Shown here: positions 1 to 64,000 of the stretch, in pieces
How positions within the stretch are numbered: position 1 is the stretch's first letter
Layout of the letters: every line of letters starts with the position of its first letter
Origin: Candidatus Eiseniibacteriota bacterium
GTDB lineage: Bacteria > Eisenbacteria > RBG-16-71-46
Reading direction: 5' to 3'
Assembly: GCA_963707915.1 (NCBI GenBank)
Contig: OY970178.1
Span: forward strand, 3,094,103 to 3,158,102
Length of the DNA: 64,000 bases
Position numbers and translations under genes: made by a program
The notes under the pieces: generated by a model
The model's input: the letters and a program-made list of their open reading frames with translations, nothing else
What the model was told of the DNA's origin: nothing
Databases searched by the model: none

Positions 1-2
1 TG

Positions 3-152
3 GCCGACCAGCAGAAGCTGTTCCGACTGCTCGCGCCCGAGAGCGCGATCGGCGTGACGCTGACCAGCGCGTTCCAGCTGGTGCCCGAGGCGAGCACTTC
101 GGCGATCATCGTCCACCACCCCGAGGCCATGTACTACATGGTGCGGGAGTAG
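3..152 (+). CDS. C-terminal fragment of a methionine synthase (MetH reactivation/AdoMet-binding domain)-like protein; 5' end lies outside the window
   Basis: Frame-3 ORF ends at TAG 150-152. The tail ...SAFQLVPEASTSAIIVHHPEAMYY resembles the conserved C-terminal motif of cobalamin-dependent methionine synthase (ESFAMWPGASVSGWYFSHPDSKYY). Assignment is from memory only. Confidence 0.4.
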   Translation, partial: ADQQKLFRLLAPESAIGVTLTSAFQLVPEASTSAIIVHHPEAMYYMVRE

Positions 153-163
153 GGCGCCCCGAC

Positions 164-2905
164 CTACGCCTCGCGCGGCTCCGGCGCTTCCGGGTCGAGG
201 CCGTAGTCGCGGATGGCGGCCGCCACGGCCTCGGGCGCGACCTGCCCCTCGCGCGCCAGGGCGGCGAGCGTGGCCACGACGATGTGCTCGGCGTCCACCT
301 CGAAGTGCCGGCGCAGGGCCTCGCGCGTGTCGCTGCGGCCGAAGCCGTCGGTGCCGAGCGGGGTGAAGGAGCGCGGCACCCAGCGGGCCACCATGTCGGG
401 CACCGACTTCATGAAGTCGCTCGCCGCGATCACCGGCCCCGGCGCGTCGCCGAGCGCGGCGGTCACGTAGGGCACGCGCGGCGTCTCGAGCGGGTGCAGG
501 CGGTTCCAGCGCTCGACCGCGAGCGCCTCGTTGCGCAGTTGCTGGTAGCAGGTCACGCTCCAGACGTCGGCCGCGACGTCGTGGCGCTCCGCGAGCAGCG
601 CCTGCGCCCGCAGGGCCTCGCGCAGGATGACGCCGCTGCCGAAGAGTTGCGCGCGCTTCGTGCCGGCGCCGCCGCGGCGGAACCGGTACAGGCCGCGCAG
701 GATGCCCTCCTCCACGCCCTCGGGCATCGGGGCCATGGGGTAGTCCTCGTTGTAGAGCGTGAGGTAGTAGAAGACGTCCTCGCCCCGGGTGTACATGCGC
801 TCGAGCCCGTCGCGGACGATGACCGTCACCTCGTACGCCCAGGCCGGGTCGTAGGCGAGCAGGTTCGGGATGACCGAGGCGAGCACCAGGCTGTGGCCGT
901 CCTCGTGCTGCAGGCCCTCGCCGTTGAGCGTGGTGCGGCCCGCGGTGGCGCCGAGCAGGAATCCGCGTCCGCGCATGTCCGCGAAGGCCCAGGCGAAGTC
1001 GCCGGTCCGCTGGAAGCCGAACATCGAGTAGAAGATGTAGAAGGGGATCATCGGCTCGCCGTGCGTGGCGTACGACGTGCCCGCCGCGGTGAAGGCGGCC
1101 ATCGAGCCGGCCTCGTCGATGCCCTCCTCGAGCACCTGCCCGTCGGCCTTCTCGACGTAGGAGAGGTAGACCCTCGAGTCCACCGGCTCGTAGCGCTGTC
1201 CGCCCGCGGCGTAGATGCCGACCTCCTTGAACAGCACCTCGAGGCCGAAGGTGCGCGCCTCGTCGGGGATGATGGGCACCACCCGCCGGCCCCAGGCGGG
1301 GTCGTGGATCAGGTTGCGCAGCAGCTTCGCGAAGGCCATGGTGGTCGAGACCGCCTGGTCCCCGCGCGTGCCGGTGAAGAACTCGGCGAACACCGCGTCC
1401 TGCGGCGCCGGCAGCGGCCGGGCGCGCACGATGCGGCGGGGCAGGCAGCCGCCGAGCGCGCGGCAGCGCTCGACCATGTACCGCACCTCGGGGCTGTCCG
1501 GCCCGGGATGGTAGTAGGGCGCGTCCTTGAGCCGGTCGTCGGGGATCGGCAGCTGGAGCCGGTCGCGGAACTTGCGCAGCTCCTCCTCGTTCATCTTCTT
1601 CTGCTGGTGCGCGACGTTGCGCGCCTCGGTGGTGCCGCCCAGCGTCCAGCCCTTGACGGTCTTGGCGAGGATGACCGTGGGCTTGCCCTTGAAGCTCACC
1701 GCCGCGGTGTAGGCCGCGTAGAGCTTGTGGTAGTCGTGTCCGCCACGGCGCAGCTTCGTCAGCTCGTCGTCGCCCAGGTGCTCCACCATCTTGAGCAGCC
1801 GCGGGTCGCGCCCGAAGAACTTCTCGCGGATGTAGGCGCCGTTCTCGACGGAATAGCGCTGCCACTCGCCGTCCACGGTGTCGTTCATCGCCTCGACCAG
1901 GACGCCGTCGTAGTCCTGCGCCAGCAGCGGGTCCCACTCGCGGCCCCAGATGACCTTGATGACGTTCCAGCCGGCCCCGGTGTAGAGCGCCTCGAGCTCC
2001 TGGATGATCTTGCCGTTGCCCCGCACCGGGCCGTCGAGCCGCTGCAGGTTGCAGTTCACGACGAAGGTCAGGTTGTCGAGGCCCTCGCGGCCCGCCAGCG
2101 CCAGCCCGCCGGAGGCCTCCGGCTCGTCCGTCTCGCCGTCGCCGAGGAAGGCCCAGACCCGCTGTTGCGACGTGTCGGCGAAGCCGCGGGCCTGCAGGTA
2201 CCGGTTGAAGTGCGCCTGGTAGACCGCGTTGAGCGGGCCCAGTCCCATCGAGACCGTGGGGAACTCCCAGCAGCCGGGCATGAGCCGCGGGTGCGGGTAC
2301 GAGGACAGCCCGAGCCCGCCGACCTCCTGGCGGAAGTGGTCGAGCTGCTGCTCGCTGATGCGGCCCTGCAGGAAGCCGCGGGCGTAGATGCCGGGCGCGG
2401 CGTGGCCCTGGAAGAAGACCTGGTCGCCGGGCCCGTCGTCCTTGCCGCGGAAGAAGTGGTTGAAGCCCATCTCGTAGAGCGAGGCGCTCGAGGCGTAGGT
2501 CGCGAGGTGCCCGCCCAGGCCGGGGAACAGGTGGTTGGCGCGCAGCACCATGACCACGGCGTTCCAGCGGATGATGCGGCGGATGCGGTGCTCCATCTCC
2601 TCGTCGCCCTGGAAGACGGGCTCCTGCTCGGGGGAGATGGTGTTGATGTAGCGCGACTGCACCAGCCCCGGCAGGCCGATGTGCAGCATGCGCGCCCGCT
2701 TGAGCAGCTTGCGCATCAGGAAGTCGGCGCGCTCGGGTCCGTGCGCCTGGACGACCCCGTCCAGCGCCGCCGTCCACTCGCGGGTCTCCACCGGGTCGGG
2801 ATCCGGCAGCTGCCGCTTGAAGCCGTCCAGCTGGCCGAGCCGGTAGCTTTCGCCCGGCTGGAGCTCGTCGTGCTCGGTCAGCGACCCGTCGTCGGTGATG
2901 CCCAT
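164..2905 (-). CDS. aceE: pyruvate dehydrogenase E1 component, homodimeric type
   Basis: 914-aa product with the AceE-like N-terminus (DPVETREWTAALDGVV...FLMRKLL) and thiamine-diphosphate/transketolase-like motifs throughout. Start set to the internal ATG (MGITDD) at 2903-2905, because the upstream 64 codons of the ORF are Arg-rich junk. Confidence 0.9.
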   Translation of the reverse strand: MGITDDGSLTEHDELQPGESYRLGQLDGFKRQLPDPDPVETREWTAALDGVVQAHGPERADFLMRKLLKRARMLHIGLPGLVQSRYINTISPEQEPVFQGDEEMEHRIRRIIRWNAVVMVLRANHLFPGLGGHLATYASSASLYEMGFNHFFRGKDDGPGDQVFFQGHAAPGIYARGFLQGRISEQQLDHFRQEVGGLGLSSYPHPRLMPGCWEFPTVSMGLGPLNAVYQAHFNRYLQARGFADTSQQRVWAFLGDGETDEPEASGGLALAGREGLDNLTFVVNCNLQRLDGPVRGNGKIIQELEALYTGAGWNVIKVIWGREWDPLLAQDYDGVLVEAMNDTVDGEWQRYSVENGAYIREKFFGRDPRLLKMVEHLGDDELTKLRRGGHDYHKLYAAYTAAVSFKGKPTVILAKTVKGWTLGGTTEARNVAHQQKKMNEEELRKFRDRLQLPIPDDRLKDAPYYHPGPDSPEVRYMVERCRALGGCLPRRIVRARPLPAPQDAVFAEFFTGTRGDQAVSTTMAFAKLLRNLIHDPAWGRRVVPIIPDEARTFGLEVLFKEVGIYAAGGQRYEPVDSRVYLSYVEKADGQVLEEGIDEAGSMAAFTAAGTSYATHGEPMIPFYIFYSMFGFQRTGDFAWAFADMRGRGFLLGATAGRTTLNGEGLQHEDGHSLVLASVIPNLLAYDPAWAYEVTVIVRDGLERMYTRGEDVFYYLTLYNEDYPMAPMPEGVEEGILRGLYRFRRGGAGTKRAQLFGSGVILREALRAQALLAERHDVAADVWSVTCYQQLRNEALAVERWNRLHPLETPRVPYVTAALGDAPGPVIAASDFMKSVPDMVARWVPRSFTPLGTDGFGRSDTREALRRHFEVDAEHIVVATLAALAREGQVAPEAVAAAIRDYGLDPEAPEPREA

Positions 2906-3119
2906 GGAGCTTCGTCCCCTTCGAGTGTGTGCCGCAGTCCCGTCCCCGATTCGATGCGGCCCGCGCCGTCCCGACTCACGCTCCGGCCGCGCCAGCAGGA
3001 TAGCGCAGCCGCCCTCGCCAGGTGAACGGCAGAGCCGCACGGAGGGCCGGTGCTCGAAAGGTGTGGCGCGGGGGCGTCTGCCGGCGCCCCCGCGCATCCC
3101 GCGGCCCCGCCACGCCGGC

Positions 3120-5483
3120 CTAGGACGTCAGCGGCTGGTGCCGGTCGAGGGCCTCGCGCAGCTTCTGTGCGATCTGCTGGATCCGGTAGGGCTTGGCCAC
3201 GAAGCTCATCGCGCCCGCCTCCATCCACGAGGACTGGCTCTCGACCGTGGCGTAGCCGCTCGCGATGACCACCGGCAGGGCCGGCCGCAGCCTCCGCACC
3301 TCGTGCAGGACCCGTTCCCCCGAGATGCCCGGCAGCGTCAGGTCGAGCAGCATCACGTCCACGTGCGGCTCGCCCAGGCGCAGGATCTCCAGCGCCTGCT
3401 CCCCGGTCTCCACCGCCACCACGTCGAACCCGCGCTGCTGCAGGCCCGTGCGCGCCAGCGCCCGCAGGCTCGGCTCGTCGTCCACCACCAGCACGGTCTC
3501 GTGGCCGCGCGCGGTCGCCGCCGCCGGCACCAGCAGCGGCGCCTCGTCGGCCGTGTCCACCGGGAAGACCGCCCGGAACGCGGTCTCGTCCGGGCCCGCC
3601 GCGGTCACCAGCCAGCCCCCGTGGGCCCGCATGATGTCCTCGACGATGGTGAGCGTGAGCCCGGCCCGGTCGGGCGCCGGCTCCACCGCGCGACGCGTCC
3701 GGCGGCCGGGCGTCGTGTTCAGCTCGAGCGTGACGGCGTGGCGCGGCTCGCCCGCGCCGAGCGCCTCCTCCGGGGGGCGCGCCTGCTCGACCAGGCGCGT
3801 CGCCAGCGTGAGCGTGCCGCCCGCGCCGATCCGGTCGCGCACCTCCTGCACGAGGTTCACCAGCACCTGCTGGAGCAGCAGCGAATCGCCCAGCAGCAGC
3901 GGCAGCTCCGGCGCCAGCCGCAGCGTCAGCGAGGCGGACGGGTCGAGGGCGCTGCGCAACACCTCGTAGGCGTCCTCGATCACCCGGTTCAGGTGGAGCG
4001 GCAGCCGCTCGAAGCGCGCACTGCGGCTGAACTCCAGCAGCGCCCGGGTGAGGCGCGATGCCCGCTCGGTGGCGCCGACGATCTGCGCCGCCGCCTCGTG
4101 CCGCGGATCGGGCTCGGGGCTCTGCTCGAGCAGCAGCGTGCCGAAGCCGAGGATGGTGCCGAGCAGGTTGTTGAAGTCGTGCGCGACCCCGCCCGCCAGC
4201 CGGCCCATGCTCTCCATCTTCTGCGCCTGCGTGAGCCGGCGTTGCATCACCCAGCCCGCCGTGATGTCCTCCGCCGTGAGGACGCGTCCCACCACGGCCC
4301 CGCTCGCGTCGTGCAGCGGCCCGGTGTAGGTGCGCAGCACGCGCAGGGGCTCGTGCAGCTCGGCGACGTACTCCTCGGCCTGGTCGCTGGTGAGCCGGGG
4401 GACGGACTCGCCGGCCCCGCCGCCCTGCAGGAGCCGCAGCAGGTCGGGCGTGGTCCGCGCCAGCGGGGTGCCCGGCCGGACCGGCTCGTCGAGCCGCAGC
4501 ATCTCGGCCAGGCGCCGGTTGCACAGGGCCACCTCCGCCCGGCCGCGCCGCAGGCGCGCCACCAGCACGCCGGTGGGGATCGCGTCGAGGATGTGGCGCA
4601 GGTGCGCGCGCGACTCGGCCAGCTCCTGCTGGAGCGCGTGGCGGGCGCTCAGGTCCTCGATGAATCCCTGCGCCCGGTCGGCCCACGTCTGCTCGCCGCG
4701 CACCGGGACCACGTGGTTCACCAGGTGGGGCAGGTCGCGGCGGTCGCGGTGCACCCCGGTGAAGTGGATGTCGAAGGGCAGGCCGGCGGCGACCCCGGCG
4801 CGGAACTCCGCACGCACCCGCTCGCGGTCCCCGGGGTGGGCCAGCTCGTCCCACGCCCCGTGGCGCCGCAGCAGCTCCGCGGGCTGGTGCCCGAAGAGGC
4901 GCTCGACCGCGGGGCTCACCTCGATCAGCCGCTCCTCGGGCAGCGCCATGGTCCAGGCCACGCCCGGCAGCGCCTCGGCGGCCGCGCGCTGCAGGCCGTC
5001 GGCCGCGCGGACGGTGGCGCGCGCGCGCAGCGCGGCGGTGGTGTCGTGCAGGTGCAGGAGCATGCTCCCGTCCGGCAGGCGCAGCGCCTCGACCTGGCAC
5101 TGGAGCGGCTGGCCCTCGAGGTCCGTCAGCGTGACCTCGTCGCGCAGCGGGCCCGCGCCGTCGGCCAGCCGCCGGGGAACGTCCGCGTCGCCGAGCACCC
5201 GGGCCAGCAGCGCGGACTCGAGCACCGAGCGGCCGCGCAGGCGGCCTTCGGGCAGGCGGAGCAGGCGGTCCGCGGCGGCGTTCACCATCCGGACGATGAA
5301 GTCGGGCCCGAACAGGATCATCGGGTCCGCCGTGGCCTCGAAGAACGGCGCGAGCGCGGGGTCGGCGGCGGGGGGGCCGCCGCCGCTCTCGCCGGGGGAC
5401 GGATGGCGCGCGGGCGGGAGCCCGACGATCAGCGGATGCGCGGCGAGGAAGTGCCAGGCGGACCGCACTCCGGTGGATCTCAT
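3120..5483 (-). CDS. hybrid sensor histidine kinase with PAS domains, HisKA/HATPase_c core and C-terminal receiver domain
   Basis: PAS-like repeats, an H-box (GGVAHDFNNLLGTILGF), a HATPase region and a receiver domain (VLVVDDEPSLR...DVMLLDLTLPGISG...). N-terminal start is uncertain. Confidence 0.8.
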   Translation of the reverse strand: MRSTGVRSAWHFLAAHPLIVGLPPARHPSPGESGGGPPAADPALAPFFEATADPMILFGPDFIVRMVNAAADRLLRLPEGRLRGRSVLESALLARVLGDADVPRRLADGAGPLRDEVTLTDLEGQPLQCQVEALRLPDGSMLLHLHDTTAALRARATVRAADGLQRAAAEALPGVAWTMALPEERLIEVSPAVERLFGHQPAELLRRHGAWDELAHPGDRERVRAEFRAGVAAGLPFDIHFTGVHRDRRDLPHLVNHVVPVRGEQTWADRAQGFIEDLSARHALQQELAESRAHLRHILDAIPTGVLVARLRRGRAEVALCNRRLAEMLRLDEPVRPGTPLARTTPDLLRLLQGGGAGESVPRLTSDQAEEYVAELHEPLRVLRTYTGPLHDASGAVVGRVLTAEDITAGWVMQRRLTQAQKMESMGRLAGGVAHDFNNLLGTILGFGTLLLEQSPEPDPRHEAAAQIVGATERASRLTRALLEFSRSARFERLPLHLNRVIEDAYEVLRSALDPSASLTLRLAPELPLLLGDSLLLQQVLVNLVQEVRDRIGAGGTLTLATRLVEQARPPEEALGAGEPRHAVTLELNTTPGRRTRRAVEPAPDRAGLTLTIVEDIMRAHGGWLVTAAGPDETAFRAVFPVDTADEAPLLVPAAATARGHETVLVVDDEPSLRALARTGLQQRGFDVVAVETGEQALEILRLGEPHVDVMLLDLTLPGISGERVLHEVRRLRPALPVVIASGYATVESQSSWMEAGAMSFVAKPYRIQQIAQKLREALDRHQPLTS

Positions 5484-6060
5484 GACGAGCCTCGCGAGTG
5501 TCGCGACCGGCGCGTGCGAGCCGGTGCGAGTCGTTGGATGCTTTCACCGACGGAGAGCGCGGTCAAGAGGTCCCCGTGGGCCCGTCGGGCGGGCGCGCGA
5601 TGCGCCCGCCCGCGGCGGTCGTCCGGCCCGCACCCGCGGGCCTGCGGGTTCCCACTCGCACCGTCTCCGTATGACTGCGTATGCCACTCTCCTCAGTGAT
5701 ACGGAACCAGCGTATCGGATGCACGAATTCTCCCATCGTAGCGCGTTTCGAGCGCGGATTTCCTTGACGCGGCTCGGGCCGCTGCATAGTGTCCGCCATC
5801 CGCGGACGGCGTTCATCCTCACGAGGCTCGTGGAGACGCGCGTCGGTCGCGGCCAGCGCGCGCGCCGGACCTGGATGCCGAAGGCCGCCCGGTCCGTCAC
5901 CCTTGCGCGCGGGTGCGTGCATCCCTCGTTCACATCCGCTGGCACTCCGGGGACGGCGTCCGGGTCCGGCTGTCGGGCCGCATCGCCGCAACGCCAGCCG
6001 CACCGGCCGCGCTCGGACGAGCGCGGCGCCGCGGCTCATCTCGGGAGGAGGCAGGAACCG

Positions 6061-8289
6061 ATGCATCGTCACGATCCCCGCGGGGGCCGCGTGCCCCATC
6101 CCGCGGCCATGGCGGCAATCCTGGCAGCGGGTCTGGCGCTCGCGGCCGTGGCCCCGGTGCTGGCGGCCGAGGCCGGGCCCCGCGCCGCGTTCTCCGACAC
6201 GACCCGGCCGGTGGTGTTCCTCAAGGAGACCCTGGTGACCGGCGCGCGCTACCCGCGCGCCTACTTCGAGTCGCCGCAGTCGCTCTCCTTCGTCAACGCG
6301 CAGCAGTTGCGCGAATCGGCGCCGCTGGTCCTCGGTGACGTCCTCTCGACCATCCCCGGCGTCGAGAGCAACAAGGACAGCCCCTGGGAGCAGCGCCCGT
6401 CGATCCGCGGCCTCACCGGCCAGCGCGTGCTGGTGCTGGTGGACGGCACGCCGATGAACAGCGTGCGTGGCAACGGGCCGCACCCTTCGCTCGTCGATCC
6501 TTCCCAGGTGGAGCGGATCGAGGTCGTGCGGGGCCCGTCGTCCGTGGCGTACGGCTCCGACGCCATCGGCGGCGTGATCAACATCATCACGCGCGAGCCG
6601 CGCTTCACCGGGCCGGACCAGGTCCTGCGCGGTTCGGCGAACATCGGCGGGGGCTTCAGCGGTCTGCCCGAACGGAACGGCTCGCTCGAACTCTCGGCCC
6701 GGATGCAGAAGCTCTCGGGAATCATCGCAGGCAGCGGCCGCAGGAGCGACGACTTCAGGAACGCCGACGGCACGGTCCCGCATTCGAGTTTCAGCGACTG
6801 GAACGCGCTCGCGAACCTGCGCTACGACCTCACCGACCGTCTCGCGCTCAAGGGCGGCTACCAGTTGTACCGCGCCAGCAAGGTCGGCATCCCCGGGCTG
6901 GACGTCACCGTGCCGGGTTACTCGCAGATCTTCCAGTTCAAGAACTATGACCGCGACTTCGCCCACCTGGCGCTCGACCATCAGTATGCCGAGTCCTCCT
7001 GGCTGTCGACCACGCACATCAAGACCTACTGGCAGCGGGAGAACCGCGACTTCTACTCGGACATCGGCATCGCCATCCCGATGGGCCCGGGGATGAACGG
7101 GCACCTGGCGCTCGCCAAGGACCGCATCCTCGACCTCAACACCTACGGCCTGCAGGTGCAGATGACGTCGCGGAAGACCGCGCTCTACCGGTTCAGCGCC
7201 GGGGTGGACGCGTCCCGGGACATCACCGGCGGGATCAACTCCGAGCTGCAGACGATGACGACGCCGTTCGGCGACCCGCCCCCGTCGATCGATACGTCCG
7301 GCTCGGTGCCCGTCGGTCGTTTCGACAACTACGCGGGGTTCGCACAGGGCGAGTTCTTCCTCGGGCGGCAGTGGACGCTGAACGCGGGCGGGCGCTACAC
7401 GCACTACCGCTATCGCACGGACCGCACGTTCATGGAGCACGCGGCGGTCGCGGGGGAGCCGGACTTCTACTTCGAGCCGCAGAGTCGTGACGACGACGCC
7501 CTGTCGGGCTCGCTGGGGCTGGTCTACACGCCGGTCGCGGACCTTCACCTCACGGCGAACGTGGCGAACGGCTATCGCGAGCCGAACGCCCAGGACCTGT
7601 TCTTCAGCGGGCCGGGTTCGGTGGGGTTCGTGGTCGGCAACCCGGACCTCAAGCCCGAGCGGAGCGTCTCGTACGACCTGGGCCTGCGCTGGGGGCCGCG
7701 CACGCTGGCCATCTCGGGCAACGTCTTCTACTCGACCTTCAAGGACCTGATCAACGCCCTGCCAACGGCGCCGCCGCCGGAGGCGAAGGGTGAAAACACC
7801 TACCGCTACACGAACATCACTACGGCCACGATGTGGGGCGGCGAGGCCGAGGCCGAGTGGCGCTTCCACCCGCAATGGACGGCGCGCACCGGGATGTCCG
7901 GCACGGTGGGTGACATCACCAACCGCGCGGCGATCCTCGAGATCTACGGCGTCAGCGCCGACCGCGTGCCGCTGGAGCTGGTGCCGCCCTTCCGCGGGCT
8001 GGCCTCGCTGCGCTGGACGGAGCCCGCGCGCCGCTTCTGGGCCGAGGTGGGGGCCCGCTATTCCTGGCGCACGAACCGCCTGCCGCCGGTCACTCCCGGG
8101 GCGGAGCAGCTCACCGAGTACAAGAAGGAGTGGATCGTCGGGGACGTGGCTGCCGGGGCCCGCTTCGACACCGGGCAACGCGTCGTGCTGGGCGTGCGGA
8201 ACTTCACCGACCTCCGCTACCGGCAGGCGCTGGGCTCGGTCGTGGAGCCGGGCACGACCTTCTACTGCTCGCTGAGCAGCGACTTCTAG
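6061..8289 (+). CDS. TonB-dependent outer-membrane receptor
   Basis: ATG at 6061 preceded by GGGAGGAGG. Signal peptide, plug-domain motifs (RIEVVRGPSSVAYGSDAIGGVINIITR) and a beta-barrel ending ...TFYCSLSSDF. The upstream 577-bp leader is non-coding. Confidence 0.85.
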   Translation: MHRHDPRGGRVPHPAAMAAILAAGLALAAVAPVLAAEAGPRAAFSDTTRPVVFLKETLVTGARYPRAYFESPQSLSFVNAQQLRESAPLVLGDVLSTIPGVESNKDSPWEQRPSIRGLTGQRVLVLVDGTPMNSVRGNGPHPSLVDPSQVERIEVVRGPSSVAYGSDAIGGVINIITREPRFTGPDQVLRGSANIGGGFSGLPERNGSLELSARMQKLSGIIAGSGRRSDDFRNADGTVPHSSFSDWNALANLRYDLTDRLALKGGYQLYRASKVGIPGLDVTVPGYSQIFQFKNYDRDFAHLALDHQYAESSWLSTTHIKTYWQRENRDFYSDIGIAIPMGPGMNGHLALAKDRILDLNTYGLQVQMTSRKTALYRFSAGVDASRDITGGINSELQTMTTPFGDPPPSIDTSGSVPVGRFDNYAGFAQGEFFLGRQWTLNAGGRYTHYRYRTDRTFMEHAAVAGEPDFYFEPQSRDDDALSGSLGLVYTPVADLHLTANVANGYREPNAQDLFFSGPGSVGFVVGNPDLKPERSVSYDLGLRWGPRTLAISGNVFYSTFKDLINALPTAPPPEAKGENTYRYTNITTATMWGGEAEAEWRFHPQWTARTGMSGTVGDITNRAAILEIYGVSADRVPLELVPPFRGLASLRWTEPARRFWAEVGARYSWRTNRLPPVTPGAEQLTEYKKEWIVGDVAAGARFDTGQRVVLGVRNFTDLRYRQALGSVVEPGTTFYCSLSSDF

Positions 8290-8312
8290 CTCCGCGCGTC
8301 ACCGAAAACGGA

Positions 8313-8353
8313 GGGGGCGCCTCGCAGGAGGCGCCCCCGCTCGTTGTTTTGTC
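8313..8353. terminator. bidirectional intrinsic terminator between the convergent TonB-receptor and cytochrome genes
   Basis: Perfect 10-bp GC stem GGGGGCGCCT/AGGCGCCCCC (8313-8322 / 8329-8338) with a 6-nt loop, followed by TCGTTGTTTTGTC. The opposite strand also carries a T-rich tail (TCCGTTTTCGGTG). Confidence 0.6.
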
Positions 8354-8388
8354 GGAGCCGTCGCGCCACGCGTCGGCGCGACGCCCTG

Positions 8389-9477
8389 CTACCGCTTGAG
8401 CTTCGGATTGCTCATCGCCCGCTGCGCGTGGGCGGCCGTGAGCCCCTCGGTCTTCGAGTCGGCGCCGCTGATGAAGTTGATCGAGGACTGCAGCAGCCCC
8501 ACGATGTACTTCGGATTGTGCACGCCGTGGCTGCGGTCGTCCTGGACCAGGATCAGGTTGTACACCGCGCCGGCCGAGTCGGCCGACGTCTTCACGGCCG
8601 CCGGCGTCGCGGGGCCGCTCGCATTCGCCGTGACCAGGTTCGCGGCGACCAGGCGCGTCTGCAGATCCAGGATCAGGGCGTCCACCTCGTCCTGCGAGCG
8701 CCCGCTCCCGGCGCCGACCTCCGCGAAGTCGCCGATCTCGCCGTGGCACTTCAGGCAGGCCTCGGTGTTGAGGACCTCCCCGCCGTTCAGCTCGTAGGCC
8801 ATGTTGAACGAGTGTCCGCCCACGACGTTCTGGAGCGTCGTCCGCATGTGGCAGTCGAGGCAGCCGTCGGTGGTCGCGGAGCGGTGGTTCGTCCGCTCGT
8901 AGGTGTAGCCGGCGTACTCGTAGCCGTTCGAGCCGATCAGCATGTCACCCTGTGGGCCGTGGTGCGGGCCGAAGCGGTTGCTCAGCGTGGTCCGCGCCGG
9001 AGCGGCGGCGATGTAGGTGCGGATGTCGCGCCGCGAACGGTGGCAGGCCAGGCAGAGGTTGCCGCCCTTCAGGTCGTAGGTCGCGCCGTTCATCAGCGTC
9101 GCGACGGTCGTCCAGCGCACGCGGAAGTCGCCGTTGGTGTGGGGCGCGTGGCAGGTGAAGCAGTGGATCGACGTCGGGTTCTCGACCACGTCGGCGATCG
9201 GGGCGCCGGTCGCGCGGGCCACGAAGCCCTCGCTGGTGTGGCAGCCCTTGCAGTCGCCGTCCTTCTCGTTGAGGGTCTCGCCGCTCGCGTGCTTGGAGTG
9301 CTCCCACTGCTGCACCGCGGCCACCAGGAACGTGCTGGTGTCGGAGTGGCACTCGAAGCAGCTCTGCGGTCCCGCCACCACCTGCTGGACGCGCGTGATG
9401 TTGCGCGAACACGCGGCGAGCGCGAGCCCGAGCACCGCGATCGCCGCCAACGCCATGAGTCTCTTGAACGCCACCAT
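8389..9477 (-). CDS. hexaheme c-type cytochrome, probable outer-membrane lipoprotein
   Basis: Start MVAFKRLMALAAIAVLGLALAACS (lipobox LAAC) with GGAGGAGG upstream. Six CxxCH motifs (CFECH, CKGCH, CFTCH, CLACH, CLDCH, CLKCH). Confidence 0.8.
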   Translation of the reverse strand: MVAFKRLMALAAIAVLGLALAACSRNITRVQQVVAGPQSCFECHSDTSTFLVAAVQQWEHSKHASGETLNEKDGDCKGCHTSEGFVARATGAPIADVVENPTSIHCFTCHAPHTNGDFRVRWTTVATLMNGATYDLKGGNLCLACHRSRRDIRTYIAAAPARTTLSNRFGPHHGPQGDMLIGSNGYEYAGYTYERTNHRSATTDGCLDCHMRTTLQNVVGGHSFNMAYELNGGEVLNTEACLKCHGEIGDFAEVGAGSGRSQDEVDALILDLQTRLVAANLVTANASGPATPAAVKTSADSAGAVYNLILVQDDRSHGVHNPKYIVGLLQSSINFISGADSKTEGLTAAHAQRAMSNPKLKR

Positions 9478-9521
9478 CTCCGTGTCCTCCTCCGTGGTTG
9501 GCAACTGTCGCCTGGTCCGGT

Positions 9522-11081
9522 CTACTTCAGGTGTAGGTTGTATCCGACGTTGATGCGCAGCACGTTCGCCGTGTAGTAGCGGTCCAGCAGGATGTAGTCG
9601 TCGTAGTTGTAGGCGTTGTACTTGAGCTCGAGGATGTACTCGTCCAGCAGCGTGTAGGCGCCCTCCAGGAACACGATCGACTTCTCGATGTCGAGGTCCC
9701 CGCCGATGTCCATGTAGGTCGCGCCGCCGGCGAGCCGCAGGCCCTTGACCCGCGCGAACTCGACCCGCCCCGTCACGAACTGGCTCTCGGTGTGGAAGCC
9801 GGCGGCGAGGTCCTTGTAGTCGTCGTCCGAGTAGCTGTAGTCGGCCGAGAGCGCTCCCCAGGCCGTGATCTCGTAACGGCCGAAGGCGTTCACGGCGTCG
9901 CCGTCGACGGTGACGTTCAGGTCGGGGAACTCGCGCTCGCGCCGCGAATAGCCGCCGCCCAGGGTGACGCCCTCGCGGGGCTGCACCTGGAGCTTCGCGC
10001 GGACCTGCGAGGCCTCGACGTCCTTGAGGAGGGTCAGCTCCTCCTGGTCCTTCTTGACGCGGCTCGCGTAGTCGACCTTGGCGTTCACGACCTTGCCGTA
10101 GCGGAATGCCGTCCCGACGCGCCAGTTGTGGTAGCTGGTGAGCGTTTGGTCGTCGTCGTTGGTCTCGTAGCCGTAGCCGCCGCTGAACTGGCCGTACCGA
10201 TAGAGCCAGGTCGCGTCGAAATCGTTCTGGAATCGGTCGGTCATCAGCCCGCTGGACGGGTCGTCGGTGCGGTTCGCATCGAAGCCGTAGCGGAACCGGA
10301 AGGCCTCGACCGGCTCGACCACCCCGGTGTACTGGAAGCTCGACATCGTGAAGTCGCGGTCGCGGTCGGAGTGCGAGCGGGTGCCGTAGGACGCGCGCAG
10401 CAGGTGGGTCCACTTGTCGTAGAACAGGCAGGGCGAGTAGAGCCGGGCCGACACCACCTGCCCGTTGCGGTCCGCCGCCGGGACGAGCTCGTCGCGGAAG
10501 GCCGACGCGCGCAGGCTGATCGCCCCGCCCCGCCGCCCCTTGTGAACGTCCGCCGCGATCTCGCCGGTCCTCAGCGCGTTGTCGTACCCGCTCCCCAGCA
10601 CGCTCAGCGTGCCGGACGGGTAGGGCAGGCGGTCGCCGTCGCGCGTCAGGACGCCGAAGCCTCCCGAGAGCCCCAGCCAGGCATTCGGCGTGAACTGGGC
10701 GTTCGCCCTCCAGTCCTTGCGTCCGGAGTTGACGAGGCCGCCCGGGGAGAAGATCTGCCGGTGCTGGTCGAAGGCCGAGGTGAGCTTGAAGGTGCCCGGC
10801 ACGCGGAAGACGAGGTCGCCCTGCCGCGAGTCCAGGTTGAGGTCGCGCAGGTCGAGCGAGAAATAGTGACCGCGATCGAGGGCGCCGCTCAGGCTGATCT
10901 GGGCGAGGGAGAACCCGTCGTAGATGTTGTAGGTCTCCTGGACGGCGGAGCGGTCGCCGGTCTGGTTCATGATGATGCCGCCCAGCTTCACGGTGCCGTC
11001 CAGCGTGCCGGCCCAGGCGGCGGTCGCGGCCAGCGTGACGGCGAGCGTGACGCATGTGGCCGTAATCTTGGTCGTTCGCAT
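9522..11081 (-). CDS. outer-membrane beta-barrel protein (porin-like partner of a porin-cytochrome conduit)
   Basis: Signal peptide MRTTKITATCVTLAVTLAATAAWA, then alternating amphipathic beta-strand pattern over 519 aa. The start lies 12 nt after the upstream cytochrome stop. Confidence 0.7.
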   Translation of the reverse strand: MRTTKITATCVTLAVTLAATAAWAGTLDGTVKLGGIIMNQTGDRSAVQETYNIYDGFSLAQISLSGALDRGHYFSLDLRDLNLDSRQGDLVFRVPGTFKLTSAFDQHRQIFSPGGLVNSGRKDWRANAQFTPNAWLGLSGGFGVLTRDGDRLPYPSGTLSVLGSGYDNALRTGEIAADVHKGRRGGAISLRASAFRDELVPAADRNGQVVSARLYSPCLFYDKWTHLLRASYGTRSHSDRDRDFTMSSFQYTGVVEPVEAFRFRYGFDANRTDDPSSGLMTDRFQNDFDATWLYRYGQFSGGYGYETNDDDQTLTSYHNWRVGTAFRYGKVVNAKVDYASRVKKDQEELTLLKDVEASQVRAKLQVQPREGVTLGGGYSRREREFPDLNVTVDGDAVNAFGRYEITAWGALSADYSYSDDDYKDLAAGFHTESQFVTGRVEFARVKGLRLAGGATYMDIGGDLDIEKSIVFLEGAYTLLDEYILELKYNAYNYDDYILLDRYYTANVLRINVGYNLHLK

Positions 11082-11093
11082 TCGTGCCCCGTC

Positions 11094-12041
11094 CTAGAAC
11101 TTGTGGTGGCAGCCGACGTTGAAGCAGCCTCGAAGCGACTCGCTCAGGAACAGGCGGCTGGTGTAGGAGCCGTGGATGTCCGTGTGGCAGTCATTGCAGG
11201 GCATGCCCGCCCATCTCGTCCCGTGCATCGGGTTCGAGTTGTGCCGCGGGACCGAGTGGCACTGCGTGCACAGCTGGAAGTGGGGCGCCTCGTAGGGCTG
11301 CTTGAGCATCCGCGGCAGGTTCGAGCCGTGGGGCTCGTGGCAGGTCACGCAGCCGCCCTCCTCCGTCGAGTAGTCGAGGGTCGCCGGGTGCTCGTAGGGG
11401 AACGGCCCCTCGAACTCGGCATGGCACTTCATGCAGACGTTCGTGCCGTTGGTCGCCAGCTGGCGGCGCGTGGCGTCGAGGGTCAGGTGACACTCGCTGC
11501 ACTTGACGATGCCGTCGTTCACCGGGTGCCGGTACGACCGGGAGAACTGCCCTTCGACGTCCTTGTGGCAGCCCAGGCACAGGCCGCTCTCGGCCTGCTT
11601 GAGCAGCGCCGGGTGCTTCGACGCGTGGACACTGTGGCACGTGCTGCAGTTGAGGTCGTTCGCCGCGTGGGCGTTCTTCTCGAGCATGTTCTGCTGGTGC
11701 GCGTTCTGGTGGCACCCCGAGCACACGCGCGCCTCGGCCGCCGCGCCGCTCTTCGAGGGGTTGGCCATCGGGTACTGGGCCGGGTCCTCGTCCCAGTGGC
11801 GGCTGTCGCCGGCATGGCAGTCCGTGCAGGCGACGCGCGCCGTCGGACCGTCCAGCCCGCCGGCCGGCATCCGGTGCCCGGTGGTGGCGAGGGTCAGGTC
11901 CTGGCCGGTGTGGCAGGCGAGGCACGCCTGGCTGACGCGGGGCTTGCCCTGCGCCGCGGGAGCGCCATTCGCCACGGCGAACGACGCGACCAGCACGACG
12001 CAGGCGATCAGCATCGAGGACGCGGATCGGCATGAAGTCAT
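11094..12041 (-). CDS. decaheme c-type cytochrome (periplasmic)
   Basis: Ten CxxCH motifs plus one CX4CH, and a signal peptide MTSCRSASSMLIACVVLVASFAVANG. Start chosen at the ATG whose complement is at 12039-12041; the annotated ORF extends to 12119 and 12014 is an alternative start. Confidence 0.75.
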   Translation of the reverse strand: MTSCRSASSMLIACVVLVASFAVANGAPAAQGKPRVSQACLACHTGQDLTLATTGHRMPAGGLDGPTARVACTDCHAGDSRHWDEDPAQYPMANPSKSGAAAEARVCSGCHQNAHQQNMLEKNAHAANDLNCSTCHSVHASKHPALLKQAESGLCLGCHKDVEGQFSRSYRHPVNDGIVKCSECHLTLDATRRQLATNGTNVCMKCHAEFEGPFPYEHPATLDYSTEEGGCVTCHEPHGSNLPRMLKQPYEAPHFQLCTQCHSVPRHNSNPMHGTRWAGMPCNDCHTDIHGSYTSRLFLSESLRGCFNVGCHHKF

Positions 12042-12485
12042 GTGGGGCGTTGGCAACGCGACTCCTTCCGAGAGTGGGTCCGGAATGCGACTTCCGTATC
12101 GCTGCGTCGTGAGCGGCACCAGGTGGCGGCCCGACCGGTTGATGGGGCGCGTGATGGCGGCTCGCGGCCGAAAGGCATTCGCGTCGGGCTCGGAGGTGGA
12201 GACGTCCGGAGCTTGTCAGGCCCGCTTCCGCAATGCCGTGTTCGTGATCGTGGATCGAGCGCCATCCCTGCGCGCATGACGTGCACTATAGCGCAGAACG
12301 AAAGCGAAGTCTCCGTAGTAATACCGACCCACCTATCATCGCCCCGCCCCGGGGAATCTTGAGCGATATCGGCGTCCGCATGACGCTTCCGTCGATTCGG
12401 CCGCGCGGTCAAGTTGCGTCCGGCTAAACACGGTGGCGTCGATGGATTCCGCAATGGTGGCCTCATCCGCCCGAGGGGCGGGCCG

Positions 12486-13532
12486 TCAGCTGCCCGTGGT
12501 GTCGGGCGGCGTCGTGTCCTGCGGCAGGGCGAGCACCTGGAGCCGGCCGAGCGCGCGCTCGGTGATGGCGACGAGCCCCCGGCCGTCGGTCACGAACGAG
12601 GTCGGGTAGGAGACCTCGCCGGGAGCCGTGCCCTCGCCCGTGGCCAGGGTGAGGAAGCCGCCGGCGTGGTCGAAGACCTGCACGCTCTGGCGGATCTCGT
12701 CGCACACCCAGATGCGGCCGTCCCGCGTGCCCAGCACCCCCGACGGCAGCGAGATGTTGCCCGGCCCCATCTCGTGCGTCGCGAAGCCGCGCAGGTAGGC
12801 GCCCTCGCCGGTGAACACCTGCACGCCGAGGTCCGTGCGCGCGCAGGTCACCGCCAGCGTGCTGTCCGGCATGACGGCCAGCGCGGTCACGCTGTGCAGG
12901 CGGCCCGGGCCGCTCCCGGGCTCGCCCCAGGAGCCGGCGCGGGAGTAGTCGGCGGCGAAGCGGTGGATCCGGGAGCCCTCTCCGGAACTGGCCACGTAGA
13001 TGGTGCCGTCGGGGCCGACGGCGAGGGCGATCGGCCGCTCGCCGGGAAGGTCCAGGCGCCGCAGCGGGCGGCCGCGACGGTCGAGGACGTCCACGTACGA
13101 CGCCGAGTTGTCCGCCACGAGCAGGCGCCCCGCGCGGTCGAAGGCCAGCGCGCAGGGCTCGCCGTCCACCAGCCCGCCGTCGGGACCGGCGACCCGGTGG
13201 ACGAACCAGGTGAGGGCGCGCCCGGTCTTCGAGAAGACCTCGATCCGGTGGGCGCCGGTGTTGGCGACGTAGATCGCCCCGTCGAGCGGATCGAACGCCG
13301 CCCCGCGCGGCCGGCTCAGGTTGGTGCCGTCCGCGTAACCCCAGATGACCAGCCTAGGGGTGAGCAGGCGCGGGGCCGCGGCGACCGCGGCCAGCGCGCA
13401 CGCGAGCAGCGCGGCCGCCAGCCCCGGGGCGAAGACGTGGCGCCGGACCCGTGCGCTGCGGAGCACCGCGCCCGCTCGGAGGCCGGGCTTCGCCCGGGCC
13501 CCCGGCTTCTCCTCGAGCGTCGCACGCGTCAC
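12486..13532 (-). CDS. NHL-repeat beta-propeller protein, secreted
   Basis: NHL-like repeats (IYVANTGAHRIEVF, IYVASSGEGSRIHRF, RIWVCDEIRQSVQVF). The ORF has no ATG upstream, so a GTG start at 13532 was chosen before the hydrophobic segment RRHVFAPGLAAALLACALAAVAAA. Start is uncertain. Confidence 0.55.
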   Translation of the reverse strand: MTRATLEEKPGARAKPGLRAGAVLRSARVRRHVFAPGLAAALLACALAAVAAAPRLLTPRLVIWGYADGTNLSRPRGAAFDPLDGAIYVANTGAHRIEVFSKTGRALTWFVHRVAGPDGGLVDGEPCALAFDRAGRLLVADNSASYVDVLDRRGRPLRRLDLPGERPIALAVGPDGTIYVASSGEGSRIHRFAADYSRAGSWGEPGSGPGRLHSVTALAVMPDSTLAVTCARTDLGVQVFTGEGAYLRGFATHEMGPGNISLPSGVLGTRDGRIWVCDEIRQSVQVFDHAGGFLTLATGEGTAPGEVSYPTSFVTDGRGLVAITERALGRLQVLALPQDTTPPDTTGS

Positions 13533-13896
13533 GGGGCACGCACCTTTCTGCGGTCGGGCTGGCCCGGGCTCGCCGCCGGGGCGAGGCGGCACGGGGATCG
13601 AGTCCCTTCGGGTCCGCCCATCGGCGCAGACACTACGGTCAGCCTCGCCCGCTGGCAACGCACGCCCCGCGGCGCCACCCGCGGCCGGGCGTTGACGCGC
13701 CTCGACCCCGGCCCCTATGTTGCCGCCGGCCGCGCGGCGGCCCGCAGGGTGCCGGCCCGGGCGGCCGCACGGAGACCACGCCATGACCAGGAACGGGGCG
13801 GTCCATGACCCGCAGGGCGGCAATCCGAGGGGAGCTCGGGACGTGGCCATCGCCGAGCGCGAGCCGGTCCGGCGCGGCGGCGGGCGGGATCACCTG

Positions 13897-15492
13897 ATGC
13901 CTCGCCGGGCGTCCGTGCTGGTCGCGCTCCTGGCGCTCGCGGTCTACCTGCCCCTCTGCCCGCCGGTGTCGGGGGTCGGGGACGGGAGCGAGTTCACCCT
14001 GGTGCTCGCCACGAACGGGGTCGCCCACCCCACCGGCTACCCCCTGTACGTCCTGCTGGGGCACCTGTTCTGCGTGCTCCTGCACGCGCTGGGCGTGTCC
14101 TGGCCGCTGGCTGCCAACGCCTGGAGCGCGGTCGGGGCCGCGGTGGCCATCGGCTTCCTGCACGCGCTCGGAACGGAGCTCGTCCGGCTCGCCACGCCGG
14201 GCCTGGCGGGGACCGCCCGCTTCGTCGCGGCGCTCGTGCCGGCGGCCCTGATCGCGTTCCAGCCCATCCTGCTGGGAGTGGCGACGTCGGCCGAGGTGAA
14301 CAGCTGGAGCCTGGCCTGGGTCTGTGCGGCGGCCTGGGCCTTCCTGCGGCTGTCGGCCGCGGTGGCGCGCGACGGGGGCCCCGAGCCCTCGCCCGGCCGT
14401 GCGGCCGCCCTCTGGGGGCTGGTCTGCGGCCTCGGGTTGGCGCACCACCTCACCTCCGTGGTGGTGGCGCTGCCGCTCTCGGCGGGCCTGGTCGTGCTGC
14501 TCGCCCGGCGGCGGCGTCTTGGGCCCGGTCTGCTGTTCCGGGCCGCCGCGGCGGCGCTGGTCCCGCTCGCGAGCTACGGGATCATCGCCTGGCGCGCCTG
14601 GCACCCGGCCCGGGTGCAGTGGCCGGCGCTGGTCCCGGGAGCGGCCTCGGTGCTCGAGCACATCAGCGGAGCGCAGTACCGCCACTTCCTCGGCTACTTC
14701 GACCCGGCCGCCGACCACCGCGCGTTGCTGGCGCGCGCGGGCTATCCATTCCTCGTCCCGGGGTTGGCGCTGCTCCTGCTCGGTGTCCTGCGCGAGCGGC
14801 GGCCGGAGCGGCGGGTGGCGTGGGCGGCGCTCCTGGCCGCCGCGCTGTCGTCGGCCCTCTTCGCCTTCCGCTACGGGGTTCCCGACCCGGCGCCGTACTT
14901 CCTGCCGGCGATGGCGCTGGGCGCGGCCGCGGCCGCGCCCACGGTGGCGAGCCTGGCGGGCGGGGCCGGGCGCGAGCGGGCGCTTCGCCTGGGCGTGATG
15001 GGTCTGGCCGCGCTCGCCCTGGTCGTCCCCTGGATCCGCGGCGGGCTGGCGGAGCGCCGCGGACTGATCGAGAACGAGGCCATGCTCCGCTCGATGTGGT
15101 CCGCCGTGCCGTCGGACACGGCCATCGTCCTGTGGCCCGACGACCGCTTCATCCACCTGGTCGAGTACCAGATCCTGCGCGGCGAGAAGCCCGCGCTGTG
15201 GATCGCCACGCCGGACATGCTGCTGGAGGCCGCCACGCGCGCCGAGCTGCGGGGGCGCTTCGGGACCGACCCGCTCGAGGGGGTGCGCGTTCCCACGGTT
15301 CGCCCCGGCTTGCCGGACGAGGCGGCGACCATCCAGCGGTCGCTCGCCGCCATCGTCAGGAACCTGAACGCCCGCACGCGCGTCCCGGTGATCTGGTTCG
15401 ACCCGGGCGTGCCCGAGGTGCGGCAGTTGCGCAAGCCCTGGGAGCCGGTGGAAGGCTCCGGCGCGCGTCCCGCCACGCTCCTGTCGCCGTAG
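13897..15492 (+). CDS. DUF2723 / TMEM260-like polytopic membrane protein (GT-C-like glycosyltransferase fold)
   Basis: Multi-pass membrane protein with a DGSEF motif near the N-terminus and a soluble C-terminal domain. Alternative start at 13783 (MTRNG). Confidence 0.55.
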   Translation: MPRRASVLVALLALAVYLPLCPPVSGVGDGSEFTLVLATNGVAHPTGYPLYVLLGHLFCVLLHALGVSWPLAANAWSAVGAAVAIGFLHALGTELVRLATPGLAGTARFVAALVPAALIAFQPILLGVATSAEVNSWSLAWVCAAAWAFLRLSAAVARDGGPEPSPGRAAALWGLVCGLGLAHHLTSVVVALPLSAGLVVLLARRRRLGPGLLFRAAAAALVPLASYGIIAWRAWHPARVQWPALVPGAASVLEHISGAQYRHFLGYFDPAADHRALLARAGYPFLVPGLALLLLGVLRERRPERRVAWAALLAAALSSALFAFRYGVPDPAPYFLPAMALGAAAAAPTVASLAGGAGRERALRLGVMGLAALALVVPWIRGGLAERRGLIENEAMLRSMWSAVPSDTAIVLWPDDRFIHLVEYQILRGEKPALWIATPDMLLEAATRAELRGRFGTDPLEGVRVPTVRPGLPDEAATIQRSLAAIVRNLNARTRVPVIWFDPGVPEVRQLRKPWEPVEGSGARPATLLSP

Positions 15493-15555
15493 CCACGTCC
15501 GGCGCCCTGCCCGCACCGGCCGCCCCGGGGATCAGGTGGCCGGTGCGGCGCGCCC

Positions 15556-18500
15556 TCAGTCGCGCTTCGGCCCCATGGAGGGGTCGTGGCACTGGATGCA
15601 CAGCTCCCGGGTCGGCTCGTGCGTCAGCAGGGAAGGCTGGTCGCTCGAGTGGGGCAGGTGGCAGCCGACGCAGTCGAGCGGCTCGTTGGTGCGCGGGTCC
15701 ACGCCTCCCGAGACCTTGTGGAAGTGCTTGGACGTGTCCGAGTGGCACTGCCGGCACAGCGTGTCCACGTCCTCGGTGAGCAGCTTCTTGTGCTTCCCGC
15801 TGTGGGGATCGTGGCACGTCGCGCAGCCCTGCCCGAGCGCGGCGTGCACGTTCTTCCGGCGGAACGGGCGGGGATCGTGGCACTGGAAGCAGAGCTTCTC
15901 GCCCGCGCGCTTCAGCACGCCGGTCGCCATGCCCGCGTGCGCTCCGTGGCAGGAAAGGCAGGCCTCGCGCGACTGCAGCGGCGCGTGGACGACGGGCGCG
16001 GAGAGCCACGCTTTCTGCCCCTCGTGGCAGCGGAAGCACAGGTCGGGCACCGGCTGAGTCGTCGCCCCGGTCTTGCGCTCGCCATGACACTCGACGCACC
16101 TGCGCTGCGCGAAGGGCATGTGCGAGACGGGCTTGAGCATGCCGGGCCGGCCCGTCGCTCCGACGTGCGGATCGTGGCAGTCCACGCAGTTGGCCTTCGC
16201 GAGGGCGAAGCCCTGGTGCTTCGCCAGGAGCCCCTGCTTCTCGATCGAGTGGCAGGCGGTGCAGAGCGCGGCCCCCTGGCGCTTCGTCATGCCGGGCTCG
16301 TCGGTGCCGTGGCTCGCGTGGCAGGTCGAGCAGAGCCCCATGGCGACCGGCGCGTGGGGCTTGCCCTGCGCGATGCGGGTCTGCAGGTCCGCGTGGCAGG
16401 TGAAGCACAGCGCGCCGGTGCGCTGCTTCAGCAGCGCCGGGTTGGCGCTCTCGTGCGGCTCGTGGCAGGTCGCGCACTGGCCCGCGGCCGCGGGCGGGTG
16501 CCCGTGCTTGAGCCGGGCGTCGGCGACGGCCCCGGCATGGCACCGGACGCACAGCCGGATGGGCTGGGTGACCAGCAGCGCCGCGCGGTCGGAGGCGTGC
16601 GGCGTGTGGCAGGCGACGCAATCGCCCTTCGCGACCGGCGGATGCACGTGGCCGGCGGCCGCGCCCTGCGGTGTGGCCTTCTTCTTCGGGATCTGGTGGC
16701 ACGAGGCGCACAGCGTGGCCGCCGGGCGCGCCAGGTTCAGGGCCCCGGGCGCGCCGGTCTTCCCGTGGCACTTGGTGCACTCCTTCGACCCGAAGAACGG
16801 GTGTTCGCGGGCCGCCAGCAGGCCGGCCGACTTGGACGCGTGCGGGGTGTGGCACGAGAGGCAGTCGACCGCGGTCAGCGTGGCGCCGCCGTGTTTCCGG
16901 GTGAGGTCCGCGTCCTCCAGGTCGTGGCAGTCGCCGCACAGCGCGGGCACCTTCTTCGTCAGGGCGGGCGCCGCCACGCCGCCGTGGGGATCGTGGCAGG
17001 AGAGGCACTCGCCGCTCTCCACCGGGGGATGCACGGTGTCCCCTTCCTTGCCGATGCCGCCGTGGCACCGGGTGCACAGGGCGTTGGGCTCGTCGCGCAG
17101 CAGGGCCGCCCGCGACCCGCCGTGGGGCTCGTGGCAGGCCGCGCACTGCCCGGCCGCGGCCGGGGTGTGGGGTGCGGGGCCCTTGATCTTCGCGGCGATG
17201 TCGGCGTGGCACTTGGTGCAGAGGGTGGCCCCGCCGGTCGCGAGCAGGCGGTTGGTGAGCCCGCCGTGGGCGCCGTGGCACTCGAGGCACTGCCCGGCGG
17301 CTGCCGGCGCGTGCGGATGGGACGCCTTGGCCGCCATCACCTCCTGGCCGTGGCAGGGCGCGCAGATCTTCGCCGGCTCGCCGCGCAGCAGCTTGCCCTG
17401 GCCCGACTGGTGCGGGTCGTGGCAGGCGGTGCACTGGCCGGAGCGGAACGGCGGGTGCACCTCGAGGCCGACGAGCTTCTGCGCCAGGTCGGCGTGGCAG
17501 GTCCGGCAGAGCGCGCGCATGTCCTTGCGCAGGAGCCGCTCCTCGGCCGCCGAGTGGGGGGCGTGACAGCGCAGGCAGTCCTTCTTCGCGAACGGCGGGT
17601 GCGTCCCGGCGCTGTCGGCGCGGGCCCCGAGGTCCTTGTGGCAGTCGAGGCACATCGCGCCGTCGGCGGTCTTCAGGAGGTGCTCGCGGTCGGATCCGTG
17701 CGGCTGGTGGCAGCCGGCGCAGTCGCCGGCCGCGAACGCCTTGTGGACCACCGGCTGCTTCAGCGCTTCGGCGAGCTGGTCGTGGCACTGGCCGCAGAGT
17801 TCCAGCGGCTTCGACTTGAGCAGGCCCCGGGCGACCCCGCGGTGCGGGTCGTGGCAGGTGAGGCACTCGCCGCCCGCCGCCGGCGGGTGGGGCGTGGGTT
17901 TCTGGGACGCGGTCCGCACGTCGTCGTGGCAGGTGAAGCACAGCTCCGGCACCTCGGTGACGAGCTTCGCGCCCGCCTTGCCGTCCTCCATCGTGTGGCA
18001 GGCGTCGCAGCTGCCCTCGGCCGCGGGCGCGTGCGCGGTCTCGCGCCGGAGCGCGGTCTCGGTCGAGGCGTGCGGGTCGTGGCAGTCGAGGCAGGCCAGC
18101 CCGGCGACCGTGAGCTTCGCGTGCGCGGTGGCCGTGTCGGCGGGCTTGTGGCACGTCGCGCAGAGCTGGTCGGCCGGGCCGCGGAGCAGCCCGGCGTCCT
18201 TCGAACCGTGGGCGTCGTGGCACGCGTAGCAGTCGCCCCGGGCAAAGACCGCGTGCACGTGCGGCTTCTTCGCCTGGGCCGCGGCCTCCTCGTGACAGGG
18301 GAAGCAGGTGGCTTGCGGGCCCCCGGCGCGCAGCAGCCGCGGCTGGTCGGAGGCGTGCGGATCGTGGCAGGAGAGGCACTTGCCCTGTTCGTAGGCGGCG
18401 TGCGCGTGCTCGGGCTTCGCGGCCGTCTTCAGGGCGTCATGGCAGCCGAAGCACAGCTCCGGCGCCGGCTTCACCAGGATCAGCTTCTGCAGGAAGCCGT

Positions 18501-18717
18501 GGCTCTTGTGGCAGGCCGCGCAGTCCACCTTCGCGACCGGCGCGTGAACGAACTTCCTCGACCCGTAGTCCTGCTTCGCGTCCTTGTGGCAGTCGTAGCA
18601 GGGACGGCCCTTCGGCACCGGCTTCGCGGCGTCGACGTGTCCGGGCAGCAGCAGCGGGACGGCGCCGAGCAGTGCTGCCGCGAACAGCGCGCGCAGGAGA
18701 CGGGCGGGGCGGCTCAT
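15556..18717 (-). CDS. giant multiheme c-type cytochrome, 1053 aa, 42 CxxCH motifs in repeated c7-like units
   Basis: Signal peptide MSRPARLLRALFAAALLGAVPLLLPGHVDA. 42 CxxCH motifs counted by eye, spaced about 18-22 aa apart with intervening His ligands (…DPHAS…). Confidence 0.9.
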   Translation of the reverse strand: MSRPARLLRALFAAALLGAVPLLLPGHVDAAKPVPKGRPCYDCHKDAKQDYGSRKFVHAPVAKVDCAACHKSHGFLQKLILVKPAPELCFGCHDALKTAAKPEHAHAAYEQGKCLSCHDPHASDQPRLLRAGGPQATCFPCHEEAAAQAKKPHVHAVFARGDCYACHDAHGSKDAGLLRGPADQLCATCHKPADTATAHAKLTVAGLACLDCHDPHASTETALRRETAHAPAAEGSCDACHTMEDGKAGAKLVTEVPELCFTCHDDVRTASQKPTPHPPAAGGECLTCHDPHRGVARGLLKSKPLELCGQCHDQLAEALKQPVVHKAFAAGDCAGCHQPHGSDREHLLKTADGAMCLDCHKDLGARADSAGTHPPFAKKDCLRCHAPHSAAEERLLRKDMRALCRTCHADLAQKLVGLEVHPPFRSGQCTACHDPHQSGQGKLLRGEPAKICAPCHGQEVMAAKASHPHAPAAAGQCLECHGAHGGLTNRLLATGGATLCTKCHADIAAKIKGPAPHTPAAAGQCAACHEPHGGSRAALLRDEPNALCTRCHGGIGKEGDTVHPPVESGECLSCHDPHGGVAAPALTKKVPALCGDCHDLEDADLTRKHGGATLTAVDCLSCHTPHASKSAGLLAAREHPFFGSKECTKCHGKTGAPGALNLARPAATLCASCHQIPKKKATPQGAAAGHVHPPVAKGDCVACHTPHASDRAALLVTQPIRLCVRCHAGAVADARLKHGHPPAAAGQCATCHEPHESANPALLKQRTGALCFTCHADLQTRIAQGKPHAPVAMGLCSTCHASHGTDEPGMTKRQGAALCTACHSIEKQGLLAKHQGFALAKANCVDCHDPHVGATGRPGMLKPVSHMPFAQRRCVECHGERKTGATTQPVPDLCFRCHEGQKAWLSAPVVHAPLQSREACLSCHGAHAGMATGVLKRAGEKLCFQCHDPRPFRRKNVHAALGQGCATCHDPHSGKHKKLLTEDVDTLCRQCHSDTSKHFHKVSGGVDPRTNEPLDCVGCHLPHSSDQPSLLTHEPTRELCIQCHDPSMGPKRD

Positions 18718-19238
18718 CGCGCGGACACGGTGTCGTGGCCGGCCGGCCGCGTCGGGGGCGCGGTGGGCGGGCTCGCCGGGGCGACGGCCGACGTGTCGAC
18801 CATGATCGGCGCCCGCCCGGTGAACTCGACCTTGACCACCTGGAAGGCGAACATGGACTTGCGCGCGAAGTGGGGCGGCATCTTGAGCAGCGCCCAGGTC
18901 GTGTCCTGCGGCGCCTTCTTCTGGAAGACGATGATGCGGAAGGCGGGGTTGTCGGGCTGGTCGGACTTCGACATGATCTTGCGGGTGGTGAGGTCCATGG
19001 TGAAGTCGGGCACGTACTCGACCACGCGCGCCGAGAAGTCGGTGTCACCGAGGATGAAGTCCTGCTTCAGCTTCACCCGCTGCAGGTCGCGGAAGTCGTG
19101 GAAGACGCGATGCCGCACCAGCAGCGTCACGGCGTCCAGCCGCGCCCCGCCCGCGGCCGCCGGCGGCTTCACCTGCGCCTGGGACGGGAGGACCGCGACG
19201 AGTCCGATCAGGAGCCCGAGCCACCACGTGCGTCTCAT
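18714..19238 (-). CDS. small secreted/periplasmic hypothetical protein
   Basis: Start MRRTWWLGLLIGLVAVLPSQAQ with AAGGAAGGA upstream. Stop overlaps the giant cytochrome start by 4 nt. Confidence 0.55.
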   Translation of the reverse strand: MRRTWWLGLLIGLVAVLPSQAQVKPPAAAGGARLDAVTLLVRHRVFHDFRDLQRVKLKQDFILGDTDFSARVVEYVPDFTMDLTTRKIMSKSDQPDNPAFRIIVFQKKAPQDTTWALLKMPPHFARKSMFAFQVVKVEFTGRAPIMVDTSAVAPASPPTAPPTRPAGHDTVSAR

Positions 19239-19867
19239 CTGGATCCTTCCTTGCGGGGGCCCGGCGCGCGGCGCGCGCCCGCCACCCTGAAGTCGCCGAG
19301 CATGTCCTGGGCGAGCAGCGAGACCAGCCGTTCCGTGCTCATGACCCGTCCCCAGCCGAACAGCGTCTCGTGGTCCTCGCCGGAGCGGAAGTGCACACCG
19401 GCCCACAGGACCCGGCCGCTCGCGGCCTCGACCAGCCGCAGCGTGCCGCCCACGGCGGGCACGTCCAGGTCGCCGCTGCGCAACCGTCCGCTCTCGAGCA
19501 CGCTGCCCATCAGCAGGTAGGGGGCGCGCAGGGCCTCGCCCAGCTCGCGGACCTGCGCCGGCGTGAGCGAGCCGCCCGAACGGATGCCCAGCGAGTCCAT
19601 CGCCTCGTCCACCTGCCCGGGCTCGGCCATCTCGAGGGCGCCGCTGGCGACCAGCTGGGCGAAGAACACCTTGCTGAAGAGCGCGCCCTGCTCCTCGCGG
19701 CCCGCGAGGTTCTCGAACGGCACGAGCGCGGCGCGCGGGTGGTCCGCGGGCACGGTGCCTCCGGCGGAGCGACGCAGGGCCGGTGCGCTCCCGGCGCACA
19801 GCACCGCCAGGCCGGCGAGGACGGCGAGCCGCAGCCCGATCGCGATGCGCCCGTGACGTCGAGCCAT
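19235..19867 (-). CDS. lipoprotein with an LpoB/CsgG-like (TolB-N-like) fold
   Basis: Signal/lipobox region ...LAVLCAGSAP, then the motif AALVPFENLAGREEQG. Paralog of the next gene. 4-nt overlap with the downstream gene. Confidence 0.6.
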   Translation of the reverse strand: MARRHGRIAIGLRLAVLAGLAVLCAGSAPALRRSAGGTVPADHPRAALVPFENLAGREEQGALFSKVFFAQLVASGALEMAEPGQVDEAMDSLGIRSGGSLTPAQVRELGEALRAPYLLMGSVLESGRLRSGDLDVPAVGGTLRLVEAASGRVLWAGVHFRSGEDHETLFGWGRVMSTERLVSLLAQDMLGDFRVAGARRAPGPRKEGSR

Positions 19868-19869
19868 GG

Positions 19870-20460
19870 TCAGAACGCCCTCCCGCGCAGCCGGGCCACG
19901 AGCTCGTCGCAGGCGTCCTGCGTCAGCCGTCCCAGCGAGCGCGAACTCTGGCCGAGGACCGGGATGCGGCTCTTGCCGCGCTTCGCGATCGAGGACCGCC
20001 AGACCACGTTCCCGGTGTTGGCGTCCAGCAGCTCCGCGTCGAACGACAGGACCGGGATGTCGCCGTTCTCCGTGCGCTGCATGGTGTACTCGCTGACCGC
20101 GCCGCGCAGCACGCCGGTGGCTCCCAGCCGGAGGGCCACCTCCTTGAGCTTCTGCAGGTCATACGTCCCGTCCGTCTCCGGCATGACGTTGTCCTTCAGC
20201 AGGGCGGTGCGGAACTCCTCGGGCTGCACGATCTGGTAGCGGTCCGTCATGATCAGCGAGGTGATGAAGGCGCGCGTGACGCGCGGTCCGGCCAGCCCCT
20301 CGCTGCTCAGGTTGGTGAACGGCAGCACGGCGATCCTGGTGTAGAAGGCCATGTCCGCGTCGGGATTCAGGTAGACCCGGGAGACCGGGGCGCAGGAGAG
20401 CAGGAGCAGGCCCAGGGCGGCGGCCGCCATGCGTGCCAGAGGATGGTGCTTCCCGGCCAT
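19870..20460 (-). CDS. lipoprotein with an LpoB/CsgG-like fold (paralog of 19235..19867)
   Basis: Lipobox LLLSCAP, then RIAVLPFTNLSSEGLAG, a motif typical of the LpoB/CsgG/GNA1162 lipoprotein fold. Confidence 0.65.
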   Translation of the reverse strand: MAGKHHPLARMAAAALGLLLLSCAPVSRVYLNPDADMAFYTRIAVLPFTNLSSEGLAGPRVTRAFITSLIMTDRYQIVQPEEFRTALLKDNVMPETDGTYDLQKLKEVALRLGATGVLRGAVSEYTMQRTENGDIPVLSFDAELLDANTGNVVWRSSIAKRGKSRIPVLGQSSRSLGRLTQDACDELVARLRGRAF

Positions 20461-20461
20461 G

Positions 20462-22111
20462 CTACCTCCAGAGACTCTGGGACAAGGTCGCGCTCACCTG
20501 CCGGGCGCGGGTGGGAAGACCCGGGTCCGCCTGAGTGTAGCGAATCGTGGCGTGCAGGTCGCGGTTCAATGCCACGGCGAGCCAGGCGCCGTAGGCCTCA
20601 CGGCCGGCCGTGAGCGACGTGCCGGGGTCGCGCAGTTGCTGGTTCGCGCGGGTGTAGGTGCCGCTCGCCTGGACGGTGCGCGAGGGGGTCCACTGCACGC
20701 TGGCCTGCAGCGTCGAGCGGTCGGGCGCGTTGCGCACGAAGCCCCCGGCGCGGCCCCAGCTGCCGCTCGCCTGCAGCTTCTCCGAGGCCCGCCAGTCGAG
20801 GCTCGTCGTGTAGGTGGTCGAGGCCGGGCCGTCGCCCCGCAGCGTCGCGCCGGTGCGGTAGCGCCGCAGGTTCGCATTGAGGGTGACGGTGCGCAGCGGC
20901 ACCGCGCGCAGGCCGGCGGCGGTCTGCAGCGTCACCAGGGTCGCGGCCGGGCCGGTTTCGAGGCCCGCGCTGGGGCGGTCGGCCCTGGAGAGCGAGGCCT
21001 CGCCGAAGGCGTCGAACCCCTTCGAGAGCCGCATCCGCGTGTTCGAGCGGATGCTCTGGACCGGGCGGGCGCGGTCGCCGGGGAGCCAGTTCCACGACTG
21101 GTTCGCGCTCGCTCCCAACCTCCACCCGGGCCGGGCGTCGCCCTCGGCCGAGGCCGACGTGCTCAGGAAGCTCTCGGTCTCCTCGCTGCCCGCGACGTTG
21201 ACGCTGCGCACTCCGCCGCCGCCGGACAACTGCACCGCCTTCCAGGGCCGGTGGATGACGCTGAGTGAGCCGTCGTGATCGACCTCGGTCGTGGTGGCGA
21301 ACTGCGTGGTGCCCACGCTCCGGAAGCTGTAGGCGAGACTGGCAGAGGTCCGCTTGGAGATCGCCAGCCCCCCGTTCGCGGACGCGCTGTGCACGCGCGA
21401 GGTGGCGTCATGGGCCCCGTCGACCTGCCTGCGCGACTGGTTGTAGTCGTACTGGAGGACGGCATTCGCACGCCGGTTCTCGAGGCGCACGGTCGAGCCG
21501 GCGTTGACGTTCTCCTCGCTCCCGGTCCGCCGCCGCGCGCTGCGGTCCTCGTTGGCCAGGTCGCCGTAGCCCGCGTGGAGGTTCAGCCGCCCCAGGTCGT
21601 AGTTGGCCATCAGGCTGCGCCTCACGGCCGCTGTGCCCGGGAACGGGCCGCTCGCATCCTGGTTGCGACGGTTCCACGAGGCCGACAGCTGGGGAAGCCC
21701 GGCCCGCTGGAAGTAGCCCGTCAGGTTGGTCTCCTGCTGGCGGGTCGTGAGGTTGCGCGAATCGACGACCGTGATCGGCCGGTAGGAGCCGAACAGCCCG
21801 AACAGCGGATGGGCCAGGCGCAGGGAGCCCTGCGGGAGGATCTGGCGGTCGGGTCGTCCGATGGTGCGCTGGTCGGTGAACTGGAACCGGGACGAGAGCT
21901 CGTAGGCCTTGCGGAAGCGGCGGGAGTAGTCGAGTTGCACGGAGGTGAGCCACCATTCCACGTCGTTGGCCGGGTCCAGCAGGCTGAGCTTCGAGTATTG
22001 CACCTCGGCGACTCCCCGGATCTTCTGCTGGGCGTCAGCGGGCCCGGCGAGCAGAACGGCCGCCATCGATGCCGCCACCAGCCCCGCCCCCAGCGCTCTT
22101 CGCCGCATCAT
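20462..22111 (-). CDS. outer-membrane beta-barrel protein
   Basis: Start MMRRRALGAGLVAASMAAVLLAGPADA. 549 aa rich in alternating strands and in Ser/Thr/Asn/Gln/Tyr. Start overlaps the upstream cytochrome stop. Confidence 0.6.
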   Translation of the reverse strand: MMRRRALGAGLVAASMAAVLLAGPADAQQKIRGVAEVQYSKLSLLDPANDVEWWLTSVQLDYSRRFRKAYELSSRFQFTDQRTIGRPDRQILPQGSLRLAHPLFGLFGSYRPITVVDSRNLTTRQQETNLTGYFQRAGLPQLSASWNRRNQDASGPFPGTAAVRRSLMANYDLGRLNLHAGYGDLANEDRSARRRTGSEENVNAGSTVRLENRRANAVLQYDYNQSRRQVDGAHDATSRVHSASANGGLAISKRTSASLAYSFRSVGTTQFATTTEVDHDGSLSVIHRPWKAVQLSGGGGVRSVNVAGSEETESFLSTSASAEGDARPGWRLGASANQSWNWLPGDRARPVQSIRSNTRMRLSKGFDAFGEASLSRADRPSAGLETGPAATLVTLQTAAGLRAVPLRTVTLNANLRRYRTGATLRGDGPASTTYTTSLDWRASEKLQASGSWGRAGGFVRNAPDRSTLQASVQWTPSRTVQASGTYTRANQQLRDPGTSLTAGREAYGAWLAVALNRDLHATIRYTQADPGLPTRARQVSATLSQSLWR

Positions 22112-23511
22112 CGAGCATAGTTGATCGTGTACGACTCGGGATCGTGACACGTCGGCGAGCAGGTGCCGCCGCTGGCCGTCTCGGTGTAGGAGCCGATGCC
22201 CGGGTTGCGCCCCGTGGCGATGAGATGGCGCTGGTCGGGCGAGCCGTGCGTGACGTGGCAGGCGTAACAGGGGACGTGCTCCTCGCCGACGTGCTCGGCG
22301 TGGCCCTTGTCCACCCCGGGCTTGTTGAACCGCGAGAGGGCCCTCGTCGCCTCGGGCGCGCCCGGGTCCGCGTAGACTTCGGGGGTGTGGCAGGCGAAGC
22401 AGATCTCGCCGGTGCTCATCGTCCGCGGCTGGGGCGAGGCGGTGTAGGGCTGCGTCAGGATGTAGCGGTACGAGGAGCCGTGCGGCCCGCGCGTGGACCC
22501 GACGAAATCGCTGCCGTGGCAATCGCCGCAGCGCGTGAGGCTGGCGGCGCTCCAGCCGGGCGCGAACGCGCCGGCCGGGATCCCCGGGTTGCGGCCCGCG
22601 GCCTCGACCGGGTGGAACGACTCGTTCGCCGGGTTCAGGACCAGGGCCAGGTCGGTCTGCCCCGAGGGCTGGCTGGTCCAGGACGAATGGCACTTGAAGC
22701 AGAGCTGGTATTCCGCCACCGGCGCGCTCAGCGTATCGGAGCCGGCGGCGAACGTGAACGTGGGGGGCGTGCCCGCCGGGCCGTTCTGCACCAGCACCCG
22801 ACTCACGCCCAGGTTGGTGCGCGAGAGCCCGGGGGCGGCCGGCGTGGCGGGCCGGTCGGCGCCGGCCACGTGCGGGTTGTGGCAGTCGACGCACTCGGAG
22901 TGGCGCGCGTTCGCGGGCGAGACCCCGAAGTCGGCGGGATCGGATTCGGCCGGTCCCTTGTGGCGCCCGGAGTAGAGCCGCACCGGGTGCCGGTAGACCT
23001 TGGCGAGATCGGCGCCGATGTTGGTGGAAGCGGGCGCGCCGTCATGGCAGGTGAGGCAGAGAGTCTCCTCGCGCCCGATGGCGAGCGCCGGGATCAGCCC
23101 GCCGGCGTCCGACCAGCCGTGCGGGTCGTGGCAGTTGAGGCACTTGCCCTCCGCGCCCGGCTCGGTGCGTGGCGGGGGGGTGGGCCCCGGCCAGGCGGTC
23201 CCGGTGGCCGTGCCGTGAGAGGCGCCGGAGTACACCCAGGGCCCCGCGTAGCTGCCGGCCGTCCAGGGCTTGTCGTGGCAGCGGTCGCAAAGCGAGTTGT
23301 CGTCCGGGCCGAGCAGCGCGTGCCCGTAGACGACATCCCCCTGGCCGTGCACGGTGTGGCACTGGTCGCAGTCGCCCGCGTGCGCGCCCTGCGCCAGGAG
23401 CTTCTCGACGCCGGCGGGGGTGCGATAGGGATGCAGGGGCTGCGCTCCAGTCGCCAGCAGGCACACCAACGCCAGCCCCGCGAGGCTCGAGACGAGATCC
23501 CTCGGTCGCAT
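22108..23511 (-). CDS. multiheme c-type cytochrome (about 9 CxxCH plus 1 CX3CH)
   Basis: Start MRPRDLVSSLAGLALVCLLATGAQP, possibly a lipoprotein. Motifs CDQCH, CDRCH, CLNCH, CLTCH, CVDCH, CFKCH, CGDCH, CFACH, CYACH and CSPTCH. Confidence 0.8.
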   Translation of the reverse strand: MRPRDLVSSLAGLALVCLLATGAQPLHPYRTPAGVEKLLAQGAHAGDCDQCHTVHGQGDVVYGHALLGPDDNSLCDRCHDKPWTAGSYAGPWVYSGASHGTATGTAWPGPTPPPRTEPGAEGKCLNCHDPHGWSDAGGLIPALAIGREETLCLTCHDGAPASTNIGADLAKVYRHPVRLYSGRHKGPAESDPADFGVSPANARHSECVDCHNPHVAGADRPATPAAPGLSRTNLGVSRVLVQNGPAGTPPTFTFAAGSDTLSAPVAEYQLCFKCHSSWTSQPSGQTDLALVLNPANESFHPVEAAGRNPGIPAGAFAPGWSAASLTRCGDCHGSDFVGSTRGPHGSSYRYILTQPYTASPQPRTMSTGEICFACHTPEVYADPGAPEATRALSRFNKPGVDKGHAEHVGEEHVPCYACHVTHGSPDQRHLIATGRNPGIGSYTETASGGTCSPTCHDPESYTINYAR

Positions 23512-23591
23512 GCTGCCCAGATTAGCCCAGCGCGTCGAAAACCTCACGCTGCCCACCCGTCCCGGCCTGGAAGTGGATGCCCGATGGACAT

Positions 23592-23622
23592 CCGGCCGAC
23601 TCCGGGATGCGGAGCCGGCCGG
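23592..23622 (-). terminator. GC-rich hairpin just downstream of the OmcS-like gene (possible partial terminator or attenuator)
   Basis: 13-bp stem with one mismatch (CCGGCCGACTCCG / CGGAGCCGGCCGG) and a 5-nt loop. No U-tract follows. Confidence 0.35.
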
Positions 23623-23644
23623 ACCTTGCCCGATGTTGCGAGGC

Positions 23645-24718
23645 TCAGGGGATGATCGCGACCGGGTTGCCGGCCGGGAAGCTGCCCTGGGTGTGGCACT
23701 GACGGCACAGGTCGCGGTACTCGCCGCCGTCACCCTGCTCGGTGATGTCGGTCGGGGTTGCGGGCGTGTTGGGACCGGTCGTGGTGTTGTCCACGAACCA
23801 GATCAGCCCGAAGCCGTTCTGGTTGCCGTGCGACTTGTGGCAGGTGAAGCACGACGGGGTCGCGGTGGCGGTCGAACCGTCCCACTGGCCCAGCCCGTCC
23901 ATCAGCTTGACCTTGTGCGTGTGCAGGTTCAGCTGGGTGCGGTTGCTGGTGCTGAGGTCCACGCCGGCCGTCGGGTGACGGACCACGCCGTCGACGGTCT
24001 CGATGTTGGCGTCCGCCGGTGAGCCGTGGAAGGTCGTGTGGCAGGCCTGGCACCATGCGCCGTAGGCGCTCGTGGTCTGGCTCGGCTCCTGGTAGTTGAC
24101 GTTGTTCCAGCCGTAGCCGCGCGCGGCCGCCTCGTAGACGTCCTTCGTGTTGGTGGGCGTCCCGCCGATCTCGTAGGAGACGAACCGGTTGTAGAAGGCG
24201 TTGGTGCTGCGCGTGCTGCTCTTCAGGTTGCGGTAGTTCGCCGCGCCGTGCGCGGAGTGGCAGTCCGCACAACCCAGGCCGCTCGCGCTCACGGGCGAAG
24301 TCGTGCCGCTGAAGCCCGGCGGCGTGGCGGTCGACCACAGCGTGTGGCCGTCACCGACGGAGTAGCCGGCGTCGTTCGTGTAGCCGTGGCCCGACTCGAC
24401 GTTCAGCGCACCGGCGAGGCGGCCGTTCAGCGGGGCCGCGCTCGTGGTGCCGAGCACGTCCGGAACGTCCGTGCGACCGTCGTGGCACGAGAGGCACACC
24501 GCGTTGACCGACGACTGGCGCAGCAGCTTCGCGAACGGAGCGCCGGCGCCCGGAGGATTCAGCTCGCCGGTCTCGGGGTAGGTGTGCGACTGCTGGCCGT
24601 GCATCACGTGGCAATCGCTGCAGACCAGCAACTGGCCGACGTGATAGTCGCCCGACAACGCGACGGTCGTGAGACCGGCGAGGGCCAGGACGACGAGGGA
24701 GAGCAACAGGCGCTTCAT
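23645..24718 (-). CDS. omcS-like: OmcS-family hexaheme c-type cytochrome (nanowire-type extracellular cytochrome)
   Basis: Signal peptide MKRLLLSLVVLALAGLTTVALS and six CxxCH motifs. Motif-by-motif resemblance to Geobacter OmcS as recalled from memory: CSDCHVMHG vs CEGCHTMHN; CLSCHDG vs CLNCHQH; WCQACHTTFHGSP vs WCANCHTDIHNS; CFTCHKSHG vs CLSCHRAHA; C-terminal LCRQCH vs LCNKCH. Long Ser/Thr/Gly-rich inter-heme spacers. Confidence 0.75.
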   Translation of the reverse strand: MKRLLLSLVVLALAGLTTVALSGDYHVGQLLVCSDCHVMHGQQSHTYPETGELNPPGAGAPFAKLLRQSSVNAVCLSCHDGRTDVPDVLGTTSAAPLNGRLAGALNVESGHGYTNDAGYSVGDGHTLWSTATPPGFSGTTSPVSASGLGCADCHSAHGAANYRNLKSSTRSTNAFYNRFVSYEIGGTPTNTKDVYEAAARGYGWNNVNYQEPSQTTSAYGAWCQACHTTFHGSPADANIETVDGVVRHPTAGVDLSTSNRTQLNLHTHKVKLMDGLGQWDGSTATATPSCFTCHKSHGNQNGFGLIWFVDNTTTGPNTPATPTDITEQGDGGEYRDLCRQCHTQGSFPAGNPVAIIP

Positions 24719-25276
24719 GAGTTTGCTCCTCGTGGTGGTGGGGGATGCTTCGGGTTCGAATCTTCAGGAGTCGGGTCTGAAGGTAACGAGCGAGTTGCGC
24801 TGACCCCCCTTTCGAACCCGGGAGTGGGAACGAGTGCTGGTCCAGCGGCGTTTCGCAGGACCGTGCTCGATTCGAACGGACCTTCCTGAGCCTTCGGATC
24901 GGGCGGGAGGCGGGAGGCGTTCTGCCTCCCTCCGTCACCCTGCGTCTCGACCACGAGTGACTCAGGACGTTGAGACGGGAACGATGATACGGTAATGTGA
25001 ACTGCGCGTCTAGGTGAAAGTACTGATGCGAGGTCCGCAGTCCACCTGTGGTCTGGTGTTCTAAAGTACCATGTGCCATCTAGATACGTAGACTAATGGC
25101 TATCAACGACATGAGTCCGCTTCTGGGAACGGATGGTCCTTACCGGCGCTTGCCGAATCAACTGGAGTCTGAAATCCTCCGTCGACTAGGCCATTTCCCG
25201 CTCTTGTGTTCCATAAAGAAACGATTGGTTGGATGGTCTTCCGCCCGTCGAGTGACCCATAATTCCGAGGGAAGTC

Positions 25277-27487
25277 GTGAATCTTGGTGACCTGCTGCTG
25301 AAGCTCGCATTCCTGCTCGCGGTCCCGGCCGCCTTCCTCTTCTTCCAGGACGTCCGGGGCCGCCGCGGGCCCGCAGCGGCTGAATGGATGTTCGGGCTCC
25401 ACTCGGCCGCCATCCTCGGCGCGGTCGTCACGCTCTGGGCGCTCTTCCTCGGCCACCGCTTCGAGTACGCCTACATCGCCGAGTACAGTTCCCGCGCCCT
25501 CTCGCCCGCGCTCACCTTTGCGGCCTCCTGGGCCGGGCAGGAGGGCAGCATCCTGCTCTGGGCACTGCTCATGGCGCTGGTGGGCGTCGCCCTGATGCGG
25601 CAGCCGGGGCCGCTCTCCCGGCCGGCGATGTTCTTCGTCGCGCTCGCCCAGCTCGGCCTGCTGGTGCTGCTCCTGGTGCGCAGTCCGTTCCGCGTGAGCC
25701 ACGTCACCCCGGCGGACGGCCAGGGCCTGAACCCGCTGCTCGAGGATCCCTGGATGGTCGTCCATCCGCCGGTGCTCTTCGTGGGGTACGCGGCGATGGT
25801 GGCCCCCTTCGCCCTGGCGGGCGCCGCGCTGGTGCTCGGTCTGTGGCGCGAATGGAACCGCGCCGTTTGGCCCTGGGTGCTGTTCGCGGTGCTCTCGCTC
25901 GGAACCGGCATCGCCCTCGGCGGCATCTGGGCCTACAAGGTGCTGGGCTGGGGCGGCTACTGGGGCTGGGACCCGGTCGAGAACGCCTCGCTCGTGCCCT
26001 GGCTCGTCGCGGTCGCGCTCCTGCACGGCCTGTTCATCCAGAAGACCACCGGTGGGCTGGTGCGCAGCAACCTGCTCATGGCGTTCCTGGGATGGCTCAC
26101 CGTGCTCGGCGGGACCTACCTGACCCGCAGCGGCGTGCTGCAGGACTTCTCGGTCCACTCCTTCGCCGACTCGGGCCTCAACGTGCCGCTGATCGTCAAC
26201 CTGGCCGGCGCCCTGCTGATCGCGGCCGTGCTGCTGGCCTGGCGCTGGCGCGCGATCGAGTCGAGGCCCACCCGCTGGACCAGCGTCTCGCGCGAGGCCG
26301 CGCTGTGGGTCGGGCTCGTCACGGTGCTGGTCTTCGCGGCCATGGTGACCTTCGGCACGATCGCTCCGCTGCTCACCTCGCTGGCCGGCCGGCCCGCCAG
26401 CGTGCGCCCGTCGTTCTACCAGTCGATGAGCGTGCCGCTCGGCGTCCTGCTGGTGCTGGTCATGGCGGTCGCGCCGGCGCTGCGCTGGTCGCGGCAGGTG
26501 GGGTTCGGCTGGCTCACGGCGCTCGCCCCGGGGTTCCTGTGCGCGCTGCTGGCGTTCGGGGGCGCGCTCCTCACGGGCGTGCGGGACGGGGCGCACCTGG
26601 CGCTGCTCGCCACGACCGGGTTCGCCCTCGGGATCAACGCGTGGATGACCGTGAAGCTGTTCCGCCGCGGCTGGAGCTACGGCGCGGGCTACCTCGGGCA
26701 CGCGGGGCTCGCCATCATGATCCTGGGGATGGTGATGTCCACGGCGCTGGGACGCACCGAGCGCCTGACGCTGCGGACGGGCGAATCGGGGCAGGCCCTC
26801 GGCTACACGATCACCTACCGCGGAGACCATTTCGATCCGCGCGGTGGCCACCAGCTCGACGTGCTGGTGAGCCGCAAGGGCTGGAGCTTCGAGGCCCGCC
26901 CGCAGCTGCTGAAGATGCCGCAGGGCGAGGGCAGCATGCACAAGCCGGCCATCAGCGGCCGGCGCGAGCTCTACCTGTCGCCAGTGGACGTGCAGCGGCT
27001 GGAGAGCGACGCGGACCGGATCGTGTGGCTGCCGCAGGGCCAGGCGGTGCCGGCGCTGGGACTGACCTGGACCTTCGTGGGGTTCCGGATGGAGTCGCAC
27101 GAGGCCATGCAGGTCCTGGCCGACATCGATGTCCGCCGGAGCGGGCCGGCGGTGCGGATCTCCCCCGGGATGCGCGCCGACGCGCAGGGGACCCGGGCGC
27201 TGCCGGTCGAGGTGGCCGGCCTGGGGCAGGTCACGGTCGAACGGATCGACGCGGATCGCAAGCGGGTGGGTGTGCTGCTCCCGGGTGCCGGGGCGGCGAG
27301 CCAGGCGGTGCTGGAGTTCAGCACCAAGCCGCTGGTCAACCTGGTCTGGGTGGGCGCGCTCATCACCCTGCTCGGGGCCGCGCTGGCCGGCCTGCGCCGT
27401 GCCATCGAGGTCGTGCCTGGCGCGCGACGCCGGCGGGCCGCCGCCGCTCCGGCCGCTCCAGCCGTCCCGACCGGCGGGGCCCGGTAA
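25277..27487 (+). CDS. ccmF: cytochrome c-type biogenesis protein CcmF/NrfE (heme lyase)
   Basis: GTG start with GAGGGAAG upstream. Polytopic membrane protein with the Trp-rich WGGYWGWDPVEN motif typical of CcmF. Confidence 0.85.
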   Translation: MNLGDLLLKLAFLLAVPAAFLFFQDVRGRRGPAAAEWMFGLHSAAILGAVVTLWALFLGHRFEYAYIAEYSSRALSPALTFAASWAGQEGSILLWALLMALVGVALMRQPGPLSRPAMFFVALAQLGLLVLLLVRSPFRVSHVTPADGQGLNPLLEDPWMVVHPPVLFVGYAAMVAPFALAGAALVLGLWREWNRAVWPWVLFAVLSLGTGIALGGIWAYKVLGWGGYWGWDPVENASLVPWLVAVALLHGLFIQKTTGGLVRSNLLMAFLGWLTVLGGTYLTRSGVLQDFSVHSFADSGLNVPLIVNLAGALLIAAVLLAWRWRAIESRPTRWTSVSREAALWVGLVTVLVFAAMVTFGTIAPLLTSLAGRPASVRPSFYQSMSVPLGVLLVLVMAVAPALRWSRQVGFGWLTALAPGFLCALLAFGGALLTGVRDGAHLALLATTGFALGINAWMTVKLFRRGWSYGAGYLGHAGLAIMILGMVMSTALGRTERLTLRTGESGQALGYTITYRGDHFDPRGGHQLDVLVSRKGWSFEARPQLLKMPQGEGSMHKPAISGRRELYLSPVDVQRLESDADRIVWLPQGQAVPALGLTWTFVGFRMESHEAMQVLADIDVRRSGPAVRISPGMRADAQGTRALPVEVAGLGQVTVERIDADRKRVGVLLPGAGAASQAVLEFSTKPLVNLVWVGALITLLGAALAGLRRAIEVVPGARRRRAAAAPAAPAVPTGGAR

Positions 27488-27560
27488 GCGGTCAACTTCG
27501 GCGTGTCGGTGGCCGATAACCCGAGAGCCGCGAGATCGACTCCGGGAGGATGCCACGACG

Positions 27561-28385
27561 ATGACCCACCCTGACGACGTACTGCGCGCGCGCGAGTGGC
27601 TCGAGCGCCAGTTGGCCGACCTCGGTCAACTGCGCAACGCGACGCGGCGTGACCAGAGTTTCAAGACGTGGCGGCAGCAGACCCTCACGGTGATCCAGCG
27701 GGTCTGGCCCGGCGACGCGCGCCGGGTGGACCGCTTCCGCCGCATCCCGTTCAGTCCGCCGGGCCAGCATGCCACGGCCGACCAGGTGCGCGATGGCTAC
27801 GAGCGCGGCTGGGGCGAGGCGGGGGTGCTGCTGCGGGAGTTCCTCTCCGAGATCAACCTGCTCGGCCTGCCGCAGATCCGCGCGGCCGGGACCAGCGCGG
27901 GCTCGGAGACCGAGGCCGCGATGGGTCCGATCCCGGCGCTGGACGGCCGCAAGGCGCCGCGGCCGCCGGCAGCCGCCGCGCCGGCCGCCGCCGCGCCGGC
28001 CGCCCCGGGCCCGCCTACGGGACCCCCGCCACTCGAACGCCGGTCCGGCGGTGACGTCGGCCGCGCGATGGACCGGCTGCTGGGGCGCGCGCGGGGCTTT
28101 GCCGGACCGGCCGAAGTGCCGCCCGCGCCTCAGGACGCGGCGCCCGAGCCGGGCTCTCCGGCGGCGGAGCTGGAGCGGATCGCGGGCGAGCTGGAGACGC
28201 TGGGGCTCACGCCGGCGATGGCCGTCCCGGCACGCGCCGCGCTGCTCGCGCTGGCGCGCGAGGCGCGCTCGAAGCCGCCGCGCTGGGAGTTGGTGGGCGA
28301 GGCGCTGGCCCACGCCGGGGCCACCCCGGCGCTGGCGCGGCGCGTGCTGCCGCTGCTGCACGAGTTCGTCGCGAAAGCGGCGTAG
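27561..28385 (+). CDS. hypothetical protein with a Pro/Ala-rich linker
   Basis: ATG at 27561 with GGGAGGA 10 nt upstream. No recognisable domain. Confidence 0.5.
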   Translation: MTHPDDVLRAREWLERQLADLGQLRNATRRDQSFKTWRQQTLTVIQRVWPGDARRVDRFRRIPFSPPGQHATADQVRDGYERGWGEAGVLLREFLSEINLLGLPQIRAAGTSAGSETEAAMGPIPALDGRKAPRPPAAAAPAAAAPAAPGPPTGPPPLERRSGGDVGRAMDRLLGRARGFAGPAEVPPAPQDAAPEPGSPAAELERIAGELETLGLTPAMAVPARAALLALAREARSKPPRWELVGEALAHAGATPALARRVLPLLHEFVAKAA

Positions 28386-28483
28386 CCCCGGTCCCGCCGG
28401 GACGGACCGCGCGGTTGCCCGGGGACGCCACCCGGGCCCTCCGGCCGTGGACCGTTGCGCCACGGCTCCTGTGCTATCCTGCG

Positions 28484-28500
28484 ATTCCCTAAGGGAATCC
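28484..28500 (+). promoter_or_regulatory. perfect palindrome GATTCCCT/AAGGGAATC overlapping the clpB ribosome-binding site
   Basis: GATTCCCTAAGGGAATC lies immediately 5' of the clpB ATG at 28503. It can form a 7-bp hairpin that occludes the AAGGGAA Shine-Dalgarno, or serve as a dimeric operator. Confidence 0.3.
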
Positions 28501-28502
28501 GC

Positions 28503-31172
<2,670 letters not shown>

Positions 31173-31179
31173 ACATGCG

Positions 31180-31199
31180 CCCGCGCGATTGACCGCGGG
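31180..31199 (+). terminator. short GC hairpin after clpB
   Basis: CCCGCG-N8-CGCGGG starts 8 nt after the TGA. Weak T content downstream. Confidence 0.25.
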
Positions 31200-31344
31200 G
31201 ACGGCTTCGTGTTCCACTGGGCGGGTTCGTCCAGTGTCATCCCGGCAGGGAGCGGCGGGGCCCGACACGATCCGGATCCGAGCGCAGGCCTCCGGATGAC
31301 CCGCCACCCTTCGTCCACGGCCTCCAGGGGCTCCACCTCGAGCG

Positions 31345-32604
31345 GTGCGCGAATCCTCCTTGAAGACCATCCTCTTCGTCGATGACAGCCCGGCCGCTTC
31401 GTACGGTGGATCCAAGCGCGTCCTGGTGGACATCGCCACCCGTCTCGATCGTTCCGAGTGGCGCCCATACGCCGCCTTCCGTACCGACGGTCCGTACCGG
31501 GCCGAACTCGACGCCGCGGGGATCCCCACGCTGGTCTATGGCAGGCTCGCGCAGCGCTCCCGGTCGGTGGCGTTCCCGGCCTGGCTCCGGTGGCTCGGGC
31601 TCGACACCGCCCCCGAGGGGACGGTGCGCCGGGCCGCCCTGCGCCGCGCCCTCTGGAACGGGCGCGCGGCCTTCCGCTGCCTGTGGCCGGACCGCTTGCT
31701 GGCGCGCCGGCTGTGCGCCGCGCTGCCCCGCGACGTCGCGGTGGTCCACTACAACTCCCGCATGTCGGACGGCTGCGAGTGGGCGCACGTGGCGCGGTGG
31801 CTCGGCGCCGCGCTGGTGATCCACGATCACGAGGTGTGGCGGGAGCCGACCAGCCTGTATCGCCGCGTGGCGCGCCGGGCCGCGTGCCTGGTCTGCCTGA
31901 CGGAGGAGCGCGCGGGGAAGCTGCGCGAGTTCTGCGGAAGCGCCATCCGGGCGACGGTGGTCTCCAACGGGGTCGATCTGGACGCGCTCCAGGCCCGCCG
32001 CGAGCCGGACAAGGTCGCCGCGCTCCGGGCGGAACTGCGGGGCCGCCCGCTGCTCGTGACGGCCGCTCACTACCGGCCCTGGAAGGGGCAGCTGCAGGCC
32101 CTCGACGCGGCGGCGCGGCTGGTCGCCGAGGGCCGCTCGTTCCTCTGGAGGTTCTGCGGGCACCCGTCGGACCCGGCCTACTTCGAGGCCCTCCAGGCCC
32201 GGGTCGGGGCCCTCGGCCTCGGGAGCCACGTCGTCATCGAGCCGCACCGGGACGACGTGCCGGCGCTGCTCGAGGCCGCCGACGTCGCGGTGCACACCTC
32301 GATCGAGACCGAGCCGTTCAGCCTCTCCATCCTCGAGGCCATGGGCTTCGGCGTTGCCGTCGTCGCGGCGCGTGCCGGCGGACACACGGAGGTCGTCCGC
32401 CACGGCGTGGAGGGTCTCCTCTACGCCCCGCGGGACGTGGCGGATCTGGCGGAGGCGCTCGCCGCGCTGCTCGCGGACCCGGCGCTTCGGCAGCGGCTCG
32501 GCGCGGCCGGCCTGGAGCGCGTTCGCACCTCCTACTCCCTCGCCACCCAGGTGGAGCGCCTCGAAGCGATCTACCGGGAGGCCGTCCTCGCGGGAGCCGG
32601 CTAG
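31345..32604 (+). CDS. glycosyltransferase family 4 (GT-B fold)
   Basis: C-terminal GT1/GT4 motif (EAMGFGVAVVAARAGGHTEVV...GLLY). Start is GTG 31345 or TTG 31360. The TAG stop lies inside the IS target duplication. Confidence 0.8.
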   Translation: MRESSLKTILFVDDSPAASYGGSKRVLVDIATRLDRSEWRPYAAFRTDGPYRAELDAAGIPTLVYGRLAQRSRSVAFPAWLRWLGLDTAPEGTVRRAALRRALWNGRAAFRCLWPDRLLARRLCAALPRDVAVVHYNSRMSDGCEWAHVARWLGAALVIHDHEVWREPTSLYRRVARRAACLVCLTEERAGKLREFCGSAIRATVVSNGVDLDALQARREPDKVAALRAELRGRPLLVTAAHYRPWKGQLQALDAAARLVAEGRSFLWRFCGHPSDPAYFEALQARVGALGLGSHVVIEPHRDDVPALLEAADVAVHTSIETEPFSLSILEAMGFGVAVVAARAGGHTEVVRHGVEGLLYAPRDVADLAEALAALLADPALRQRLGAAGLERVRTSYSLATQVERLEAIYREAVLAGAG

Positions 32605-32605
32605 C
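32600..32605. repeat. target-site duplication GCTAGC (left copy)
   Basis: Identical 6-mer flanks both ends of the IS element; IS481-type elements duplicate NCTAGN. Confidence 0.7.
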
Positions 32606-33666
32606 TGTGGAGTCTCAGGACGTTGTTCTCACCCGGGGTCGCAACCGACTGAAGGGTGGTAGGCCGTCCAGACTACCGTGTGGACGTCTCTGGTTGTAGT
32701 AGCGAAGCCAGCGGGGCAGGACGCGGGCCCGGACCTCGGAGGTCAGGTAGGCGGCCCCGTAGGCCCACTCGCGGATCAGGGTCTGGATGAAGCGCTCGGC
32801 CTTGCCGTTCGTCCTCGGGCGGTAGGGCCGCGTACGTTTGTGGACCAAGCGCAGCCGTTCCACCTCGTGAGCAAAGCAGCGCGCGAGGTAGCCCGAGCCG
32901 TTGTCACTGAGGATTCGGCGGATGCGGATGCCCAAGGTGCGGAACCAGGCCACAGCACGACGCAGGAACGCTGCCGAGGTCACGCCGGTCTCGTCCCGCA
33001 GCACCTCGGCATAGGCGATCCGGCTGCGGTCGTCGATGGCGACGTGCACGTAGTCCCAGCCCACCCGATGACCCCGTCGCCGGCGGTCTCCGGTGATGCG
33101 GTGACCGTAGAAGCCACTGATCCGCCCCAGTTTCTTGACGTCGAAGTGGAGCAGGTCCCCCGGGCGACGATGCTGGTAGCGGTTCGCGGGCTCCTGCGGC
33201 TCGAGCTTCTGGAGCCGTTCCAGCCCGGCGCGTTTGAGCACCCGCGCCACCGTTGCCCGCGGACGCTTCAGGTCCCGGGCGATCTGCGGCCCGGTCATCC
33301 TCGTGCGCCGCAGCAGCAGGATCATCTCCCGCCATTCGATCGGGGTCGCGTGGGGGTGGCGCCGAGGCCGCGAGCTGCGGTCCTGCAGGCTGGCCGAGTC
33401 CTCGGCCTGGTAGCGGCCCAGCCACTTGTGGGCCGTCCGGCGGCTGATCCCTGCGGCCGTGGCCGCTCGGGTCACGCTCCAGCCCGACTCCCGTACCCGG
33501 CCAACAAGCAGTGCTCGACTGGCAGGGCAGGTCCGTGCTCCACTGTGGAGGTTCATCCGGGGTTCCTCGCTGGTCAGACGTTGACGGCTTCGAACACCAC
33601 CAACATCTGTCAGAAGGACCCCGGTTGAACAGTCTCAACCTGTGAACAACCTAGTGAGACTCCACA
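32606..33666 (-). mobile_element. IS481-family insertion sequence, about 1061 bp, imperfect terminal inverted repeats TGTGGAGTCTCA...GTTGTTC
   Basis: Left end TGTGGAGTCTCAGGACGTTGTTCTCAC and right end (reverse complement) TGTGGAGTCTCACTAGGTTGTTCACAG share 13/13 terminal nucleotides plus a GTTGTTC block. A single DDE transposase lies between them. Flanked by GCTAGC direct repeats. Confidence 0.8.
32615..33556 (-). CDS. IS481-family DDE transposase (integrase core domain)
   Basis: N-terminal HTH (SVTRAATAAGISRRTAHKWL), rve-like core (HFDVKKL...D...E) and a C-terminus typical of IS481 transposases. Confidence 0.9.
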   Translation of the reverse strand: MNLHSGARTCPASRALLVGRVRESGWSVTRAATAAGISRRTAHKWLGRYQAEDSASLQDRSSRPRRHPHATPIEWREMILLLRRTRMTGPQIARDLKRPRATVARVLKRAGLERLQKLEPQEPANRYQHRRPGDLLHFDVKKLGRISGFYGHRITGDRRRRGHRVGWDYVHVAIDDRSRIAYAEVLRDETGVTSAAFLRRAVAWFRTLGIRIRRILSDNGSGYLARCFAHEVERLRLVHKRTRPYRPRTNGKAERFIQTLIREWAYGAAYLTSEVRARVLPRWLRYYNQRRPHGSLDGLPPFSRLRPRVRTTS

Positions 33667-33672
33667 GCTAGC
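33667..33672. repeat. target-site duplication GCTAGC (right copy)
   Basis: Matches 32600-32605. Confidence 0.7.
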
Positions 33673-34624
33673 GGCCGACGAGCCGTCCGAGGGCCCTGCT
33701 CAGGACCTTCCCCGGGGCGAAGTCGTAGCGCAGGCTGGTGAGCAGGCAGCGCAATGCCGCCCCGGGGGCGTGGCGGCGGTCCAGGTGGTCGCGGCCCAGG
33801 GCCCACATGCGGCGGGCGTAGATCCGGCGATAGAGCGGGTCGCCCGTGTCGGCGAGCGGCCGGTGGTGGCGCGCGAACACCTGCTCGTACGCGCTCAGCA
33901 GCCGGGCGAAATCGGCGGTGATGCTCCCCGGGGTCTTGACGTAGCGGTACAGCGGGCCGGGCGCGTAGGCGGCGATCACTCCGGAGCGCACCATCCGGAT
34001 GCAGAGCTCCCAGTCCTCGTAACAGCGGAACGCGGGATCGTAGCCGCCGAGCCGCAGCAGCATCCCGCGCTCCAGCAGCACCGTCCGCTCCACGAAGCAG
34101 TGCTCGAGCAGGGCGGGGAGCCAGCCCGAGGTCGGGCCCGCCGGCAGAGCGCTCGCGCGGAACTGCTCGCCTTCGGCGTCCACGCGCACGATGTCGCTGA
34201 TGCACCAGCCGGCCCCGGGCGTGCGCCCGACCGCGGCCAGCGCCCGTTCCAGTGCGCGCGGATCGAGCTCGTCGTCCGCGTCGAGCGGCATGATCCACTC
34301 GCCGTGCGCGCGCCCGACCGCGGCGTTGCGCGCGGCGGAGACGCCGGCGTTGCGCTGCCGGATGACGGCGGCGACCCTGCCCTCCGCCGCGAGCCGCTCC
34401 AGCAGCTGCGGGGTGCCGTCGGTGGAGCCGTCGTCCACGGCGATCACCTCCAGCGCCGGGACGGTCTGGACCTCCACCGAGCGGACCGCGCGCTCCAGCG
34501 TGTTCGCGCGGTCGTGGACCGGGATGCACACGCTGATCGAGCCCCGCACCGACGGTGCCGGGGGGGCCGGGGTCCCGGGCGTGGCCGCGGCGGGACGCCG
34601 GGACGGGTGGGGGCTGTCTTCCAT
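33668..34624 (-). CDS. glycosyltransferase family 2
   Basis: ISVCIPVHDRANTLERAVRSV...VIAVDDGSTDGT...DADD motifs (GT-A DXD). The stop (CTA on + strand) lies in the right copy of the IS target duplication. Confidence 0.8.
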   Translation of the reverse strand: MEDSPHPSRRPAAATPGTPAPPAPSVRGSISVCIPVHDRANTLERAVRSVEVQTVPALEVIAVDDGSTDGTPQLLERLAAEGRVAAVIRQRNAGVSAARNAAVGRAHGEWIMPLDADDELDPRALERALAAVGRTPGAGWCISDIVRVDAEGEQFRASALPAGPTSGWLPALLEHCFVERTVLLERGMLLRLGGYDPAFRCYEDWELCIRMVRSGVIAAYAPGPLYRYVKTPGSITADFARLLSAYEQVFARHHRPLADTGDPLYRRIYARRMWALGRDHLDRRHAPGAALRCLLTSLRYDFAPGKVLSRALGRLVGR

Positions 34625-35084
34625 GTCCGTTCGCCTCGCGCCGTGATCGGTCGGTTCGCTCGCGGGCGTCCGGGCGCGCGGAAGACCCGACCGAAGCCCT
34701 GCCGAAGCGGGAGCACCCCGACCGGACTCGCTGCCGGGCTCGACAACACCGTGTGGCGCCGGTGCGTCACTCCCGGGCGTGGGAGGGGAGAAGAGCGGAC
34801 CCGGATACGCGTGTCAAGGGCGGCGTCTCACCGGGTTGCCGGCTCCGGCCCGGATCCCCGCGCGGGGCCGCGGGGGGACCCGTAGAGTGTGGCGGGGCCA
34901 TGCATTCCGCCTTGGGAGCGGTCCAGACTTGTGCGCCGCCCGGGGCCGGTGCTCCCGGGGGCGGGGGTCCGCACTCTCAACCCCTTGCGCCGCAACCCCG
35001 GTTGCTCCAACATGCGGCGGCACGCTAGGTGCAATCGTGGTGAGCCCTTTCCCGAACCACAGTCCCGGCTGAGGCTGGCGACCC

Positions 35085-37052
35085 TTGTCCCGAGGACCCA
35101 TGCACGTCATTCGTGATCGACAGCCGGCCGTCGTCGTCCGGAACGCCTTGATGAGGATCCTGCCGGTGCTGGGCTGCCTGCTCCTCGCGGCGGGCCCGAG
35201 CGCCGCGGCGACCTACTACGTGAGCACCGCCGGCAACGACGCGAACGTCGGCACCCAGTCCTTGCCGTGGCGCACGCTGGCCAAGGCCAATGCCACGCTC
35301 GTGGCCGGGGACGCCTGCTGGATCGCCGCCGGGACGTACGCCGACCCGATCCAGCCCGTCAACTCCGGCACGGGCTACCGCCCCGGCGGGATGATCAGCT
35401 ACGTCGGCTCGATCGCGAACCCCGGGGGGGTCGTCGTTCCCTCGCTCGTGCTGCGGGGCCAGTACGTGAGCGTCAAGGGCGTGACCGTCACCATGCCGTC
35501 GACGTCACACCTGGGAGCCATCCTCTCGGGCACCCGCGACTCCCTGTCCTTCTGCACCCTCAACAACGAGTGGGTGCAGATCGACGGCGGCAGCGACAAC
35601 CTGATGGCGAACTGCACCATCAACGCGGGGCATTTCTTCTTCGACGGGCTGGGTACCGCCGACACGACCCCGTTCGTCGTGCGCGACACCATCCGGAACT
35701 GCACCTTCAACCTGAACCCGACCGACCCTGCCCACACCTCCAACATCACGATGAGCTGGACCGGGGTGAAGTCGTGCCTCATCGACAGCTCCCGCTTCAA
35801 CATCACGGCGGGGACGGCCGTCCCCGGTGGCGGCTTCACCAAGCTGTTCTACAGCCAGCGGAACCGGATCGCGGACTGCAAGTGGACGATGACCCTGAAC
35901 ACCACCGGGAGCTGCGACGAGTGCTGGAGCTTCCGGATCCGCGACATCAGCCGCTTCAACGTCTTCGAGCGGGACACGTTCTACATGGACGGCGCCGGCG
36001 GTGCGCTGCACGTGGGGTTCTACGCGGCCTGCACGGGGGCGGTGGGGAACAACCTGGCCAACACCAACAACAAGTTCGACCACTGCCTGTGGAAGATCCC
36101 GGTCCAGACCCAGATCGGCGGGGCCGTGGTCTTCCAGGCCCCCGGGACCGCCGACACGCTGGACCACTGCACCATCATCTCGGGGGTCGATCCCGCGATC
36201 GCGTTCAAGGGCGACGCCGCCACCGTCAACCCGAACTCGCTGGTCATCGACCACTGCACGTTCGTCAGCTTCGGGCCCGAGGGCCGGGTGTTCGACAACA
36301 GCGACGGGTCGGGCGTGGCGCCGGGCGGGGCGAACGCGTTCACCAACTCGATCTTCTACGCCGCTGCCGCCGCTCCGACGCGGGCGCCGTACTGGCTCCG
36401 CTACCCGACGGGCGTGGCCTCGGATCGCAACCTGTTCTACTCGCAGGGCGGGTCGGGACGCGTGCTCGATCTCGGATTCGCGGACTACCACTCGCTCACC
36501 CAGGCCTGTACGGACCACGGATACGACTGCAATTCCGTCTTCGGGAACCCGGCGTTCGCCGTCTCGAGTTCGGTCGCGGCCTTCGACCCGCGCCTGCTGT
36601 CGGGCTCCGCGGCGATCGGCCGGGGGGCGGGCGGGAGCGACATCGGCGCGTTCCCTTTCGTCCCCGGCGGCGCTGACCTGACCCCTCCGGCCACGGTCAC
36701 GAACCTGGCGGTCGTGCAGGTGGGCGTCGACTACGCGCTGCTCGGCTGGACCGCCCCGGGCGACAACGGCACCACGGGCACGGTCGCCGCCTACGACCTG
36801 CGCACCTCGACGCAGCCCATCACCGCGGCCAACTTCGCCGCCGCGACCGCGGTGGCGGTGGCGCCCGCGATCCTGCCGGCGGGATCGGCCCAGAGCTACG
36901 CGGCCACCGGGCTCACCGCATCGACGCCGTACTACTTCGCGCTCAAGGCGCGCGACGCGGCCGGCAACTGGTCCACGGTCAGCAACGTGCCCACGACCAC
37001 CACGACCGCGACGGACCAGGTGCCGCCGGCGCGGATCACCGACCTCCACTAG
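35085..37052 (+). CDS. secreted right-handed parallel beta-helix (pectin-lyase-fold, DUF1565-like) protein with a C-terminal Ig/FN3-like domain
   Basis: Signal peptide, N-terminal YYVSTAGNDANVGTQSLPWRTLAKAN signature, many NxT/Cys-containing beta-helix rungs, Thr-rich C-terminus. The exact start is ambiguous between 35085 and internal Met codons. Confidence 0.65.
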   Translation: MSRGPMHVIRDRQPAVVVRNALMRILPVLGCLLLAAGPSAAATYYVSTAGNDANVGTQSLPWRTLAKANATLVAGDACWIAAGTYADPIQPVNSGTGYRPGGMISYVGSIANPGGVVVPSLVLRGQYVSVKGVTVTMPSTSHLGAILSGTRDSLSFCTLNNEWVQIDGGSDNLMANCTINAGHFFFDGLGTADTTPFVVRDTIRNCTFNLNPTDPAHTSNITMSWTGVKSCLIDSSRFNITAGTAVPGGGFTKLFYSQRNRIADCKWTMTLNTTGSCDECWSFRIRDISRFNVFERDTFYMDGAGGALHVGFYAACTGAVGNNLANTNNKFDHCLWKIPVQTQIGGAVVFQAPGTADTLDHCTIISGVDPAIAFKGDAATVNPNSLVIDHCTFVSFGPEGRVFDNSDGSGVAPGGANAFTNSIFYAAAAAPTRAPYWLRYPTGVASDRNLFYSQGGSGRVLDLGFADYHSLTQACTDHGYDCNSVFGNPAFAVSSSVAAFDPRLLSGSAAIGRGAGGSDIGAFPFVPGGADLTPPATVTNLAVVQVGVDYALLGWTAPGDNGTTGTVAAYDLRTSTQPITAANFAAATAVAVAPAILPAGSAQSYAATGLTASTPYYFALKARDAAGNWSTVSNVPTTTTTATDQVPPARITDLH

Positions 37053-37131
37053 GGGCGGGTCGCCGGCCGAAGAACCCGGGCCGGCGGAGGCCGGGACGCC
37101 CGCACGCAGCACCGTGCGGTGGCGCGCGGTC

Positions 37132-38448
37132 CTAGAGGGCGCTGCGCTGGGGCGAGTAGAAGACCACCTTGTTCTTGGGCGGGCGCTTGGCCCTCAGCAG
37201 CGCCTGGTTGGCGGCGCGCCACAGGTCCTCGCCGCTCAGCGCGTGGTCCGGGAACAGCGCCACCCCGAGGCTCATCGTCACGCCCACCGGGTGCCGCTTG
37301 CGGTCGAGCCCCTCGACCTCGATGGCGAGCCGCTCCACCACCGAGCGCAGGCGCTCCGAGACCGTCACCACGTCGTGGGCGTGCACCGGTGAAGTGAGCA
37401 GCACGGCGAACTCCTCGCCGCCCCAGCGCGCCACCGTGTCGAAGGGACGCACGCCGTGGCTCAGCGACTGCGCCACCTGCACCAGCACCTCGTCGCCGGC
37501 CCCGTAGCCGAACGAGGTGTTGAACGACTTGAAGTCGTCGATGTCCGCGATGCACAGCGCCATCGAGGTGCGTTCGCGCTGGGCGCGCGCCATCTCGTTG
37601 CGCAGTTGCAGGTCGAAGTACGAGCGGTTGTAGACCGCGGTGAGCGGATCGATGAAGATCAGCTTCTCGATGCGGGCGGCGCGCTCCAGGACGCCGGCGC
37701 ACGAGTCCGCCAGCAGGGCCACCAGCGCCAGCGCGTCGGGCGGGAAGCGGTCGGCGTCGCGCGACAGCACCTCGAGCAGCCCCAGCGGCTCGCCTTCGAA
37801 CGTGGCGGCGGCCGCGATCACGGCCGAGCGGATCCCGCGCCGCCGGCCTTCGGCCACGAGCGCGGGACAGCGCTCCGTGTCGGGGCAGTAGAGCAGCGCG
37901 TCGGGCCTCCCGCGCGCCTCGGCGGCGAGCGCGGCGGAGAGCGGTTCGGGGCCGGTGGCCTCGTCGCCGGGGGGGACGAAGCGGACCTCGCTGGCGCCGA
38001 GCAGCTCGCGGCCGGCCCGGTCGAGCTGCTCGATCAGCCCGGGGCGGGTCTGGCCGGAGCGCGGGTCGAAGGCGAGCATGGCCTCGTCGAGCCTGAGCAG
38101 CCGGCGCACCTGCTCGAGCCCGGTCTGGGCCTGCTCGGGCAGGCTCGACCGCAGCACGACCAGCAGCCCGGTGCGCTCCAGTGGGGCGGGCTGCTCGAGC
38201 GTGATGATCCCAAGGGTGTCGCGGGTCTGCCAGCGCCGCACGCGCCGGCCGTTCTCGGAGTCGGGCATGCGGCGCACCGCGCCGGTCTCCTCGAGGCGCG
38301 CGAGCGCGAAGAGGGCGGCCTGCTCGAGCTGGGCCGAGACGCCGGTCTGGAGCGCGCGCTGGACGCGCAGGCGGTCGGTGGGGGGCAATTCGTCCAGCGG
38401 GAGCAGGTGCTCGATGAGCTCCCGAAAGTCGATCGCCTTCTGTCGCAT
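37132..38448 (-). CDS. GAF-GGDEF diguanylate cyclase
   Basis: GGEEF active site (RWGGEEFAVLL) and an upstream GAF-like region. Start is at 38448 (MRQKAIDF, AGGGA upstream) or 38478. Confidence 0.8.
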   Translation of the reverse strand: MRQKAIDFRELIEHLLPLDELPPTDRLRVQRALQTGVSAQLEQAALFALARLEETGAVRRMPDSENGRRVRRWQTRDTLGIITLEQPAPLERTGLLVVLRSSLPEQAQTGLEQVRRLLRLDEAMLAFDPRSGQTRPGLIEQLDRAGRELLGASEVRFVPPGDEATGPEPLSAALAAEARGRPDALLYCPDTERCPALVAEGRRRGIRSAVIAAAATFEGEPLGLLEVLSRDADRFPPDALALVALLADSCAGVLERAARIEKLIFIDPLTAVYNRSYFDLQLRNEMARAQRERTSMALCIADIDDFKSFNTSFGYGAGDEVLVQVAQSLSHGVRPFDTVARWGGEEFAVLLTSPVHAHDVVTVSERLRSVVERLAIEVEGLDRKRHPVGVTMSLGVALFPDHALSGEDLWRAANQALLRAKRPPKNKVVFYSPQRSAL

Positions 38449-38698
38449 GGGGCGTCCCTGCCTCGATTCCGATGCCATCGGGTGCGGCCCTCCGGAGCCC
38501 TGACGAGGTGCGATCTCACGAGGTGCTGGGCCCGCCGATCCCGGTGCGGAGCGAGACAATGGTAGCACAGCCGGGGGGCGCCGGAGCCGTCGCGCGACGG
38601 ACGCGGCGGGCGAGTGGGGCGGCGAGGCGCGGGGCCGGGGCATTCGACCCAGCGGGGGCTCCGCGCCGGGCGGTCGGGCGCGGCCCGTCCGGGGGAGG

Positions 38699-38809
38699 CT
38701 AGCGGAAGAACGTGAAGCGCAGGATCAGCAGCAGGAAGAGCAGCAGCAGGTAGAACTGCAGGAAGTACAGGGCGAACCGCTTGCCCTTGGTCATCTTCAC
38801 CGGGGGCAT
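38699..38809 (-). CDS. 36-aa extremely hydrophobic micropeptide (MPPVKMTKGKRFALYFLQFYLLLLFLLLILRFTFFR)
   Basis: Starts 8 nt after the stop of the MgtE-N/CBS gene. Local AT-rich codons. A single predicted TM helix. Confidence 0.3.
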   Translation of the reverse strand: MPPVKMTKGKRFALYFLQFYLLLLFLLLILRFTFFR

Positions 38810-38816
38810 GGCGGCC

Positions 38817-40106
38817 TCACGTCCTCACCTTGGTCACGACACCCTTCATGACCTCGTTGTAGCGCACCACCCCGAGCAGGTGGTCGTGGTGGTCGACGAC
38901 CGGCAGCAGCCGGTAGTGGTACTTCACGAACAACTCCTGCAGGTCGTCCCGCAGGTCCTCGGCCTCGGCGCTCACCACCGGGGAGATCATGATGTCGCCC
39001 ATCAGGGTGTCGTCCTGCGCCAGCACCAGGTCGCGCAGGTCCACCACGCCCTCGAGCACGCGCTCCTCGCCCTCGACCACGTAGACGTACGAGATGCCAT
39101 CGGCCTCGCGGCCGGAGCGGCGGATGTCGCCCAGCACCTCGCCCACGCGGCTCTCCTTGCCGACCGCGAGGAAGTCCGGGGTCATCAGCGAATGGGCGGT
39201 GACCTCGCGCTCCGAGAGGATGGCGTGGAGCCGCCGGGCGGTCTCGGCGGGCAGCATCTTCGTGAGCTCGGTCACGTGGGCATGGGGCAGCACGGTGAAG
39301 AGGTCGGCGAGCTGGGCGACGTTCATCTCCGCGAGCACGGACCGTGCCCGCTCCTCGCGCATGTCGGCGATGATCTGGCGCTGGGCGCGCGGCTCGGCCT
39401 CGAGCAGGGCCTCGGCCGCGGTCTCGGAGTCGAGCGCCGAGAACAGCGCCTCCTGCTCCTTGCCGGAGAGCTCCTCGAGCGCGTCGGCCAGGTCCTCGGG
39501 CGGCAGGTCCACGAGCTGTTTGCGCGTCACCGAGAGCGACACCTTGTCGGTGCTGACGGCGTCCTCGAGGTTGAGCGGCTGGACGTACTTCCAGGTGATC
39601 AGGTTCTCCTTGAAGAGCTGGAGCCATCCCAGGTGCCAGCGGCGCAGGAAGCCGTTGAACGAGGTGTCCACGTGCACCACGGCCAGCCGGCCGCGGCTCT
39701 CCAGCAATTGCACGTCGTTCACGGCCTCGACGCGGCGGCCGTCGATGTCGAGGATGGTGCGTCCGACCAGGTGGTTCTCGAGCAGCATCCAGCCCGGCTG
39801 GTCCACGAACGGGGGATAGGCCTCGCCCGCCTCGGGCGGCTGCACGAAGATGGCGTCGTCCTCGATGCGCAGCACGCGCTTCCACGGCACGAACTCGGTG
39901 GGCTTGCCCCAGCCGTGCTCGACGACGATGCCGACCGCCTCCGGGTAGAGCTCGGCGAGCGAGAAGACCAGGTCGTCCACCTTGCCGATGCGGTCGTGGA
40001 TCTTGCCCTTGCAGACCGGGCGGTGGATCAGCTGCGAGAAATAGAGGAACCGGAACTCTCCCGGCAGCTCGAGGTTCTTCGTGCTCTTCTGGGTGGTCGC
40101 GGTCAT
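38817..40106 (-). CDS. stand-alone MgtE-N plus CBS-pair regulatory-domain protein (no membrane domain), with an N-terminal PRC-barrel-like region
   Basis: MgtE intracellular N-domain and tandem CBS domains, but the protein ends without TM helices. Start ATG preceded by GGAGGTGA. Confidence 0.65.
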   Translation of the reverse strand: MTATTQKSTKNLELPGEFRFLYFSQLIHRPVCKGKIHDRIGKVDDLVFSLAELYPEAVGIVVEHGWGKPTEFVPWKRVLRIEDDAIFVQPPEAGEAYPPFVDQPGWMLLENHLVGRTILDIDGRRVEAVNDVQLLESRGRLAVVHVDTSFNGFLRRWHLGWLQLFKENLITWKYVQPLNLEDAVSTDKVSLSVTRKQLVDLPPEDLADALEELSGKEQEALFSALDSETAAEALLEAEPRAQRQIIADMREERARSVLAEMNVAQLADLFTVLPHAHVTELTKMLPAETARRLHAILSEREVTAHSLMTPDFLAVGKESRVGEVLGDIRRSGREADGISYVYVVEGEERVLEGVVDLRDLVLAQDDTLMGDIMISPVVSAEAEDLRDDLQELFVKYHYRLLPVVDHHDHLLGVVRYNEVMKGVVTKVRT

Positions 40107-40108
40107 GG

Positions 40109-41438
40109 TCACCTCCGGCTCATCCCTGCGGGAAGAGCCCCGGGAAGAGGGTGCTGAGCGCGAACAGCGTCGAGACGATGACGATCGCCGATCACGATGC
40201 TCCAGTTCACGATGTTCTGCCAGCGCGTGTTGACGTACTTCCCCATGAAGCCCTCGTCGTTGAGGATCAGCAGCAGGAAGACCAGGGCGACCGGCAGCAG
40301 GGTGACCGCCACGACCTGCACGTACATGGTGATGGTCACGAGCGGGGCGCCGGGGATGAGCACCACGGCCCCGCTGGTGAGCAGCATGCCCAGGTAGGCC
40401 ATGTAGAACCAGGGCGCGTCGCGCACGCTCTTGTTGAGCGAGTGGGCCCAGCCCAGCACCTCGCCCATCGCCCAGGAGGAGGACAGCGAGATGCACAGCG
40501 CGCCGAGGAAGCCGGCGTCGAACAGGCCGATGGCGAAGAGCTGCTGCGCCAGCCGGCCCTGCCCGTGGGGCAGCAGGGGCACCAGCGCGTCGGCGGTCTG
40601 CCGGGCGTCCTCGATCGCGATCGGCGGGCTGGTGGTAGTGAAGAGCGGCCCCGGTGACGATGATGATGAACGCCGCCACGATGCAGGTGAGCAGCGCGCC
40701 CGCCAGCGTGTCCCACTTGCCGAAGCGCACGTCGTGGATGTCGAGGCCCTTGTCCACGACCGAGCTCTGCTGGAAGAAGATCTGCCACGGCGTGATCGTG
40801 GTGCCGATGTTCGCCAGCAGGATGAAGATCAGGCCCGGGGTGAATCCGCCCGGGATCTCGGGCTTCACGAAGCCGTCGAGCACCTTGTTCCAGCCGGGTG
40901 CGCCCGGGGCATTCATGGCCCACAGGGCCGCCGGGATGTAGACCAGGTTGAAGATGCAGAAGAAGAGCGTCAGCTTCTCGAAGGTCCAGTAGCGCCCGGT
41001 CACCACCACCGTGAAGAGGATGGCGGTGACCCCCAGGAACGTGATCCAGGGCGGCACGCCGAAGATGCTCGCCGCCGCGATCATGCCGATGTACTCGGTC
41101 ACCAGCGTGAGCCAGTTCACGATCGCCAGGTCGAACAGCGAGAACCATCCCCAGACCGGCCCGAAGCCCTCGAAGATGGCCTCGGCGTGCCCGCGCTTGG
41201 TGACCGCCCCCAGCCGCACGGTCATCTCCTGGATGTAGTAGGCGATCGGGACCAGCAGGAGGAAGATCCACAGCAGGCTGAAGCCGTATCGGGATCCGGT
41301 CACGGCGTAGGTGGAGATGCCGCCGGCGTCGTTGTCGGCCACCATGGTGATGATGCCCGGGCCCAGCACGGCGGCGAAGATCGTGATCTGCCGCCGGAAA
41401 CGCGAGAGCTTGTGGATGCTCTTGCTGAGCCAGTACAC
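40109..41438 (-). pseudogene. mntH: Nramp/MntH divalent-metal transporter interrupted by a +1 frameshift near 40615-40630
   Basis: N-terminal two-thirds (GPGIITMVADNDAGGISTYAVTGSRYGFSLLW...FIIIVTGAALHYHQP) are in one frame. The C-terminal third (IAIEDARQTADALVPLLPHGQGRLAQQLFAIGLFDAGFLGA...) is in the +1 frame. No single ORF spans the gene. This could be a sequencing error. Confidence 0.6.
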
Positions 41439-41669
41439 GTGCACCTCGAGGTGGGTCCGGCAGGGGGGCGGAGGCCTGGGCAGCCTGGCGCTGGACGATT
41501 CGGCGCAGAGTAGGCCGCGGCTCCGCGGTCGGCAAGCGGAAATGGGCCGGATGCGCGCCGGGACGCGACGCGCGACGCGAATTGGAAACGGCTTGACACT
41601 CCGCGACGGAGGCCGATACGGTGGAAGTCGTCGCTTCCTTCGTCGGCTCGCCATGGAGTCCTCCCCGCC

Positions 41670-42143
41670 ATGCTGCTCTCCGAGCTCCTCAATCCCGACG
41701 CGATCTGCCTGCGCCTGAAGGGCCGCGCCAAGCGCGAGGTGCTGGTCGAGCTCGTGGACCTGCTCGAGGCCAGCCACGGCTTCGCGAGCCAGGGCGAGAT
41801 CCTCGACCGCGTGCTGCGGCGCGAGGCCATGATGTCCACGGGGCTCTTCCCCGGCGCGGCCATCCCGCACGGCAAGGCCCGCTCGGTGAACCGCATGGCG
41901 GCGGCCTGCGGGCTCTCGCCCGAGGGCGTGGATTTCGAGTCGGAGGACGGCCAGCCGACCCACCTGTTCGTGCTGCTGGTCTCGCCCGAGAACGCCACCA
42001 CGCCGCACGTGCGGCTGCTCGCGAACATCTCGCGCCTGCTCAAGGACGACGCCGTGCGCAAGGGCCTGCTCGAGGCGCGCAGCCCGGAGGAGTTCCTGGC
42101 GGTGATCCGGGGCGGCGAGAGCCCGTCCATCCCGCAGGGCTGA
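41670..42143 (+). CDS. ptsN: PTS EIIA(Ntr/fructose-type) protein, PtsN-like
   Basis: PTS_EIIA_2 fold with the conserved His region (PGAAIPHGK). Confidence 0.7.
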   Translation: MLLSELLNPDAICLRLKGRAKREVLVELVDLLEASHGFASQGEILDRVLRREAMMSTGLFPGAAIPHGKARSVNRMAAACGLSPEGVDFESEDGQPTHLFVLLVSPENATTPHVRLLANISRLLKDDAVRKGLLEARSPEEFLAVIRGGESPSIPQG

Positions 42144-42168
42144 CACCCGGCCGGCGCCACCGGCCGCG

Positions 42169-42834
42169 ATGGGGGACACGGTGCACTTCCTCGACGCCTG
42201 GGCGGCGCTGCCGCTCCCCGAGCTCCTGCGCTTCGCCGTCCCGGCCGCGCTGCTGCTGGTCGCGGTGCTGGCGCCCGGCCGCGTGCCGGCGCGGCTCACC
42301 GCGCTGGGGCTGGCGGCCGCGATCCCGTTCCTGCCCGGGTCGGGTGGTTCGGCGTGGGTCACGGCGGGCTGGGTGCTCCTCTGGCTGGCGATCGCCTGGC
42401 GGGCGGGGCGGCCCTCGTGGCGGGCGGGGCGCTCCGGCGCGCGGCTGGGGGGGATCGAGTCCGGCACCGTGGGGCTGCTGCTCGGGGCGTCGTCGCTCGC
42501 CTTGCTGCTCGCCGGCGTGGCCCGGCTCGACCTCGACGCCGCCGCGACGCGGCAGTGCTCCTTCGGCGTGCTGCTGGTCAGCCTGGGCTTCCTGCACCTC
42601 ATGCTGCGCCGCCACGCCGTGCGGGCCGCCACCGCCTTCGCCGCGATGGGGCTCGGCCTGCAGCTCCTGCAGGCCGCGGTGCGGGTGGTGGCGACGGCCG
42701 GCAGCGCGCCCCCCGAGGGACTGCCGCTGGCCGCCAGCGCGCTGGCGGTGGCGCTGACGGTGCGCGTCGGCGCGGCGCGCCTGGCGACGGCCGGCTCTCC
42801 GTGGGTGAGCGAAGCCCACGACCTGCATGACTGA
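42169..42834 (+). CDS. hypothetical polytopic membrane protein
   Basis: Hydrophobic, Ala/Leu-rich. Translationally coupled to the next gene. Confidence 0.45.
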   Translation: MGDTVHFLDAWAALPLPELLRFAVPAALLLVAVLAPGRVPARLTALGLAAAIPFLPGSGGSAWVTAGWVLLWLAIAWRAGRPSWRAGRSGARLGGIESGTVGLLLGASSLALLLAGVARLDLDAAATRQCSFGVLLVSLGFLHLMLRRHAVRAATAFAAMGLGLQLLQAAVRVVATAGSAPPEGLPLAASALAVALTVRVGAARLATAGSPWVSEAHDLHD

Positions 42835-42837
42835 GCC

Positions 42838-44172
42838 ATGCGCCTCCTGAGCCACCTGTTCCCCGGTCCCCGCACCGCGGGCGGCCTGCTGTGCACGGCG
42901 GGCCTCGTGCTGGCCGTCCTGCCCGCGCGCTTCGCGCCGGCGCTCGGGATCGAGCTGCTCGCGGGCGGATTCTGGTGGTGGGCCCGCGCCAGTGACGAGC
43001 CCGCCTTCCAGGTCCCGCGCTGGCGCTGGCTGCGCCGGCCCGCGACCGCGCTGTGGCTGGCGGCCGCCATCGAGATGGCGCTGCCCGGGGCGGCCGGCGG
43101 TTTCGTGGTGCCGCCCGCCACGCTCGCGTTCTGGTCGCGGGTCGAGGCCATCGCGATCGTCTGGGCCGCGCTCGAGTTGCTGGCCGCGCTCCCGCTGGCG
43201 CGGCCGTTCTCGGACCTGCCGGGCCCGCTGGTCGGCACCGGCGCGTGGTTGCCGGCCCTGCTCCCCGCGGCCGGGTTCCTGCTGCTCTGGCGGTTGGCGC
43301 CGCGCTGGCTCGACGTGGACGAGGTGCGTGACGCGGCCGCCGCGCTGCTGTTGCTCACCGCGGGGCTGGCGGCGCTGCGGGCCTACGGGCGCCGGCGCTG
43401 GACCGCCGGGCTGCGCTGGCTGGTCGTGTTCGACGGCGCACTGGCCGGCGTGCTGCTGGCGAGCGGCGCGGTGCCGCCGTGGATCGCGGGCGTGCTGTGG
43501 GCCGGCGCCTGCGGCACCCACGCCCACCTGCTGGCCGGCGAGCTCGGCGGAGCGAGCGCACGTCGCGGCCCGGTGATGGCGATGTCGTGGCGCATGACCT
43601 CGTGGATCTCGACCGCCGCGCTGGGCTGGCCGCTGCTCGCCGCCGCGGGCGGGCTGAGCGCGCGCCGCGCCGCGCTCGTGCTGGTCTGCGGGGGCGTCCC
43701 GGTCGCGCTCGCCTCGTGGGTGAACGTGGCCCGCCTGGTCGAGGCCCCCGAGCGCCGCTCGCTCGCCCGGCCGGTGTCGTGGTTCACCCCCACCCGCGTC
43801 GCCCCGGTCGTGCTGCTGGGCGGCGTGCCGCTGGCGCTGGTGAGTGCGTGGTGGGTGGGCTTCGCGCCGCGGCCGCTGTACGCGCTGCTCGCGCTGCTGC
43901 CCGCGGCACTGGGCGGGGCGCTCGGCCTGCTCGCCCTGCACGGCGCGGCGAGCGCCCGCGAGGCGCGCGCCGACCGGGTCGCCCAGCACGCCGCGCGCCG
44001 CCTGTTCCGCCTGGTGATCGGCCTCGAGCGCGCGCTGGTCGCGGGGGCGGGGCGCCTGGTGCGGGTGCTCGCCACCCCGCTGCGCGACCTGCACACCGGC
44101 GACGCCCAGGAGTACGTGCTGTTCCTGGTCGGCGTGGCCGTGCTCGCCATCCTGCTGCCGCTGATGCGATGA
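42838..44172 (+). CDS. hypothetical polytopic membrane protein
   Basis: About 12 predicted helices. ATGA overlap with the next gene. Confidence 0.45.
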   Translation: MRLLSHLFPGPRTAGGLLCTAGLVLAVLPARFAPALGIELLAGGFWWWARASDEPAFQVPRWRWLRRPATALWLAAAIEMALPGAAGGFVVPPATLAFWSRVEAIAIVWAALELLAALPLARPFSDLPGPLVGTGAWLPALLPAAGFLLLWRLAPRWLDVDEVRDAAAALLLLTAGLAALRAYGRRRWTAGLRWLVVFDGALAGVLLASGAVPPWIAGVLWAGACGTHAHLLAGELGGASARRGPVMAMSWRMTSWISTAALGWPLLAAAGGLSARRAALVLVCGGVPVALASWVNVARLVEAPERRSLARPVSWFTPTRVAPVVLLGGVPLALVSAWWVGFAPRPLYALLALLPAALGGALGLLALHGAASAREARADRVAQHAARRLFRLVIGLERALVAGAGRLVRVLATPLRDLHTGDAQEYVLFLVGVAVLAILLPLMR

Positions 44173-45377
44173 GCGCGACCGCCCTGCTCGCCCGCCCCGC
44201 CCTGCCGGTGGCGCTCGCACTGGTCGCGGCCCTGCTGCTGGTCGCGTCGCAGCGCCGGCAGCGCCCGCTCTCCGGCTCGCTCGGCCTGCTGCTCGCGCTG
44301 GTGCCCTGTGCGCTGGTGCTCGCGCGGCTCGACGCGGCCGGCTGGATCATGGCCCCGCTGGTGGCCGCGCTCACCATCGCCGCGCTCGCCCGCGAGCGTC
44401 CCGACCCGCTGCCCGGCGAATGCGCGCTCAAGCTGGTCTGGGTGCTGGGGGGCGCCTTCGCCCTCACCGCGGTGGGGCTCGCGCTGCTGGCGCTCGCCAC
44501 CGGCGTGACCGCGCCGCGCGAGCAGTGGAGCGTGCTGCAACTCGGCCTCTCGCAGCGCATCGTCTGGGCGGTGGCGCTGCCGCTGGTGCTGCTCGCCGGC
44601 GTGGTGCTGCTGGGCGGGGCGCCCTTCCACTTCTGGGTGGCCGACCTGTTCCAGGGCGCCTCCGCCGCGCTGGTGCCGCTGGCGGTCGCGACCCTGCAGG
44701 GGCTGGGGGCGATGTGGCTGGTGCGGTGCCTCGCCGGGATCGAGGCGTTCGCGGACGGCGCCGCGCTGGCGGGGACGCTGCTGCGCACCGCCGCGGTCGC
44801 CGCGCTGCTCGCCGGCGCCGGCACGCTGCTCTTGCAGCGCCGGCCGGAGCGGCGGGTGGGCACGCTCGCGAGCCTGCAGGGCGGTCTCGCGCTGGCCGCG
44901 CTGGCCATCACCGCGGGGCGCGGCCCGCTGGACGCGATGGTCGCTGCCTGGCTGGTGCCCTGGGCCGCGCACCTGGCGCTGGCGCTCTCGGGCGCGGCGC
45001 TGCTCGCGCGCCTCACGCCCGCCGACCCGGCCGCGGGCGCGCCCGGCGGCCACCTGTTCCGCCGCCACCCGCTGAGCGCGTTCGCCGGGCTCTACGCGCT
45101 GTTCTCGCTGGCCGGCGTGCCGGGCACGCCCGGCGCCGCGCTCTGGCTCGAGATCGCGCGCGGGCTCGCGGCCGGCGGCCGCAGCGGACTGCTCGTCGCG
45201 CTCGCGCTCGGCTGGCTCGCGGCCTTCACCACCGCGATGCAGGCGCTGCGCGACGGGTTCGGCGCGCCCACCGCGGTGCGGCCGGAGCGCCGCGTGCCGG
45301 TGCCGGTGCGGGCCGCGCTGTGGGCGAGCGGCGCGGGGCTCGCGGCGCTGGGCGCGGCGCGGGCGCTGCTGCGATAG
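44169..45377 (+). CDS. NuoN/MrpD-like (complex I antiporter-type) membrane subunit, degenerate
   Basis: GGAPFHFWVADLFQGA resembles the PFHxWLP motif of proton-pumping NuoL/M/N/MrpD subunits. Confidence 0.5.
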   Translation: MSATALLARPALPVALALVAALLLVASQRRQRPLSGSLGLLLALVPCALVLARLDAAGWIMAPLVAALTIAALARERPDPLPGECALKLVWVLGGAFALTAVGLALLALATGVTAPREQWSVLQLGLSQRIVWAVALPLVLLAGVVLLGGAPFHFWVADLFQGASAALVPLAVATLQGLGAMWLVRCLAGIEAFADGAALAGTLLRTAAVAALLAGAGTLLLQRRPERRVGTLASLQGGLALAALAITAGRGPLDAMVAAWLVPWAAHLALALSGAALLARLTPADPAAGAPGGHLFRRHPLSAFAGLYALFSLAGVPGTPGAALWLEIARGLAAGGRSGLLVALALGWLAAFTTAMQALRDGFGAPTAVRPERRVPVPVRAALWASGAGLAALGAARALLR

Positions 45378-45574
45378 CCCGGGCCGGGGGAATGGGGGCT
45401 CCCCCGCGGGCGCAGGGCGAAGCGCCCCGGGAGCGCCGCGGCCGGGGGGCGCTCTGCCGCGTTCAGCGTGGCCATGCGGCATCCGGTCACATCGTGGCTG
45501 TGCCTGTCGGCTCGCTGCCGCAGGATCCCCGCAGGCGGAGGTCGGAGGGGCCGGCCGCCGGAACAGGAGGACGG

Positions 45575-46123
45575 ATGGACAGGAAGGCATTCCTCATGGG
45601 CATGTGCGGGCTGGGTGCCTGCAGTTGTGTCGCGGGTCTGCTGGACGCGCCGGCCGCGCGGGCGGCCGAAACGGCGGAGGTCCCGGATCAGCGGCTGGTG
45701 TTCGCGCGCTACCAGGTGGCCCATCTGGTCCGCTTCATGGCGGCGGGGCCCGCGGTGCCCGCCTGCACGGACGCCGTCGAGCGGACCGGCCGCGAGTGCG
45801 CGAAGCTCGGCGGACTCGGCGCGAAGTTCAAGGGCGACCCGCAGGGGTACTTCGAGACCGCCCGCAAGGCGTGGGGCACCGACTTCCAGTGGGACAAGGC
45901 GAAGGGCATCGTCACGGTCGCGGTCGCCGAAGGCCCGTGCGGCTGCCCGCTCGTCGACGTCAAGCGCACGCCGGCCTTCTGGTGCAACTGCTCGGTCGGC
46001 TACCAGAAGGAGATGTTCTCGGCGGTGTTCGACCGGCCGGTGCAGGCGACGCTCAAGGAGTCGAAGCTGGCGGGCGCGAAGCGCTGCGTGTTCGAGGTCC
46101 AGGTGGGTCCGTCGGCGGGATGA
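45575..46123 (+). CDS. Cys-rich secreted hypothetical protein
   Basis: AGGAGGAC RBS, hydrophobic signal-like N-terminus, CGCP...CNC cysteine cluster. Confidence 0.5.
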   Translation: MDRKAFLMGMCGLGACSCVAGLLDAPAARAAETAEVPDQRLVFARYQVAHLVRFMAAGPAVPACTDAVERTGRECAKLGGLGAKFKGDPQGYFETARKAWGTDFQWDKAKGIVTVAVAEGPCGCPLVDVKRTPAFWCNCSVGYQKEMFSAVFDRPVQATLKESKLAGAKRCVFEVQVGPSAG

Positions 46124-46166
46124 GACCGGGAACGCGTCGCCGCACCGGTCGTCGCGCTCCTCTTCT

Positions 46167-46865
46167 TCACCGGGGGGGCGACTCCTTCGACCCGGTGAGT
46201 GACTTGCTCAGGACGACGTGCAGGGCGAGGTCCGAGGAGGCGCGCTCCGTGCACCGGTAGCCGAGGCCCGCCGTATCGATGCCGGCGAGCAGGTGCTCGC
46301 CGCGCCCGAGGAGCACCGGGGACATCACGAGATGCATCTCGTCGATCAGCCCCGCGGTGAGGTACTGGCGGACGGTGGCGACGCCACCACCGAGACGGAC
46401 ATCCTTGCCGTGCGCCGACTCCTTCGCGCGCTGCAGCGCGGCCTGGATGCCCTCGGTCACGAAGTGGAAGGTCGTCCCGCCCTGCATGACGATGGGCGCG
46501 CGGGCGTGGTGCGTGAGCACGAACACGGGGACGTGGTAGGGCGGGTCGTCCCCCCACCATCCCTTCCAGTCGTCGCCGGCCCAGGGGCCCCGCATCGGCC
46601 CGAACATGTTCCGGCCGAGGATCCAGGCGCCGACGTTCTCGAAACCGCGCGCGGCGAACGCGTCGTCGACGTCCTCCCGGCCGACCGGGTCGCGGATCAG
46701 CGGCCCGGCGAACCCGGCGTGCATCTTCTGGAAGGTCTTCGTGCCGAAGACCCACTCGTGGAGCGCCATCCCTCCGACGCCCATCGGATCGGCGAGGGCC
46801 TGGTCAGGACCGGCGCCGAAACCATCGATCGAGATCGAGAAAGCGTTCACCCGGAGCCTGGACAC
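46167..46865 (-). CDS. dihydrofolate reductase family protein (RibD C-terminal-domain-like)
   Basis: N-terminus MSRLRVNAFSISIDGFGAGPD typical of RibD_C/YwjB-like reductases. Confidence 0.65.
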   Translation of the reverse strand: MSRLRVNAFSISIDGFGAGPDQALADPMGVGGMALHEWVFGTKTFQKMHAGFAGPLIRDPVGREDVDDAFAARGFENVGAWILGRNMFGPMRGPWAGDDWKGWWGDDPPYHVPVFVLTHHARAPIVMQGGTTFHFVTEGIQAALQRAKESAHGKDVRLGGGVATVRQYLTAGLIDEMHLVMSPVLLGRGEHLLAGIDTAGLGYRCTERASSDLALHVVLSKSLTGSKESPPR

Positions 46866-46970
46866 GGCGTGGATCCTCCCCGGCCTGGGTTTCGCCTGCG
46901 CCCCGCCCTTCCGGCGTGGCCCACGGCTTTCGATGCATCGGCCCCGGCCGCGGTTGCAGTTCTCCCGCCT

Positions 46971-48602
46971 TCAGGGTCCGAGCTTCTCGATGGCCGATGT
47001 CGCCACCCAGAACACCTGGTTCCCGTTCTGGGTCGAATGGCGGTTGTAGAAGAGGTACTTCCCGTCGGGCGACAGATGGGCGCCGTACTCGTCGTCCGGG
47101 CCGTTGAACGCGTCGCCGAGGTTGACCGGCGTCGTCCAACCACCGTGCCCGTCGGTGAAGCTCGCGTACAAGTCGGTCCCGCCGTGCCCGCCGATGCGGC
47201 CCGAGTAGAAGACGAGGAAGTGCCCGTCGGGCGCGATGCACGGGTCGCCCTCGTAGGACTGCGCGTTGATGGGGGCGTCGAGCTTCTTCACCACCATCGC
47301 GCCGGAGGCGTCCCGATACGCCTTGTAGATCTGGTTGGCCAGCCCGGCAGGAGCCCGGCCGAAGTAGCGCGTGCCGTCGGTCATGACGCTGCTGCGGACC
47401 TCGCGCTGCTCGCTGTTCACGGGGGGTGGCAGCGGCGCCGGCGGGCCCCAGCCCTTGTCCAGCCAGCTCACCTGCCAGAGATCGGGGGCGCCCTGCTTGA
47501 TCGCGGTGAACGTGACGGTCCGGCCGTCCGCCGAGAAGACCGGCTCGCCGGTGAAGGCGAAGTCCGCGGCGAAGGGAACCTCCTGGAAGGCGCTCCAGGT
47601 GCCGCGCACGCACTCCGAGGAATACAGGCGGGAGTTCGAGTAGTCGGACGCGCCGACCGCCACCAGGCAGCGCCTGCCGTCGGGCGAGAACGAGATGTCC
47701 TCGACCCAGCGGCTCAGGCTGTCGAGGATCTCCGGGGCGAAGCGCACCGGCCGGTCCCCGGGGCGGGCCGCGCCGAAGTAGACGCCGCGGAGCGGGGCCG
47801 GCAACGGATGGATGACCGGAGGCTCGGTCGGGCTCGGGGCCGCGCTGGTGGGCGTGCCCGGATGATCGGAGAAGTACGCCGTCAGCGCGGCGATCGCCTC
47901 GGTGCGCAGGGGCATGACGATCTCGAGGTTCATGGCGGCGCTCAGCAGTCCGGTGGCCATCTCCTGCGTGAGCCGCCCGTCCGTCACCGCGGGATCGAGG
48001 CCCGCCTCGATGCCGGCGACCAGTTGTGCGGGCGTCGTCGCCTGGAGGTTGCCCTTCACGAGCTGCAGCGTGCCCTGCACGTCGGCGTGGGGGAGCGAGG
48101 CGAGGCGCTCGTCGAAGCGCTTGCGGAAGGCGGCGCGGAGGTCGTTCCCCGGTTCCGCGCTGGCCTCCAGGTAGGTGCCGGTGATCAGGCCCGTCAGGAC
48201 CCGGCCGACCGGGTTCTGGTTGAGATTGCGCACGCGCTCGATGCAGCCCACGGCGCCGTCGTGGTCCCGCTTCAGCAGGGCGACCGCGAGCAACGTGGTG
48301 TAGCTGCGCTGGATCAGGGAGCTGTCCGCGATGGCCGAGGCGGCGAGGTCCGCCCTGAGGTCCTTCTCCACCTGCAGGGCGAGCGCGAGCACCGCCGCAT
48401 GGTTCTGCAGCACCTCGCTCGGCTTGCCCTGGATCGTATACGCATGGGCGGGCAGGGTCGCGGGCGTGTTCTCGGCGGCCCGGGCCGGCGTCGCGGCCGG
48501 TCGGAGGCCGACGCCTGCCGTCACCGCGAGCACCGCGCAGATCAGAGCCGCCCGGCGTGTGAACGATCTTCCTTCCTTCATGCCTGAGAGAGCCAAGTCC
48601 AT
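46971..48602 (-). CDS. secreted PD40/TolB-like beta-propeller protein
   Basis: PD40-like repeats (ISFSPDGRR, FSADGRTVTF, CIAPDGHFLVFYS, AHLSPDGKYLFYN). Start between 48581 and 48602; AAGGAGG lies at 48603-48609. Confidence 0.6.
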   Translation of the reverse strand: MDLALSGMKEGRSFTRRAALICAVLAVTAGVGLRPAATPARAAENTPATLPAHAYTIQGKPSEVLQNHAAVLALALQVEKDLRADLAASAIADSSLIQRSYTTLLAVALLKRDHDGAVGCIERVRNLNQNPVGRVLTGLITGTYLEASAEPGNDLRAAFRKRFDERLASLPHADVQGTLQLVKGNLQATTPAQLVAGIEAGLDPAVTDGRLTQEMATGLLSAAMNLEIVMPLRTEAIAALTAYFSDHPGTPTSAAPSPTEPPVIHPLPAPLRGVYFGAARPGDRPVRFAPEILDSLSRWVEDISFSPDGRRCLVAVGASDYSNSRLYSSECVRGTWSAFQEVPFAADFAFTGEPVFSADGRTVTFTAIKQGAPDLWQVSWLDKGWGPPAPLPPPVNSEQREVRSSVMTDGTRYFGRAPAGLANQIYKAYRDASGAMVVKKLDAPINAQSYEGDPCIAPDGHFLVFYSGRIGGHGGTDLYASFTDGHGGWTTPVNLGDAFNGPDDEYGAHLSPDGKYLFYNRHSTQNGNQVFWVATSAIEKLGP

Positions 48603-49028
48603 CCTCCTTGTCGGCACGACGATCACCTCGGAGTGAGTGGGGCGGAGCCGATCCACGGGCATCATAGCCCGCGACATCTGCGCGGATCGCGGGGAGCGAA
48701 CCGATGGCCCGTCTTCCGGCACGAAACGCACGAATCGCGGCACGAGCGCGGGAGAAGAACTCTCCGGGCGCGAGTCCCCCGGGCGCATTCGCCGCAGGCG
48801 ACGGCGGCGAATGCGGGATGGCGGGCGCCGGTGCGCGGTCCGGCGCCGCCCGGCACTGGAGCAGCCCGGTCGCGCCATTGTAGGCTCGGTCGCGTGCCGA
48901 AGGTGATCCGACGCGACTTCCCTCCGCGGGACGTCGCGTGGCGATGCGGCACACGACCGGGACCGACCCTTCCTCGAGCGTCCGCCGGATGGGCGGAGCG
49001 TCGGGGATCATGAAGCGGGAGGGGATGT

Positions 49029-49916
49029 ATGAAGCGCAGTCTCGCGGTTGCCGTGATGGCATTGGTCGAGTTGTCGGTGCTCCAGCCCGCGGCTGCGACG
49101 TGGGCGGCGCCCTACCTGGGACAGAAGCCTCCGGGCGTCACGCCCCGCATCTTCGCGCCCGGCGTGGTCTCCACCGGCAACCTCCACAGCCGGCTGGCGA
49201 TCTCGCCCGATGGCCGCGAGATGTTCTGGAACACCGTGGACACGACGACGTTCTCGACGCAACTGATGACGGTGCGGGAGGTCGGCGGTCGGTGGACGAA
49301 GCCGGAGGCCCCGTCCTTCGCGACCGCGGGTTCCACGCAATCGCCCCGGTTCTCGCCGGACGGCGATCGGCTCTACTTCAACACGCGTGCCGAGCAGGAA
49401 TGGACGGCGGCGTTCGTGGAACGGCTCGCGTCGGGGTGGGGGGCGCCGCGTCGCGACGGCGTGATGCTGAGCAGTAGCTCGTCGTTCACGCGGTCGGGGA
49501 AGGTCTACCTGTCGTCGGGGATGGAGACCAAGATCTGGGGCACCGGGATCTTCTCGGCCCGGCTCTCGGCGGACGGCATCACCGACGCCGTGCCGCTGGA
49601 CTCGGTGATCAACGTCCCGCACGCCATCGACTACACGCCCTTCGTGTCGCCCGACGAGTCCTTCCTGCTGTTCTCGTCGAACCGCCCGGTGGTCGGCGAG
49701 AAGGAGGACATGCACGTGCTGGCGAGCTTCCGCTCCACCGATGGGACGTGGTCGGTGCCGCGCCGCGTGAGCGAGATCCACGCCAGGTTCCCATCGCTCT
49801 CGCCCGATGGCCGCTATCTGTTCTTCTGCGGCGACGACGGCAACATGTACTGGGTGGACGCGAAGGTCATCGAGACCCTGCGGCCCGCTCGGAGTGCGGG
49901 CGCTACGCGGCGCTGA
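49029..49916 (+). CDS. secreted PD40-repeat beta-propeller protein
   Basis: GGGAGGGGA RBS, signal peptide, repeats (LAISPDGREMFW, RFSPDGDRLYF, FVSPDESFLLFSS, SLSPDGRYLFFCG). Confidence 0.65.
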   Translation: MKRSLAVAVMALVELSVLQPAAATWAAPYLGQKPPGVTPRIFAPGVVSTGNLHSRLAISPDGREMFWNTVDTTTFSTQLMTVREVGGRWTKPEAPSFATAGSTQSPRFSPDGDRLYFNTRAEQEWTAAFVERLASGWGAPRRDGVMLSSSSSFTRSGKVYLSSGMETKIWGTGIFSARLSADGITDAVPLDSVINVPHAIDYTPFVSPDESFLLFSSNRPVVGEKEDMHVLASFRSTDGTWSVPRRVSEIHARFPSLSPDGRYLFFCGDDGNMYWVDAKVIETLRPARSAGATRR

Positions 49917-50006
49917 GGCGCACGGGCCCCCGCGCGCCACGTTCGATCCCGGCCAGGGCGGCGCACACGGCCCGGCCGGTCTTGCCTGGGCCGCGGAGGA
50001 CGGCGA

Positions 50007-50822
50007 TCAGGAGCCGAAGCGTCGCTGCAGGTCGGCGTACGCGATCGCGCCGTCGAGGAAGCCGAGCGTCCCGGAGTCGAGCAGCTCCCGGCCGGCTCGC
50101 TCCAACAGGCTGAGCGAGGCTCGGGCCAGGCTTCCGCCCAGGCTGACCCGCTTGACGCCGAGCGAGAAGAGCGTGGGCGCGTCGATGGTGTTCGCCAGCC
50201 CGGCCACCACGTTGAGCGGGCCCGGGATGGCCGCGGCGAGCCGGCGGATCGTGTCCTCCTCGACGACGCCGGGCACGAAGACGCAGTCGGCCCCGGCTTC
50301 GACGTACCGGACCGCCCGCTCGACCGTTTCGGCGAACGCATCGCCGGTCGTGCCGGCGAAGTAGGTGTCGGTGCGGGCGTTCAGCACGAAGGTGCCCCTG
50401 GGCGCCGCGGCCCGGGCGGCCGCGAGCCGGTCGACGGCCTCATCGATGCTGAACAGCCCGCCCTTCCCGGAATCCTCGAGGTTGCCGCCCACCGCCCCGA
50501 GCTCCACGGCCCGGGCCACGGTGCGGCCGACGTCCTCCGCGGTGTCGCCGTACCCCGCTTCGAGGTCCGCGGTCACGGGCACGCCCACCGCGGCCACGAT
50601 GCGACCGACCTGCTCGAGCATCGTGTCGCGGTCCAGCGGTCCTCCGTCCGGGACTCCGCAGGACCAGGCGATGCCCGCGCTGGTCGTGGCGATGGCCGGG
50701 AAGCCGACCTGCTCGAGGATGCGGGCGGACCCGGCATCCCAGGCGTTGGGGAGCACGAAGCCGGGACCGGCGTGCAGGGCAAGCAGGGCGGCGGCCTTGT
50801 CGGTCGAAGGTCCGGTGGTCAC
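50007..50822 (-). CDS. isocitrate lyase/PEP mutase superfamily enzyme (2-methylisocitrate lyase or carboxyvinyl-carboxyphosphonate phosphorylmutase-like)
   Basis: VLPNAWDAGSARILEQ...TTSAG N-terminal signature and the ...EAGADCVFVPG motif. GTG start at 50822 chosen; the annotated ORF extends to 51011 with Arg-rich junk. Confidence 0.65.
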   Translation of the reverse strand: MTTGPSTDKAAALLALHAGPGFVLPNAWDAGSARILEQVGFPAIATTSAGIAWSCGVPDGGPLDRDTMLEQVGRIVAAVGVPVTADLEAGYGDTAEDVGRTVARAVELGAVGGNLEDSGKGGLFSIDEAVDRLAAARAAAPRGTFVLNARTDTYFAGTTGDAFAETVERAVRYVEAGADCVFVPGVVEEDTIRRLAAAIPGPLNVVAGLANTIDAPTLFSLGVKRVSLGGSLARASLSLLERAGRELLDSGTLGFLDGAIAYADLQRRFGS

Positions 50823-51244
50823 GAGCCCCCCACGTCGATGTCGGTGTACGACATACCGCCGGGGAGCCGGGCGTACCCGCCTCCCCGGCCGAAGCGGACC
50901 TCGACCGGGGCCGGCCGCGATGCGCGTGCCGCTTCCGTCGCTGCCGCGTCGTCGTCGTTCCAGTCTTCCGCGAGCACACCCCATTGTTGGCGGCAGGGTT
51001 GACGTTGTCAACCCGGAGTGTCCCCATTCCTCGGACCACCGGTCATGACAGGGGCTTCGGCGTGATGGGGTGGACCTCGGGCTTCATCGCCGCGCGGGGA
51101 ACAGGTATCTTCGAAGCGCGGCGCCGCGACCGGGAAGACGCAGCTTCCGGCGCGCGCCGCCCGCATCTGGAACCGACGGGCGTCGCGCGGGATGATCACC
51201 CGCGTCCCCCGGGGGCATCTGCATCATCTCGTCTGGAGGATGGT

Positions 51245-52770
51245 ATGCGAGCTCGGGTCGTCGCCCGGCTTCTCGCCCTGGCGCTGGTGGTGTCGTCGCC
51301 GTGCCCGGCGCAGGCGGGCACGGTGCGCATCGAGAGCGGGGGGATCGATAGGCGTCCCGAGCGGCCTGCCCGGCGTCCTCGTCTTCAGGGGGGTGCCCTA
51401 TGCGCGGCCGCCGGTCGGGGCGCTCCGGTGGCAGCCGCCGCAGCCGCCGGCGGCGTGGAGCGGTGTGCGCAGGGCCGACGGCGTCGCTCCGTGCTGCCAG
51501 CAGGTGCCGTGGTCGGCGCCGCCCTGGACGGCGGAGTTCGTCACGCAGGAGCGGACGAGTGAGGACTGCCTCGACCTCAACCTCTGGACCGCGCAAGCCT
51601 CAGGCCGCACGAAGCGCCCGGTGCTCGTGTGGCTGCACGGCGGCGCGCTGACCGGAGGATCCGGCGCGGTGGCCGTGTACGACGGCGCCCAGCTCGCCCG
51701 TCGCGGCCTCGTGGTGGTGACCGTCAACTACCGGTTGGGCGCACTCGGCTTCCTCGCGCATCCCGGGCTGAGCGCGGAGTCCCCGCGGCACGTCTCCGGG
51801 AACTACGGGCTGCTCGATTGCATCGCCGCGCTGCAGTGGGTCCGGCGGAACATCGCGGCCTTCGGTGGCGACCCCGGGCGAGTGACGATCGCCGGGCAGT
51901 CTGCGGGCGCCGACCTGGTCAGCGCGCTGATGCGCTCGCCCCTGGCGACAGGGCTCTTCCACCGCGCCATCCTGATGAGCGGGGGCTCGTCCGACGGATA
52001 CCCTGCCGCTCGCCGAGGCCGAGCGGCAGGGCGCGGCGTGGGCGAGGACCTTCCAGGACAGCTCGCTCGCGGCGCTGCGCGCGCTGCCCGCCGCCGGAAC
52101 CATGGTCGGCGGGCGCTTCGGGCTCGTGGCGGACGGCTGGTGCCTTCCCGCGAACGGATCGACCGCTCCGGTGAGCGACGTGCCGATCCTCTTTGGCCTG
52201 ACCGCGGACGAAGGCAGCAGTGACCCCACGTACGGCAAGGTCACGGCCGCGGAGTACGCGGCGTTCGCGCGCTCGCACCTGGACACGCTGGCGGACGAGG
52301 CGCTGCAGCTCTATCCGTTCTCCAACGACGAGCAGGCCGGGCTCGCGCAGAAGCAGAGCATGCGCGACCTCGGGCTCTTCCAGACCCTGCGCTGGGCGCG
52401 CGCGCGCGCCGCTCGGGACCACGCGCCACTGTACGCGTACTATTTCACGCGCGGCATCCCCTGGCCCGAGCATCCGGAGTTCGGCGCGTTCCACAGCTCC
52501 GACGTGCCCTATGCATTCGCGAACCTCCGGCTGCTGCAACGTCCCTGGCAGGAGGCCGATCGCCGCCTGTCCGAGACGCTCGCGGCGTACTGGGTCCGCT
52601 TCGCCCGGACGGGAGATCCGAATGGGCCGGGATTGCCGGAGTGGCCGGCGTTCGATCCCGGCGAGCCGCGGCTGCTGGAGCTGGGCGCGACCGTGGCCCC
52701 GCGCCCGATCCTCGAACCCCGGCGCGTGGAGTTCTACGAGAAGTGCCTGGCGCTTCCCCCGCGCGAGTAG
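51245..52770 (+). pseudogene. carboxylesterase type B (para-nitrobenzyl-esterase-like) with two frameshifts at G-runs (about 51340-51346 and 51981-51995)
   Basis: Signal peptide in frame A, FRGVPYARPPVGALRW...EDCLDLNLW...GQSAGA core in frame B, and the C-terminal half (TLPLAEAERQG...EFYEKCL) in frame C. Both shifts sit next to GGGGG(G) homopolymers. Confidence 0.65.
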
Positions 52771-52841
52771 GCGCGCGCAGCCCGCCTCACGATCCGCCCG
52801 CTGGCCATGCTGCAGTCCGCGCGAAGCGTCGATGATGCCCG

Positions 52842-55817
52842 TCACTCCAGCAACGTCAACTTGCGCGTTCCGACCACACGGTCACCGAGCCGCATGCGCA
52901 CGAAGTAGAGCCCCGCCGCGAGTCTCCGGCCGCTGGCGTCCGCCGGTCGCCAGGACGCCGACCATTCGCCGGCACTGCGCGCGCCCGGCTCCACCGACGC
53001 CACCCGACGGCCAGCCATGTCGAGGACGTCGAACGCCACCTCGCCCTCGGCCCGCAACGCGTAGTCGATGCGCAGCGCGCCGCGGCCCGGGTTGGGCGAG
53101 ATGCCGCCTAACGCGTCGCGGTCGGGACGTGGCGTGCCTTCCACGGTGACGGTTCCGCTCCGCAGTCCGACCTCGAAGATGCCTGCGCCCCCGTCGCGCA
53201 CCACGACGACGCCGTACCAGCCGGTGACCGGCGCCGTGATCACCACGGACTGCTGACTCTCCACCAGCGCGCTCGCGCGACCCGTCCACAAGGGGCCGCC
53301 GGTGGGCGCGAAGACCAGCACCTTCGCATCGAGCCCGGGGCTGTGCGAGAACGTGAGGGTGTAGGTCTGGCCGGCGATCATGGGCGCATCCCAGCTCTCC
53401 ACCAGGAAGTCGCTCGTTGTGGTGCGCACGTTGTCGGGCGCGTCGAGCGTCAGCTCCTGATGGCCTGGGAAGTACTCCACCAGTCCCGCATCGGCGCCGG
53501 TCCAGCGGATCGCGGAAGCGTAGTAGGTGGCGAACGAGTTGAAGTTGAAGTCGCCGACCACGACGTCCGCCTCGGGGTACATGGTCGAGTTCGCCAGCAT
53601 CCCGCTCAGGCACGTGCCGATCGCTCCACCTGTCGGCGACGAGTAGGCGTAGAGACTCCAGTCGCTGCTGCTCGTCAGTCCGGCCGCGGCGATCGCCGTC
53701 CAGTAGGGCAACGCCGGCGCGAACGAGACGAACGCCCTTGGCTCGGTCGGCACGATGAACGCCGGCCCCGGCGTGAGCGACACGATCGGCGGGCAGGTGC
53801 GCACCCTGATCGTGTAGGCGTCCGCCGCTCCGTTCTCGTTGACGACAACGACTCCATAGAATCCGCTGCTCGGCGCCGTGTACGTGTGGGCGCCCGCGCC
53901 GCTCTCGAACTCGGCCATCTGGCGGCCTGCCCAGTACTCGTAGCCGGTCTCGTTGCGGAACAGCATGAGCGTGAGGGAGGCGGCCGGACCGCTCGAGAGT
54001 TCGAACTCGTAGGCCTGCCCGGCCTCCAGGTACACGTCCCAGCAACCCACGACGTCGTCGGGTCCGGTGGTGCGCTGCGTGACGTTGTTGTCATTGGCGA
54101 TGATCAGGTTCTCGCCGGAATCCCACTGCACGGCTGTCGACGACACGCTTTCGGCGCGGGGCTGCGCGGCGTTCAGATAGTAGGTGCCGGGCGTGTTGTA
54201 GTTGAAGTCGCCGACGACGACGGGTTGCCGCCCTGAGGGCACGCCATAGGACGTGGCAAAGGGCAGCGTGGTGCAGCTTGGCCACAGCGAACTGAGGTTG
54301 TCGCCGTTGAGGTTCAGCACCCATTCCGGGCTTTCGCCGCGCAATGCGGCGGCGGTCCAGTATCGGGCGGTCTGCGCGATCGAGAAGTACGCCGTCATCA
54401 CCATGCCGGTCGAGGCGGTAACGCCGGGCGAGAGCGCGGTCGGGAACGAGCAGTCGCCGAAGGTAACGCTGTAGTCGCCGGCAACCGCCGCATCGTTGAC
54501 GACCGCCACGCCGTACCATCCGCTCACCGGCGCGGTGTAGGTGGTCGGCCCCGCCCCGCCCCCTGGCGAGCTCAGGACGGCCGCGGACCTACCGGCAAAG
54601 TACGCGCCGCCGCCGCTGTTGGCGAACAACAGCAACGTCCGACCGATGGGGAGTGAGAGGATGAAGCGGTACGTGTGGCCGGCGTGCAAGTAGACGTCGT
54701 AGAAATCGGCGAGATCGCTGCCCGCCATGGACTCGAAATGCGGGAGGCTGTTGGTTTCGAGGATCCCCTGCGTACCGGTGAACTCGACTTCGCCCGCGGC
54801 CGCGCCGCTGAACAGGTGCGGGTAGACGAAGTACCAGCCCGCGGGTGAGAAGCTGAAGTCGCCCACCGTGAGGTCCACGCTGCCGGGGCCGAACCCCGAG
54901 GTGGCGAACAGCCCGTCGAAGCACGTCGGCGGACTGCCGCCGCTCGGCATGTCGTAGAGGCCGAGGTCCCAGTCTGCGGCCGAGGACCGGACCGCACATC
55001 CCATCCAGAACGGGTCCCTCGCCTCGAAGGCCAGGTTCCCGTTCGGCAGAGCGACGACAACCGGCGTCTGCGCCGTGAGGGCCGAGGGGATCGGGCAGGT
55101 CGAAGCCGTGACGCCCAGCTTGTACGAGAGGGCGGTGCCGGCGTCGTTGGTGAGCACGAGGCCGTAGTAACCGGTCGTTGTCGGCGTGAAGGTCGTTGTG
55201 CCGGTGACGTCGAAGTGGGCTGCGCTGCGGCCGGCCCAGTAAGTGCCGCCCGTGATGTTGGCGAACAACATCAGGTGGGCCCCCGACCAGTTCGTGGGGA
55301 AGAAGTCGAACGTGTAGGTCGTGCCCGTGGACATGTAGACGTCCCAGACGCGGATCAGGTCGGATGTGGCCATCGATCCGGAGATCGCGGAGCCGTTGGG
55401 TACGATGACGTCGGGGCCGTCGTCCCACTGCACGGTCGCATTCCCTCCGGAGTATCGGGACACCGAGGGGTAGTAGGTGCCCGGCGCGTTGTGGTTGAAA
55501 TCGCCGACGACGAAGTCCAGCACGCCGACTCCGGCGGTCGATGACGCCAGCAGGCCGGTGGGCGTGCAGGAAGGCTCTGGCGTGGTGCCCGAGTAGAGGA
55601 AGAGGTCCCAGTCCGCGCCCGGCTGCGGTCGCACCGCAACGGCAGTCCAGAAGGCCGAGGACTGCGCGAACTGACAGAGTGCCGGCGTGCTCGATACCGG
55701 CACCGCAGTGCCCGAGGTCAGCACTTGGGTCGGACATGCCGCACGCGCCGGGCCGGCGAGCGCGAGCGCAAGTACGACGGCGCTCGTCGTGTGGTGGAGA
55801 GCGATTCGGAGAGTCAT
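52842..55817 (-). CDS. large secreted protein of four tandem ~220-aa repeats with a C-terminal FlgD-Ig/T9SS-like sorting domain
   Basis: Signal peptide. Repeated blocks each containing VVGDFNxNxPGTYY and WD/YW motifs. C-terminus ...GLYFVRMRLGDRVVGTRKLTLLE. Confidence 0.7.
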   Translation of the reverse strand: MTLRIALHHTTSAVVLALALAGPARAACPTQVLTSGTAVPVSSTPALCQFAQSSAFWTAVAVRPQPGADWDLFLYSGTTPEPSCTPTGLLASSTAGVGVLDFVVGDFNHNAPGTYYPSVSRYSGGNATVQWDDGPDVIVPNGSAISGSMATSDLIRVWDVYMSTGTTYTFDFFPTNWSGAHLMLFANITGGTYWAGRSAAHFDVTGTTTFTPTTTGYYGLVLTNDAGTALSYKLGVTASTCPIPSALTAQTPVVVALPNGNLAFEARDPFWMGCAVRSSAADWDLGLYDMPSGGSPPTCFDGLFATSGFGPGSVDLTVGDFSFSPAGWYFVYPHLFSGAAAGEVEFTGTQGILETNSLPHFESMAGSDLADFYDVYLHAGHTYRFILSLPIGRTLLLFANSGGGAYFAGRSAAVLSSPGGGAGPTTYTAPVSGWYGVAVVNDAAVAGDYSVTFGDCSFPTALSPGVTASTGMVMTAYFSIAQTARYWTAAALRGESPEWVLNLNGDNLSSLWPSCTTLPFATSYGVPSGRQPVVVGDFNYNTPGTYYLNAAQPRAESVSSTAVQWDSGENLIIANDNNVTQRTTGPDDVVGCWDVYLEAGQAYEFELSSGPAASLTLMLFRNETGYEYWAGRQMAEFESGAGAHTYTAPSSGFYGVVVVNENGAADAYTIRVRTCPPIVSLTPGPAFIVPTEPRAFVSFAPALPYWTAIAAAGLTSSSDWSLYAYSSPTGGAIGTCLSGMLANSTMYPEADVVVGDFNFNSFATYYASAIRWTGADAGLVEYFPGHQELTLDAPDNVRTTTSDFLVESWDAPMIAGQTYTLTFSHSPGLDAKVLVFAPTGGPLWTGRASALVESQQSVVITAPVTGWYGVVVVRDGGAGIFEVGLRSGTVTVEGTPRPDRDALGGISPNPGRGALRIDYALRAEGEVAFDVLDMAGRRVASVEPGARSAGEWSASWRPADASGRRLAAGLYFVRMRLGDRVVGTRKLTLLE

Positions 55818-56434
55818 CGCGAGCCTCCCTTCGCGATGCGACGAAGCTCCGCCTGCTTCTCGAGCTGCGCGGGCGCCAGCGGCGTGGGCGCGGGGTTGAG
55901 GATCGCGCCGGCCGCCAGCCGGTTCTCCGATGCAGACGACGGCGCACTGCGCGCGTGCGCCCGCTTCTCGGTGATCGCCGCGGCCCGCTCCGCCCCCAGC
56001 TTCGGATCCAGCGGCCGTGACGTAACGAGCGGGCCGGGCCTGGTGCGTACGTCACCCGCGGGCGCAGCGCCCGCGGGCAGCCCGAGCATCGTGGCGCGAT
56101 TGCGCTGCTGCATCCTCAGCAGCGCGCCAGACTGCTTCTCGGCCTGCGAATTCTCCGTCGGCCGGTCGGGGCCCGGCGGGCGCGAGGTCGCGACCGGCGG
56201 GGCCTTCGCATCGCCGAGCGCGAACGCCGCTGCCGGCGCCGGAATCGCCGCGTGGATCGACTCCAGCTTGATGCGTTGAGCGGCCGTGGGCGTGGGCGAT
56301 AGCGAAGGCGGCAGTTCGGTGCGCACCTCGGCGGGCTTGCCGGTGGCGTCCGGCGAGGAGTCACCGGCGAGCGCCGGATCGGGTGAGGCGCACAACGCTA
56401 CCGCGCTGGCGAGAACCAGGAGAGCGCATTTCAT
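55814..56434 (-). CDS. secreted Pro/Ala-rich hypothetical protein
   Basis: Start MKCALLVLASAVALCASPDPALA with GGAGGAG upstream. Stop overlaps the start of the repeat protein. Confidence 0.5.
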   Translation of the reverse strand: MKCALLVLASAVALCASPDPALAGDSSPDATGKPAEVRTELPPSLSPTPTAAQRIKLESIHAAIPAPAAAFALGDAKAPPVATSRPPGPDRPTENSQAEKQSGALLRMQQRNRATMLGLPAGAAPAGDVRTRPGPLVTSRPLDPKLGAERAAAITEKRAHARSAPSSASENRLAAGAILNPAPTPLAPAQLEKQAELRRIAKGGSR

Positions 56435-56828
56435 GGGAGACTCCTCCGCGTCGAGGTGAAGAATCGGCATGGGGCTACCGCTCAAACGACCCGAGGCCGC
56501 GCGAATCACACGGGAAGTGCGGGCGCGAGGGATCCCCGAGGCGGGGCGGACGGGCCGTGCCGGGGGCCACCGGGAACGAGCTTGCGTCGGGCGAAGGGCC
56601 CGGCTTTACTTGCGCTCACGACGAGGGGTCTGCGTCCGCAAATGACCCCGAGCGGGGCCGGGACGTTCCGCCGGAGCCCGCGCCGGCGAACTCCCGAGCC
56701 GCGGCTGGAGGGTGGGTGTCGAATCCCGAAGGTCAACTCCACTGGGTCGGCGGGGCGCCCGCGGGCGCCGCGCCCCGTTGATCGACTTTTCCGTGGCCGC
56801 CACCCGGGCGGGGCCGGTCCGGCTGGGG

Positions 56829-59756
56829 ATGCTCCTCGCCGTGGTGTTGCTCGCGAGCGGCGCGGGTTCCACGCCGTCCGCGCCGGGGCGGGCCGCGGCG
56901 CCCGAGGTCGCCGGGCGCACGTCGCCGGGGGCTTCGGCCCCGGATCGCACTCCCGTCCAGCGCCGCACGCTCGCGCTCCTCGATTCGCTCTGGGCCGCGG
57001 GGAGGACCGATACGCTGTGGACGTGCGCGGAGGCCGCGTTGCGGACGGCCCGCGTCCGCGGCGACGCGAGGCTCACGCTCGATCTGCTGGCGACGCGCGG
57101 GCGGATGCGCGCGAGCCTCGGACTGATCGCGGAATCCGAGCCCGATCTACGAGCCGCCATCCGCATGGCGCGATCGGCCGGCGACGACTCGACGCTGCGG
57201 GCCAGCCTGCGATGGCTCGCCTATGCCCTGGATCGCGAGGGCAGGAACGACGAGGCGCTCCGCGCGTGGCAGCGTCTTCGCGCGCACTCGGAGCGGGCCG
57301 GCGACCTCGTGCACCAGGCGTGGGCCTGGTCGGGCATCGGCTTCCTGCGCTGGCAGTCGGGCGACCCCCGGGCCGCCGAGAGCGCCGACCTGCGGGCGCT
57401 GGGCCTCTTCCGCGCGGCGCACGACGAGCGCGGCGAGGCGTTCGTGCTGAACGCGCTGGGTGTGGTGGCGAACGCGCAGGGTGACTACCTCCGGGCCGAC
57501 CAGCGCTTCCGGCTCGCGGCCGCGAAGGCCGACCGTGCGCGGTGGACGTGGCTGGCGGCCGTTGCCTGGAACAACGTCGCGTCGCTCGAGCAATCGCTGG
57601 GCGATCCGGGGCGCGCCCGCACCCTGTACGTGAAGGCCGCCGAGTTGCATCGCCGCGCAGGTGACCTGGCGGAAGCCCTGGTGACGGGCGAGAACGTCGC
57701 GCGCTGCGACGCGGCGCTGGGCGCGTACGACGAGGCCGCCGCGGAGCTCGAGCTGCTCTTCCGGGAGTGTCGCGAGCACGGGATCGCACACCTGGAGGGC
57801 GGGCTTCGCAACGCGCTCGCCGACGTGCGCACCCGCCAGGGTCGCCCGCACGCGGCCGCCCGTCTCTATCGGGCGAACCTCGAGCGTGGAGCCTCGATCA
57901 CGGCGGATGCGCATCAGGAAGCGGTGCTCGGACTCGCCCGCACGCTTGCCGCCGTGGACAGCGTGCCGGCTGGCCTGGCGCTGATGCGCCGGGAGTCGAG
58001 CTGGATTCGCACGGCGGCGGACGCGATCGGTCGCGCCGAATGCGACGAGGAGCTGGGCGACTTGCTGCTGCGAGCAGGTCGCCCGCAGGAGGCGCTGCGG
58101 GTCCTGCTCTCCGCGGCCGCCGAAGCTCGCCGGCTGGGGGTCGGTGCGCCCCGCATCCGGGCTCTGGCCGGGGCCGCCCGGGCCGCGGAGCGTCTCGGCA
58201 TGCGCGATCGCGCGCTGGCGCTGCTCCGCGAGGCACTCGGCGTGTGGGAAGTGGAGCGGGGCCTGCCCGCCGATCCCGAGTGGCGTGAGGTGCGTGGTGT
58301 CGTTGCCGCGGACGTGGTTGCGAGCCTGGGAAGGCTGCTGCTCGTGCTCCCGCCCGACGCCTCCCCTGCCGAGCGCGCCCGGCACGCATTCGACGCGGTG
58401 CAGGCGTTCAAGGCGCGCACGTTGATGGAGCGCATGCTCGGCCCCGCGCGCGGCGACACGTCGTCACCCGCGGCGATCCCGACCACCTGCACGGAGCTAC
58501 AGCGTCGGGTGCTTCGCCCCGGGGAGCTGATGCTCGACTTCTACCTCGGGGCGGATTCCGGGCTGGTGTTCGTCGTGAGTCGCGAGGAGTGTCGCGCCTA
58601 CCGCATTCCGCCGCGGCGCGAACTCGAGTCGGTGCTCGCGCCGTACTCGCGAGCCGTCGCCGCGGCCGACGGGAGTGCGGAGCCCGCGAGGGGGCGCGAC
58701 GCCGGTCTGGCGCTCGCACATCGCAGCGTGCGCGAGTTGCTGCTCGGGCCGGCGCTCGATCGCATCGCGCGGAGCCGCAGCCTGATCGTGGTTCCCGACG
58801 GCATCCTCGATCGCCTAAGCTTCGCCGCGCTGCTCGACGACCCTTCGCCGGACCCGGCGGCGCGTCGGCTCGCGCTGCAGACCGTGCCGTCCGCGTCGAT
58901 CCTCGCCCGACTGCGAGCGACGCTGGCCGACCGCCCGGCGTGGGTGCGTGACGGGCCGTCGATCCTCGCTCTCGCCGGCGGCAGGGACGCGAGCGGCAAC
59001 CGACTCTCCGGCGCGCTGGGCGAAGTCCGGGACCTCGCCTCCGACTTCCGCCGCGTCTCCCTCGCGCTGCCCGGGACGCCGTCGCCCCCGCGGGCGGGTC
59101 CGGTGGACTCGATCCGCGCGGCGGAACTCCGCGGGACGGCGCTGCTCGAGCGCGCGGCGGGTTACGATGTGCTCCACTTCGCGGCGCACACCACGATCGA
59201 CGAGCAACGTCCCTGGCGATCCTCGCTCCGCCTCGGCGACGAGACCGACCCGGGGCGGCTACTGCGCCTGACCGGCTCGGCCATCGCGCGATCGACGCTC
59301 TCCGCGCGGCTGGTCGTCCTGTCGACCTGTCGTTCTGCCGACGGCCGGTTGCTGCCGGGGGAAGGCGTGCAGGGGCCGGCGGCGGCGTTCCTGGTCGCTG
59401 GGGTTCCGGCCGTGGTCGCGGCGCTGTGGCCGGTGCAGGACGCCGATGCCCGCTGGATGATGCGACGCCTCTACCTCCACCTGGCGGAGGGTGCGACCGT
59501 GGGCGAAGCGCTGTCGCTGGCCCAGTCGGACGCGCGCAGGACCGCCGAGCGATTCCGTTCGGCGCGCTGGGCGGGCTATGTCGTCGTCGGCGACGGCGAC
59601 TTGCGGATTCCGATTCGACGCAGGACGCTTGCGGAACGCTTCGGGCTCCCGGCCGCGCTCCTGCTGTTCGGATGCGCGGCGGTCCTCGGCTGGCTTCTCC
59701 GGCCACCTGACATCAAGAGGGAATGTGATTCCCGCGAACCGTCGGCGTTTCCATGA
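56829..59756 (+). CDS. TPR-repeat plus CHAT-domain (caspase-like protease) protein with a C-terminal membrane anchor
   Basis: Multiple TPR-like helices. C-terminal CHAT region with catalytic His/Cys (VLHFAAHT... / LVVLSTCRSA). Final hydrophobic helix LPAALLLFGCAAVLGWLL. Start alternatives up to 56712. Confidence 0.7.
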   Translation: MLLAVVLLASGAGSTPSAPGRAAAPEVAGRTSPGASAPDRTPVQRRTLALLDSLWAAGRTDTLWTCAEAALRTARVRGDARLTLDLLATRGRMRASLGLIAESEPDLRAAIRMARSAGDDSTLRASLRWLAYALDREGRNDEALRAWQRLRAHSERAGDLVHQAWAWSGIGFLRWQSGDPRAAESADLRALGLFRAAHDERGEAFVLNALGVVANAQGDYLRADQRFRLAAAKADRARWTWLAAVAWNNVASLEQSLGDPGRARTLYVKAAELHRRAGDLAEALVTGENVARCDAALGAYDEAAAELELLFRECREHGIAHLEGGLRNALADVRTRQGRPHAAARLYRANLERGASITADAHQEAVLGLARTLAAVDSVPAGLALMRRESSWIRTAADAIGRAECDEELGDLLLRAGRPQEALRVLLSAAAEARRLGVGAPRIRALAGAARAAERLGMRDRALALLREALGVWEVERGLPADPEWREVRGVVAADVVASLGRLLLVLPPDASPAERARHAFDAVQAFKARTLMERMLGPARGDTSSPAAIPTTCTELQRRVLRPGELMLDFYLGADSGLVFVVSREECRAYRIPPRRELESVLAPYSRAVAAADGSAEPARGRDAGLALAHRSVRELLLGPALDRIARSRSLIVVPDGILDRLSFAALLDDPSPDPAARRLALQTVPSASILARLRATLADRPAWVRDGPSILALAGGRDASGNRLSGALGEVRDLASDFRRVSLALPGTPSPPRAGPVDSIRAAELRGTALLERAAGYDVLHFAAHTTIDEQRPWRSSLRLGDETDPGRLLRLTGSAIARSTLSARLVVLSTCRSADGRLLPGEGVQGPAAAFLVAGVPAVVAALWPVQDADARWMMRRLYLHLAEGATVGEALSLAQSDARRTAERFRSARWAGYVVVGDGDLRIPIRRRTLAERFGLPAALLLFGCAAVLGWLLRPPDIKRECDSREPSAFP

Positions 59757-60361
59757 TGAAGCCGGACGCTGAGGATCCCCGAAGCGACGAGGATCTGGCG
59801 CTCCTGGCCGCGGGCTGCCCGGATAGTCCGGCCGGGAGGAAGGCGGCGTGCACGGTTCTCGAACGCTACGCACGGGTCGTCTACCGCTGGTGCTATTCCT
59901 ACGTCGGCAACGTCGAACAGGCCGAGGATCTCGCGCAGGACGTGCTGCTACGCGCCTACCGTCACCTCGGGGACTTCGAGGGATGGGGACGATTCTCGGC
60001 CTGGCTCTTCGTGATCACGCGCAACCTCTGCCTGGACGCGGTGCGGCGCGACGCGCGTCGGAAGCGCGAGGAGATCGAGTTGGATCGGCTCGCCGACCCC
60101 GCTCCGGGGCCGGAGGCCGAGTTGGCCGCGCGCCGGGAAGAGGAGCGCACGTTGTCGCTGATTCGAGAGCATCTGTCGGAGCAGGAGCAGGACGCGCTCT
60201 GGCTCCGCTGCTTCGAACGCATGCCCCTCGACGCCATCACCCGTGTGCTCGGTATCACGCAACGCAGTGGAGCGCGCGCGGTGCTCCAGAACGCCCGGCG
60301 CAAGCTCCGCGCGGCGTTGGGCGATGCGCATCCGCTGGCCCGGGAGGGGGACGATGACTGA
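59753..60361 (+). CDS. ECF (group IV) RNA polymerase sigma-70 factor
   Basis: Region 2 (YRWCYSYVGNVEQAEDLAQDV...) and region 4 HTH. ATGA overlap with the CHAT gene stop. Confidence 0.85.
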   Translation: MMKPDAEDPRSDEDLALLAAGCPDSPAGRKAACTVLERYARVVYRWCYSYVGNVEQAEDLAQDVLLRAYRHLGDFEGWGRFSAWLFVITRNLCLDAVRRDARRKREEIELDRLADPAPGPEAELAARREEERTLSLIREHLSEQEQDALWLRCFERMPLDAITRVLGITQRSGARAVLQNARRKLRAALGDAHPLAREGDDD

Positions 60362-61175
60362 ACGATGCCCGACGCTGCGCGAGCTCCTCGCGCTGGTGGA
60401 CCGCGTGCCCGGTGGCGACGCCGCCCACGGCGTGAGCGGCGCCCCGAGCCAGCCGCCGCCGATCCCCACCGACGCGGGCGCCTCCAACCCGCCGCTCCCG
60501 GATGACACCTGGGCGCACGTCCGCAGTTGTCCGCGGTGCCGGAGTCTGCTGGCGGCCTACCACGAGTTCGAGTCGCCGCAGGTCCGAGATCGCTGCGAGG
60601 GCGAGCCCGAGGCAGTGGCGCGCCTGGGCGCATTCCTCGAGTCGATGATCGTCGGGCCCGGCGCCGCCCCGACCGTGGCCGCGATCCCCGGGGCCCGACG
60701 GCTTGCGGGTGGCAGGGCGGGGGAAGCCACGCGGGTCGGGGAGATCTTCCGTCTACTCACCGGGTCCGGCCGCCTGGTTCCCGTGGCCGGCGCGGCAGCC
60801 ATCGTCGCGGCGGTGTTCCTGTTGGTGCGCGGGAACGTGGATACGGCTCTGCGCTCCACCGTGCTTCGCGAGCAGCCGGCCGAATCCGCAGTCGGCAGTA
60901 TCGTCGTCTTCCCACCGCGCCCGGTTGCGGGACGCGGGCTCGAGTTGCGCTGGAGGCGCGGGGGACCCGACGACACCTACCGGGTCCGCCTGCTCGATTC
61001 CGGGATGCGCGAGGTCGGGTGTGTGGAGGCGGGACGTGAGACGCTTCTGGTACTCGCCACGTCGGCGCTTACCGGCCCGCGCCTCCCGGTCTTCTGGCAG
61101 GTGGAAGCGCTGCGCGAGGGCGATCGCGTCGGCGATTCTCCTCCCGGCGAGCTGCCTCTGCTGCGTGGGCGGTAG
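60354..61175 (+). CDS. zinc-finger (zf-HC2) anti-sigma factor with a single TM helix
   Basis: HVRSCPRCRSLL (H-x3-C-x2-C) near the N-terminus. TM segment LVPVAGAAAIVAAVFLLV. 8-nt overlap with the sigma-factor gene. Confidence 0.7.
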   Translation: MTERCPTLRELLALVDRVPGGDAAHGVSGAPSQPPPIPTDAGASNPPLPDDTWAHVRSCPRCRSLLAAYHEFESPQVRDRCEGEPEAVARLGAFLESMIVGPGAAPTVAAIPGARRLAGGRAGEATRVGEIFRLLTGSGRLVPVAGAAAIVAAVFLLVRGNVDTALRSTVLREQPAESAVGSIVVFPPRPVAGRGLELRWRRGGPDDTYRVRLLDSGMREVGCVEAGRETLLVLATSALTGPRLPVFWQVEALREGDRVGDSPPGELPLLRGR

Positions 61176-61277
61176 CTCGAGTGGCGCGAGTCCCGCCGCC
61201 CCCCCTCGACCGAGCCGCCGGAGCCGTAGCCGGCGCGCGGCGCTCTGGGTGGCGTGGTTCAGCGGGGACTGAGAACT

Positions 61278-61349
61278 TGGTGCGCCGCCTAGGACTTGAA
61301 CCTAGAACCTACTGATCAAGAGACTCTGATCGCCGCCAGCACGCAGCGG
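61278..61349 (-). other. degenerate tRNA-like remnant: intact T-arm, 3' acceptor strand and encoded CCA, with a collapsed D-arm (possible integration-site scar)
   Basis: Minus-strand reading ...CTAGG TTCAAGT CCTAG GCGGCGC A CCA (canonical T-loop, 5-bp T-stem, 7-nt acceptor strand, discriminator, CCA). The 5' strand CCGCTGC pairs 6/7 with the acceptor. Only 18 nt precede a GATCA/TGATC stem with an 8-nt loop, so no proper D-arm or anticodon loop. Confidence 0.35.
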
Positions 61350-61583
61350 TTGTCGCGCAACGCACTGCGAAGAACGGCAAGAAGTTGGCCCGGGAACGAA
61401 CGGGCATCTGCGGGCATCCTCGGGCACTTGAAGGGGCACGAAACGGGGAAGGTTTCCCCGCTCGGATGGAATGGGGATCGCCATGTTCGCCTCGGCGTGC
61501 CCGGGTGGCGTTTCCGCAGAAATTCATGAAATGCAGTGGACATGCCACTGGATTTCTCTGCCCGCCTGGGCTAGCCTTCGGGC

Positions 61584-62753
61584 ATGTTCCGGCGCTTCCT
61601 CGACCTCCCCGCCCTTGCTGCCGAGCGGAGTTTCTTCCTGCTCGGGCCTCGCCAGACGGGCAAGTCCACGCTGTTGCGGGCCTCCTTTCCGGATGCGCTG
61701 TTTCTCGACTTGCTGGACGCGCAGACGTTCCGCTCGTTGGCGGTGGCCCCGAACCTGATCGGTGAGCGCGCGCGAGCATTGAAGGGGCGTCACCGCGTTG
61801 TCATCGTCGATGAGATCCAGAAGTTGCCCGAGCTGCTTGACGAGATTCACCGGCTCATGGAACTCGACAAGTCCCTGCGCTTCATCCTCACCGGGAGCAG
61901 CACGAGGAAGCTCCGCACTCGCGGGCGAAACCTGCTCGGTGGCAGAGCCGGGCTGGTGCGGATGCATCCGATCGCATACCCGGAGCTGGGGACTGCCAGC
62001 CGACCTCATTCCTGGGCGGACATGCTTCGATGGGGCGGGCTTCCCTCGGTGCTCGGTTCGAAGACGTCGAAGGACGATCTCCAGGCCTACGTGGGCCTCT
62101 ATCTCCAGGAGGAGATCAGGGCCGAGGGGTTGGCGCGCTCCGTTCCGAACTTCAGTCGGTTCCTCGAGACCGCGGCCGCCATGAACGGCGAGACCCTGAA
62201 CTACACGAAACTGGGCAACGATGCACAGCTCTCACCGCGGACCGTGCGGGACTACTTCCAGATCCTGCAGGACACGTTGGTGGGCGATCTGCTTCCTCCC
62301 TTCCAGCACACCCGCACGCGCAAGGCCGTTGCCACGGAGAAGTTCTACTTCTTCGACATCGGGATGACGAACGCTCTCGTCGAGCGTTGGGCCGTTTCGC
62401 CGCGCACGCCGGAATACGGTCGTCTGCTCGAGCACCTGGTCGAGCGCGAGATCAGGGCCTCGATGGACTACCTCAGAAACGACCGTCATCTGTTCTTCTG
62501 GCGCACGCTGTCGCGGCTGGAAGTCGACTTCGTCGTCGCGGAAGGGCAGAAGCCCGTGGTGGCGATCGAGGTGAAGGCTTCGCGGTCGGTCTCCCAGCAG
62601 GACCTCAAAGGCCTCCGGGCGTTCGCCGAAGACTGGCCGCGGGTTCGCAAGGTCGTGGTGTCGCTGGAGCCCCACCTACGCACGACGGAGGATGGCGTGG
62701 AGATCGTGCCGGTGGAGGAGTTCCTGGCTCGGCTCTGGGGTAAGGCGATTTGA
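61584..62753 (+). CDS. AAA-superfamily ATPase with a DUF4143 C-terminal domain (COG1373-like)
   Basis: Walker A LLGPRQTGKSTLL, Walker B VVIVDEIQK, C-terminal DUF4143-like region. Confidence 0.8.
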   Translation: MFRRFLDLPALAAERSFFLLGPRQTGKSTLLRASFPDALFLDLLDAQTFRSLAVAPNLIGERARALKGRHRVVIVDEIQKLPELLDEIHRLMELDKSLRFILTGSSTRKLRTRGRNLLGGRAGLVRMHPIAYPELGTASRPHSWADMLRWGGLPSVLGSKTSKDDLQAYVGLYLQEEIRAEGLARSVPNFSRFLETAAAMNGETLNYTKLGNDAQLSPRTVRDYFQILQDTLVGDLLPPFQHTRTRKAVATEKFYFFDIGMTNALVERWAVSPRTPEYGRLLEHLVEREIRASMDYLRNDRHLFFWRTLSRLEVDFVVAEGQKPVVAIEVKASRSVSQQDLKGLRAFAEDWPRVRKVVVSLEPHLRTTEDGVEIVPVEEFLARLWGKAI

Positions 62754-62859
62754 TGGTCTGCTGCCAGATTTCGGTCCAGCGTGGCGGGATGCCGACTACA
62801 AGTGCATCAGCGTCGGGGGCAGGTCAGGCAGTAGTCCCCAGCTCATCTCGGAGGCCGCC

Positions 62860-63759
62860 ATGGGTATTGTGACGAAGCACAAATCACGACGTATACCTGC
62901 CAAGCTTCGAATATCATGCCTGCCACTCCTGACCTGGCTGATCGTTCTGGGTGCAGGGCTCCTGGTCACGGGCTCCACGGCCCGGGCCGCGGTCTGGGAC
63001 TTGCCCCGTCGGCCCCTGGCTGACGACGAGAAGCTCGCCCTCACGGTGAGCCAATCGGACGCGATTGTCATCGCCTGCATCCGGCAGGTGAGGGACAGCA
63101 CGATCGAGCTGCGGTCCGACCCTGAGTCCGGCTCCACCGATCACGTTTCCTATGTCGACGTGGCGCTCGTCCCACTGCAGTGGCTCAAGGGCGATCCCGA
63201 ACCCGGCGACCTGCACGTCGGGATGTTCCCGACGATGGACAGGGTGCTGGACGAAGTGCAGCGACGCCTCCGGGAAGGATCACTCACCGCGATGTTCTTC
63301 CTGCGGCGCTCTCCTCGGGGCTGGATGATCTCCGATGACCCGAACGGCTTCCGGACGGGAAGCCTGCTGGTTCTCGACCAGCCGACGAGCGCCACTCATG
63401 ACATCGCCGCGGTGCGGGCGGCCGTCGCCCGGCAGAGCCTCGACTCGCTCCTCGTCCGGGCGGATCTCGTTGTCGTCGGCCATCCGGACCTCACGTCGTC
63501 GCGGGTGCACGTGGACAGCGTCGTCGTGGGCGAGTCGCCGGGCGTCTCAATCCGCGTGGACAGCCCCGTCTGGGGCGTGGTCCAGCCCGGTCGGTCGGTT
63601 CTCTTCCTGCGTCGGCTGGCGCCAGACAGGTTCGAGACGCTCGACTTCTTCGCCGGCAGCGTGCCGATGAAGTCGGACTCCCTCGAGCGTCAGGGAATCC
63701 CGCTCCAACGGCTCTTCGAGCGCGCCGCAGAGTTGCGCCGGGGTGCGGGACCGAGATGA
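62860..63759 (+). CDS. hypothetical membrane-anchored/secreted protein
   Basis: GGAGG RBS. N-terminal basic stretch and TM helix (LPLLTWLIVLGAGLLVTGSTARA). No known domain. Lower-GC 5' region. Confidence 0.5.
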   Translation: MGIVTKHKSRRIPAKLRISCLPLLTWLIVLGAGLLVTGSTARAAVWDLPRRPLADDEKLALTVSQSDAIVIACIRQVRDSTIELRSDPESGSTDHVSYVDVALVPLQWLKGDPEPGDLHVGMFPTMDRVLDEVQRRLREGSLTAMFFLRRSPRGWMISDDPNGFRTGSLLVLDQPTSATHDIAAVRAAVARQSLDSLLVRADLVVVGHPDLTSSRVHVDSVVVGESPGVSIRVDSPVWGVVQPGRSVLFLRRLAPDRFETLDFFAGSVPMKSDSLERQGIPLQRLFERAAELRRGAGPR

Positions 63760-63854
63760 GTGCGCCCATGAACTCCCGGAGCAGGTGCGTCTTGCTGCTC
63801 GGAATGGTCCCGTCCATGCTCCCGACCGCGGTCGCGGCCGGGACGATGGACTGA
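63756..63854 (+). CDS. 32-codon signal-peptide-like ORF ending at an in-frame TGA; the same frame stays open to the window end
   Basis: MSAPMNSRSRCVLLLGMVPSMLPTAVAAGTMD-TGA, then EGPYVCAPWYCYEYNGRYWYKHWYGGSSEYVYVSGSTTGVTT... in the same frame with GC3-rich codons. Confidence 0.3.
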   Translation: MSAPMNSRSRCVLLLGMVPSMLPTAVAAGTMD

Positions 63855-64000
63855 GAGGGCCCCTACGTCTGTGCTCCCTGGTACTGCTACGAGTATAACG
63901 GGCGATACTGGTACAAACACTGGTACGGCGGTTCGTCGGAATACGTGTACGTATCCGGCTCGACGACCGGTGTCACCACCGCGGCGCTGTCAAGTGCCGC

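Follow-up and report, generated by a model that had tools for sequence, protein, structure and literature searches.

A probable compact and divergent MtrAB-type outer-membrane electron conduit in an Eiseniibacteriota genome

Two genes for multiheme cytochromes on either side of a gene for an outer-membrane beta-barrel raise the question of whether the three products form a path for electrons across the outer membrane and, if so, to which known conduit that path is related. We address this for three adjacent genes in a 64,000-nt stretch of contig OY970178.1 (3,094,103-3,158,102; hereafter the window, within which all coordinates are given). We consider it likely that the triad is a compact, divergent conduit of the MtrAB type, encoded in one operon.

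The three open reading frames described in the initial annotation are all present on the minus strand, at 8389-9477, 9522-11081 and 11094-12041 (or 12056, depending on the start codon), each with a GC content at the third codon position of 0.95-0.97 in the named frame. Reading the junctions directly from the sequence confirms the proposed order of cytochrome, barrel and hexaheme cytochrome and both spacings: the TAG of the first gene (11094-11096) is separated by 12 nt from the ATG of the barrel gene (11081), and the TAG of the barrel gene (9522-9524) by 44 nt, containing GGAGGAGG, from the ATG of the hexaheme gene (9477). For the first gene TTG at 12056 is a likelier start than ATG at 12041. 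The TTG lies 5 nt past GGAAGGAG and gives a product of 320 aa, while the ATG lies 20 nt from this Shine-Dalgarno sequence and gives 315 aa; the homologues are called at 319-321 aa. At the other end, an intrinsic-terminator hairpin at 8313-8338 (11-bp stem with 10 GC pairs, and a T-rich tail on each strand) stands between the stop codon of the hexaheme gene (8389) and the end of a convergent TonB-dependent receptor gene (8289). It scores on both strands, as expected from the earlier description of this receptor as flanking the module through a bidirectional terminator, and the terminator scan placed a terminator only behind the third gene of the triad. Upstream of the genes lies a non-coding leader of about 430 nt (12057-12485, minus strand), with a lower overall GC content (65.5%) and no codon-position bias (0.64/0.63/0.70). 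It is a putative promoter region, in which neither a sigma-70 consensus match nor an Rfam match was found. One operon is the best explanation for the three genes.

The limits of the module are also apparent from its relatives. In a survey of 25 distinct genome loci, where counts of neighbouring genes refer to loci with the flank recovered, the order, heme counts and spacing of the triad are kept in most of the approximately 25 loci from Eisenbacteria, Krumholzibacteriia and Gemmatimonadota. A cytochrome with ten CxxCH motifs precedes the barrel gene by 10-25 nt in every recovered flank (one gap measures 95 nt), and a Cys-anchored cytochrome with six CxxCH motifs follows it in all but one of these loci. 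The genes around the triad, in contrast, differ from locus to locus. Specifically, the TonB receptor and a PAS hybrid kinase are lineage-specific neighbours outside the module; the kinase gene (3120-5483, minus strand), which had been placed further upstream, in fact lies past the 3' end of the operon, and is adjacent to it only in the closest relatives. Nearby in the window are also genes for a secreted cytochrome with 42 hemes and for a CcmF-like protein, as well as a second cluster of barrel and cytochrome genes; an inner-membrane quinol dehydrogenase adjoining the module was not found in the window. No cultured organism appears to carry the family.

The first product (11094-12056, minus strand) has a cleavable-type signal peptide and ten CxxCH motifs in its 315-aa form, whereas shuffles of the same composition average 0.14 such motifs and never exceed 3. 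Judged by sequence, this periplasmic cytochrome is a homologue of MtrA/DmsE. It aligns to positions 3-257 of the 258 in NCBIfam TIGR03508 with E 1.3e-49, and its score of 169.0 bits, although below the curated trusted cutoff of 192.2 bits, is that of a clear homologue. A phmmer search against the 333-aa cytochrome chain (6r2q_A) of the Shewanella MtrCAB structure (PDB 6R2Q; Edwards et al., 2020, PMC7198977) gives E 2.9e-24, and in the pairwise alignment 10/10 CxxCH motifs are collinear with those of MtrA and most distal histidines align too.

The description of this protein as a decaheme cytochrome holds for its CxxCH motifs, but a conserved C-terminal CxxxxCH (C-F-N-V-G-C-H; 11106-11126, minus strand) brings the probable count to 11. 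The motif is found in 23/23 Eisenbacteria-type homologues and recurs as CYNSGCH in Latescibacterota, CFRTGCH in Zixibacteria and CFNAGCH in Chitinivibrionia, whereas nothing in MtrA corresponds to it in the alignment with 6r2q_A. Moreover, 22 cysteines and 22 histidines are kept in at least 91% of the 23 homologues, nearly all of them invariant, which matches 11 heme sites with 11 distal histidines. Given the family-wide CxxxxCH and the eleventh conserved distal histidine, the protein is thus probably an undecaheme cytochrome. We infer that the additional site is occupied by heme; this putative heme would lie at the wire terminus that in MtrA is farthest out.

The barrel (9522-11081, minus strand; 519 aa) is far less easily placed. 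Neither PF11854 nor TIGR03509, the MtrB/PioB models, matches it at E<=1, and a profile search with it against PDB sequences returned no match. PF11854 gives a weak signal in 8/26 relatives (best E 2e-6) with inconsistent registers, and the 23.5 bits that one relative scores against a cutoff of 23 are likewise register-ambiguous. The AF2 model (pLDDT 84), on the other hand, has 26 strands and a sheath-sized lumen, and it superposes almost end to end on MtrB, which also has 26 strands (PMC7198977) and is the closest solved fold. The link to MtrB accordingly rests on predicted structure together with the weak, register-ambiguous HMM matches in relatives, and the barrel is predicted from its model to sheathe the cytochrome. 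The missing family annotation, and the presence of TonB-dependent receptors, LptD and ushers among the structural matches, could instead suit a common substrate channel, or a barrel of the export or usher type, with the cytochromes as mere neighbours. We regard this as highly improbable: the structure prediction and comparison with MtrB that had been suggested for the locus yield 26 strands and an MtrB-like superposition instead of the 16-18 strands of an ordinary small-solute porin.

If the barrel is an MtrB-type sheath, it is a compact one. Strands account for 378 of approximately 495 mature residues in the model and the longest loops have 13-14 residues, in contrast to the long partner-docking extracellular loops and the length of about 650-800 aa that mark the MtrB family; chain B of 6R2Q has 649 modelled residues. 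The length is fixed within the family, at 504-557 aa. The loop between strands 1 and 2 (G-D-R-S-A-V-Q-E-T-Y-N; 10926-10958, minus strand) is among the most conserved stretches, with G42, D43, Q48 and E49 invariant, and distant relatives carry DEEGNxSVNQETFNLYEG at this point. In the model it contains a short helix at residues 44-46, which together with the short strands 3-4 recalls features of MtrB, where the corresponding loop forms a capping helix (PMC7198977). The mature barrel sequence contains no CxxC and a single unpaired cysteine. An N-terminal CxxC typifies the MtrB of metal-reducing gammaproteobacteria.

The initial annotation had compared the triad with the Oma/Omb/Omc conduits of Geobacter. 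The idea of a porin-cytochrome conduit survives this analysis, and the division of labour among a cytochrome in the periplasm, a barrel and a lipoprotein cytochrome is indeed that of OmaB/OmbB/OmcB, ExtABCD and ExtEFG; NCBIfam also gives a secondary match of the cytochrome to the Geobacter GSU2203 decaheme family (E 8.6e-41). The lineage, however, is that of Mtr according to TIGR03508, 6R2Q and gene order. A Geobacter-type Pcc complex (OmaB/OmbB/OmcB or an Ext analogue) unrelated to Mtr is very unlikely, since in the profile and sequence searches the cytochrome matched the DmsE/MtrA family and MtrA itself best, with ten fully collinear hemes. The barrel argues in the same direction, because its 26 strands and near end-to-end superposition agree with MtrB, whereas OmbB is described with about 20 strands. 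The heme counts also differ from those of the Geobacter complexes.

The third product (8389-9477, minus strand; 362 aa) has six CxxCH motifs and a lipobox, both in line with the earlier description. The lipobox, L-A-A-C, ends at Cys23, which is invariant in 26 homologues, and is followed by a conserved tether, C-S-R-N-I-T-R-V-Q (together 9385-9420, minus strand). In the homologue alignment R25 and T28 are invariant as well, and at least 90% of the sequences keep I27, V30 and E31, giving the motif C-x-R-x-I-T after the lipid cysteine. The cytoplasmic-membrane anchors considered earlier for both cytochromes are not borne out: neither has a membrane-spanning anchor, the first having a cleavable-type signal peptide and the second this lipobox. 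PF02335 matches residues 194-354 (35.2 bits, cutoff 24.1) and PF22113 gives a partial match to residues 65-150 (36 bits), and a profile search against the PDB finds OcwA (6i5b, E 6e-6) and NrfA (3e-4) over residues of about 200-331, that is, over the last heme motif and the C-terminal helix bundle. The AF2 model is poor (pLDDT 50), with this helix-bundle region as its sole confident part. OcwA, the cell-surface terminal reductase of Thermincola potens (PMC6703420, where 6I5B is cited), differs in having nine hemes, in not being a diderm outer-membrane lipoprotein and in acting without a partner barrel. The catalytic CxxCK or open distal site of the NrfA family is also missing: the hexaheme protein has no CxxCK, its six CxxCH are accompanied by six invariant non-motif histidines, all six hemes appear from the sequence to be bis-His, and given these conserved distal histidines no open catalytic heme is evident. 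We also considered an MtrC-like protein. The lipoprotein signal peptide (LAAC) is a trait shared with MtrC/OmcA/UndA, but six CxxCH in 362 aa differ from the 10-11 hemes of the four-domain staggered-cross, TIGR03507 (MtrC/OmcA/UndA) gives no match, PF22113, the Pfam model of these surface cytochromes, gives only the partial match above, and this candidate was rejected. Compared with the 10-heme, four-domain MtrC, the partner here has six hemes on an NrfA/OcwA-like scaffold.

On which side of the membrane this lipoprotein works is less certain than its presence. The conduit could consist of the cytochrome-barrel pair alone, with the hexaheme protein facing the periplasm, either on the inner leaflet of the outer membrane or on the inner membrane, and relaying electrons between the inner membrane and the wire instead of acting as a terminal reductase at the surface. 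Bacterial lipoproteins by default anchor facing the periplasm, and many homologues have Asp or Glu directly after the lipid cysteine, which in E. coli causes retention in the inner membrane, although exceptions to this rule exist. The genes that follow in mto clusters also specify partners in the periplasm or the inner membrane, and in one Eiseniibacteriota chromosome (L015) the pair occurs with no lipoprotein. Against this stands the variability of the protein. Distant relatives in Zixibacteria, Latescibacterota and Chitinivibrionia retain the cytochrome (10 CxxCH plus CxxxxCH) and a barrel of about 520 aa, while their lipoprotein cytochromes have 8 or 12 CxxCH and yet the same C-E-R-K-x-T start, so that its hemes range across the family from 6 to 12+. 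Among Eisenbacteria-type loci the lipoproteins are 31-83% identical, the barrels 47-78% and the cytochromes 49-79%. Of the three components the lipoprotein is hence the one that varies most in both sequence and size, a pattern of an environment-facing one. By sequence, the solved protein nearest to it is OcwA, a cell-surface reductase, and the putative eleventh heme would be at the end of the wire that corresponds to the outermost one in MtrA. We therefore find a periplasm-facing hexaheme protein possible but rather unlikely, and infer that it is located at the cell surface.

The direction of electron flow must be judged from related systems. In MtoAB and PioAB (Sideroxydans, Rhodopseudomonas) an MtrA-family cytochrome gene is directly followed by that of the barrel, as here, and there is likewise no MtrC homologue; MtrCAB has the order C-A-B instead of A-B-C, and the hosts here belong to the FCB superphylum. 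The barrels of MtoAB/PioAB, however, are long MtrB/PioB-family proteins recognized by HMMs. To our knowledge these systems have no dedicated lipoprotein multiheme cytochrome. The same architecture could thus serve inward transfer, by Fe(II) oxidation in the MtoAB/PioAB style or by uptake from Fe(II), minerals or partner cells: conduits of the MtrA family run both ways in nature, and the cytochrome-then-barrel order is that of mtoAB/pioAB. An mtrAB-like cluster with a predicted Mtr-like pathway has been described in the same superphylum, in Zixibacteria RBG-1, for which its authors favoured Fe(II) oxidation (Castelle et al., 2013, PMC3903129), and one Zixibacteria locus of our survey (L029) is in the same barrel family as the barrel in the window. 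FeGenie-type surveys call Mtr-like pathways in Zixibacteria, Eisenbacteria and Latescibacterota (PMC8478452, PMC9769843), and iron oxidases of the Cyc2 type have been reported in MAGs of Eisenbacteria (PMC9769843). The available parts of these three sources contain no structural analysis, describe no cytochrome outside the cell and make no reference to the compact barrel, the eleventh heme motif or the conserved lipoprotein tether.

The argument of Castelle et al. relied on an absent extracellular cytochrome, whereas in the loci studied here a multiheme lipoprotein is almost always present and grows to 8-12 hemes in relatives. Such a near-universal and expanded lipoprotein is a pattern more typical of mineral reducers. 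In addition, the Zixibacteria operon encodes a multiheme protein with an FdnI-like cytochrome b fused to it, together with a membrane cytochrome that resembles NrfH/NapC, candidate inner-membrane modules for quinol-linked electron transfer by their sequences. Inward use is a tentative alternative for these reasons, and the most likely role of the MtrAB-type conduit is extracellular electron transfer linked to respiration, with acceptors that are insoluble or cannot cross the membrane, for example Fe(III)/Mn(IV) oxides or humics; outward flow would fit the lipoprotein pattern.

In the mechanism that we propose, a secreted MtrA-like cytochrome with ten canonical hemes and a probable eleventh on the C-terminal CxxxxCH would, by analogy with MtrAB, thread the lumen of the 26-strand, almost loop-free barrel, which would insulate the heme wire across the outer membrane. 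The wire would give electrons to, or take them from, the six-heme, all-bis-His lipoprotein with its NrfA/OcwA-type scaffold, and the conserved lipidated N-terminal peptide would hold this protein at the barrel. More speculatively, the family may represent a minimal 'plug-and-socket' conduit found across the FCB superphylum, in which an 11-heme wire and a near-loopless 26-strand barrel serve interchangeable domains of 6, 8 or 12+ hemes, each on a shared lipidated C-x-R-x-(I/V)-T peptide that docks on or threads the barrel. The Pfam and NCBIfam models for MtrB/PioB miss the barrel of this conserved family. If the plug-and-socket arrangement is correct, surface cytochromes would be attached in a manner unlike the docking of MtrC on the long loops of MtrB, and extracellular electron transfer would be widespread, and under-counted, in abundant uncultured phyla of soils and sediments.

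The three open reading frames of the module follow one another on the minus strand, with the MtrA/DmsE-like cytochrome first (11094-12041, 315 aa), the beta-barrel second (9522-11081, 519 aa) and the hexaheme lipoprotein last (8389-9477, 362 aa). In a window of about 71% GC, the third codon positions of each reach 0.95-0.97 GC in the named frame, a bias that is absent from the 444 nt upstream of the three. Reading the junctions directly gives 12 nt between the stop codon of the first cytochrome and the ATG of the barrel, and 44 nt, including GGAGGAGG, between the barrel stop and the ATG of the hexaheme gene. The initial annotation was thus accurate in proposing three minus-strand genes with these gaps, as it was in describing a decaheme cytochrome, a barrel and a hexaheme cytochrome with a lipobox. 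A likelier start of the first gene, a TTG at 12056, lies 5 nt past the Shine-Dalgarno sequence GGAAGGAG and yields a 320-aa form, which agrees with the 319-321 aa of its homologues. Upstream of the operon is an unusually long leader of lower GC (12057-12485, about 430 nt, 65.5%); a sigma-70 scan of this leader found no consensus match, and an Rfam scan of the window gave no hit.

On the other side of the module, 3' of the hexaheme stop, a hairpin at 8313-8338 (11-bp stem with 10 GC pairs, T-rich tails on both strands) is common to the module and to a convergent TonB-dependent receptor (Plug and barrel domains) ending at 8289, which bears out the earlier placing of the receptor beyond a bidirectional terminator. 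The PAS hybrid kinase had been placed upstream; it lies instead at 3120-5483 on the minus strand, beyond the operon on its 3' side. Receptor and kinase recur in the nearest relatives only, and were rejected as parts of the module since the adjacency is confined to three related loci (L001, L003 and L005).

The first cytochrome contains 10 CxxCH motifs, whereas shuffles of the same composition average 0.14 and never exceed 3. It matches almost the full TIGR03508 profile (DmsE/MtrA family, NCBIfam) with E = 1.3e-49, at a score of 169 bits that falls below the curated cutoff of 192 bits. When all PDB sequences were searched, the sole strong match was chain A of 6R2Q (E = 2.9e-24), the 333-aa cytochrome of the Shewanella baltica Mtr complex, with which all ten CxxCH motifs pair one-to-one in the alignment, as do most of the distal His. 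Judged by its sequence, the protein is an MtrA homologue.

Aligning the window protein with 22 homologues from related loci reveals 22 Cys and 22 His that are conserved in at least 91% of the sequences, nearly all of them invariant. These correspond to the ten CxxCH motifs, one C-terminal CxxxxCH motif (C-F-N-V-G-C-H, 11106-11126, minus strand) and eleven His outside the motifs. MtrA has no counterpart to the CxxxxCH, which is also present in distant relatives from Latescibacterota, Zixibacteria and Chitinivibrionia. The motif is known as a site of c-type heme attachment in cytochromes c3. Eleven sites and eleven spare His fit all-bis-His ligation, and the protein is probably an undecaheme cytochrome in which the CxxxxCH site would be occupied as well. 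Because the heme at the extracellular end of MtrA is its C-terminal one (PMC7198977), the extra site would lengthen the wire outward.

For the barrel, a search of the family profile against all PDB sequences gave no match at E ≤ 10, so that any link to MtrB had to rest on structure. The protein also has no match in Pfam or NCBIfam, including the MtrB/PioB models PF11854 and TIGR03509. An AlphaFold2 model computed from an alignment of 26 sequences (pLDDT 84, pTM 0.72) has 26 beta strands after the signal helix, with 378 of the roughly 495 mature residues within strands, tight turns on both faces, and 13-14 residues in the two longest loops. Strands 3-4 are short. The strand 1-2 loop, which ranks among the best-conserved parts of the family (G42, D43, Q48 and E49 are invariant), holds a short helix. 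MtrB itself has been described as a sheath of 26 strands whose N-terminal strands are shorter and whose strand 1-2 loop carries a capping helix (PMC7198977). The top Foldseek match of the model in the PDB is MtrB (6r2q_B, E = 5e-15, TM 0.75), followed by TonB-dependent receptors and LptD at TM of about 0.5. PF11854 (MtrB_PioB) is weakly matched by 8 of the 26 barrel relatives (best E 2e-6, one at the gathering threshold), in inconsistent registers. We take the barrel to be distantly homologous to MtrB, or at least structurally equivalent to it, and stripped down to its strands. That it is instead an unrelated porin is unlikely; an ordinary solute porin, the outcome that the initial annotation had singled out for checking, is contradicted by the 26-strand model and by MtrB as its top match.

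The barrel family is small and uniform in size: of 1.84 billion cluster representatives searched exhaustively by HMM, only 180 matched, and every full-length member is 504-557 aa long. The homologue search gave no 100% match because clustering at 90% had filed the exact barrel sequence of the window under a 37-aa fragment as cluster representative; the hexaheme, unlike the barrel, did give a 100% match.

In the third protein six CxxCH motifs lie downstream of the lipobox L-A-A-C. The lipid Cys, the six motifs and six more His (H63, H113, H172, H198, H222 and H320) are invariant in 26 homologues, and CxxCK does not occur in the protein. This combination makes a role in electron transfer, rather than catalysis, likely, and on the same grounds an NrfA-like nitrite or sulfite reductase was rejected. 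The AlphaFold model is poor (pLDDT 50) save for the C-terminal helices, and a sequence profile took the place of a fold search. In Pfam, residues 194-354 match Cytochrom_C552 with 35 bits, and there is a partial MtrC/MtrF domain II/IV match of 36 bits; the family profile matches OcwA (6I5B, E 6e-6) and NrfA (3e-4) in the region of the last heme and the helix bundle. OcwA is a cell-surface terminal reductase of Thermincola that belongs structurally to the NrfA family (PMC6703420). On these profile matches, the hexaheme is a lipoprotein on an NrfA/OcwA-type scaffold. Right after the lipid Cys it carries a conserved peptide, C-[S/E/D]-R-[K/N/T]-[I/V]-T-x-[V/I]-E, which we call the tether.

The nearest relatives are metagenome-assembled genomes labelled Candidatus Eisenbacteria, with 74-79% identity. 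When one genome per GTDB species was scanned, 25 distinct loci were found in Eisenbacteria, Krumholzibacteriia and Gemmatimonadota bins. A 10-CxxCH cytochrome is upstream of the barrel at every locus with a recovered upstream flank, at a distance of 10-25 nt (usually 12 nt; 95 nt at one locus), and a Cys-anchored 6-CxxCH cytochrome is 3' of the barrel at all but one locus with downstream sequence; the genes around the module otherwise differ between loci. The lipoprotein is the most divergent component (31-83% identity), the barrel and cytochrome of Eisenbacteria-type loci having 47-78% and 49-79% respectively. A profile built from distant barrel representatives retrieves further members in Latescibacterota, Zixibacteria, Chitinivibrionia and 'FCB group' bins, in which an MtrA-like cytochrome (10 CxxCH plus CxxxxCH) lies 10-11 nt 5' of a barrel of about 520 aa. 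The downstream lipoproteins of these distant loci vary (8 CxxCH in 387 aa; 12 CxxCH and two CxxxxCH in 705 aa) and start with the same C-E-R-K-x-T peptide, and the Zixibacteria lipoprotein also has the same helix motif at its end.

Some individual loci are of note. In a complete Eiseniibacteriota chromosome (OZ245046, locus L015, 7570-11064) the cytochrome-barrel pair occurs without a downstream lipoprotein cytochrome; its neighbours are instead a polytopic membrane protein and an NrfH/NapC-like membrane multiheme protein of 506 aa. In Latescibacterota CP070677 (locus L028, 7756-10409) the lipoprotein cytochrome is cut to 103 aa, with a C-E-R-K-T-T start and one CxxCH; the genes after it are of the DnaB-like helicase and ResIII types, suggesting that a mobile element inserted into the module. 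In a Zixibacteria genome (locus L029, 638-4831) genes oriented like those of the module lie ahead of it; they encode a TetR regulator, a fusion of an 11-heme cytochrome with an FdnI-like cytochrome b, and an NrfH/NapC-like membrane cytochrome with 6 hemes. The fusion and the NrfH/NapC-like protein could serve as inner-membrane quinol-linked modules, in which case this one locus may encode a complete pathway from the inner membrane to the outside.

The window holds other cytochrome-related genes. About 3.5 kb upstream of the module, past an NHL-repeat protein and a TMEM260-like glycosyltransferase, a 1053-aa secreted cytochrome (15556-18717, minus strand) carries 42 CxxCH motifs in repeated DmsE/MtrA-like and paired-CxxCH units (TIGR03508, 9 stretches). 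A separate minus-strand barrel-cytochrome cluster at 18714-24718, presumably the 'first' module of the initial annotation, comprises a 6-heme cytochrome (23645-24718), a cytochrome with 9 CxxCH and a CSPTCH (22108-23511), a predicted 549-aa barrel (20462-22111), two LpoB-like lipoproteins (19870-20460 and 19235-19867) and a 174-aa protein. The 549-aa barrel matches no family. BLASTP shows no similarity between it and the 519-aa barrel, and on that ground the two were rejected as paralogues. Adjoining the cytochrome clusters is a CcmF-like cytochrome c maturation protein (25277-27487, plus strand; Cytochrom_C_asm and CcmF_C), and an IS481-family transposase (32615-33556, minus strand; rve and LZ_Tnp_IS481) lies amid glycosyltransferase genes.

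Homology, predicted fold, heme-ligand counts and synteny are what the analysis shows, and we consider it quite probable that the module is an Mtr-type trans-outer-membrane electron conduit. A Geobacter-type Pcc, the system to which the module had initially been likened, is unlikely, judged from the TIGR03508 and 6R2Q matches. In an Mtr-type conduit, we infer, the secreted MtrA-like wire would insert in the 26-strand sheath and cross the outer membrane, bringing its C-terminal, probably eleventh, heme to the outer rim of the barrel. In Shewanella, MtrC docks on long MtrB loops, whereas the barrel here lacks such loops; the conserved lipopeptide would hold the hexaheme lipoprotein at the outer rim, where it could pass electrons between the wire and external substrates. 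Outward transfer combined with a surface-exposed lipoprotein is somewhat favoured within the Mtr-type reading. It has two main competitors: the module may instead carry electrons inward, for uptake or Fe(II) oxidation, as put forward by Castelle et al. for the mtrAB-like cluster of Zixibacteria RBG-1, or the lipoprotein may face the periplasm and act as a relay.

The general idea is not new, since mtrAB-like or general 'iron-cycling genes' have been reported in Zixibacteria, Eisenbacteria, Latescibacterota and Gemmatimonadota metagenome-assembled genomes (PMC3903129, PMC8478452, PMC9769843). A literature search of incomplete coverage turned up no account of the module in Eisenbacteria or Krumholzibacteriota; for Zixibacteria and related phyla it yielded mtrAB or iron-gene calls of a general kind only. 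It returned neither a near-loop-less 26-strand barrel family of about 520 aa that escapes the MtrB/PioB models, nor a family-wide extra CxxxxCH on an MtrA-like protein, nor NrfA/OcwA-type lipoproteins that differ in heme number and share one lipopeptide tether. Because the barrel fails PF11854 and TIGR03509 and the cytochrome scores below the DmsE-family cutoff, gene-centric surveys that need both are likely to under-count such modules.

On its predicted fold, the family shows that about 495 mature residues are enough for an insulated 26-strand sheath. It also suggests an 11-heme wire, and the conserved lipopeptide tether points to a docking element for swappable terminal cytochromes; all three would help the engineering of minimal electron conduits. 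Eisenbacteria, Krumholzibacteriota, Gemmatimonadota, Zixibacteria and Latescibacterota are common yet uncultured in soils, sediments and aquifers, and a conserved Mtr-like conduit, if true, would involve these phyla directly in the redox cycling of iron, manganese and humics.

Follow-up and report, generated by a model that had tools for sequence, protein, structure and literature searches.

What is a nine-kilobase operon of multiheme cytochrome, beta-barrel, and lipoprotein genes for in Candidatus Eisenbacteria, a phylum without cultured members? The earlier note on this DNA had offered two answers, a new extracellular electron-transfer conduit or a dedicated machine for the export and assembly of cytochrome filaments. 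The operon was analyzed within a 64-kb stretch of DNA (hereafter the window) and compared with the omcS-companion (osc) cluster of Geobacter, which Shen et al. reportedly tied to conductive OmcS filaments in 2025. The Geobacter sulfurreducens genes GSU2505-GSU2493 served as the osc reference, compared through the loci L009, L010, and L094.

Organization of the Operon

ORFs and junctions were read from the sequence, and the seven minus-strand genes (24718->15556) lay exactly where they had been placed before (Table 1). Codon-position GC marked the whole block as coding on the minus strand, and plus-strand genes bound it on both sides. The ATGA overlaps described in the earlier note were found at the g2/g3 (22108/22111), g5/g6 (19235/19238), and g6/g7 (18714/18717) junctions; 1 nt separated g3 from g4 and 2 nt separated g4 from g5. 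The g1 gene was indeed set apart from g2 by 133 nt, and the GC hairpin expected in this gap was present with a 14-bp stem. Motif counts also bore out the previous estimates of 6, approximately 10, and 42 hemes. The seventh gene, g6, was missing from the title of that note. A classical decaheme-barrel-lipoprotein cytochrome trio lies nearby (8389-12119), separate from the operon.

Table 1. Genes and other features of the operon and its surroundings (window positions).
Feature	Coordinates	Strand	Remarks
g1, hexaheme cytochrome	23645-24718	-	357 aa; 6 CxxCH
g2, decaheme cytochrome	22108-23511	-	467 aa; 9 CxxCH + 1 CxxxCH
g3, predicted large beta-barrel	20462-22111	-	549 aa
g4, LpoB/GNA1162-fold lipoprotein	19870-20460	-	196 aa
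g5, LpoB-fold lipoprotein	19235-19867	-	210 aa
g6, ResB-domain secreted protein (predicted)	18714-19238	-	174 aa
g7, giant cytochrome	15556-18717	-	1053 aa; 42 CxxCH
CcmF-like cytochrome c heme lyase	25277-27487	+	divergent; outside the operon
NHL beta-propeller lipoprotein	12486-13445	-	GSU2505 orthologue; start coordinate approximate
TMEM260-like GT-C glycosyltransferase	13717-15492	+	convergent on g7; Pfam TMEM260-like, E 5e-17
Candidate sigma-70-like promoter	24984-25012	-	approximately 270 nt ahead of g1; weakly supported
GC-rich stem-loop	23591-23623	-	14-bp stem, 5-nt loop; 22 nt past the g1 stop codon

Conservation of the Gene Order

Related loci were gathered by a genome scan with the g1 alignment. 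The earlier note had named homologs that never co-occur elsewhere as the finding that would speak against a linkage of these genes; on the contrary, all seven were collinear in each of the 30 complete related loci, mostly from Eisenbacteria, so the arrangement is not due to chance. The core of g1, g4, g5, and g7 was present in 56 of the 80 loci and recurred in Zixibacteria, Ignavibacteria, Gemmatimonadota, and others. Two bridging loci, L054 (Acidobacteriota) and L082, carried a g1-type cytochrome among canonical OscD, OscF, OscG, and OscH genes; of these two, only L054 had OscE. Barrel and lipoprotein genes stood between cytochrome genes in all 30 complete loci and also in Geobacter, Acidobacteriota, and FCB phyla.

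The OmcS-like Cytochrome g1

The g1 product combines a signal peptide with six CxxCH motifs and lacks a lipobox; a GAGGAG Shine-Dalgarno sequence stands ahead of its ATG. A phmmer search of PDB sequences with g1 gave no OmcS match and pairwise BLASTP was no more than marginal; profile comparison was needed to recognize the relation. The g1 and OmcS families aligned over 274 columns (hhalign 99.7%, E 1e-26), with all six CxxCH motifs collinear, as were six other conserved histidines. One of these histidines, His16 of OmcS, corresponds to H40 of g1 (CxxCHxxH, heme 1) and is invariant in 32 g1 relatives; the five others are distal histidines that align between the two proteins. Since CxxCHxxH is common in multiheme proteins, the conserved "His16" in g1 is not a proof of inter-subunit ligation. 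The AF2 model of g1 without heme was poor (pLDDT 60), and Foldseek with this model found no significant PDB match and did not retrieve OmcS. The profile alignment identifies g1 as a distant OmcS-family member, predicted to be a secreted hexaheme cytochrome, for which "OmcS-like" had been the right label, and makes it a putative filament subunit.

The Decaheme Cytochrome, the Barrel, and the Lipoproteins

Conservation within the cluster was highest for g2 (median identity of 60%), whose ten heme motifs were kept in 38 of 39 orthologues and whose stop codon overlaps the start of g3. Residues 46-221 of its product aligned with residues 32-310 of g1 (hhalign 98.3%, E 1e-14), hemes 1-5 being collinear. 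No relative of g2 was found in the PDB, and its score against the MtrA/DmsE family TIGR03508 reached 37.7 bits (cut-off of 192). By this alignment, g2 is a predicted secreted decaheme cytochrome in which an OmcS-like five-heme module comes first and five more hemes follow.

The g3 product had no Pfam match, and its comparison with OscE by pairwise BLASTP alone was not significant. An HMM of g3, built without any Geobacter sequence, matched Geobacter OscE with E values of 3e-17 to 2e-19, and hhalign paired both proteins at 98.1%. The predicted structure of g3 was a 28-strand barrel. Homology and model together mark g3 as a large outer-membrane beta-barrel of the OscE kind, in agreement with the earlier reading of this gene.

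The g4 and g5 products are paralogues (hhalign 100%), with a lipobox in 38 and 39 of 45 orthologues, respectively. The Pfam LpoB score of g4 exceeded the cut-off of 22.3 bits (26.1 bits, E 9e-6), and that of g5 stayed below it (18.2 bits). Comparison with Geobacter OscF gave 30% identity for g4 in BLASTP (E 2e-18) and 100% in hhalign (E 2e-38), while g5 aligned with residues 202-357 of OscG (99.8%, E 8e-28) and with OscF (99.9%). Hence, g4 is assigned as an OscF homologue and g5 as the equivalent of the C-terminal domain of OscG. The "two CsgG/LpoB-fold lipoproteins" announced for this operon thus kept the paralogous LpoB fold; the CsgG/curli comparison is unsupported, as no operon product matched CsgG in Pfam.

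Since Pfam names the g4 fold LpoB, the barrel and the lipoproteins might be taken for general envelope machinery of the curli/CsgG, LPS, or PBP-activator type, with the cytochrome genes beside it by accident. We consider such a coincidence extremely improbable, as the NCBIfam LpoB model TIGR02722 gave only 18.9 bits for g4 and 16.3 bits for g5 against a cut-off of 110.55, CsgG gave no match, and the synteny in all 30 complete loci, Geobacter, Acidobacteriota, and FCB phyla contradicts it. The LpoB PBP-activator, CsgG/curli, and LPS readings were rejected on the family scores and the cytochrome-only gene context.

Another possibility is a porin-cytochrome conduit in place of a filament machine, with g2 inside g3 as MtrA in MtrB, g1 as a monomeric surface reductase, g7 as a periplasmic feeder, and g4 and g5 in assembly or stabilization. 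The g2-g3 adjacency was the sole resemblance to canonical MtrCAB, from which the earlier note had separated the operon. A conduit of this kind seems unlikely: g3-g5 are OscEFG homologues, g2 falls far under the MtrA/DmsE cut-off, g1 is without a lipobox and retains the OmcS heme and histidine pattern, and a separate classical trio is encoded next door (8389-12119).

The ResB-Domain Protein g6 and the Giant Cytochrome g7

Searched alone, g6 matched nothing in Pfam or the PDB. It had 183 relatives among 1.84 billion representatives, and nine of the ten long weak matches tested were Pfam ResB proteins. Residues 48-121 of g6 aligned with residues 311-397 of ResB (hhalign 99.0%, E 3e-18), but no member of the g6 family reached the Pfam ResB family itself. 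The gene was not found in canonical osc loci; its position in the operon is that of OscH in the Geobacter cluster. By these data, g6 is predicted to be secreted and shares homology with a portion of the periplasmic domain found in the cytochrome c biogenesis proteins ResB/Ccs1.

The g7 product has a signal peptide and 42 CxxCH motifs, covered by 21 Pfam Paired_CXXCH_1 stretches, and the full set of 42 was present in 27 of 28 orthologues. Its heme-spacing series reproduced that of OscI followed by OscJ of the loci L094 and L054 (26 + 16 hemes). The g7 is accordingly described as OscI (26 hemes) fused to OscJ (16 hemes), with 21 paired-CXXCH units and a predicted periplasmic location. The total of 42 hemes was constant across phyla, whether carried by one gene or by two (26 + 16 hemes); speculatively, the length of g7 may therefore be fixed.

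Neighboring Genes

The CcmF-like gene (Pfam Cytochrom_C_asm, E 1e-28; CcmF_C, E 2e-23) has a homologue that adjoins the cluster in 15 related loci. The NHL protein (Pfam NHL, E 2e-14) carries an LLAC lipobox and aligned with GSU2505-like proteins at 100% (hhalign, E 2e-40) and more weakly, at 97.9%, with OscD. Its homologue lies upstream of g1 in the 30 complete loci and is displaced from that place here. The TMEM260-like gene is found at the corresponding site in L002, L012, and L013, and its product is possibly a glycosylase of the filament.

The Region Upstream of g1 and the Hairpin behind It

Positions 15300-25400 contained one match to a sigma-70-like consensus versus 0.2 expected from shuffles. 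No sigma-54 -24/-12 element was found upstream of g1, and no Rfam family, riboswitches included, matched the g1 leader. The stem-loop behind g1 has no U tract and its sequence varies between lineages. Of 38 related loci, 31 have a stem of 11 bp or longer in the corresponding position, compared with 3% of random 200-nt windows. The whole 161-nt region 23500-23660 folded no better than shuffles (z -0.9), only the single hairpin standing out. It is probably an attenuator or an mRNA-stabilizing hairpin.

A Proposed Model of the Eisenbacteria Machine

The membership of g1 in the OmcS family, the homology of g3-g5 to OscE, OscF, and OscG, the OscI + OscJ composition of g7, and the GSU2505-like NHL protein support the second of the two answers offered at the outset, a machine that exports and assembles cytochrome filaments. 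Judged by its homologies, the operon is a modified form of the osc cluster known from Geobacter and not a new type of system, contrary to the novelty suggested before; a new conduit is possible for the g2-g3 pair at most. In our opinion, the operon is probably an osc-type cytochrome-nanowire cluster of Candidatus Eisenbacteria that exports, anchors, and charges an OmcS-like filament. Against this view stands the lack of OscH and OscD, which in Geobacter have been linked to folding and to the morphology of the filament.

In such a machine, the seven products would be exported by Sec and loaded with heme in the periplasm, where the neighboring CcmF-like lyase and g6 may assist. The lipoproteins g4 and g5 together with the 28-strand g3 barrel would form an outer-membrane channel; g1 would cross it, or be mounted on it, and then polymerize, with His40 (His16 of OmcS) ligating heme 5 of the next subunit. 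The g7 cytochrome and g2, with its OmcS-like five-heme module and five further hemes, would conduct electrons through the periplasm as far as the filament base, and the post-g1 hairpin could keep the subunit mRNA in excess over the machinery mRNA.

Multiheme chains are reversible and the direction of flow is not fixed by sequence, which leaves room for the same hardware working in reverse, i.e., taking up electrons from Fe(II), minerals, cathodes, or a partner cell. This would be a matter of direction, not another machine, and we find it rather improbable: neither a Cyc2- or MtoA-type marker nor a linked oxidase lies in the block, and the only characterized relatives act in Fe(III) and electrode reduction (PMC13194489).

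More speculatively, and with clear reservation, the osc-type machine might do more than secrete and act as the nanowire's electrical socket. The g2 cytochrome would sit in the g3 barrel, its five-heme module acting as the template and first "subunit" for g1 polymerization and its five extra hemes reaching the periplasm; the 42-heme g7 would bridge to the inner membrane, and g6 would stand in for the PPIase as a dedicated chaperone of cytochromes.

The comparison separates what persists across phyla that are far apart (an OmcS-like subunit, an OscE barrel, a pair of LpoB-fold lipoprotein domains, the 42-heme periplasmic cytochrome, and the NHL lipoprotein) from what can be dispensed with or replaced (OscB, OscD, and OscH, the PPIase). 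With g2, it singles out one protein that may form the base of the filament, and the seven genes make a simpler set to rebuild in a heterologous host. The comparison also suggests that uncultured FCB-group phyla from soil and sediment possess OmcS-type extracellular electron transfer.

Comparison with Known Systems

For the osc operon, it has been proposed that OscH folds, OscEFG secrete, and OscD shapes OmcS nanowires (PMC13194489; PMC12977616). How the Geobacter system works is still regarded as speculative (PMC12307469), and the export, anchoring, and charging of nanowires are treated as an open question (PMC12307469; bioRxiv 10.1101/2025.10.22.684050), with a porin-mounted filament as one model (bioRxiv 10.1101/2025.10.22.684050).

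With MtrCAB and the Geobacter OmaB-OmbB-OmcB/Ext systems, the operon shares a decaheme gene just upstream of, and translationally coupled to, a large barrel gene. It differs in that g2 and g3 remain below the MtrA/DmsE and MtrB family thresholds and no lipoprotein cytochrome is encoded. The likeness to ResB/Ccs1 of System II is confined to a periplasmic-domain segment of approximately 74 residues in g6, which at 174 aa is a stand-alone, predicted secreted protein without transmembrane domains.

The OmcE clusters of Desulfuromonadia (bioRxiv 10.1101/2025.10.22.684050) follow the same logic of a filament subunit, multiheme cytochromes, a large beta-barrel, and beta-propeller lipoprotein(s), often with GT-C or other glycosyltransferases nearby. 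However, the OmcE subunit is a tetraheme protein unrelated in sequence to g1, and neither LpoB-fold lipoproteins nor a 42-heme protein were reported there (bioRxiv 10.1101/2025.10.22.684050).

The closest counterpart is the osc cluster, from which the Eisenbacteria operon differs by the absence of OscB (spermine-synthase-like), OscD (YNCE propeller), and OscH (PPIase). Neither a tblastn match to OscH nor an orthologue of OscD was found in the 64-kb window or the Eisenbacteria loci, the NHL protein of the GSU2505/OscK type being the sole propeller there, and OscB was absent across the window. The barrel gene is preceded by the decaheme g2 here, whereas in Geobacter the hexaheme OscC (GSU2501) and then OscD stand before it, and the ResB-domain g6 takes the position of OscH. 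OscI and OscJ, separate in osc, are fused as g7; the two-domain OscG has a one-domain counterpart in g5; and the g1 subunit is shorter than OmcS (357 versus 434 aa), with approximately 25% identity. Common to both are the OmcS-family hexaheme cytochrome, the OscE-type barrel, the OscF lipoprotein, the OscG-type LpoB domain, the 42 hemes (OscI + OscJ in osc), and the GSU2505-type NHL propeller, and the shared genes follow one another in the same order, from the barrel through the lipoproteins to the giant cytochrome.

Organization of the operon

Seven minus-strand open reading frames, g1 to g7 in transcription order, were read from the sequence at exactly the coordinates claimed in the earlier note. 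Direct reading also confirmed the ATGA overlaps at g2/g3, g5/g6 and g6/g7 and a 133-nt g1–g2 gap with a GC-rich hairpin, the remaining gaps being of 1 nt and 2 nt. The third-codon-position GC indicated minus-strand coding across the entire block (the G+C content of the window is ~72%), and plus-strand genes flank it on either side; hence, by layout, g1–g7 is one transcription unit. All seven products carry signal peptides. In the species-representative genome set, the nearest relative of the window was a Candidatus Eisenbacteria MAG (87% g1 protein identity).

In related loci the position of the hairpin after g1 is conserved but its sequence is not: stems of at least 11 bp followed g1 in 31 of 38 loci versus 3% of random 200-nt windows. 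In pilin operons a hairpin gives a high subunit-to-machinery ratio, and the one after g1 would set such a ratio here.

Features of the operon and its surroundings (window positions unless a comparison locus is named)
Feature	Position	Strand	Remarks
g1	23645-24718	minus	357 aa; 6 CxxCH
hairpin	23591-23623		in g1–g2 gap; 14-bp GC-rich stem
g2	22108-23511	minus	467 aa; 9 CxxCH + 1 CxxxCH
g3	20462-22111	minus	549 aa; no haem motifs
g4	19870-20460	minus	196 aa; no haem motifs
g5	19235-19867	minus	210 aa; no haem motifs
g6	18714-19238	minus	174 aa; no haem motifs
g7	15556-18717	minus	1053 aa; 42 CxxCH
42-haem total, window	15556-18717
42-haem total, L094	13330-16598
42-haem total, L054	13166-16485
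TMEM260-like GT-C O-mannosyltransferase	13717-15492	plus	convergent on g7
NHL beta-propeller lipoprotein	12486-13445	minus	LLAC lipobox; GSU2505 orthologue
trio decahaem	11094-12119	minus
trio putative barrel	9522-11081	minus	519 aa; no Pfam match
trio six-haem lipoprotein cytochrome	8389-9576	minus	LAAC lipobox
PAS hybrid histidine kinase	3120-5483	minus
CcmF-like haem lyase	25277-27487	plus	divergent from g1
ClpB	28455-31172	plus
GAF-GGDEF diguanylate cyclase	37132-38643	minus

Homology to the osc nanowire cluster

As described in two citing papers (PMC13194489; PMC12977616), the G. sulfurreducens osc (omcS-companion) operon includes omcS, omcT, oscB and oscC (GSU2501), then genes linked to filament morphology (OscD), secretion (OscEFG) and folding (OscH), followed by OscI (GSU2495, 26 haems) and OscJ. 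Geobacter-type loci (L006, L009, L010) were obtained via OmcS homologues, and L094, a complete canonical osc cluster from a metagenome, was used as a comparison.

OmcS, the hexahaem filament subunit, was not retrieved with g1 by phmmer among PDB sequences, and pairwise BLASTP was marginal (E 3e-5). Profile–profile comparison of the two families, with an OmcS reference identical to 6EF8 chain A, gave 99.7% (hhalign, E 1e-26, 274 columns). In the merged alignment the six CxxCH motifs are collinear and six more conserved histidines match, among them OmcS His16, whose counterpart in g1, H40, does not vary among 32 relatives. From the 6EF8 structure, we take His16 to be the ligand of haem 5 in the neighbouring subunit. 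On balance, we favour filament formation by g1.

In g7, a signal peptide is followed by 21 paired-CXXCH units. Its first 25 CxxCH-to-CxxCH distances are identical to those in OscI of L094 (26 haems), the 28-residue steps at positions 8 and 25 among them, and the last 15 match the 16-haem OscJ, thus g7 is, as judged from motif spacing, an OscI–OscJ fusion. L054 (Acidobacteriota) has the same 26+16 pattern; whether in one gene or two, the haems add up to 42, with nearly identical spacing across phyla.

The g3 product had no Pfam or NCBIfam matches. HMM searching linked it to OscE with E 8e-7 and, after one iteration excluding Geobacter sequences, collinearly with E 3e-17 to 2e-19 (hhalign 98.1%, 520 columns). 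Its confident AlphaFold2 model (pLDDT 87) has 28 beta-strands; by standard strand-number geometry, the barrel should measure about 5 nm between C-alpha atoms, a predicted width that is sufficient for a folded cytochrome. The mutually paralogous g4 and g5, of LpoB fold, carry lipoboxes, and canonical ones are present in most of their orthologues. g4 is related to OscF (BLASTP 30% identity, E 2e-18; hhalign 100%, E 2e-38), and g5 to the OscG C-terminal domain (99.8%) and OscF (99.9%). A curli, LPS or PBP-activator machine was ruled out by family scores and gene context.

The variant-specific g2 and g6 and the neighbouring genes

No same-size counterpart of g2 was found in Geobacter. Residues 46–221 align to haems 1–5 of g1 (hhalign 98.3%), with five further haems after them, and the 10 motifs are retained in 38 of 39 orthologues. 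The median identity of g2 (60%) is the highest of the cluster (g1 46%, g3 29%), and its stop codon overlaps the g3 start. Such conservation and tight coupling would suit a porin–cytochrome conduit with g2 inside g3 and g1 monomeric; however, neither g2 nor g3 passes its respective family test (MtrA, MtrB) and a classical decahaem–barrel–lipoprotein cytochrome trio already adjoins (8389-12119, minus strand), hence we regard the conduit as unlikely. Homologues of the trio decahaem and putative barrel come directly after the g7 homologue in two Eisenbacteria loci (L058, L085).

Canonical osc loci contained no homologue of g6, and neither Pfam nor PDB gave a match. The g6 family is small, with 183 members recovered when 1.84 billion representatives were searched in full with HMMER; nine of ten long distant matches tested were Pfam ResB proteins, and residues 48–121 align to the ResB periplasmic domain (hhalign 99.0%, E 3e-18). 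Located between the OscG-like and OscI-like genes, g6 occupies the exact position of OscH in Geobacter.

The presence of a CcmF-like homologue beside the cluster in 15 related loci points to a maturation partner dedicated to it. The NHL protein matches GSU2505 (hhalign 100%, E 2e-40), encoded immediately upstream of omcS; its homologue lies upstream of g1 in the 30 complete related loci and is displaced in the window and L011. The TMEM260-like gene is conserved in L002, L012 and L013; a PMT_2/TPR GT-C protein is encoded upstream of the osc cluster in Geobacter L009 (1077-2693), and an uncharacterised 543-aa ORF holds the same position in L094 (1413-3044). GT-C genes beside the clusters hint at filament glycosylation. 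ClpB, the diguanylate cyclase and the histidine kinase are also encoded nearby.

Conservation across genomes

A scan with the g1 alignment, one genome per species, gave 151 relatives, and 80 loci were kept. All seven genes were present in 30 loci, collinear in every one, including three obtained through g3 homologues; among the scan loci alone, 28 were complete (19 labelled Eisenbacteria). The core of g1, g4, g5 and g7 occurred in 56 of the 80. It recurs in Zixibacteria, Ignavibacteria, Gemmatimonadota, Latescibacterota, Krumholzibacteriota, Fibrobacteraceae and Armatimonadota, where the barrel is more divergent. Complete or nearly complete Eisenbacteria-type clusters in MAGs labelled Saccharimonadales, Bacteroidota, Hyphomicrobiales and Verrucomicrobiia (L014, L015, L016, L040) probably reflect binning or labelling errors rather than true hosts.

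Four g1-like hexahaem paralogues were present in L060 (Armatimonadota, 8846-20383), with a second, inverted NHL–g1–g2–barrel–lipoprotein set, and three in L076 (Zixibacteria, 2547-12239), where NHL and g1-like genes are tandemly repeated on one strand. These paralogues mirror the omcS/omcT/oscC duplication of Geobacter.

Proposed mechanism and comparison with known systems

The operon would make an OmcS-like extracellular filament, exported or mounted at an outer-membrane channel built from the g3 barrel together with lipoproteins g4 and g5, the same porin-type model as discussed for Geobacter (bioRxiv 10.1101/2025.10.22.684050). The periplasmic haem path would be supplied by g7 and g2, and g6 with the adjoining CcmF-like protein may act in cytochrome maturation or chaperoning. 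Reversed electron flow (uptake) is compatible with the sequence but less likely.

The window operon is very probably an osc-type cluster. Of the two alternatives in the earlier note, the homology supports the second, a dedicated machine for the export and assembly of cytochrome filaments. The study of Shen et al. 2025, reportedly titled 'widespread and ancient', may already include window-type clusters, which would make the variant less novel. A g1-type cytochrome amid canonical OscD/F/G/H genes was found in L054 and L082 (Polarisedimenticolia), OscE being present only in the former; by their gene content, these two loci bridge the window-type and canonical clusters.

In comparison with Geobacter osc, OscI and OscJ are fused in the window, the gene for a decahaem OmcS-like paralogue (g2) is coupled to that for the barrel, g6, with its ResB domain, stands where the PPIase would be, OscB and OscD are missing, and the host phylum is uncultured. 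Homologues of OscB, OscD and the PPIase OscH were found neither in the 64-kb window nor in the Eisenbacteria loci. The system is of a known kind, not a new one, and its architecture is a distinct variant. This variant delimits the part of the nanowire machinery that forms its conserved core and supplies a candidate, open to testing, for the base of the filament.

Follow-up and report, generated by a model that had tools for sequence, protein, structure and literature searches.

How do electrons cross the periplasm to reach OmcS-type filaments? A gene in the 64,000-nt stretch of DNA analysed here (the window) bears on this question: its product carries 42 CxxCH haem-binding motifs in one chain, and the 42-haem unit that it represents is a candidate, open to testing, for the periplasmic section of the route. 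What kind of cytochrome is this, which proteins accompany it, and could it reach across the periplasm? A sequence-only reading of the window had described a 1053-aa polymer of c7-type triheme modules, a candidate haem wire, and had hinted at Anaeromyxobacter as the source. The gene and its motif count were borne out, and the module type and the source were not.

The cytochrome gene, called G here, lies on the minus strand, which the earlier reading had not given. It begins with ATG, the earliest start codon of its open frame, and has one stop, at its end. The translation contains exactly 42 CxxCH motifs that account for 84 of 84 cysteines, and no CX3CH or CX4CH variants occur in it. Could the count be due to chance or a frame error? 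In 20,000 shuffles of the composition of G the mean was 0.58 motifs and the maximum five, and no motif occurs in any of the five remaining frames of the interval. Thus, a chance origin of the 42 motifs is excluded. Codon-position GC (0.74/0.54/0.92) marks the G frame as coding; a 1234-aa stop-free ORF found on the other strand is an artefact of high GC. Furthermore, 42 motifs are present, and colinear, in 58 of the 67 complete genes from species-representative loci, so G is not an artefact of assembly or reading frame, the latter a risk that the sequence-only reading had raised.

The motifs start mostly 23 or 25 aa from one another (range 20-30), which leaves linkers of mostly 18 or 20 residues (range 15-25); a spacing of 18-22 aa had been reported and is correct as a linker length. 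The intervening histidine ligands that had been noted are also present. G has 93 histidines, 51 of them outside the motifs, and an alignment of 30 orthologues shows 39 of these to be invariant and two more to be at least 90% conserved. This conservation fits bis-His ligation of nearly every haem. In the same 30 orthologues no methionine column reaches 70% conservation (G has 11 methionines in total), and a His-Met haem in G is unlikely because no methionine is conserved. The signal peptide of G has no lipobox. Its orthologues share the N-terminus AxA-AK(T)CYDCH, in which cleavage would follow AxA, and an AF2 model places a helix at residues 4-27; the global shape of that model is uncertain (pTM 0.53). 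In a word-seeded homologue search none of the matches listed exceeded 40% full-length identity to G, while relatives of the neighbouring genes reach 82-90%. The nearest orthologues of G were probably hidden from a word-seeded search limited to 8000 candidates in this repetitive family, and the low values are not taken as a sign of high divergence.

What is the repeat unit of G? Linker identity within the protein is 0.265 at lag 2 and 0.24 at lag 4, compared to 0.182 at lag 3 and 0.166 at lag 1. Because the self-similarity of the linkers peaks at lags 2 and 4, the repeat period read from the sequence is two haems, not three. The Pfam and NCBIfam models likewise divide the protein into 21 'doubled CXXCH' units (PF09699). 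The sequence-only reading had assigned G to the c7 polymers, as a longer relative of GSU1996 and GSU2210, and Pfam Cytochrome_C7 (PF14522) does match it in 11 partial matches with an E-value of 4.6e-45. The c7-polymer domains of GSU1996 have a triheme period and one His-Met haem each. The assignment is refuted on the features that can be tested, namely the dihaem period, the lack of a conserved methionine, and the lack of any c7 or GSU1996-type structure in PDB sequence and fold searches with G, and we give it virtually no chance of being correct. MtrA was the sole structural relative recovered by those searches. G combines an MtrA-like fold with doubled-CXXCH repeats and bis-His haem packing. 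A decahaem cytochrome of the MtrA/DmsE family (TIGR03508) is encoded elsewhere in the window, at 11094-12119.

The linkers carry positional information as well. Their irregular lengths are kept position by position among orthologues. In a test of positional orthology the best match fell on the diagonal for 13 of 41 linkers (mean 0.30 on the diagonal vs 0.20 off it), a weak signal because the linkers are short.

Is G one protein or several? Fusion of several ORFs had been named as a possible flaw. No such artefact is present, yet evolution offers a parallel: in other lineages the unit is encoded by two adjacent genes with 26 and 16 haems. Such split pairs occur in loci L059 (a Desulfuromonadaceae MAG), L084, and L085, and they are colinear with G over aa 11-657 and 656-1045. 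The stand-alone 26-haem proteins align to aa 11-657 (L084) or 22-651 (L059) and stop a few residues past haem 26. The 16-haem proteins of all three loci start with a signal peptide of their own, align from aa 656/666 to 1045 at 35-38% identity, and have the linker-length signature of the C-terminal part of G. A representative search gave two homologue classes: one matches profile positions 13-652 of G, and 10 of its 12 members have 26 haems; the other matches positions 653-1040, and 8 of its 10 members have 16. The split point coincides with the second of three module junctions in G; the first lies at linkers 8/9, between the 9-haem and 17-haem modules, and the third at linkers 34/35, between the 9-haem and 7-haem modules. 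Sequence comparison indicates that most lineages encode the 42-haem unit as a single fused protein and that others divide it, always at the same junction.

A pair of this kind belongs to the osc (omcS-companion) cluster of G. sulfurreducens (Shen et al. 2025), as portrayed in two papers that cite it (PMC13194489, PMC12977616). According to these accounts, OscI (GSU2495) is a protein of ~70 kDa with 26 haems (PMC12977616), OscJ is GSU2494 (PMC13194489, PMC12977616), and both are tabled as periplasmic (PMC13194489). In our comparison L059, together with the two citing papers, served as proxy for the osc cluster, with GSU2495 and GSU2494 taken by description. G is very probably the fused homologue of the 26- and 16-haem pair of an osc-type cluster, judged by this colinearity.

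Table 1. Position and description of the operon, the parts of G, and adjoining features (numbering of the window).
Feature	Position	Strand	Description
NHL-repeat beta-propeller protein, downstream	12486..13850	-	OscK-like position; Pfam NHL E 2e-14
G, 42-haem c-type cytochrome	15556..18717	-	1053 aa, 21 doubled-CXXCH units; very probably fused OscI-like + OscJ-like
OscJ-like part of G, haems 27-42	15556..16710	-	9-haem + 7-haem modules
Junction 2 of G, between haems 26 and 27	16711..16764	-	His-less linker 26, aa 652-669; split point in other lineages
OscI-like part of G, haems 1-26	16765..18627	-	9-haem + 17-haem modules
Signal peptide of G, aa 1-30	18628..18717	-	Cleavage predicted between VDA and AK; read from sequence
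F, secreted protein, 174 aa	18714..19238	-	Family unknown; stop overlaps G ATG by 4 nt
E, LpoB/CsgG-like protein, 210 aa	19235..19867	-	Weak Pfam LpoB match
D, LpoB-family lipoprotein, 196 aa	19870..20460	-	Lipobox LLSC; PF13036 26.1 bits, cutoff 22.3
C, outer-membrane beta-barrel, 549 aa	20462..22111	-	28 predicted strands; signal peptide
B, cytochrome, 467 aa	22108..23511	-	9 CxxCH; signal peptide
A, hexahaem cytochrome, 357 aa	23645..24718	-	OmcS-like candidate nanowire subunit (OscC/GSU2501-like)
Sigma-70-like promoter match, upstream of A	24984..25012	-	Weak; consensus may not be this phylum's
CcmF/NrfE-like haem lyase	25277..27487	+	Divergent from operon; putative accessory maturation factor

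G is the last of seven operon genes (A-G). It is preceded by those for the 6-haem (A) and 9-haem (B) cytochromes, barrel C, the LpoB-like D and E, and F; none of the seven encodes a polytopic membrane protein. No inner-membrane electron donor or acceptor was found to be encoded near the operon. The promoter match is the single one in 10 kb (shuffle mean 0.2). A terminator scan at the operon gave nothing convincing; terminator-like matches were at background level and on the wrong strand.

The first gene links the operon to nanowires. A profile of A built from 23 orthologues matches OmcS (6ef8_A) from its residue 1 with an E-value of 2.2e-14. Besides its six CxxCH motifs the family has an invariant CxxCHxMH and six invariant non-motif histidines. 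The histidine of the CxxCHxMH aligns with His16 of OmcS, which we take to be the equivalent of the inter-subunit haem ligand in the OmcS structure. A, which occurs in 49 of 53 loci, is a candidate subunit of an OmcS-like filament by these sequence features. B is 40-48% identical to a 9-haem protein at the equivalent position in Nitrospirota and Deltaproteobacteria loci; other lineages have 6 or 12 haems there.

C, D, and E form a channel-like set. In phmmer comparisons with the proteins that L059 encodes at the OscF and OscG positions, D scored 58 and 43 bits and E 48 and 42 bits, and both are clearly homologous to them; each occurs in 48 of 53 loci. The barrel was harder to trace. A tblastn search for C in the loci gave nothing, matches came with iterated profiles, and an hhalign probability of 81% to the proteins at the OscE position, a suggestive match, covers the first ~200 residues only. 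Judged by position, and for D and E by homology as well, the three proteins would correspond to the OscEFG channel. That channel has been proposed to secrete OmcS filaments, according to the papers that cite the osc study (PMC13194489, PMC12977616).

Might G itself leave through this channel and extend from the cell surface? The presence of a channel-like set in the cluster is consistent with such export, and giant extracellular cytochromes have been proposed in PCC3 clusters (PMC5566968). However, the table of one citing paper lists OscI and OscJ as periplasmic (PMC13194489), the OmcS-like A is already a natural extracellular component of the operon, and the split halves carry ordinary Sec signal peptides with no further sorting signal visible. 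We regard a secreted G as improbable.

A second possibility is a porin-cytochrome conduit. Here the 16-haem OscJ-like part would be threaded through barrel C in the way that MtrA sits in MtrB, C would be an insulating sheath, not a secretion channel, and A and/or B would receive the electrons at the surface. MtrA is the only structural relative of G, and barrel C is large, plug-less, short in its loops, and predicted to have 28 strands; MtrB has 26. The barrel and cytochrome genes share an operon and are co-conserved, and a split between haems 26 and 27 would part a periplasmic rod from a barrel insert. We consider this arrangement, including the roles that it gives to A, B, and C, unlikely, though less so than the secretion of G.

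In 40 of 53 loci gene F directly precedes the 42-haem gene, and its product has the conserved motifs HR, DF, SxSDxxxNPA, WAF, and PHF. Pfam (E <= 1) and PDB profile searches with F returned noise only and gave no support for its identification as a ResB periplasmic domain. An NHL protein adjoins the cluster in 49 of 53 loci, and that of the window scores 26-30 bits against the L059 NHL proteins (phmmer). The haem lyase is possibly an accessory maturation factor for the operon. A CcmF-like gene also lies beside the cluster in L043 and L060, and ResB and CcsA lie beside the split pair in L085.

The system is widespread. Zixibacteria, Ignavibacteriales, Eisenbacteria, Krumholzibacteria, Gemmatimonadota, Nitrospirota, and Latescibacterota are among the groups in which the 42-haem unit occurs together with the OmcS-like hexahaem, the 28-strand barrel, and the LpoB/CsgG-like pair. 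Fused or split, the 42-haem total spans at least ten phyla. As for the host, Candidatus Eisenbacteria account for nearly all of the named ClpB relatives (76-80% identity), and the sole Anaeromyxobacter orthologue of G, from a MAG, is 38% identical, which argues against the suggested Anaeromyxobacter source. A literature search found no paper on 42-haem cytochromes and none that treats LpoB, multihaem cytochromes, and a porin together.

This distribution bears on a third possibility, that G is a capacitor whose 42 haems would store electrons against an intermittent supply of external acceptors or donors, and that it has neither a fixed geometry nor a bridging role. Storage of this kind is a common proposal for very large multihaem cytochromes (PMC11495043, PMC10734462), and neither a membrane anchor nor an inner-membrane partner is encoded. 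However, a store needs no exact haem number, yet 42 (or 26 + 16) haems are kept across phyla at 33-40% identity. The irregular linkers conserved by position argue against it as well, and the strict synteny with the barrel and the OmcS-like protein points to a defined assembly. A mere store is a reading we hold to be quite unlikely.

How might G work? We find it somewhat probable that G is a single-chain, MtrA-like bis-His wire, the fused form of OscI and OscJ, that acts as follows. Its Sec signal peptide would direct it to the periplasm, without a lipid anchor, and its 42 close-packed haems would bridge this compartment. In MtrA and OmcS each haem takes up roughly 0.8 nm, from which the length of the chain is estimated at ~33 nm. 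It would start at a postulated inner-membrane quinol oxidoreductase and end at the outer-membrane channel (C/D/E), where G would give electrons to, or take them from, the base of the OmcS-like filament. It would stand in for diffusible periplasmic carriers. Against this picture stand the lack of a nearby gene for an inner-membrane donor or acceptor, a proposal that small Ppc cytochromes charge OmcS in Geobacter, and the statement that some Geobacter EET phenotypes can do without OmcS filaments (PMC13194489). The periplasm-spanning role that had been suggested is plausible, and the picture of a very large wire is supported by the signal peptide, the bis-His ligation, and a density of 25 aa per haem.

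A bolder proposal starts from the haem total, which behaves as a constant of the system (42, or 26 + 16, in at least ten phyla). The chain may be a rigid cable of ~33 nm that acts as a 'molecular ruler' from the inner membrane to the channel and plugs into the base of an OmcS-type filament. We put this forward as a tentative idea that is probably not correct in full. If true, it would explain how nanowires can be connected to the respiratory chain when no diffusible carriers take part. If the fixed number reflects a length constraint, G would be one of the few electron-transfer proteins that serve as spacers; should the number reflect the lack of a mechanism for changing the number of units, the finding would amount to a tidy annotation only. 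The unit may also serve as a genomic marker, in that 42 (or 26 + 16) CxxCH motifs beside an OmcS-like gene would point to nanowire-type electron transfer in uncultured phyla.

How does the operon compare with known systems? Neither the peat EET clusters (bioRxiv 2026.05.27.727921) nor the porin-MHC clusters of Verrucomicrobia (PMC5615132) represent this system, since their cytochromes have only ~8-13 haems each and their parts differ. The c7 polymers GSU1996 and GSU2210 resemble G as 'wires' of repeated small haem-binding units from metal-reducing bacteria, but their period is triheme, whereas G has a dihaem period, all bis-His ligation as predicted, and an MtrA-like fold. MtrA of Shewanella MtrCAB (PDB 6r2q chain A) and its relatives DmsE and MtoA hold 10 haems in ~300-350 aa, compared to 42 in 1053 aa in G. 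No specific similarity to MtrB was found in the window barrel with its 28 predicted strands, and in place of the MtrC-type decahaem the window has an OmcS-like partner.

The PCC3 clusters of Fe(II)-oxidising Proteobacteria (He et al. 2017, PMC5566968; Hoover et al. 2023, PMC10734462) share with the window a porin and very haem-rich, repeat-built cytochromes (22-39 aa per haem), and a length sufficient to cross the periplasm has been proposed for their periplasmic cytochrome of 21-27 haems (PMC5566968, PMC10734462). In contrast, they include an inner-membrane dihaem-b protein with five TM segments and a giant extracellular cytochrome of 10-85 haems (PMC5566968), both absent from the window, and their haem numbers, compared by description, vary whereas the total here is fixed at 42. 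No PCC3-type taxa were present among the homologues of G. The Uet cluster of Candidatus Tenderia and Gallionella (PMC10734462) includes a doubled-CXXCH multihaem cytochrome, a beta-barrel porin, NHL-repeat proteins, and a PPIase, part types that all occur in the osc-type loci of this analysis. However, the Uet cytochrome has 11-12 haems, its periplasmic carriers are separate c7-type triheme proteins, and no OmcS-like hexahaem has been described for it (PMC10734462).

The closest counterpart is the osc cluster, which in the L059 proxy has an upstream OmcS-like hexahaem, channel-type genes (a barrel and OscF/G-like proteins), NHL propellers, and a 26-haem followed by a 16-haem doubled-CXXCH cytochrome. 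The lack of an OscH-type PPIase and the cytochrome at the OscD position count against the match. A PPIase occupies the OscH position directly upstream of the 26-haem gene in L059, L084, and L085, where the window has the unrelated F. The OscD position holds a haem-less propeller-like protein in L059 and the 9-haem B in the window. Barrel C has 549 aa compared to ~700-734 aa in osc, and the host is likely an Eisenbacteria MAG rather than G. sulfurreducens. The osc-type cluster for OmcS-type cytochrome nanowires is recently described and widely distributed, and G, one 42-haem polypeptide in place of two cytochromes, is very probably the one-piece version of its cytochrome pair; at the level of sequence, the comparison shows the two large osc-type cytochromes to be one conserved, MtrA-like 42-haem unit.

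The cytochrome gene G of the window was found to start at an ATG that is the first start of its open frame. The sequence-only reading that it encodes a 1053-aa cytochrome with 42 CxxCH motifs was borne out. The count is exactly 42, all 84 cysteines of the protein lie inside motifs, and no CX3CH or CX4CH variants are present in its sequence. Composition shuffles of G averaged 0.58 motifs and never exceeded 5. The five remaining frames of 15556-18717 contain no CxxCH, and codon-position GC singles out the coding frame. A stop-free antisense ORF (15586-19290, plus strand, 1234 aa) spans the entire gene. It was rejected as a gene because its codon-position GC (0.89/0.56/0.75) is that of a non-coding shadow of high-GC G, and a GC content of 72-75% accounts for its freedom from stops. 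Successive motifs mostly begin at intervals of 23 or 25 aa, leaving linkers that are usually 18 or 20 aa long, in line with the spacing of 18-22 aa first noticed. The haem density is 25.1 aa per haem. G begins with a Sec signal peptide that has a predicted cleavage between VDA and AK and no lipobox.

How is the haem array built? Pfam and NCBIfam tile G with 21 'doubled CXXCH' units (PF09699, E 2e-214; TIGR01905), and c7, c3, NrfB-like, and MtrC models give weaker, overlapping matches. Self-comparison of the 41 linkers yielded a repeat period of two haems, with linker identity of 0.265 at lag 2, compared with 0.166 and 0.182 at lags 1 and 3. The 18/20 alternation of linker lengths is interrupted at three junctions (linkers 8/9, 25/26, and 34/35); at each, a linker of 23-25 aa bearing two His precedes one that lacks His. 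These junctions delimit modules of 9, 17, 9, and 7 haems. An alignment of G with 29 orthologues (33-39% identity) showed that all 42 motifs and 39 further His are invariant, that another two His reach at least 90% conservation, and that no Met is conserved, a pattern that argues for bis-His ligation of essentially all haems. Linkers of these irregular lengths occupy matching positions in 28-29 of 30 orthologues, so the array is old and fixed; on the same grounds, recent tandem expansion was rejected as its origin.

A homologue search with G returned at least 533 matches. Among the matches listed, 92 have a length of 1000-1110 aa, and 89 of these carry exactly 42 CxxCH at only 34-40% identity to G. 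Where a source is named, it is Zixibacteria, GN15, Krumholzibacteria, Latescibacterota, or Gemmatimonadaceae. Scanning species-representative genomes yielded 80 loci, every one from metagenome-assembled genomes (MAGs), and extended the range to Ignavibacteriales, Eisenbacteria, Nitrospirota/Thermodesulfovibrionia, Glassbacteria, Acidoferrum, Geobacteraceae, Desulfuromonadaceae, and one Anaeromyxobacter MAG. An earlier hint that the DNA itself comes from Anaeromyxobacter is unsupported: named relatives of the window's ClpB (76-80%) are almost all Candidatus Eisenbacteria, and its metagenomic relatives stand at about 90% identity. Exactly 42 haems were present in 58 of 67 complete genes from the species-representative loci.

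The homologues include a second size class with 26 haems (about 650-720 aa), whose linker signature is that of haems 1-26 of G and whose C-terminal end falls at junction 2. In an Acidobacteria (L084), a Planctomycetes (L085), and a Desulfuromonadaceae (L059) locus, a 26-haem gene is followed by a 16-haem gene whose start codon overlaps the stop codon of the first. Aligned to G, the 26-haem protein covers aa 11-657. The 16-haem proteins have their own signal peptide, cover aa 656/666-1045 of G at 35-38% identity, and share its linker signature there. An exhaustive profile search covering 1.84 billion representatives recovered the same partition, with 26 haems in 10 of 12 members of a class at profile positions 13-652 and 16 haems in 8 of 10 members of a class at positions 653-1040. 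The total of 42 is thus maintained on one chain or on two. A length constraint could account for this exact conservation. Equally, the diverged repeats (~26% identity at lag 2) could offer unequal recombination no substrate.

GC-frame analysis and the ORF list place G at the end of a minus-strand operon, A-G. The intergenic distances from B through G are, in order, -4, +1, +2, -4, and -4 nt, the A-B gap is 133 nt, and one sigma-70-like site lies upstream of A.

Features of the window, with positions counted along the whole stretch
Feature	Positions	Strand	Description
PAS-histidine kinase-receiver hybrid	3120-5483	minus	787 aa
Signal-peptide protein	9522-11081	minus	519 aa, no Pfam match
DmsE/MtrA-family decahaem	11094-12119	minus	TIGR03508 168.6 bits, just below cutoff 192
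NHL gene	12486-13850		downstream of G
TMEM260-like membrane protein	13717-15492	plus	protein O-mannosyltransferase-like
G	15556-18717	minus	single ORF, 1053 aa, one terminal stop
F	18714-19238	minus	174 aa
E	19235-19867	minus	210 aa
D	19870-20460	minus	196 aa, lipobox
C	20462-22111	minus	549 aa
B	22108-23511	minus	467 aa, 9 CxxCH
A	23645-24718	minus	357 aa, 6 CxxCH
CcmF/NrfE-like haem lyase	25277-27487	plus	stand-alone
ClpB	28455-31172		
CHAT-domain/TPR protein	56712-59756	plus	1014 aa

Synteny was assessed with iterated profiles in 53 distinct loci having a gene of at least 41 haems and a flank of at least 8 kb. A and an NHL propeller were each present in 49 loci, B, C, D, and E in 48 each, and F in 40. 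The set A, C, D, and E was complete in 47 (89%), in every case sharing a strand and falling into one of three or four syntenic arrangements. The key partner of G is A. Its profile (23 orthologues) matches the OmcS nanowire subunit (6ef8_A, E 2.2e-14) from OmcS residue 1 and matches OmcE weakly. A CxxCHxMH motif and six non-motif His are invariant in A orthologues; the second His of this motif aligns with OmcS His16, the inter-subunit bridging ligand of the filament. F, translationally coupled to G, represents a family of conserved secreted or lipidated proteins (about 150-200 aa; motifs HR, DF, SxSDxxxNPA, WAF, and PHF) with no relative in Pfam or PDB. It is missing from Nitrospirota/Deltaproteobacteria-type clusters and from split-type clusters, in which a PPIase occupies its position.

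Haems are spaced roughly 0.8 nm apart in MtrA and OmcS. At this spacing, 42 haems would extend about 33 nm, 26 about 21 nm, and 16 about 13 nm. The PCC3 literature makes the case that 21-27 haems could span a periplasm (PMC5566968; PMC10734462). G would best be read as a trans-periplasmic cable running from a putative inner-membrane quinol oxidoreductase to an outer-membrane C/D/E assembly and an OmcS-like filament. The foremost competing model is Mtr-like, with the barrel C sheathing the 16-haem end of G. Roles as a capacitor or a secreted wire are less likely because of the exact haem count and strict synteny. As for the direction of flow, cbb3-type oxidase genes (CcoP-like cytochrome, COX1, FixO; L084 positions 13585-16617) lie directly 3' of the split pair in L084, an Acidobacteria MAG. 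They hint at inward electron flow in at least some hosts, and the L084 system may work in that direction, with metal oxidation coupled to O2 reduction.

Other genes surround the operon. The decahaem and its 519-aa partner form a second, separate porin-cytochrome-like pair (9522-12119, minus strand). Their closest homologues (58-63% and 50-52%) lie in L012 and in Eisenbacteria loci L046 and L049, directly 3' of the 42-haem gene. The haem lyase gene and the operon are divergent, with a 559-bp spacer between them. The cluster also has a CcmF-like neighbour in Ignavibacteria loci L043 and L060, and ResB and CcsA lie beside the split pair of L085. The lyase may be a dedicated maturation factor for haem-dense proteins. 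The TMEM260-like gene converges on the 3' end of G, and the 63-bp spacer between them holds a 9-bp inverted repeat, GCACCGGCC...GGCCGGTGC. In the window, no link to the cluster was seen for the CHAT-domain/TPR protein or the PAS hybrid.

The haem number of G is by itself unremarkable. Published proteins carry 85 to >100 haems (PMC11495043; PMC5566968), and the CxxCH count of relatives goes up to 131. Three doubled-CXXCH relatives have 131 motifs in 3592 aa (P0317), 129 in 3274 aa (P0322), and 120 in 3949 aa (P0397), and P0092 (1629 aa) contains three copies of a 17-haem block. In a 38-haem class (P0101, P0104, P0108; about 980 aa), junction motifs recur at intervals of five to nine haems, giving modules of 9, 5, 5, 5, 7, and 7. 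Its context (L086) differs, with NHL proteins, small cytochromes, and a 578-aa protein without a Pfam match. In the searchable literature, no description was found of the fused 42-haem form, its breadth across FCB-group and related phyla, the haem total conserved across fused and split forms, the fixed split point, the MtrA-like dihaem architecture of OscI/OscJ-type proteins, or the F family. The omcS-companion (osc) cluster is a known kind of system, and Shen et al. 2025 term its machinery 'widespread', so part of the apparent novelty may already be covered there.

In L059, an OmcS-like hexahaem gene is followed by eight genes encoding a 530-aa propeller-like protein, a 734-aa protein with no Pfam match, a GNA1162/CsgG-like lipoprotein, a 364-aa protein, a PPIase, the 26-haem and 16-haem cytochromes, and an NHL protein. 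This is the layout published for the Geobacter sulfurreducens osc cluster in PMC13194489. There, citing Shen et al. 2025, oscC is GSU2501, oscI is GSU2495, and oscJ is GSU2494, and the roles given are folding for OscH, secretion for OscE/F/G, and filament morphology for OscD. Direct comparison of D and E of the window with the OscF- and OscG-position proteins of L059 gave matches of 42-58 bits, and the barrel family of C matches OscE-position proteins over about 200 residues (81% hhalign probability). On these matches, made through the Desulfuromonadaceae proxy and two citing papers, the window operon is read as a probable osc-type cluster carrying OscI and OscJ as a fusion. Four features set it apart from the Geobacter type. 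It has no PPIase, whose place is taken by F; a 9-haem cytochrome stands in the slot that a haem-less propeller-like gene fills in L059; the barrel is smaller; and the NHL gene lies downstream.

Follow-up and report, generated by a model that had tools for sequence, protein, structure and literature searches.

A 549-aa outer-membrane beta-barrel and two adjacent lipoproteins, lip196 and lip210, probably represent the Candidatus Eisenbacteria-type counterparts of OscE, OscF and OscG of Geobacter; probably, a wide barrel carrying a PelBC-like collar would export or anchor an OmcS-like cytochrome filament. As judged from sequence comparison, the three proteins are distantly related to OscE, OscF and OscG and form a compact version of that system. 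For the predicted function in this organism, homology and synteny are the only support. The sequence-only reading had suggested a channel for cytochrome export or for insertion of a haem wire. Because the trio is homologous to OscE/OscF/OscG, this suggestion matches the published model for the homologues; its label as an untested idea does not stand, since genetic tests in Geobacter already exist. The osc (omcS-companion) cluster of Geobacter sulfurreducens is reportedly the subject of Shen et al. 2025 in Cell Chem Biol 32:239. PMC13194489 gives the secretion of OmcS nanowires by OscE/F/G in Geobacter as a proposal. The export-channel idea is therefore not new, and no new category is opened by this cluster.

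The trio belongs to seven minus-strand genes arranged in the order cytA-cytB-barrel-lip196-lip210-peri174-42-heme cytochrome within the window, that is, the whole 64-kb stretch of DNA that was analysed (72% GC). The barrel gene is located at 20462-22111, lip196 at 19870-20460 and lip210, the second PelC-fold paralogue in the position of OscG, at 19235-19867; the GC3 of these three genes (0.93-0.95) is evidence that they are coding. Upstream lie cytA (23645-24718), for a 357-aa OmcS-family hexahaem cytochrome with 6 CxxCH motifs, and cytB (22108-23511), for a 467-aa cytochrome with 9 CxxCH motifs. Downstream lie peri174 (18714-19238), for a 174-aa secreted periplasmic protein without family assignment, and the gene for a 1053-aa periplasmic cytochrome with 42 haem motifs (15556-18717) in the position of OscI. 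A single nucleotide separates the barrel stop from the lip196 ATG and 2 nt separate the lip196 stop from the lip210 ATG, and ATGA overlaps join cytB to the barrel gene, lip210 to peri174 and peri174 to the 42-heme cytochrome gene. These distances bear out the translational coupling to an upstream barrel and a downstream periplasmic protein noted in the sequence-only reading, and the barrel and both lipoproteins are indeed real and set between cytochrome genes. Its lengths of 196 and 549 aa were correct, whereas its 209 aa becomes 210 aa in the gene call. All seven proteins lack annotation. The neighbouring genes include a divergently transcribed one for the cytochrome c maturation protein CcmF (25277-27487, plus strand; Pfam Cytochrom_C_asm and CcmF_C) and one for an NHL-repeat beta-propeller protein (12486-13466, minus strand; Pfam NHL and SGL), for which we chose the GTG start at 13466.

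The barrel protein begins with a Sec signal peptide ending in ...PADA before QQ. Behind it, the AF2 model (pLDDT 87.8) contains 28 beta-strands and no plug domain, in agreement with the outer-membrane barrel recognized earlier. The calculated pI of the mature barrel is 10.9 and that of cytA is 5.9. No Pfam or NCBIfam model matched the barrel; membership of the MtrB/PioB family was rejected on this ground, the resemblance to MtrB being structural only (TMq 0.50). A single Geobacter OscE matched the barrel profile weakly (28% probability), and the homology of barrel and OscE became clear only after intermediate sequences, the bridging OscE-type proteins P0404 and P0410, were obtained from a search of 1.84 billion representatives. 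The barrel family (A1) then aligned with the OscE family (A3) over 519 columns in hhalign (99.4%, E 3.2e-21), and the HMM of each family matched proteins of the other, in both directions.

Both lipoproteins matched Geobacter proteins directly. In BLASTP, lip196 aligned with OscF over its full length (30% identity, 175 aa, E 5e-20), and hhalign of the lip196 family with OscF gave 99.3% (E 4.6e-20). The best-matching part of OscG for lip210 was the C-terminal domain at 220-364 (30% identity, E 3e-14), and residues 39-165 matched less well; its match to OscF (E 5e-16) was about equal, and lip210 has a single domain against two in OscG. The Osc names were derived from oscC=GSU2501, oscI=GSU2495 and the gene order in locus L003, which gives OscE/OscF/OscG as GSU2499-2497 by gene order. 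The query used to fetch the Geobacter omcS locus was an OmcS sequence 94% identical to the real one, which served for that purpose only. That the two lipoproteins are paralogues, as proposed earlier, holds beyond chance (26% identity over 158 aa, E 5e-12 in BLASTP; 97%, E 7e-11 for the lip196 family profile A2 against lip210 in hhalign). The motif said to be common to them is approximate: lip196 has RIAVLPFTNLS (found as RIAVLPFTNLSSEG), whereas lip210 has LVPFEN instead of the VLPF form (region RAALVPFENLAGRE; listed for the gene as RAALVPFENLAG). The lipobox of lip196 is canonical (LLS before the cysteine). That of lip210 in this genome is atypical (AVL before the cysteine), and most orthologues have AG or LG before the cysteine at this position. 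JGI annotations of orthologues read TolB-like, CsgG or PelC.

Fold comparisons placed lip196 closest to PelC. The Pfam LpoB score of lip196 (26.1 bits) passes the gathering score of 22.3, and that of lip210 (18.2 bits) lies under it. Foldseek matches of the lip196 AF2 model (pLDDT 86.9) followed the order PelC, GNA1162, LpoB, CsgG, FlgT; the best 15 were all PelC chains (TMt 0.75-0.85), and LptE was absent from the best 50. In the PDB, the lip196 profile matched PelC (5T11/5T10/5T0Z/9H80, E 6e-7 to 1e-4) and, more weakly, GNA1162 (E 0.28) and LpoB (E 0.34). The LpoB/CsgG/GNA1162-type fold assigned in the sequence-only reading was thus right, but the best match by structure and sequence is PelC and not CsgG or LpoB. 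Orthology to LpoB was rejected from the scores of the NCBIfam equivalog TIGR02722 (18.9 and 16.3 bits against a cutoff of 110.55). A CsgG-type pore was rejected as well: the lipoproteins gave no match to Pfam CsgG (PF03783), the TMt of CsgG was 0.28-0.48, and the long hairpin of lip196 (residues 116-146, GVLRGAVSEYTMQRTENGDIPVLSFDAELLD) is charged and not membrane-like. Because of the PelC TM scores, the charged hairpin and the separate 28-strand barrel, a PelC-type collar fits better than a CsgG pore, and the curli-style self-pore is the weaker analogy.

Of the flanking cytochromes, cytA is the one of the OmcS family. All six CxxCH motifs of cytA align in order with those of OmcS, OmcT and OscC, and the CxxCHxxH after haem 1 is kept among them. 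In tblastn, OmcS matched orthologues of cytA at up to E 1e-12 and near full length, and cytA of the window matched the Geobacter omcS locus at E 9e-6; phmmer searches of the PDB with cytA and cytB gave nothing useful. At sequence level the similarity of cytA to OmcS is weak, the link having needed orthologues and a family alignment, and cytA is likely the cargo or filament subunit. The 42-heme cytochrome has 22 doubled-CXXCH stretches (Pfam, 693 bits) and is 32% identical (E 4e-95) to the product of the multihaem gene located after OscH in a Nitrospirae locus (L028). In Nitrospirae the place of peri174 is taken by the gene for OscH, a PPIase, and the gene numbering indicates the same for Geobacter; the peri174 product matched nothing in Pfam, NCBIfam or the PDB, even when a profile of 17 sequences was used. 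The NHL gene, 2 kb downstream of the operon, is homologous to the gene that immediately precedes omcS in Geobacter: its product is 47% identical to the NHL protein of locus L001 (tblastn), which in turn matches L003:7415-8329 (E 5e-17). A separate DmsE-like decahaem cytochrome and an unassigned barrel-like protein are encoded 3.5 kb downstream, and a group-1 glycosyltransferase and a TMEM260-like O-mannosyltransferase are also found within the window.

The arrangement is conserved. The order cytA-cytB-barrel-lip196-lip210-peri174-cyt1053 is kept in 22/22 Eisenbacteria-type loci as far as contigs reach, with cytB directly upstream of the barrel gene in every one. The peri174 gene is kept in these 22 loci and in the rearranged L027, in each case as the immediate upstream neighbour of the giant cytochrome gene, and CcmF is adjacent in nine related loci. 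The co-occurrence with multihaem cytochromes raised earlier was looked at by a genome scan, and all 25 retrieved loci carry them. In Nitrospirae the architecture is OscD-OscE-2xOscF-OscG-PPIase-multihaems-OmcS-like, which links the Geobacter and the Eisenbacteria-type architectures. The number of PelC-like domains per module varies (2, 3 or 4). A tblastn search of the window with Nitrospirae OscH, both OscD and Geobacter OscB found no homologue, and PPIase Pfam models had no match in the operon.

A possible course of export can be drawn from these data. The cytochromes would be exported through Sec, with Ccm as their maturation system and CcmF encoded next door, and the basic wide barrel would be seated in the outer membrane. 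By standard barrel geometry, 28 strands correspond to a width of about 5 nm from C-alpha to C-alpha. With their anchors in the inner leaflet, lip196 and lip210 may form a mixed collar on the periplasmic rim of the barrel, by analogy with the PelC dodecamer on PelB, and this collar would dock or gate the cargo. Acidic OmcS-like subunits would then traverse the barrel and polymerise on the outside through His-haem ligation between subunits, and the base of the filament may remain lodged in the barrel, where the 42-heme periplasmic cytochrome could reach it. Ring assembly of lip196 and lip210 is suggested purely by analogy, and a PelC-like stoichiometry may not transfer to this barrel because it is much wider than the 16-strand PelB. 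Several observations were counted against export: MtrB, which the barrel resembles most among PDB structures, sheathes a cytochrome and does not secrete one; no homologues of OscH, OscD and OscB were found in the window; the similarity of cytA to OmcS is weak; and the lip210 lipobox is atypical. A bolder version, unlikely as a whole, would make the seven-gene cassette a minimal self-contained nanowire machine whose barrel and collar export and permanently anchor the OmcS-like filament. It would combine a hetero-oligomeric lip196 and lip210 collar on a 28-strand OscE-type barrel with a filament base in direct electrical contact with a 42-heme cytochrome that spans the periplasm, so that haems would form an unbroken route between the inner membrane and the outside of the cell; peri174 would replace the prolyl-isomerase chaperone, and two, three or four PelC-like domains per module would tile the same ring in different phyla.

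Chief among the rival readings is an MtrAB/Pcc-type electron conduit, possible though clearly less probable than export: the barrel would permanently sheathe cytB or an end of the 42-heme cytochrome and pass electrons instead of protein, the lipoproteins only stabilising or assembling it. MtrB (6R2Q_B) was the best Foldseek match of the barrel in the PDB (E 1.5e-11, TMq 0.50), the barrel start overlaps the stop of the 9-heme cytB with the 42-heme gene downstream, and no plug domain is predicted. A TM-score of 0.5, however, mostly reflects generic big-barrel geometry, with TonB-dependent receptors and LptD close behind in the match list. The barrel is homologous to OscE and has no NCBIfam MtrB/PioB match, and cytB, with an NCBIfam DmsE score of 37.7 bits against a cutoff of 192, is not a DmsE/MtrA-family decahaem. 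A conventional conduit could instead be formed by the DmsE-like decahaem and barrel-like protein 3.5 kb downstream. Conduit and export roles are not mutually exclusive.

The match of the barrel to LptD (26 strands; 9I92_A, TMq 0.44) and its lack of a plug also bring in an LptDE-like arrangement, with one or both lipoproteins inside the 28-strand lumen as plug or assembly factor, and the tight translational coupling implies a fixed stoichiometry. We regard this as improbable: the best match of lip196 is the ring-forming PelC, LptE is not among the best 50, and two, three or four PelC-like domains per module are more in keeping with an oligomeric collar than with a single plug. It is very improbable that PelC-like lipoproteins on the barrel move an exopolysaccharide unrelated to cytochromes, even with PelC as the closest solved relative and two glycosyl- or mannosyltransferase genes in the window. 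Pel export was rejected because equivalents of pelA, pelD, pelE, pelF and pelG and a TPR domain on the barrel are lacking, the barrel has 28 strands and not 16 and is basic where the PelB lumen is acidic (PMC12141448), and cytochrome synteny is present in every locus. Hardly any weight falls on the view that the lipoproteins act alone, as a CsgG-like self-pore or an LpoB-like cell-wall regulator, with the cytochrome linkage incidental. The Pfam LpoB match, the presence of CsgG and LpoB lower in the fold list and the JGI names of orthologues speak for it; against it stand the TIGR02722, Pfam CsgG and CsgG TMt results, the strictly conserved operon with cytochromes, and the lack of curli or PBP genes nearby.

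The way in which cytochrome nanowires pass through the outer membrane and stay fixed to it is recognized as an open question, and a review considers the mechanism of OmcS-filament secretion and anchoring still speculative (PMC12307469). The present cluster would place nanowire-export-type machinery in an uncultured Eisenbacteria-type lineage and offers a concrete structural analogy for the lipoproteins, a PelBC-like collar on a barrel. With its shorter barrel, single-domain lipoproteins and seven coupled genes, against more than 12 genes in the Geobacter cluster, the compact version would lend itself better to modelling, heterologous expression or imaging.

In PelBC, twelve PelC subunits form a ring mounted on the PelB barrel (PMC12141448; PDB 5T11, 5T0Z, 9H80). 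The PelC fold, detectable sequence similarity of lip196 (E 6e-7) and a lipoprotein gene beside that of an outer-membrane barrel are shared; the cargo there is Pel, whereas the context here is one of cytochromes, and one PelC corresponds to two paralogues. The 28-strand, basic barrel is unrelated to PelB and has no TPR domain or PelB-like match, and its neighbours are all cytochromes rather than a pel operon. The CsgG, LpoB, GNA1162-DUF799 and FlgT-FlgO ring lipoproteins share the alpha/beta core and the LPF-type first strand but match far more weakly than PelC; the transmembrane hairpins of CsgG are not evident, and the long LpoB linker and the partner genes are absent here. MtrCAB and other porin-cytochrome systems likewise have a very large plug-less barrel among multihaem cytochrome genes, and MtrB is the top structural match. 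However, MtrAB has no PelC-like lipoproteins, and the barrel here falls outside the MtrB sequence family, its homologues being OscE. Closest is the Geobacter osc cluster, in which barrel, lipoprotein and lipoprotein are homologous, and in the same order; in both, the module is linked to genes for a hexahaem cytochrome of the OmcS family, for an NHL protein and for a giant multihaem cytochrome of the periplasm, the latter with 42 haem motifs here. The differences lie in the barrel (OscE 718-725 aa against 549 aa here, where a ~190-aa insert is missing), in OscG (392 aa with two PelC-like domains, one in lip210), in the PPIase OscH, replaced in position by peri174, in the YncE-like propeller OscD and OscB, both without homologue within the window, in three OmcS-like genes against one, and in the host phylum, Desulfuromonadota for Geobacter and Ca. 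Eisenbacteria-type here.

The operon consists of seven ORFs arranged head to tail on the minus strand, with neighbouring genes either overlapping by ATGA or separated by 1-2 nt. Two cytochrome genes, cytA (23645-24718; 357 aa, 6 CxxCH motifs) and cytB (22108-23511; 467 aa, 9 CxxCH), are followed by the genes for a 549-aa barrel (20462-22111), the lipoproteins lip196 (19870-20460; 196 aa) and lip210 (19235-19867; 210 aa), a secreted protein, peri174 (18714-19238; 174 aa), and the giant cytochrome cyt1053 (15556-18717; 1053 aa, 42 CxxCH). GC content was 65-79% across the window in 2-kb windows, and GC3 was 0.93-0.97 for all seven genes. The coordinates, coupling and cytochrome context given by the sequence-only reading were reproduced, and the size of lip210 had to be corrected from 209 aa. 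The two lipoproteins are indeed paralogous (BLASTP E 5e-12; hhalign 97%). Their common motif is present in a looser form than first described, as VLPFTN in lip196 and LVPFEN in lip210.

Both lipoproteins had been assigned to the LpoB/CsgG/GNA1162 fold. The lip196 profile and Foldseek confirmed this fold family, with PelC as its nearest characterised member. PelC was the best solved relative of a 51-sequence lip196 profile (5T11, 5T10, 5T0Z and 9H80; E 6e-7 to 1e-4), and the same profile gave E 0.28 for GNA1162 and 0.34 for LpoB. With the AF2 model of lip196 (pLDDT 86.9) as Foldseek query, the 15 best matches were all PelC chains (TMt 0.75-0.85), followed by GNA1162, LpoB, CsgG and FlgT. Lip196 scored above the Pfam LpoB gathering score and lip210 slightly under it; both were far under the NCBIfam LpoB equivalog cutoff. 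In PelBC, a periplasmic ring of twelve PelC lipoproteins is mounted on the PelB barrel (PMC12141448). Two lip196 orthologues (L025:6244-6813 and L026:5672-6181; …LAGTAAAGPR…) may have no lipid anchor in their genomes because the lipobox cysteine is missing.

The gene content of the operon prompted a comparison with osc, the omcS-companion cluster of Geobacter. OmcS was retrieved with a query sequence that was 94% identical to the real protein, and the Geobacter loci were taken from the latter. These loci encode OmcS, OmcT, a 1017-aa protein, an OmcS-like 437-aa protein, a 492-aa YncE-like propeller, a 718-725-aa protein without Pfam match, a 199-aa LpoB/GNA1162-like lipoprotein and a 392-aa protein. 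In PMC13194489, oscC is GSU2501 and oscI is GSU2495, and the proposed roles are OmcS secretion for OscE, OscF and OscG, folding for OscH and morphology for OscD. From consecutive gene numbering, we infer that the last three proteins are OscE, OscF and OscG, respectively.

Lip196 aligned with Geobacter OscF over its full length (30% identity, E 5e-20), and the lip196 family matched OscF at 99.3% in hhalign. Lip210 matched OscG at residues 220-364 (E 3e-14) and, more weakly, at 39-165, and the lip196 family matched residues 219-340 (hhalign 92.9%), so that OscG, from its sequence, looks like a tandem of two lip196/lip210-like domains. The barrel family gave a weak match to one OscE sequence (28% probability). 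Searching representatives with the barrel profile yielded clear OscE homologues of 682-773 aa, the two family profiles aligned at 99.4% (E 3.2e-21, 519 columns), and HMM matches were reciprocal. The profile alignment revealed an extra insert of ~190 residues in OscE relative to the barrel. This insert occupies roughly residues 250-440 (gene at L003:17284-19461 in the Geobacter omcS locus; OscE family profile A3) and carries the motifs W..Y.S.DN..W and YFKVVN...V.EIEA.G. It had no Pfam match and was missing from the Eisenbacteria-type barrel.

CytA is collinear with OmcS, OmcT and OscC at 6/6 haem motifs, and the CxxCHxxH after haem 1 is kept. In the OmcS filament structure, the second histidine of CxxCHxxH ligates a haem of the neighbouring subunit. 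OmcS searched by tblastn against cytA orthologues gave E down to 1e-12. An NHL propeller gene, homologous to the gene directly upstream of Geobacter omcS, lies upstream of cytA in most related loci; in the window it is found at 12486-13466. Between it and the operon, on the plus strand, is a TMEM260-like protein O-mannosyltransferase (13717-15492; Pfam 62.6 bits). A PMT_2-family glycosyltransferase is also found near Geobacter omcS (L003:1077-2693), and a link of the O-mannosyltransferase to cytochrome glycosylation is possible.

Peri174, in the OscH position, represents a family of conserved secreted proteins for which no match was found in Pfam, NCBIfam or PDB. R44, D78, N97-P98-A99 and P122-H123-F124 are among the residues that do not vary in this family. 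The peri174 gene immediately precedes that of the 42-heme cytochrome in every case, including the rearranged locus L027, where peri174 lies at 1553-2044. That cytochrome is ~1050 aa long, with 47-66% identity, across all related loci carrying one; its near-constant length suggests selection on length, for instance because the protein must fit a fixed distance.

Scanning 185,579 species genomes for the lip196 family returned 25 loci. Co-occurrence with multihaem cytochromes, the check proposed with the sequence-only reading, was found at all 25. Because the scan patterns were family-specific, they show tight linkage within the lip196 family rather than for PelC-fold lipoproteins in general; PelC itself is without cytochrome company. 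Eisenbacteria-type loci (22/25) kept the order cytA-cytB-barrel-lip196-lip210-peri174-cyt1053 as far as contigs reached, often with CcmF divergent beside them. One locus was rearranged, with OmcS-like genes, the NHL gene and the giant cytochrome still present. The two Nitrospirae loci carry OscD, OscE, two OscF-like genes and a tandem OscG-like gene; they also encode a PPIase resembling SurA, multihaem cytochromes and an OmcS-like protein. Loci L015, L019 and L020, with Eisenbacteria-type synteny, come from MAGs labelled Saccharimonadales, Bacteroidota and Acidobacteriota, and transfer is a less likely explanation than misbinning or mislabelling.

In the operon, homologues of OscE/OscF/OscG, among them a wide barrel without a plug and a lipoprotein of the PelC fold, come with an OmcS-like partner, and the coupling is conserved. 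By analogy with PelC on PelB, lip196 and lip210 would form a mixed collar on the periplasmic rim of the barrel, through which the OmcS-like cytochrome could pass or in which it could be anchored. The barrel model (AF2, 35 homologues; pLDDT 87.8) has 28 strands behind a signal peptide and no plug; by textbook geometry, a barrel of 28 strands would measure ~5 nm from C-alpha to C-alpha. Its pI of 10.9 makes the barrel strongly basic; cytA is acidic (pI 5.9). For the barrel, no match was found in Pfam or NCBIfam, and its profile matched only 166 of 1.84 billion representatives.

The chief alternative is a conduit of the MtrAB type, with a cytochrome permanently seated in the barrel; in its favour, MtrB of the Mtr complex was the best Foldseek PDB match (E 1.5e-11, TMq 0.50), ahead of TonB-dependent receptors and LptD. 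The OscE homology of the barrel speaks against a conduit as its sole role. So does a separate downstream pair, in which a DmsE/MtrA-family-like decahaem cytochrome gene (11094-12041, minus strand; 315 aa; TIGR03508 169 bits over a full-length alignment, slightly below the cutoff of 192) is directly followed by that of a 519-aa secreted protein with beta-barrel-like sequence and no family match (9522-11081, minus strand). OscE and barrel profiles gave no match to the 519-aa protein, and the pair (9522-12041) is a candidate conventional porin-cytochrome pair beside the osc-like operon. Less probably, the lipoproteins would adopt an LptDE-like plug arrangement in the barrel.

The finding is real and the initial interpretation was largely right, yet the system rediscovered is a published one. 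Compared with Geobacter osc, the window operon has a shorter barrel, a single-domain equivalent of the tandem OscG, one OmcS-like gene and a giant cytochrome with 42 haem motifs. Homologues of OscH, OscD and OscB were not found within the window, and peri174 fills the OscH slot. PelC-like domains number two per Eisenbacteria-type module (lip196 and lip210; 19235-20460), three in Geobacter (OscF and tandem OscG; L003:20055-21233) and four in Nitrospirae (two OscF-like genes and a tandem OscG-like gene; L028:4620-8152). The operon extends the published osc system, in compact form, to an unannotated lineage and suggests an analogy with PelBC.
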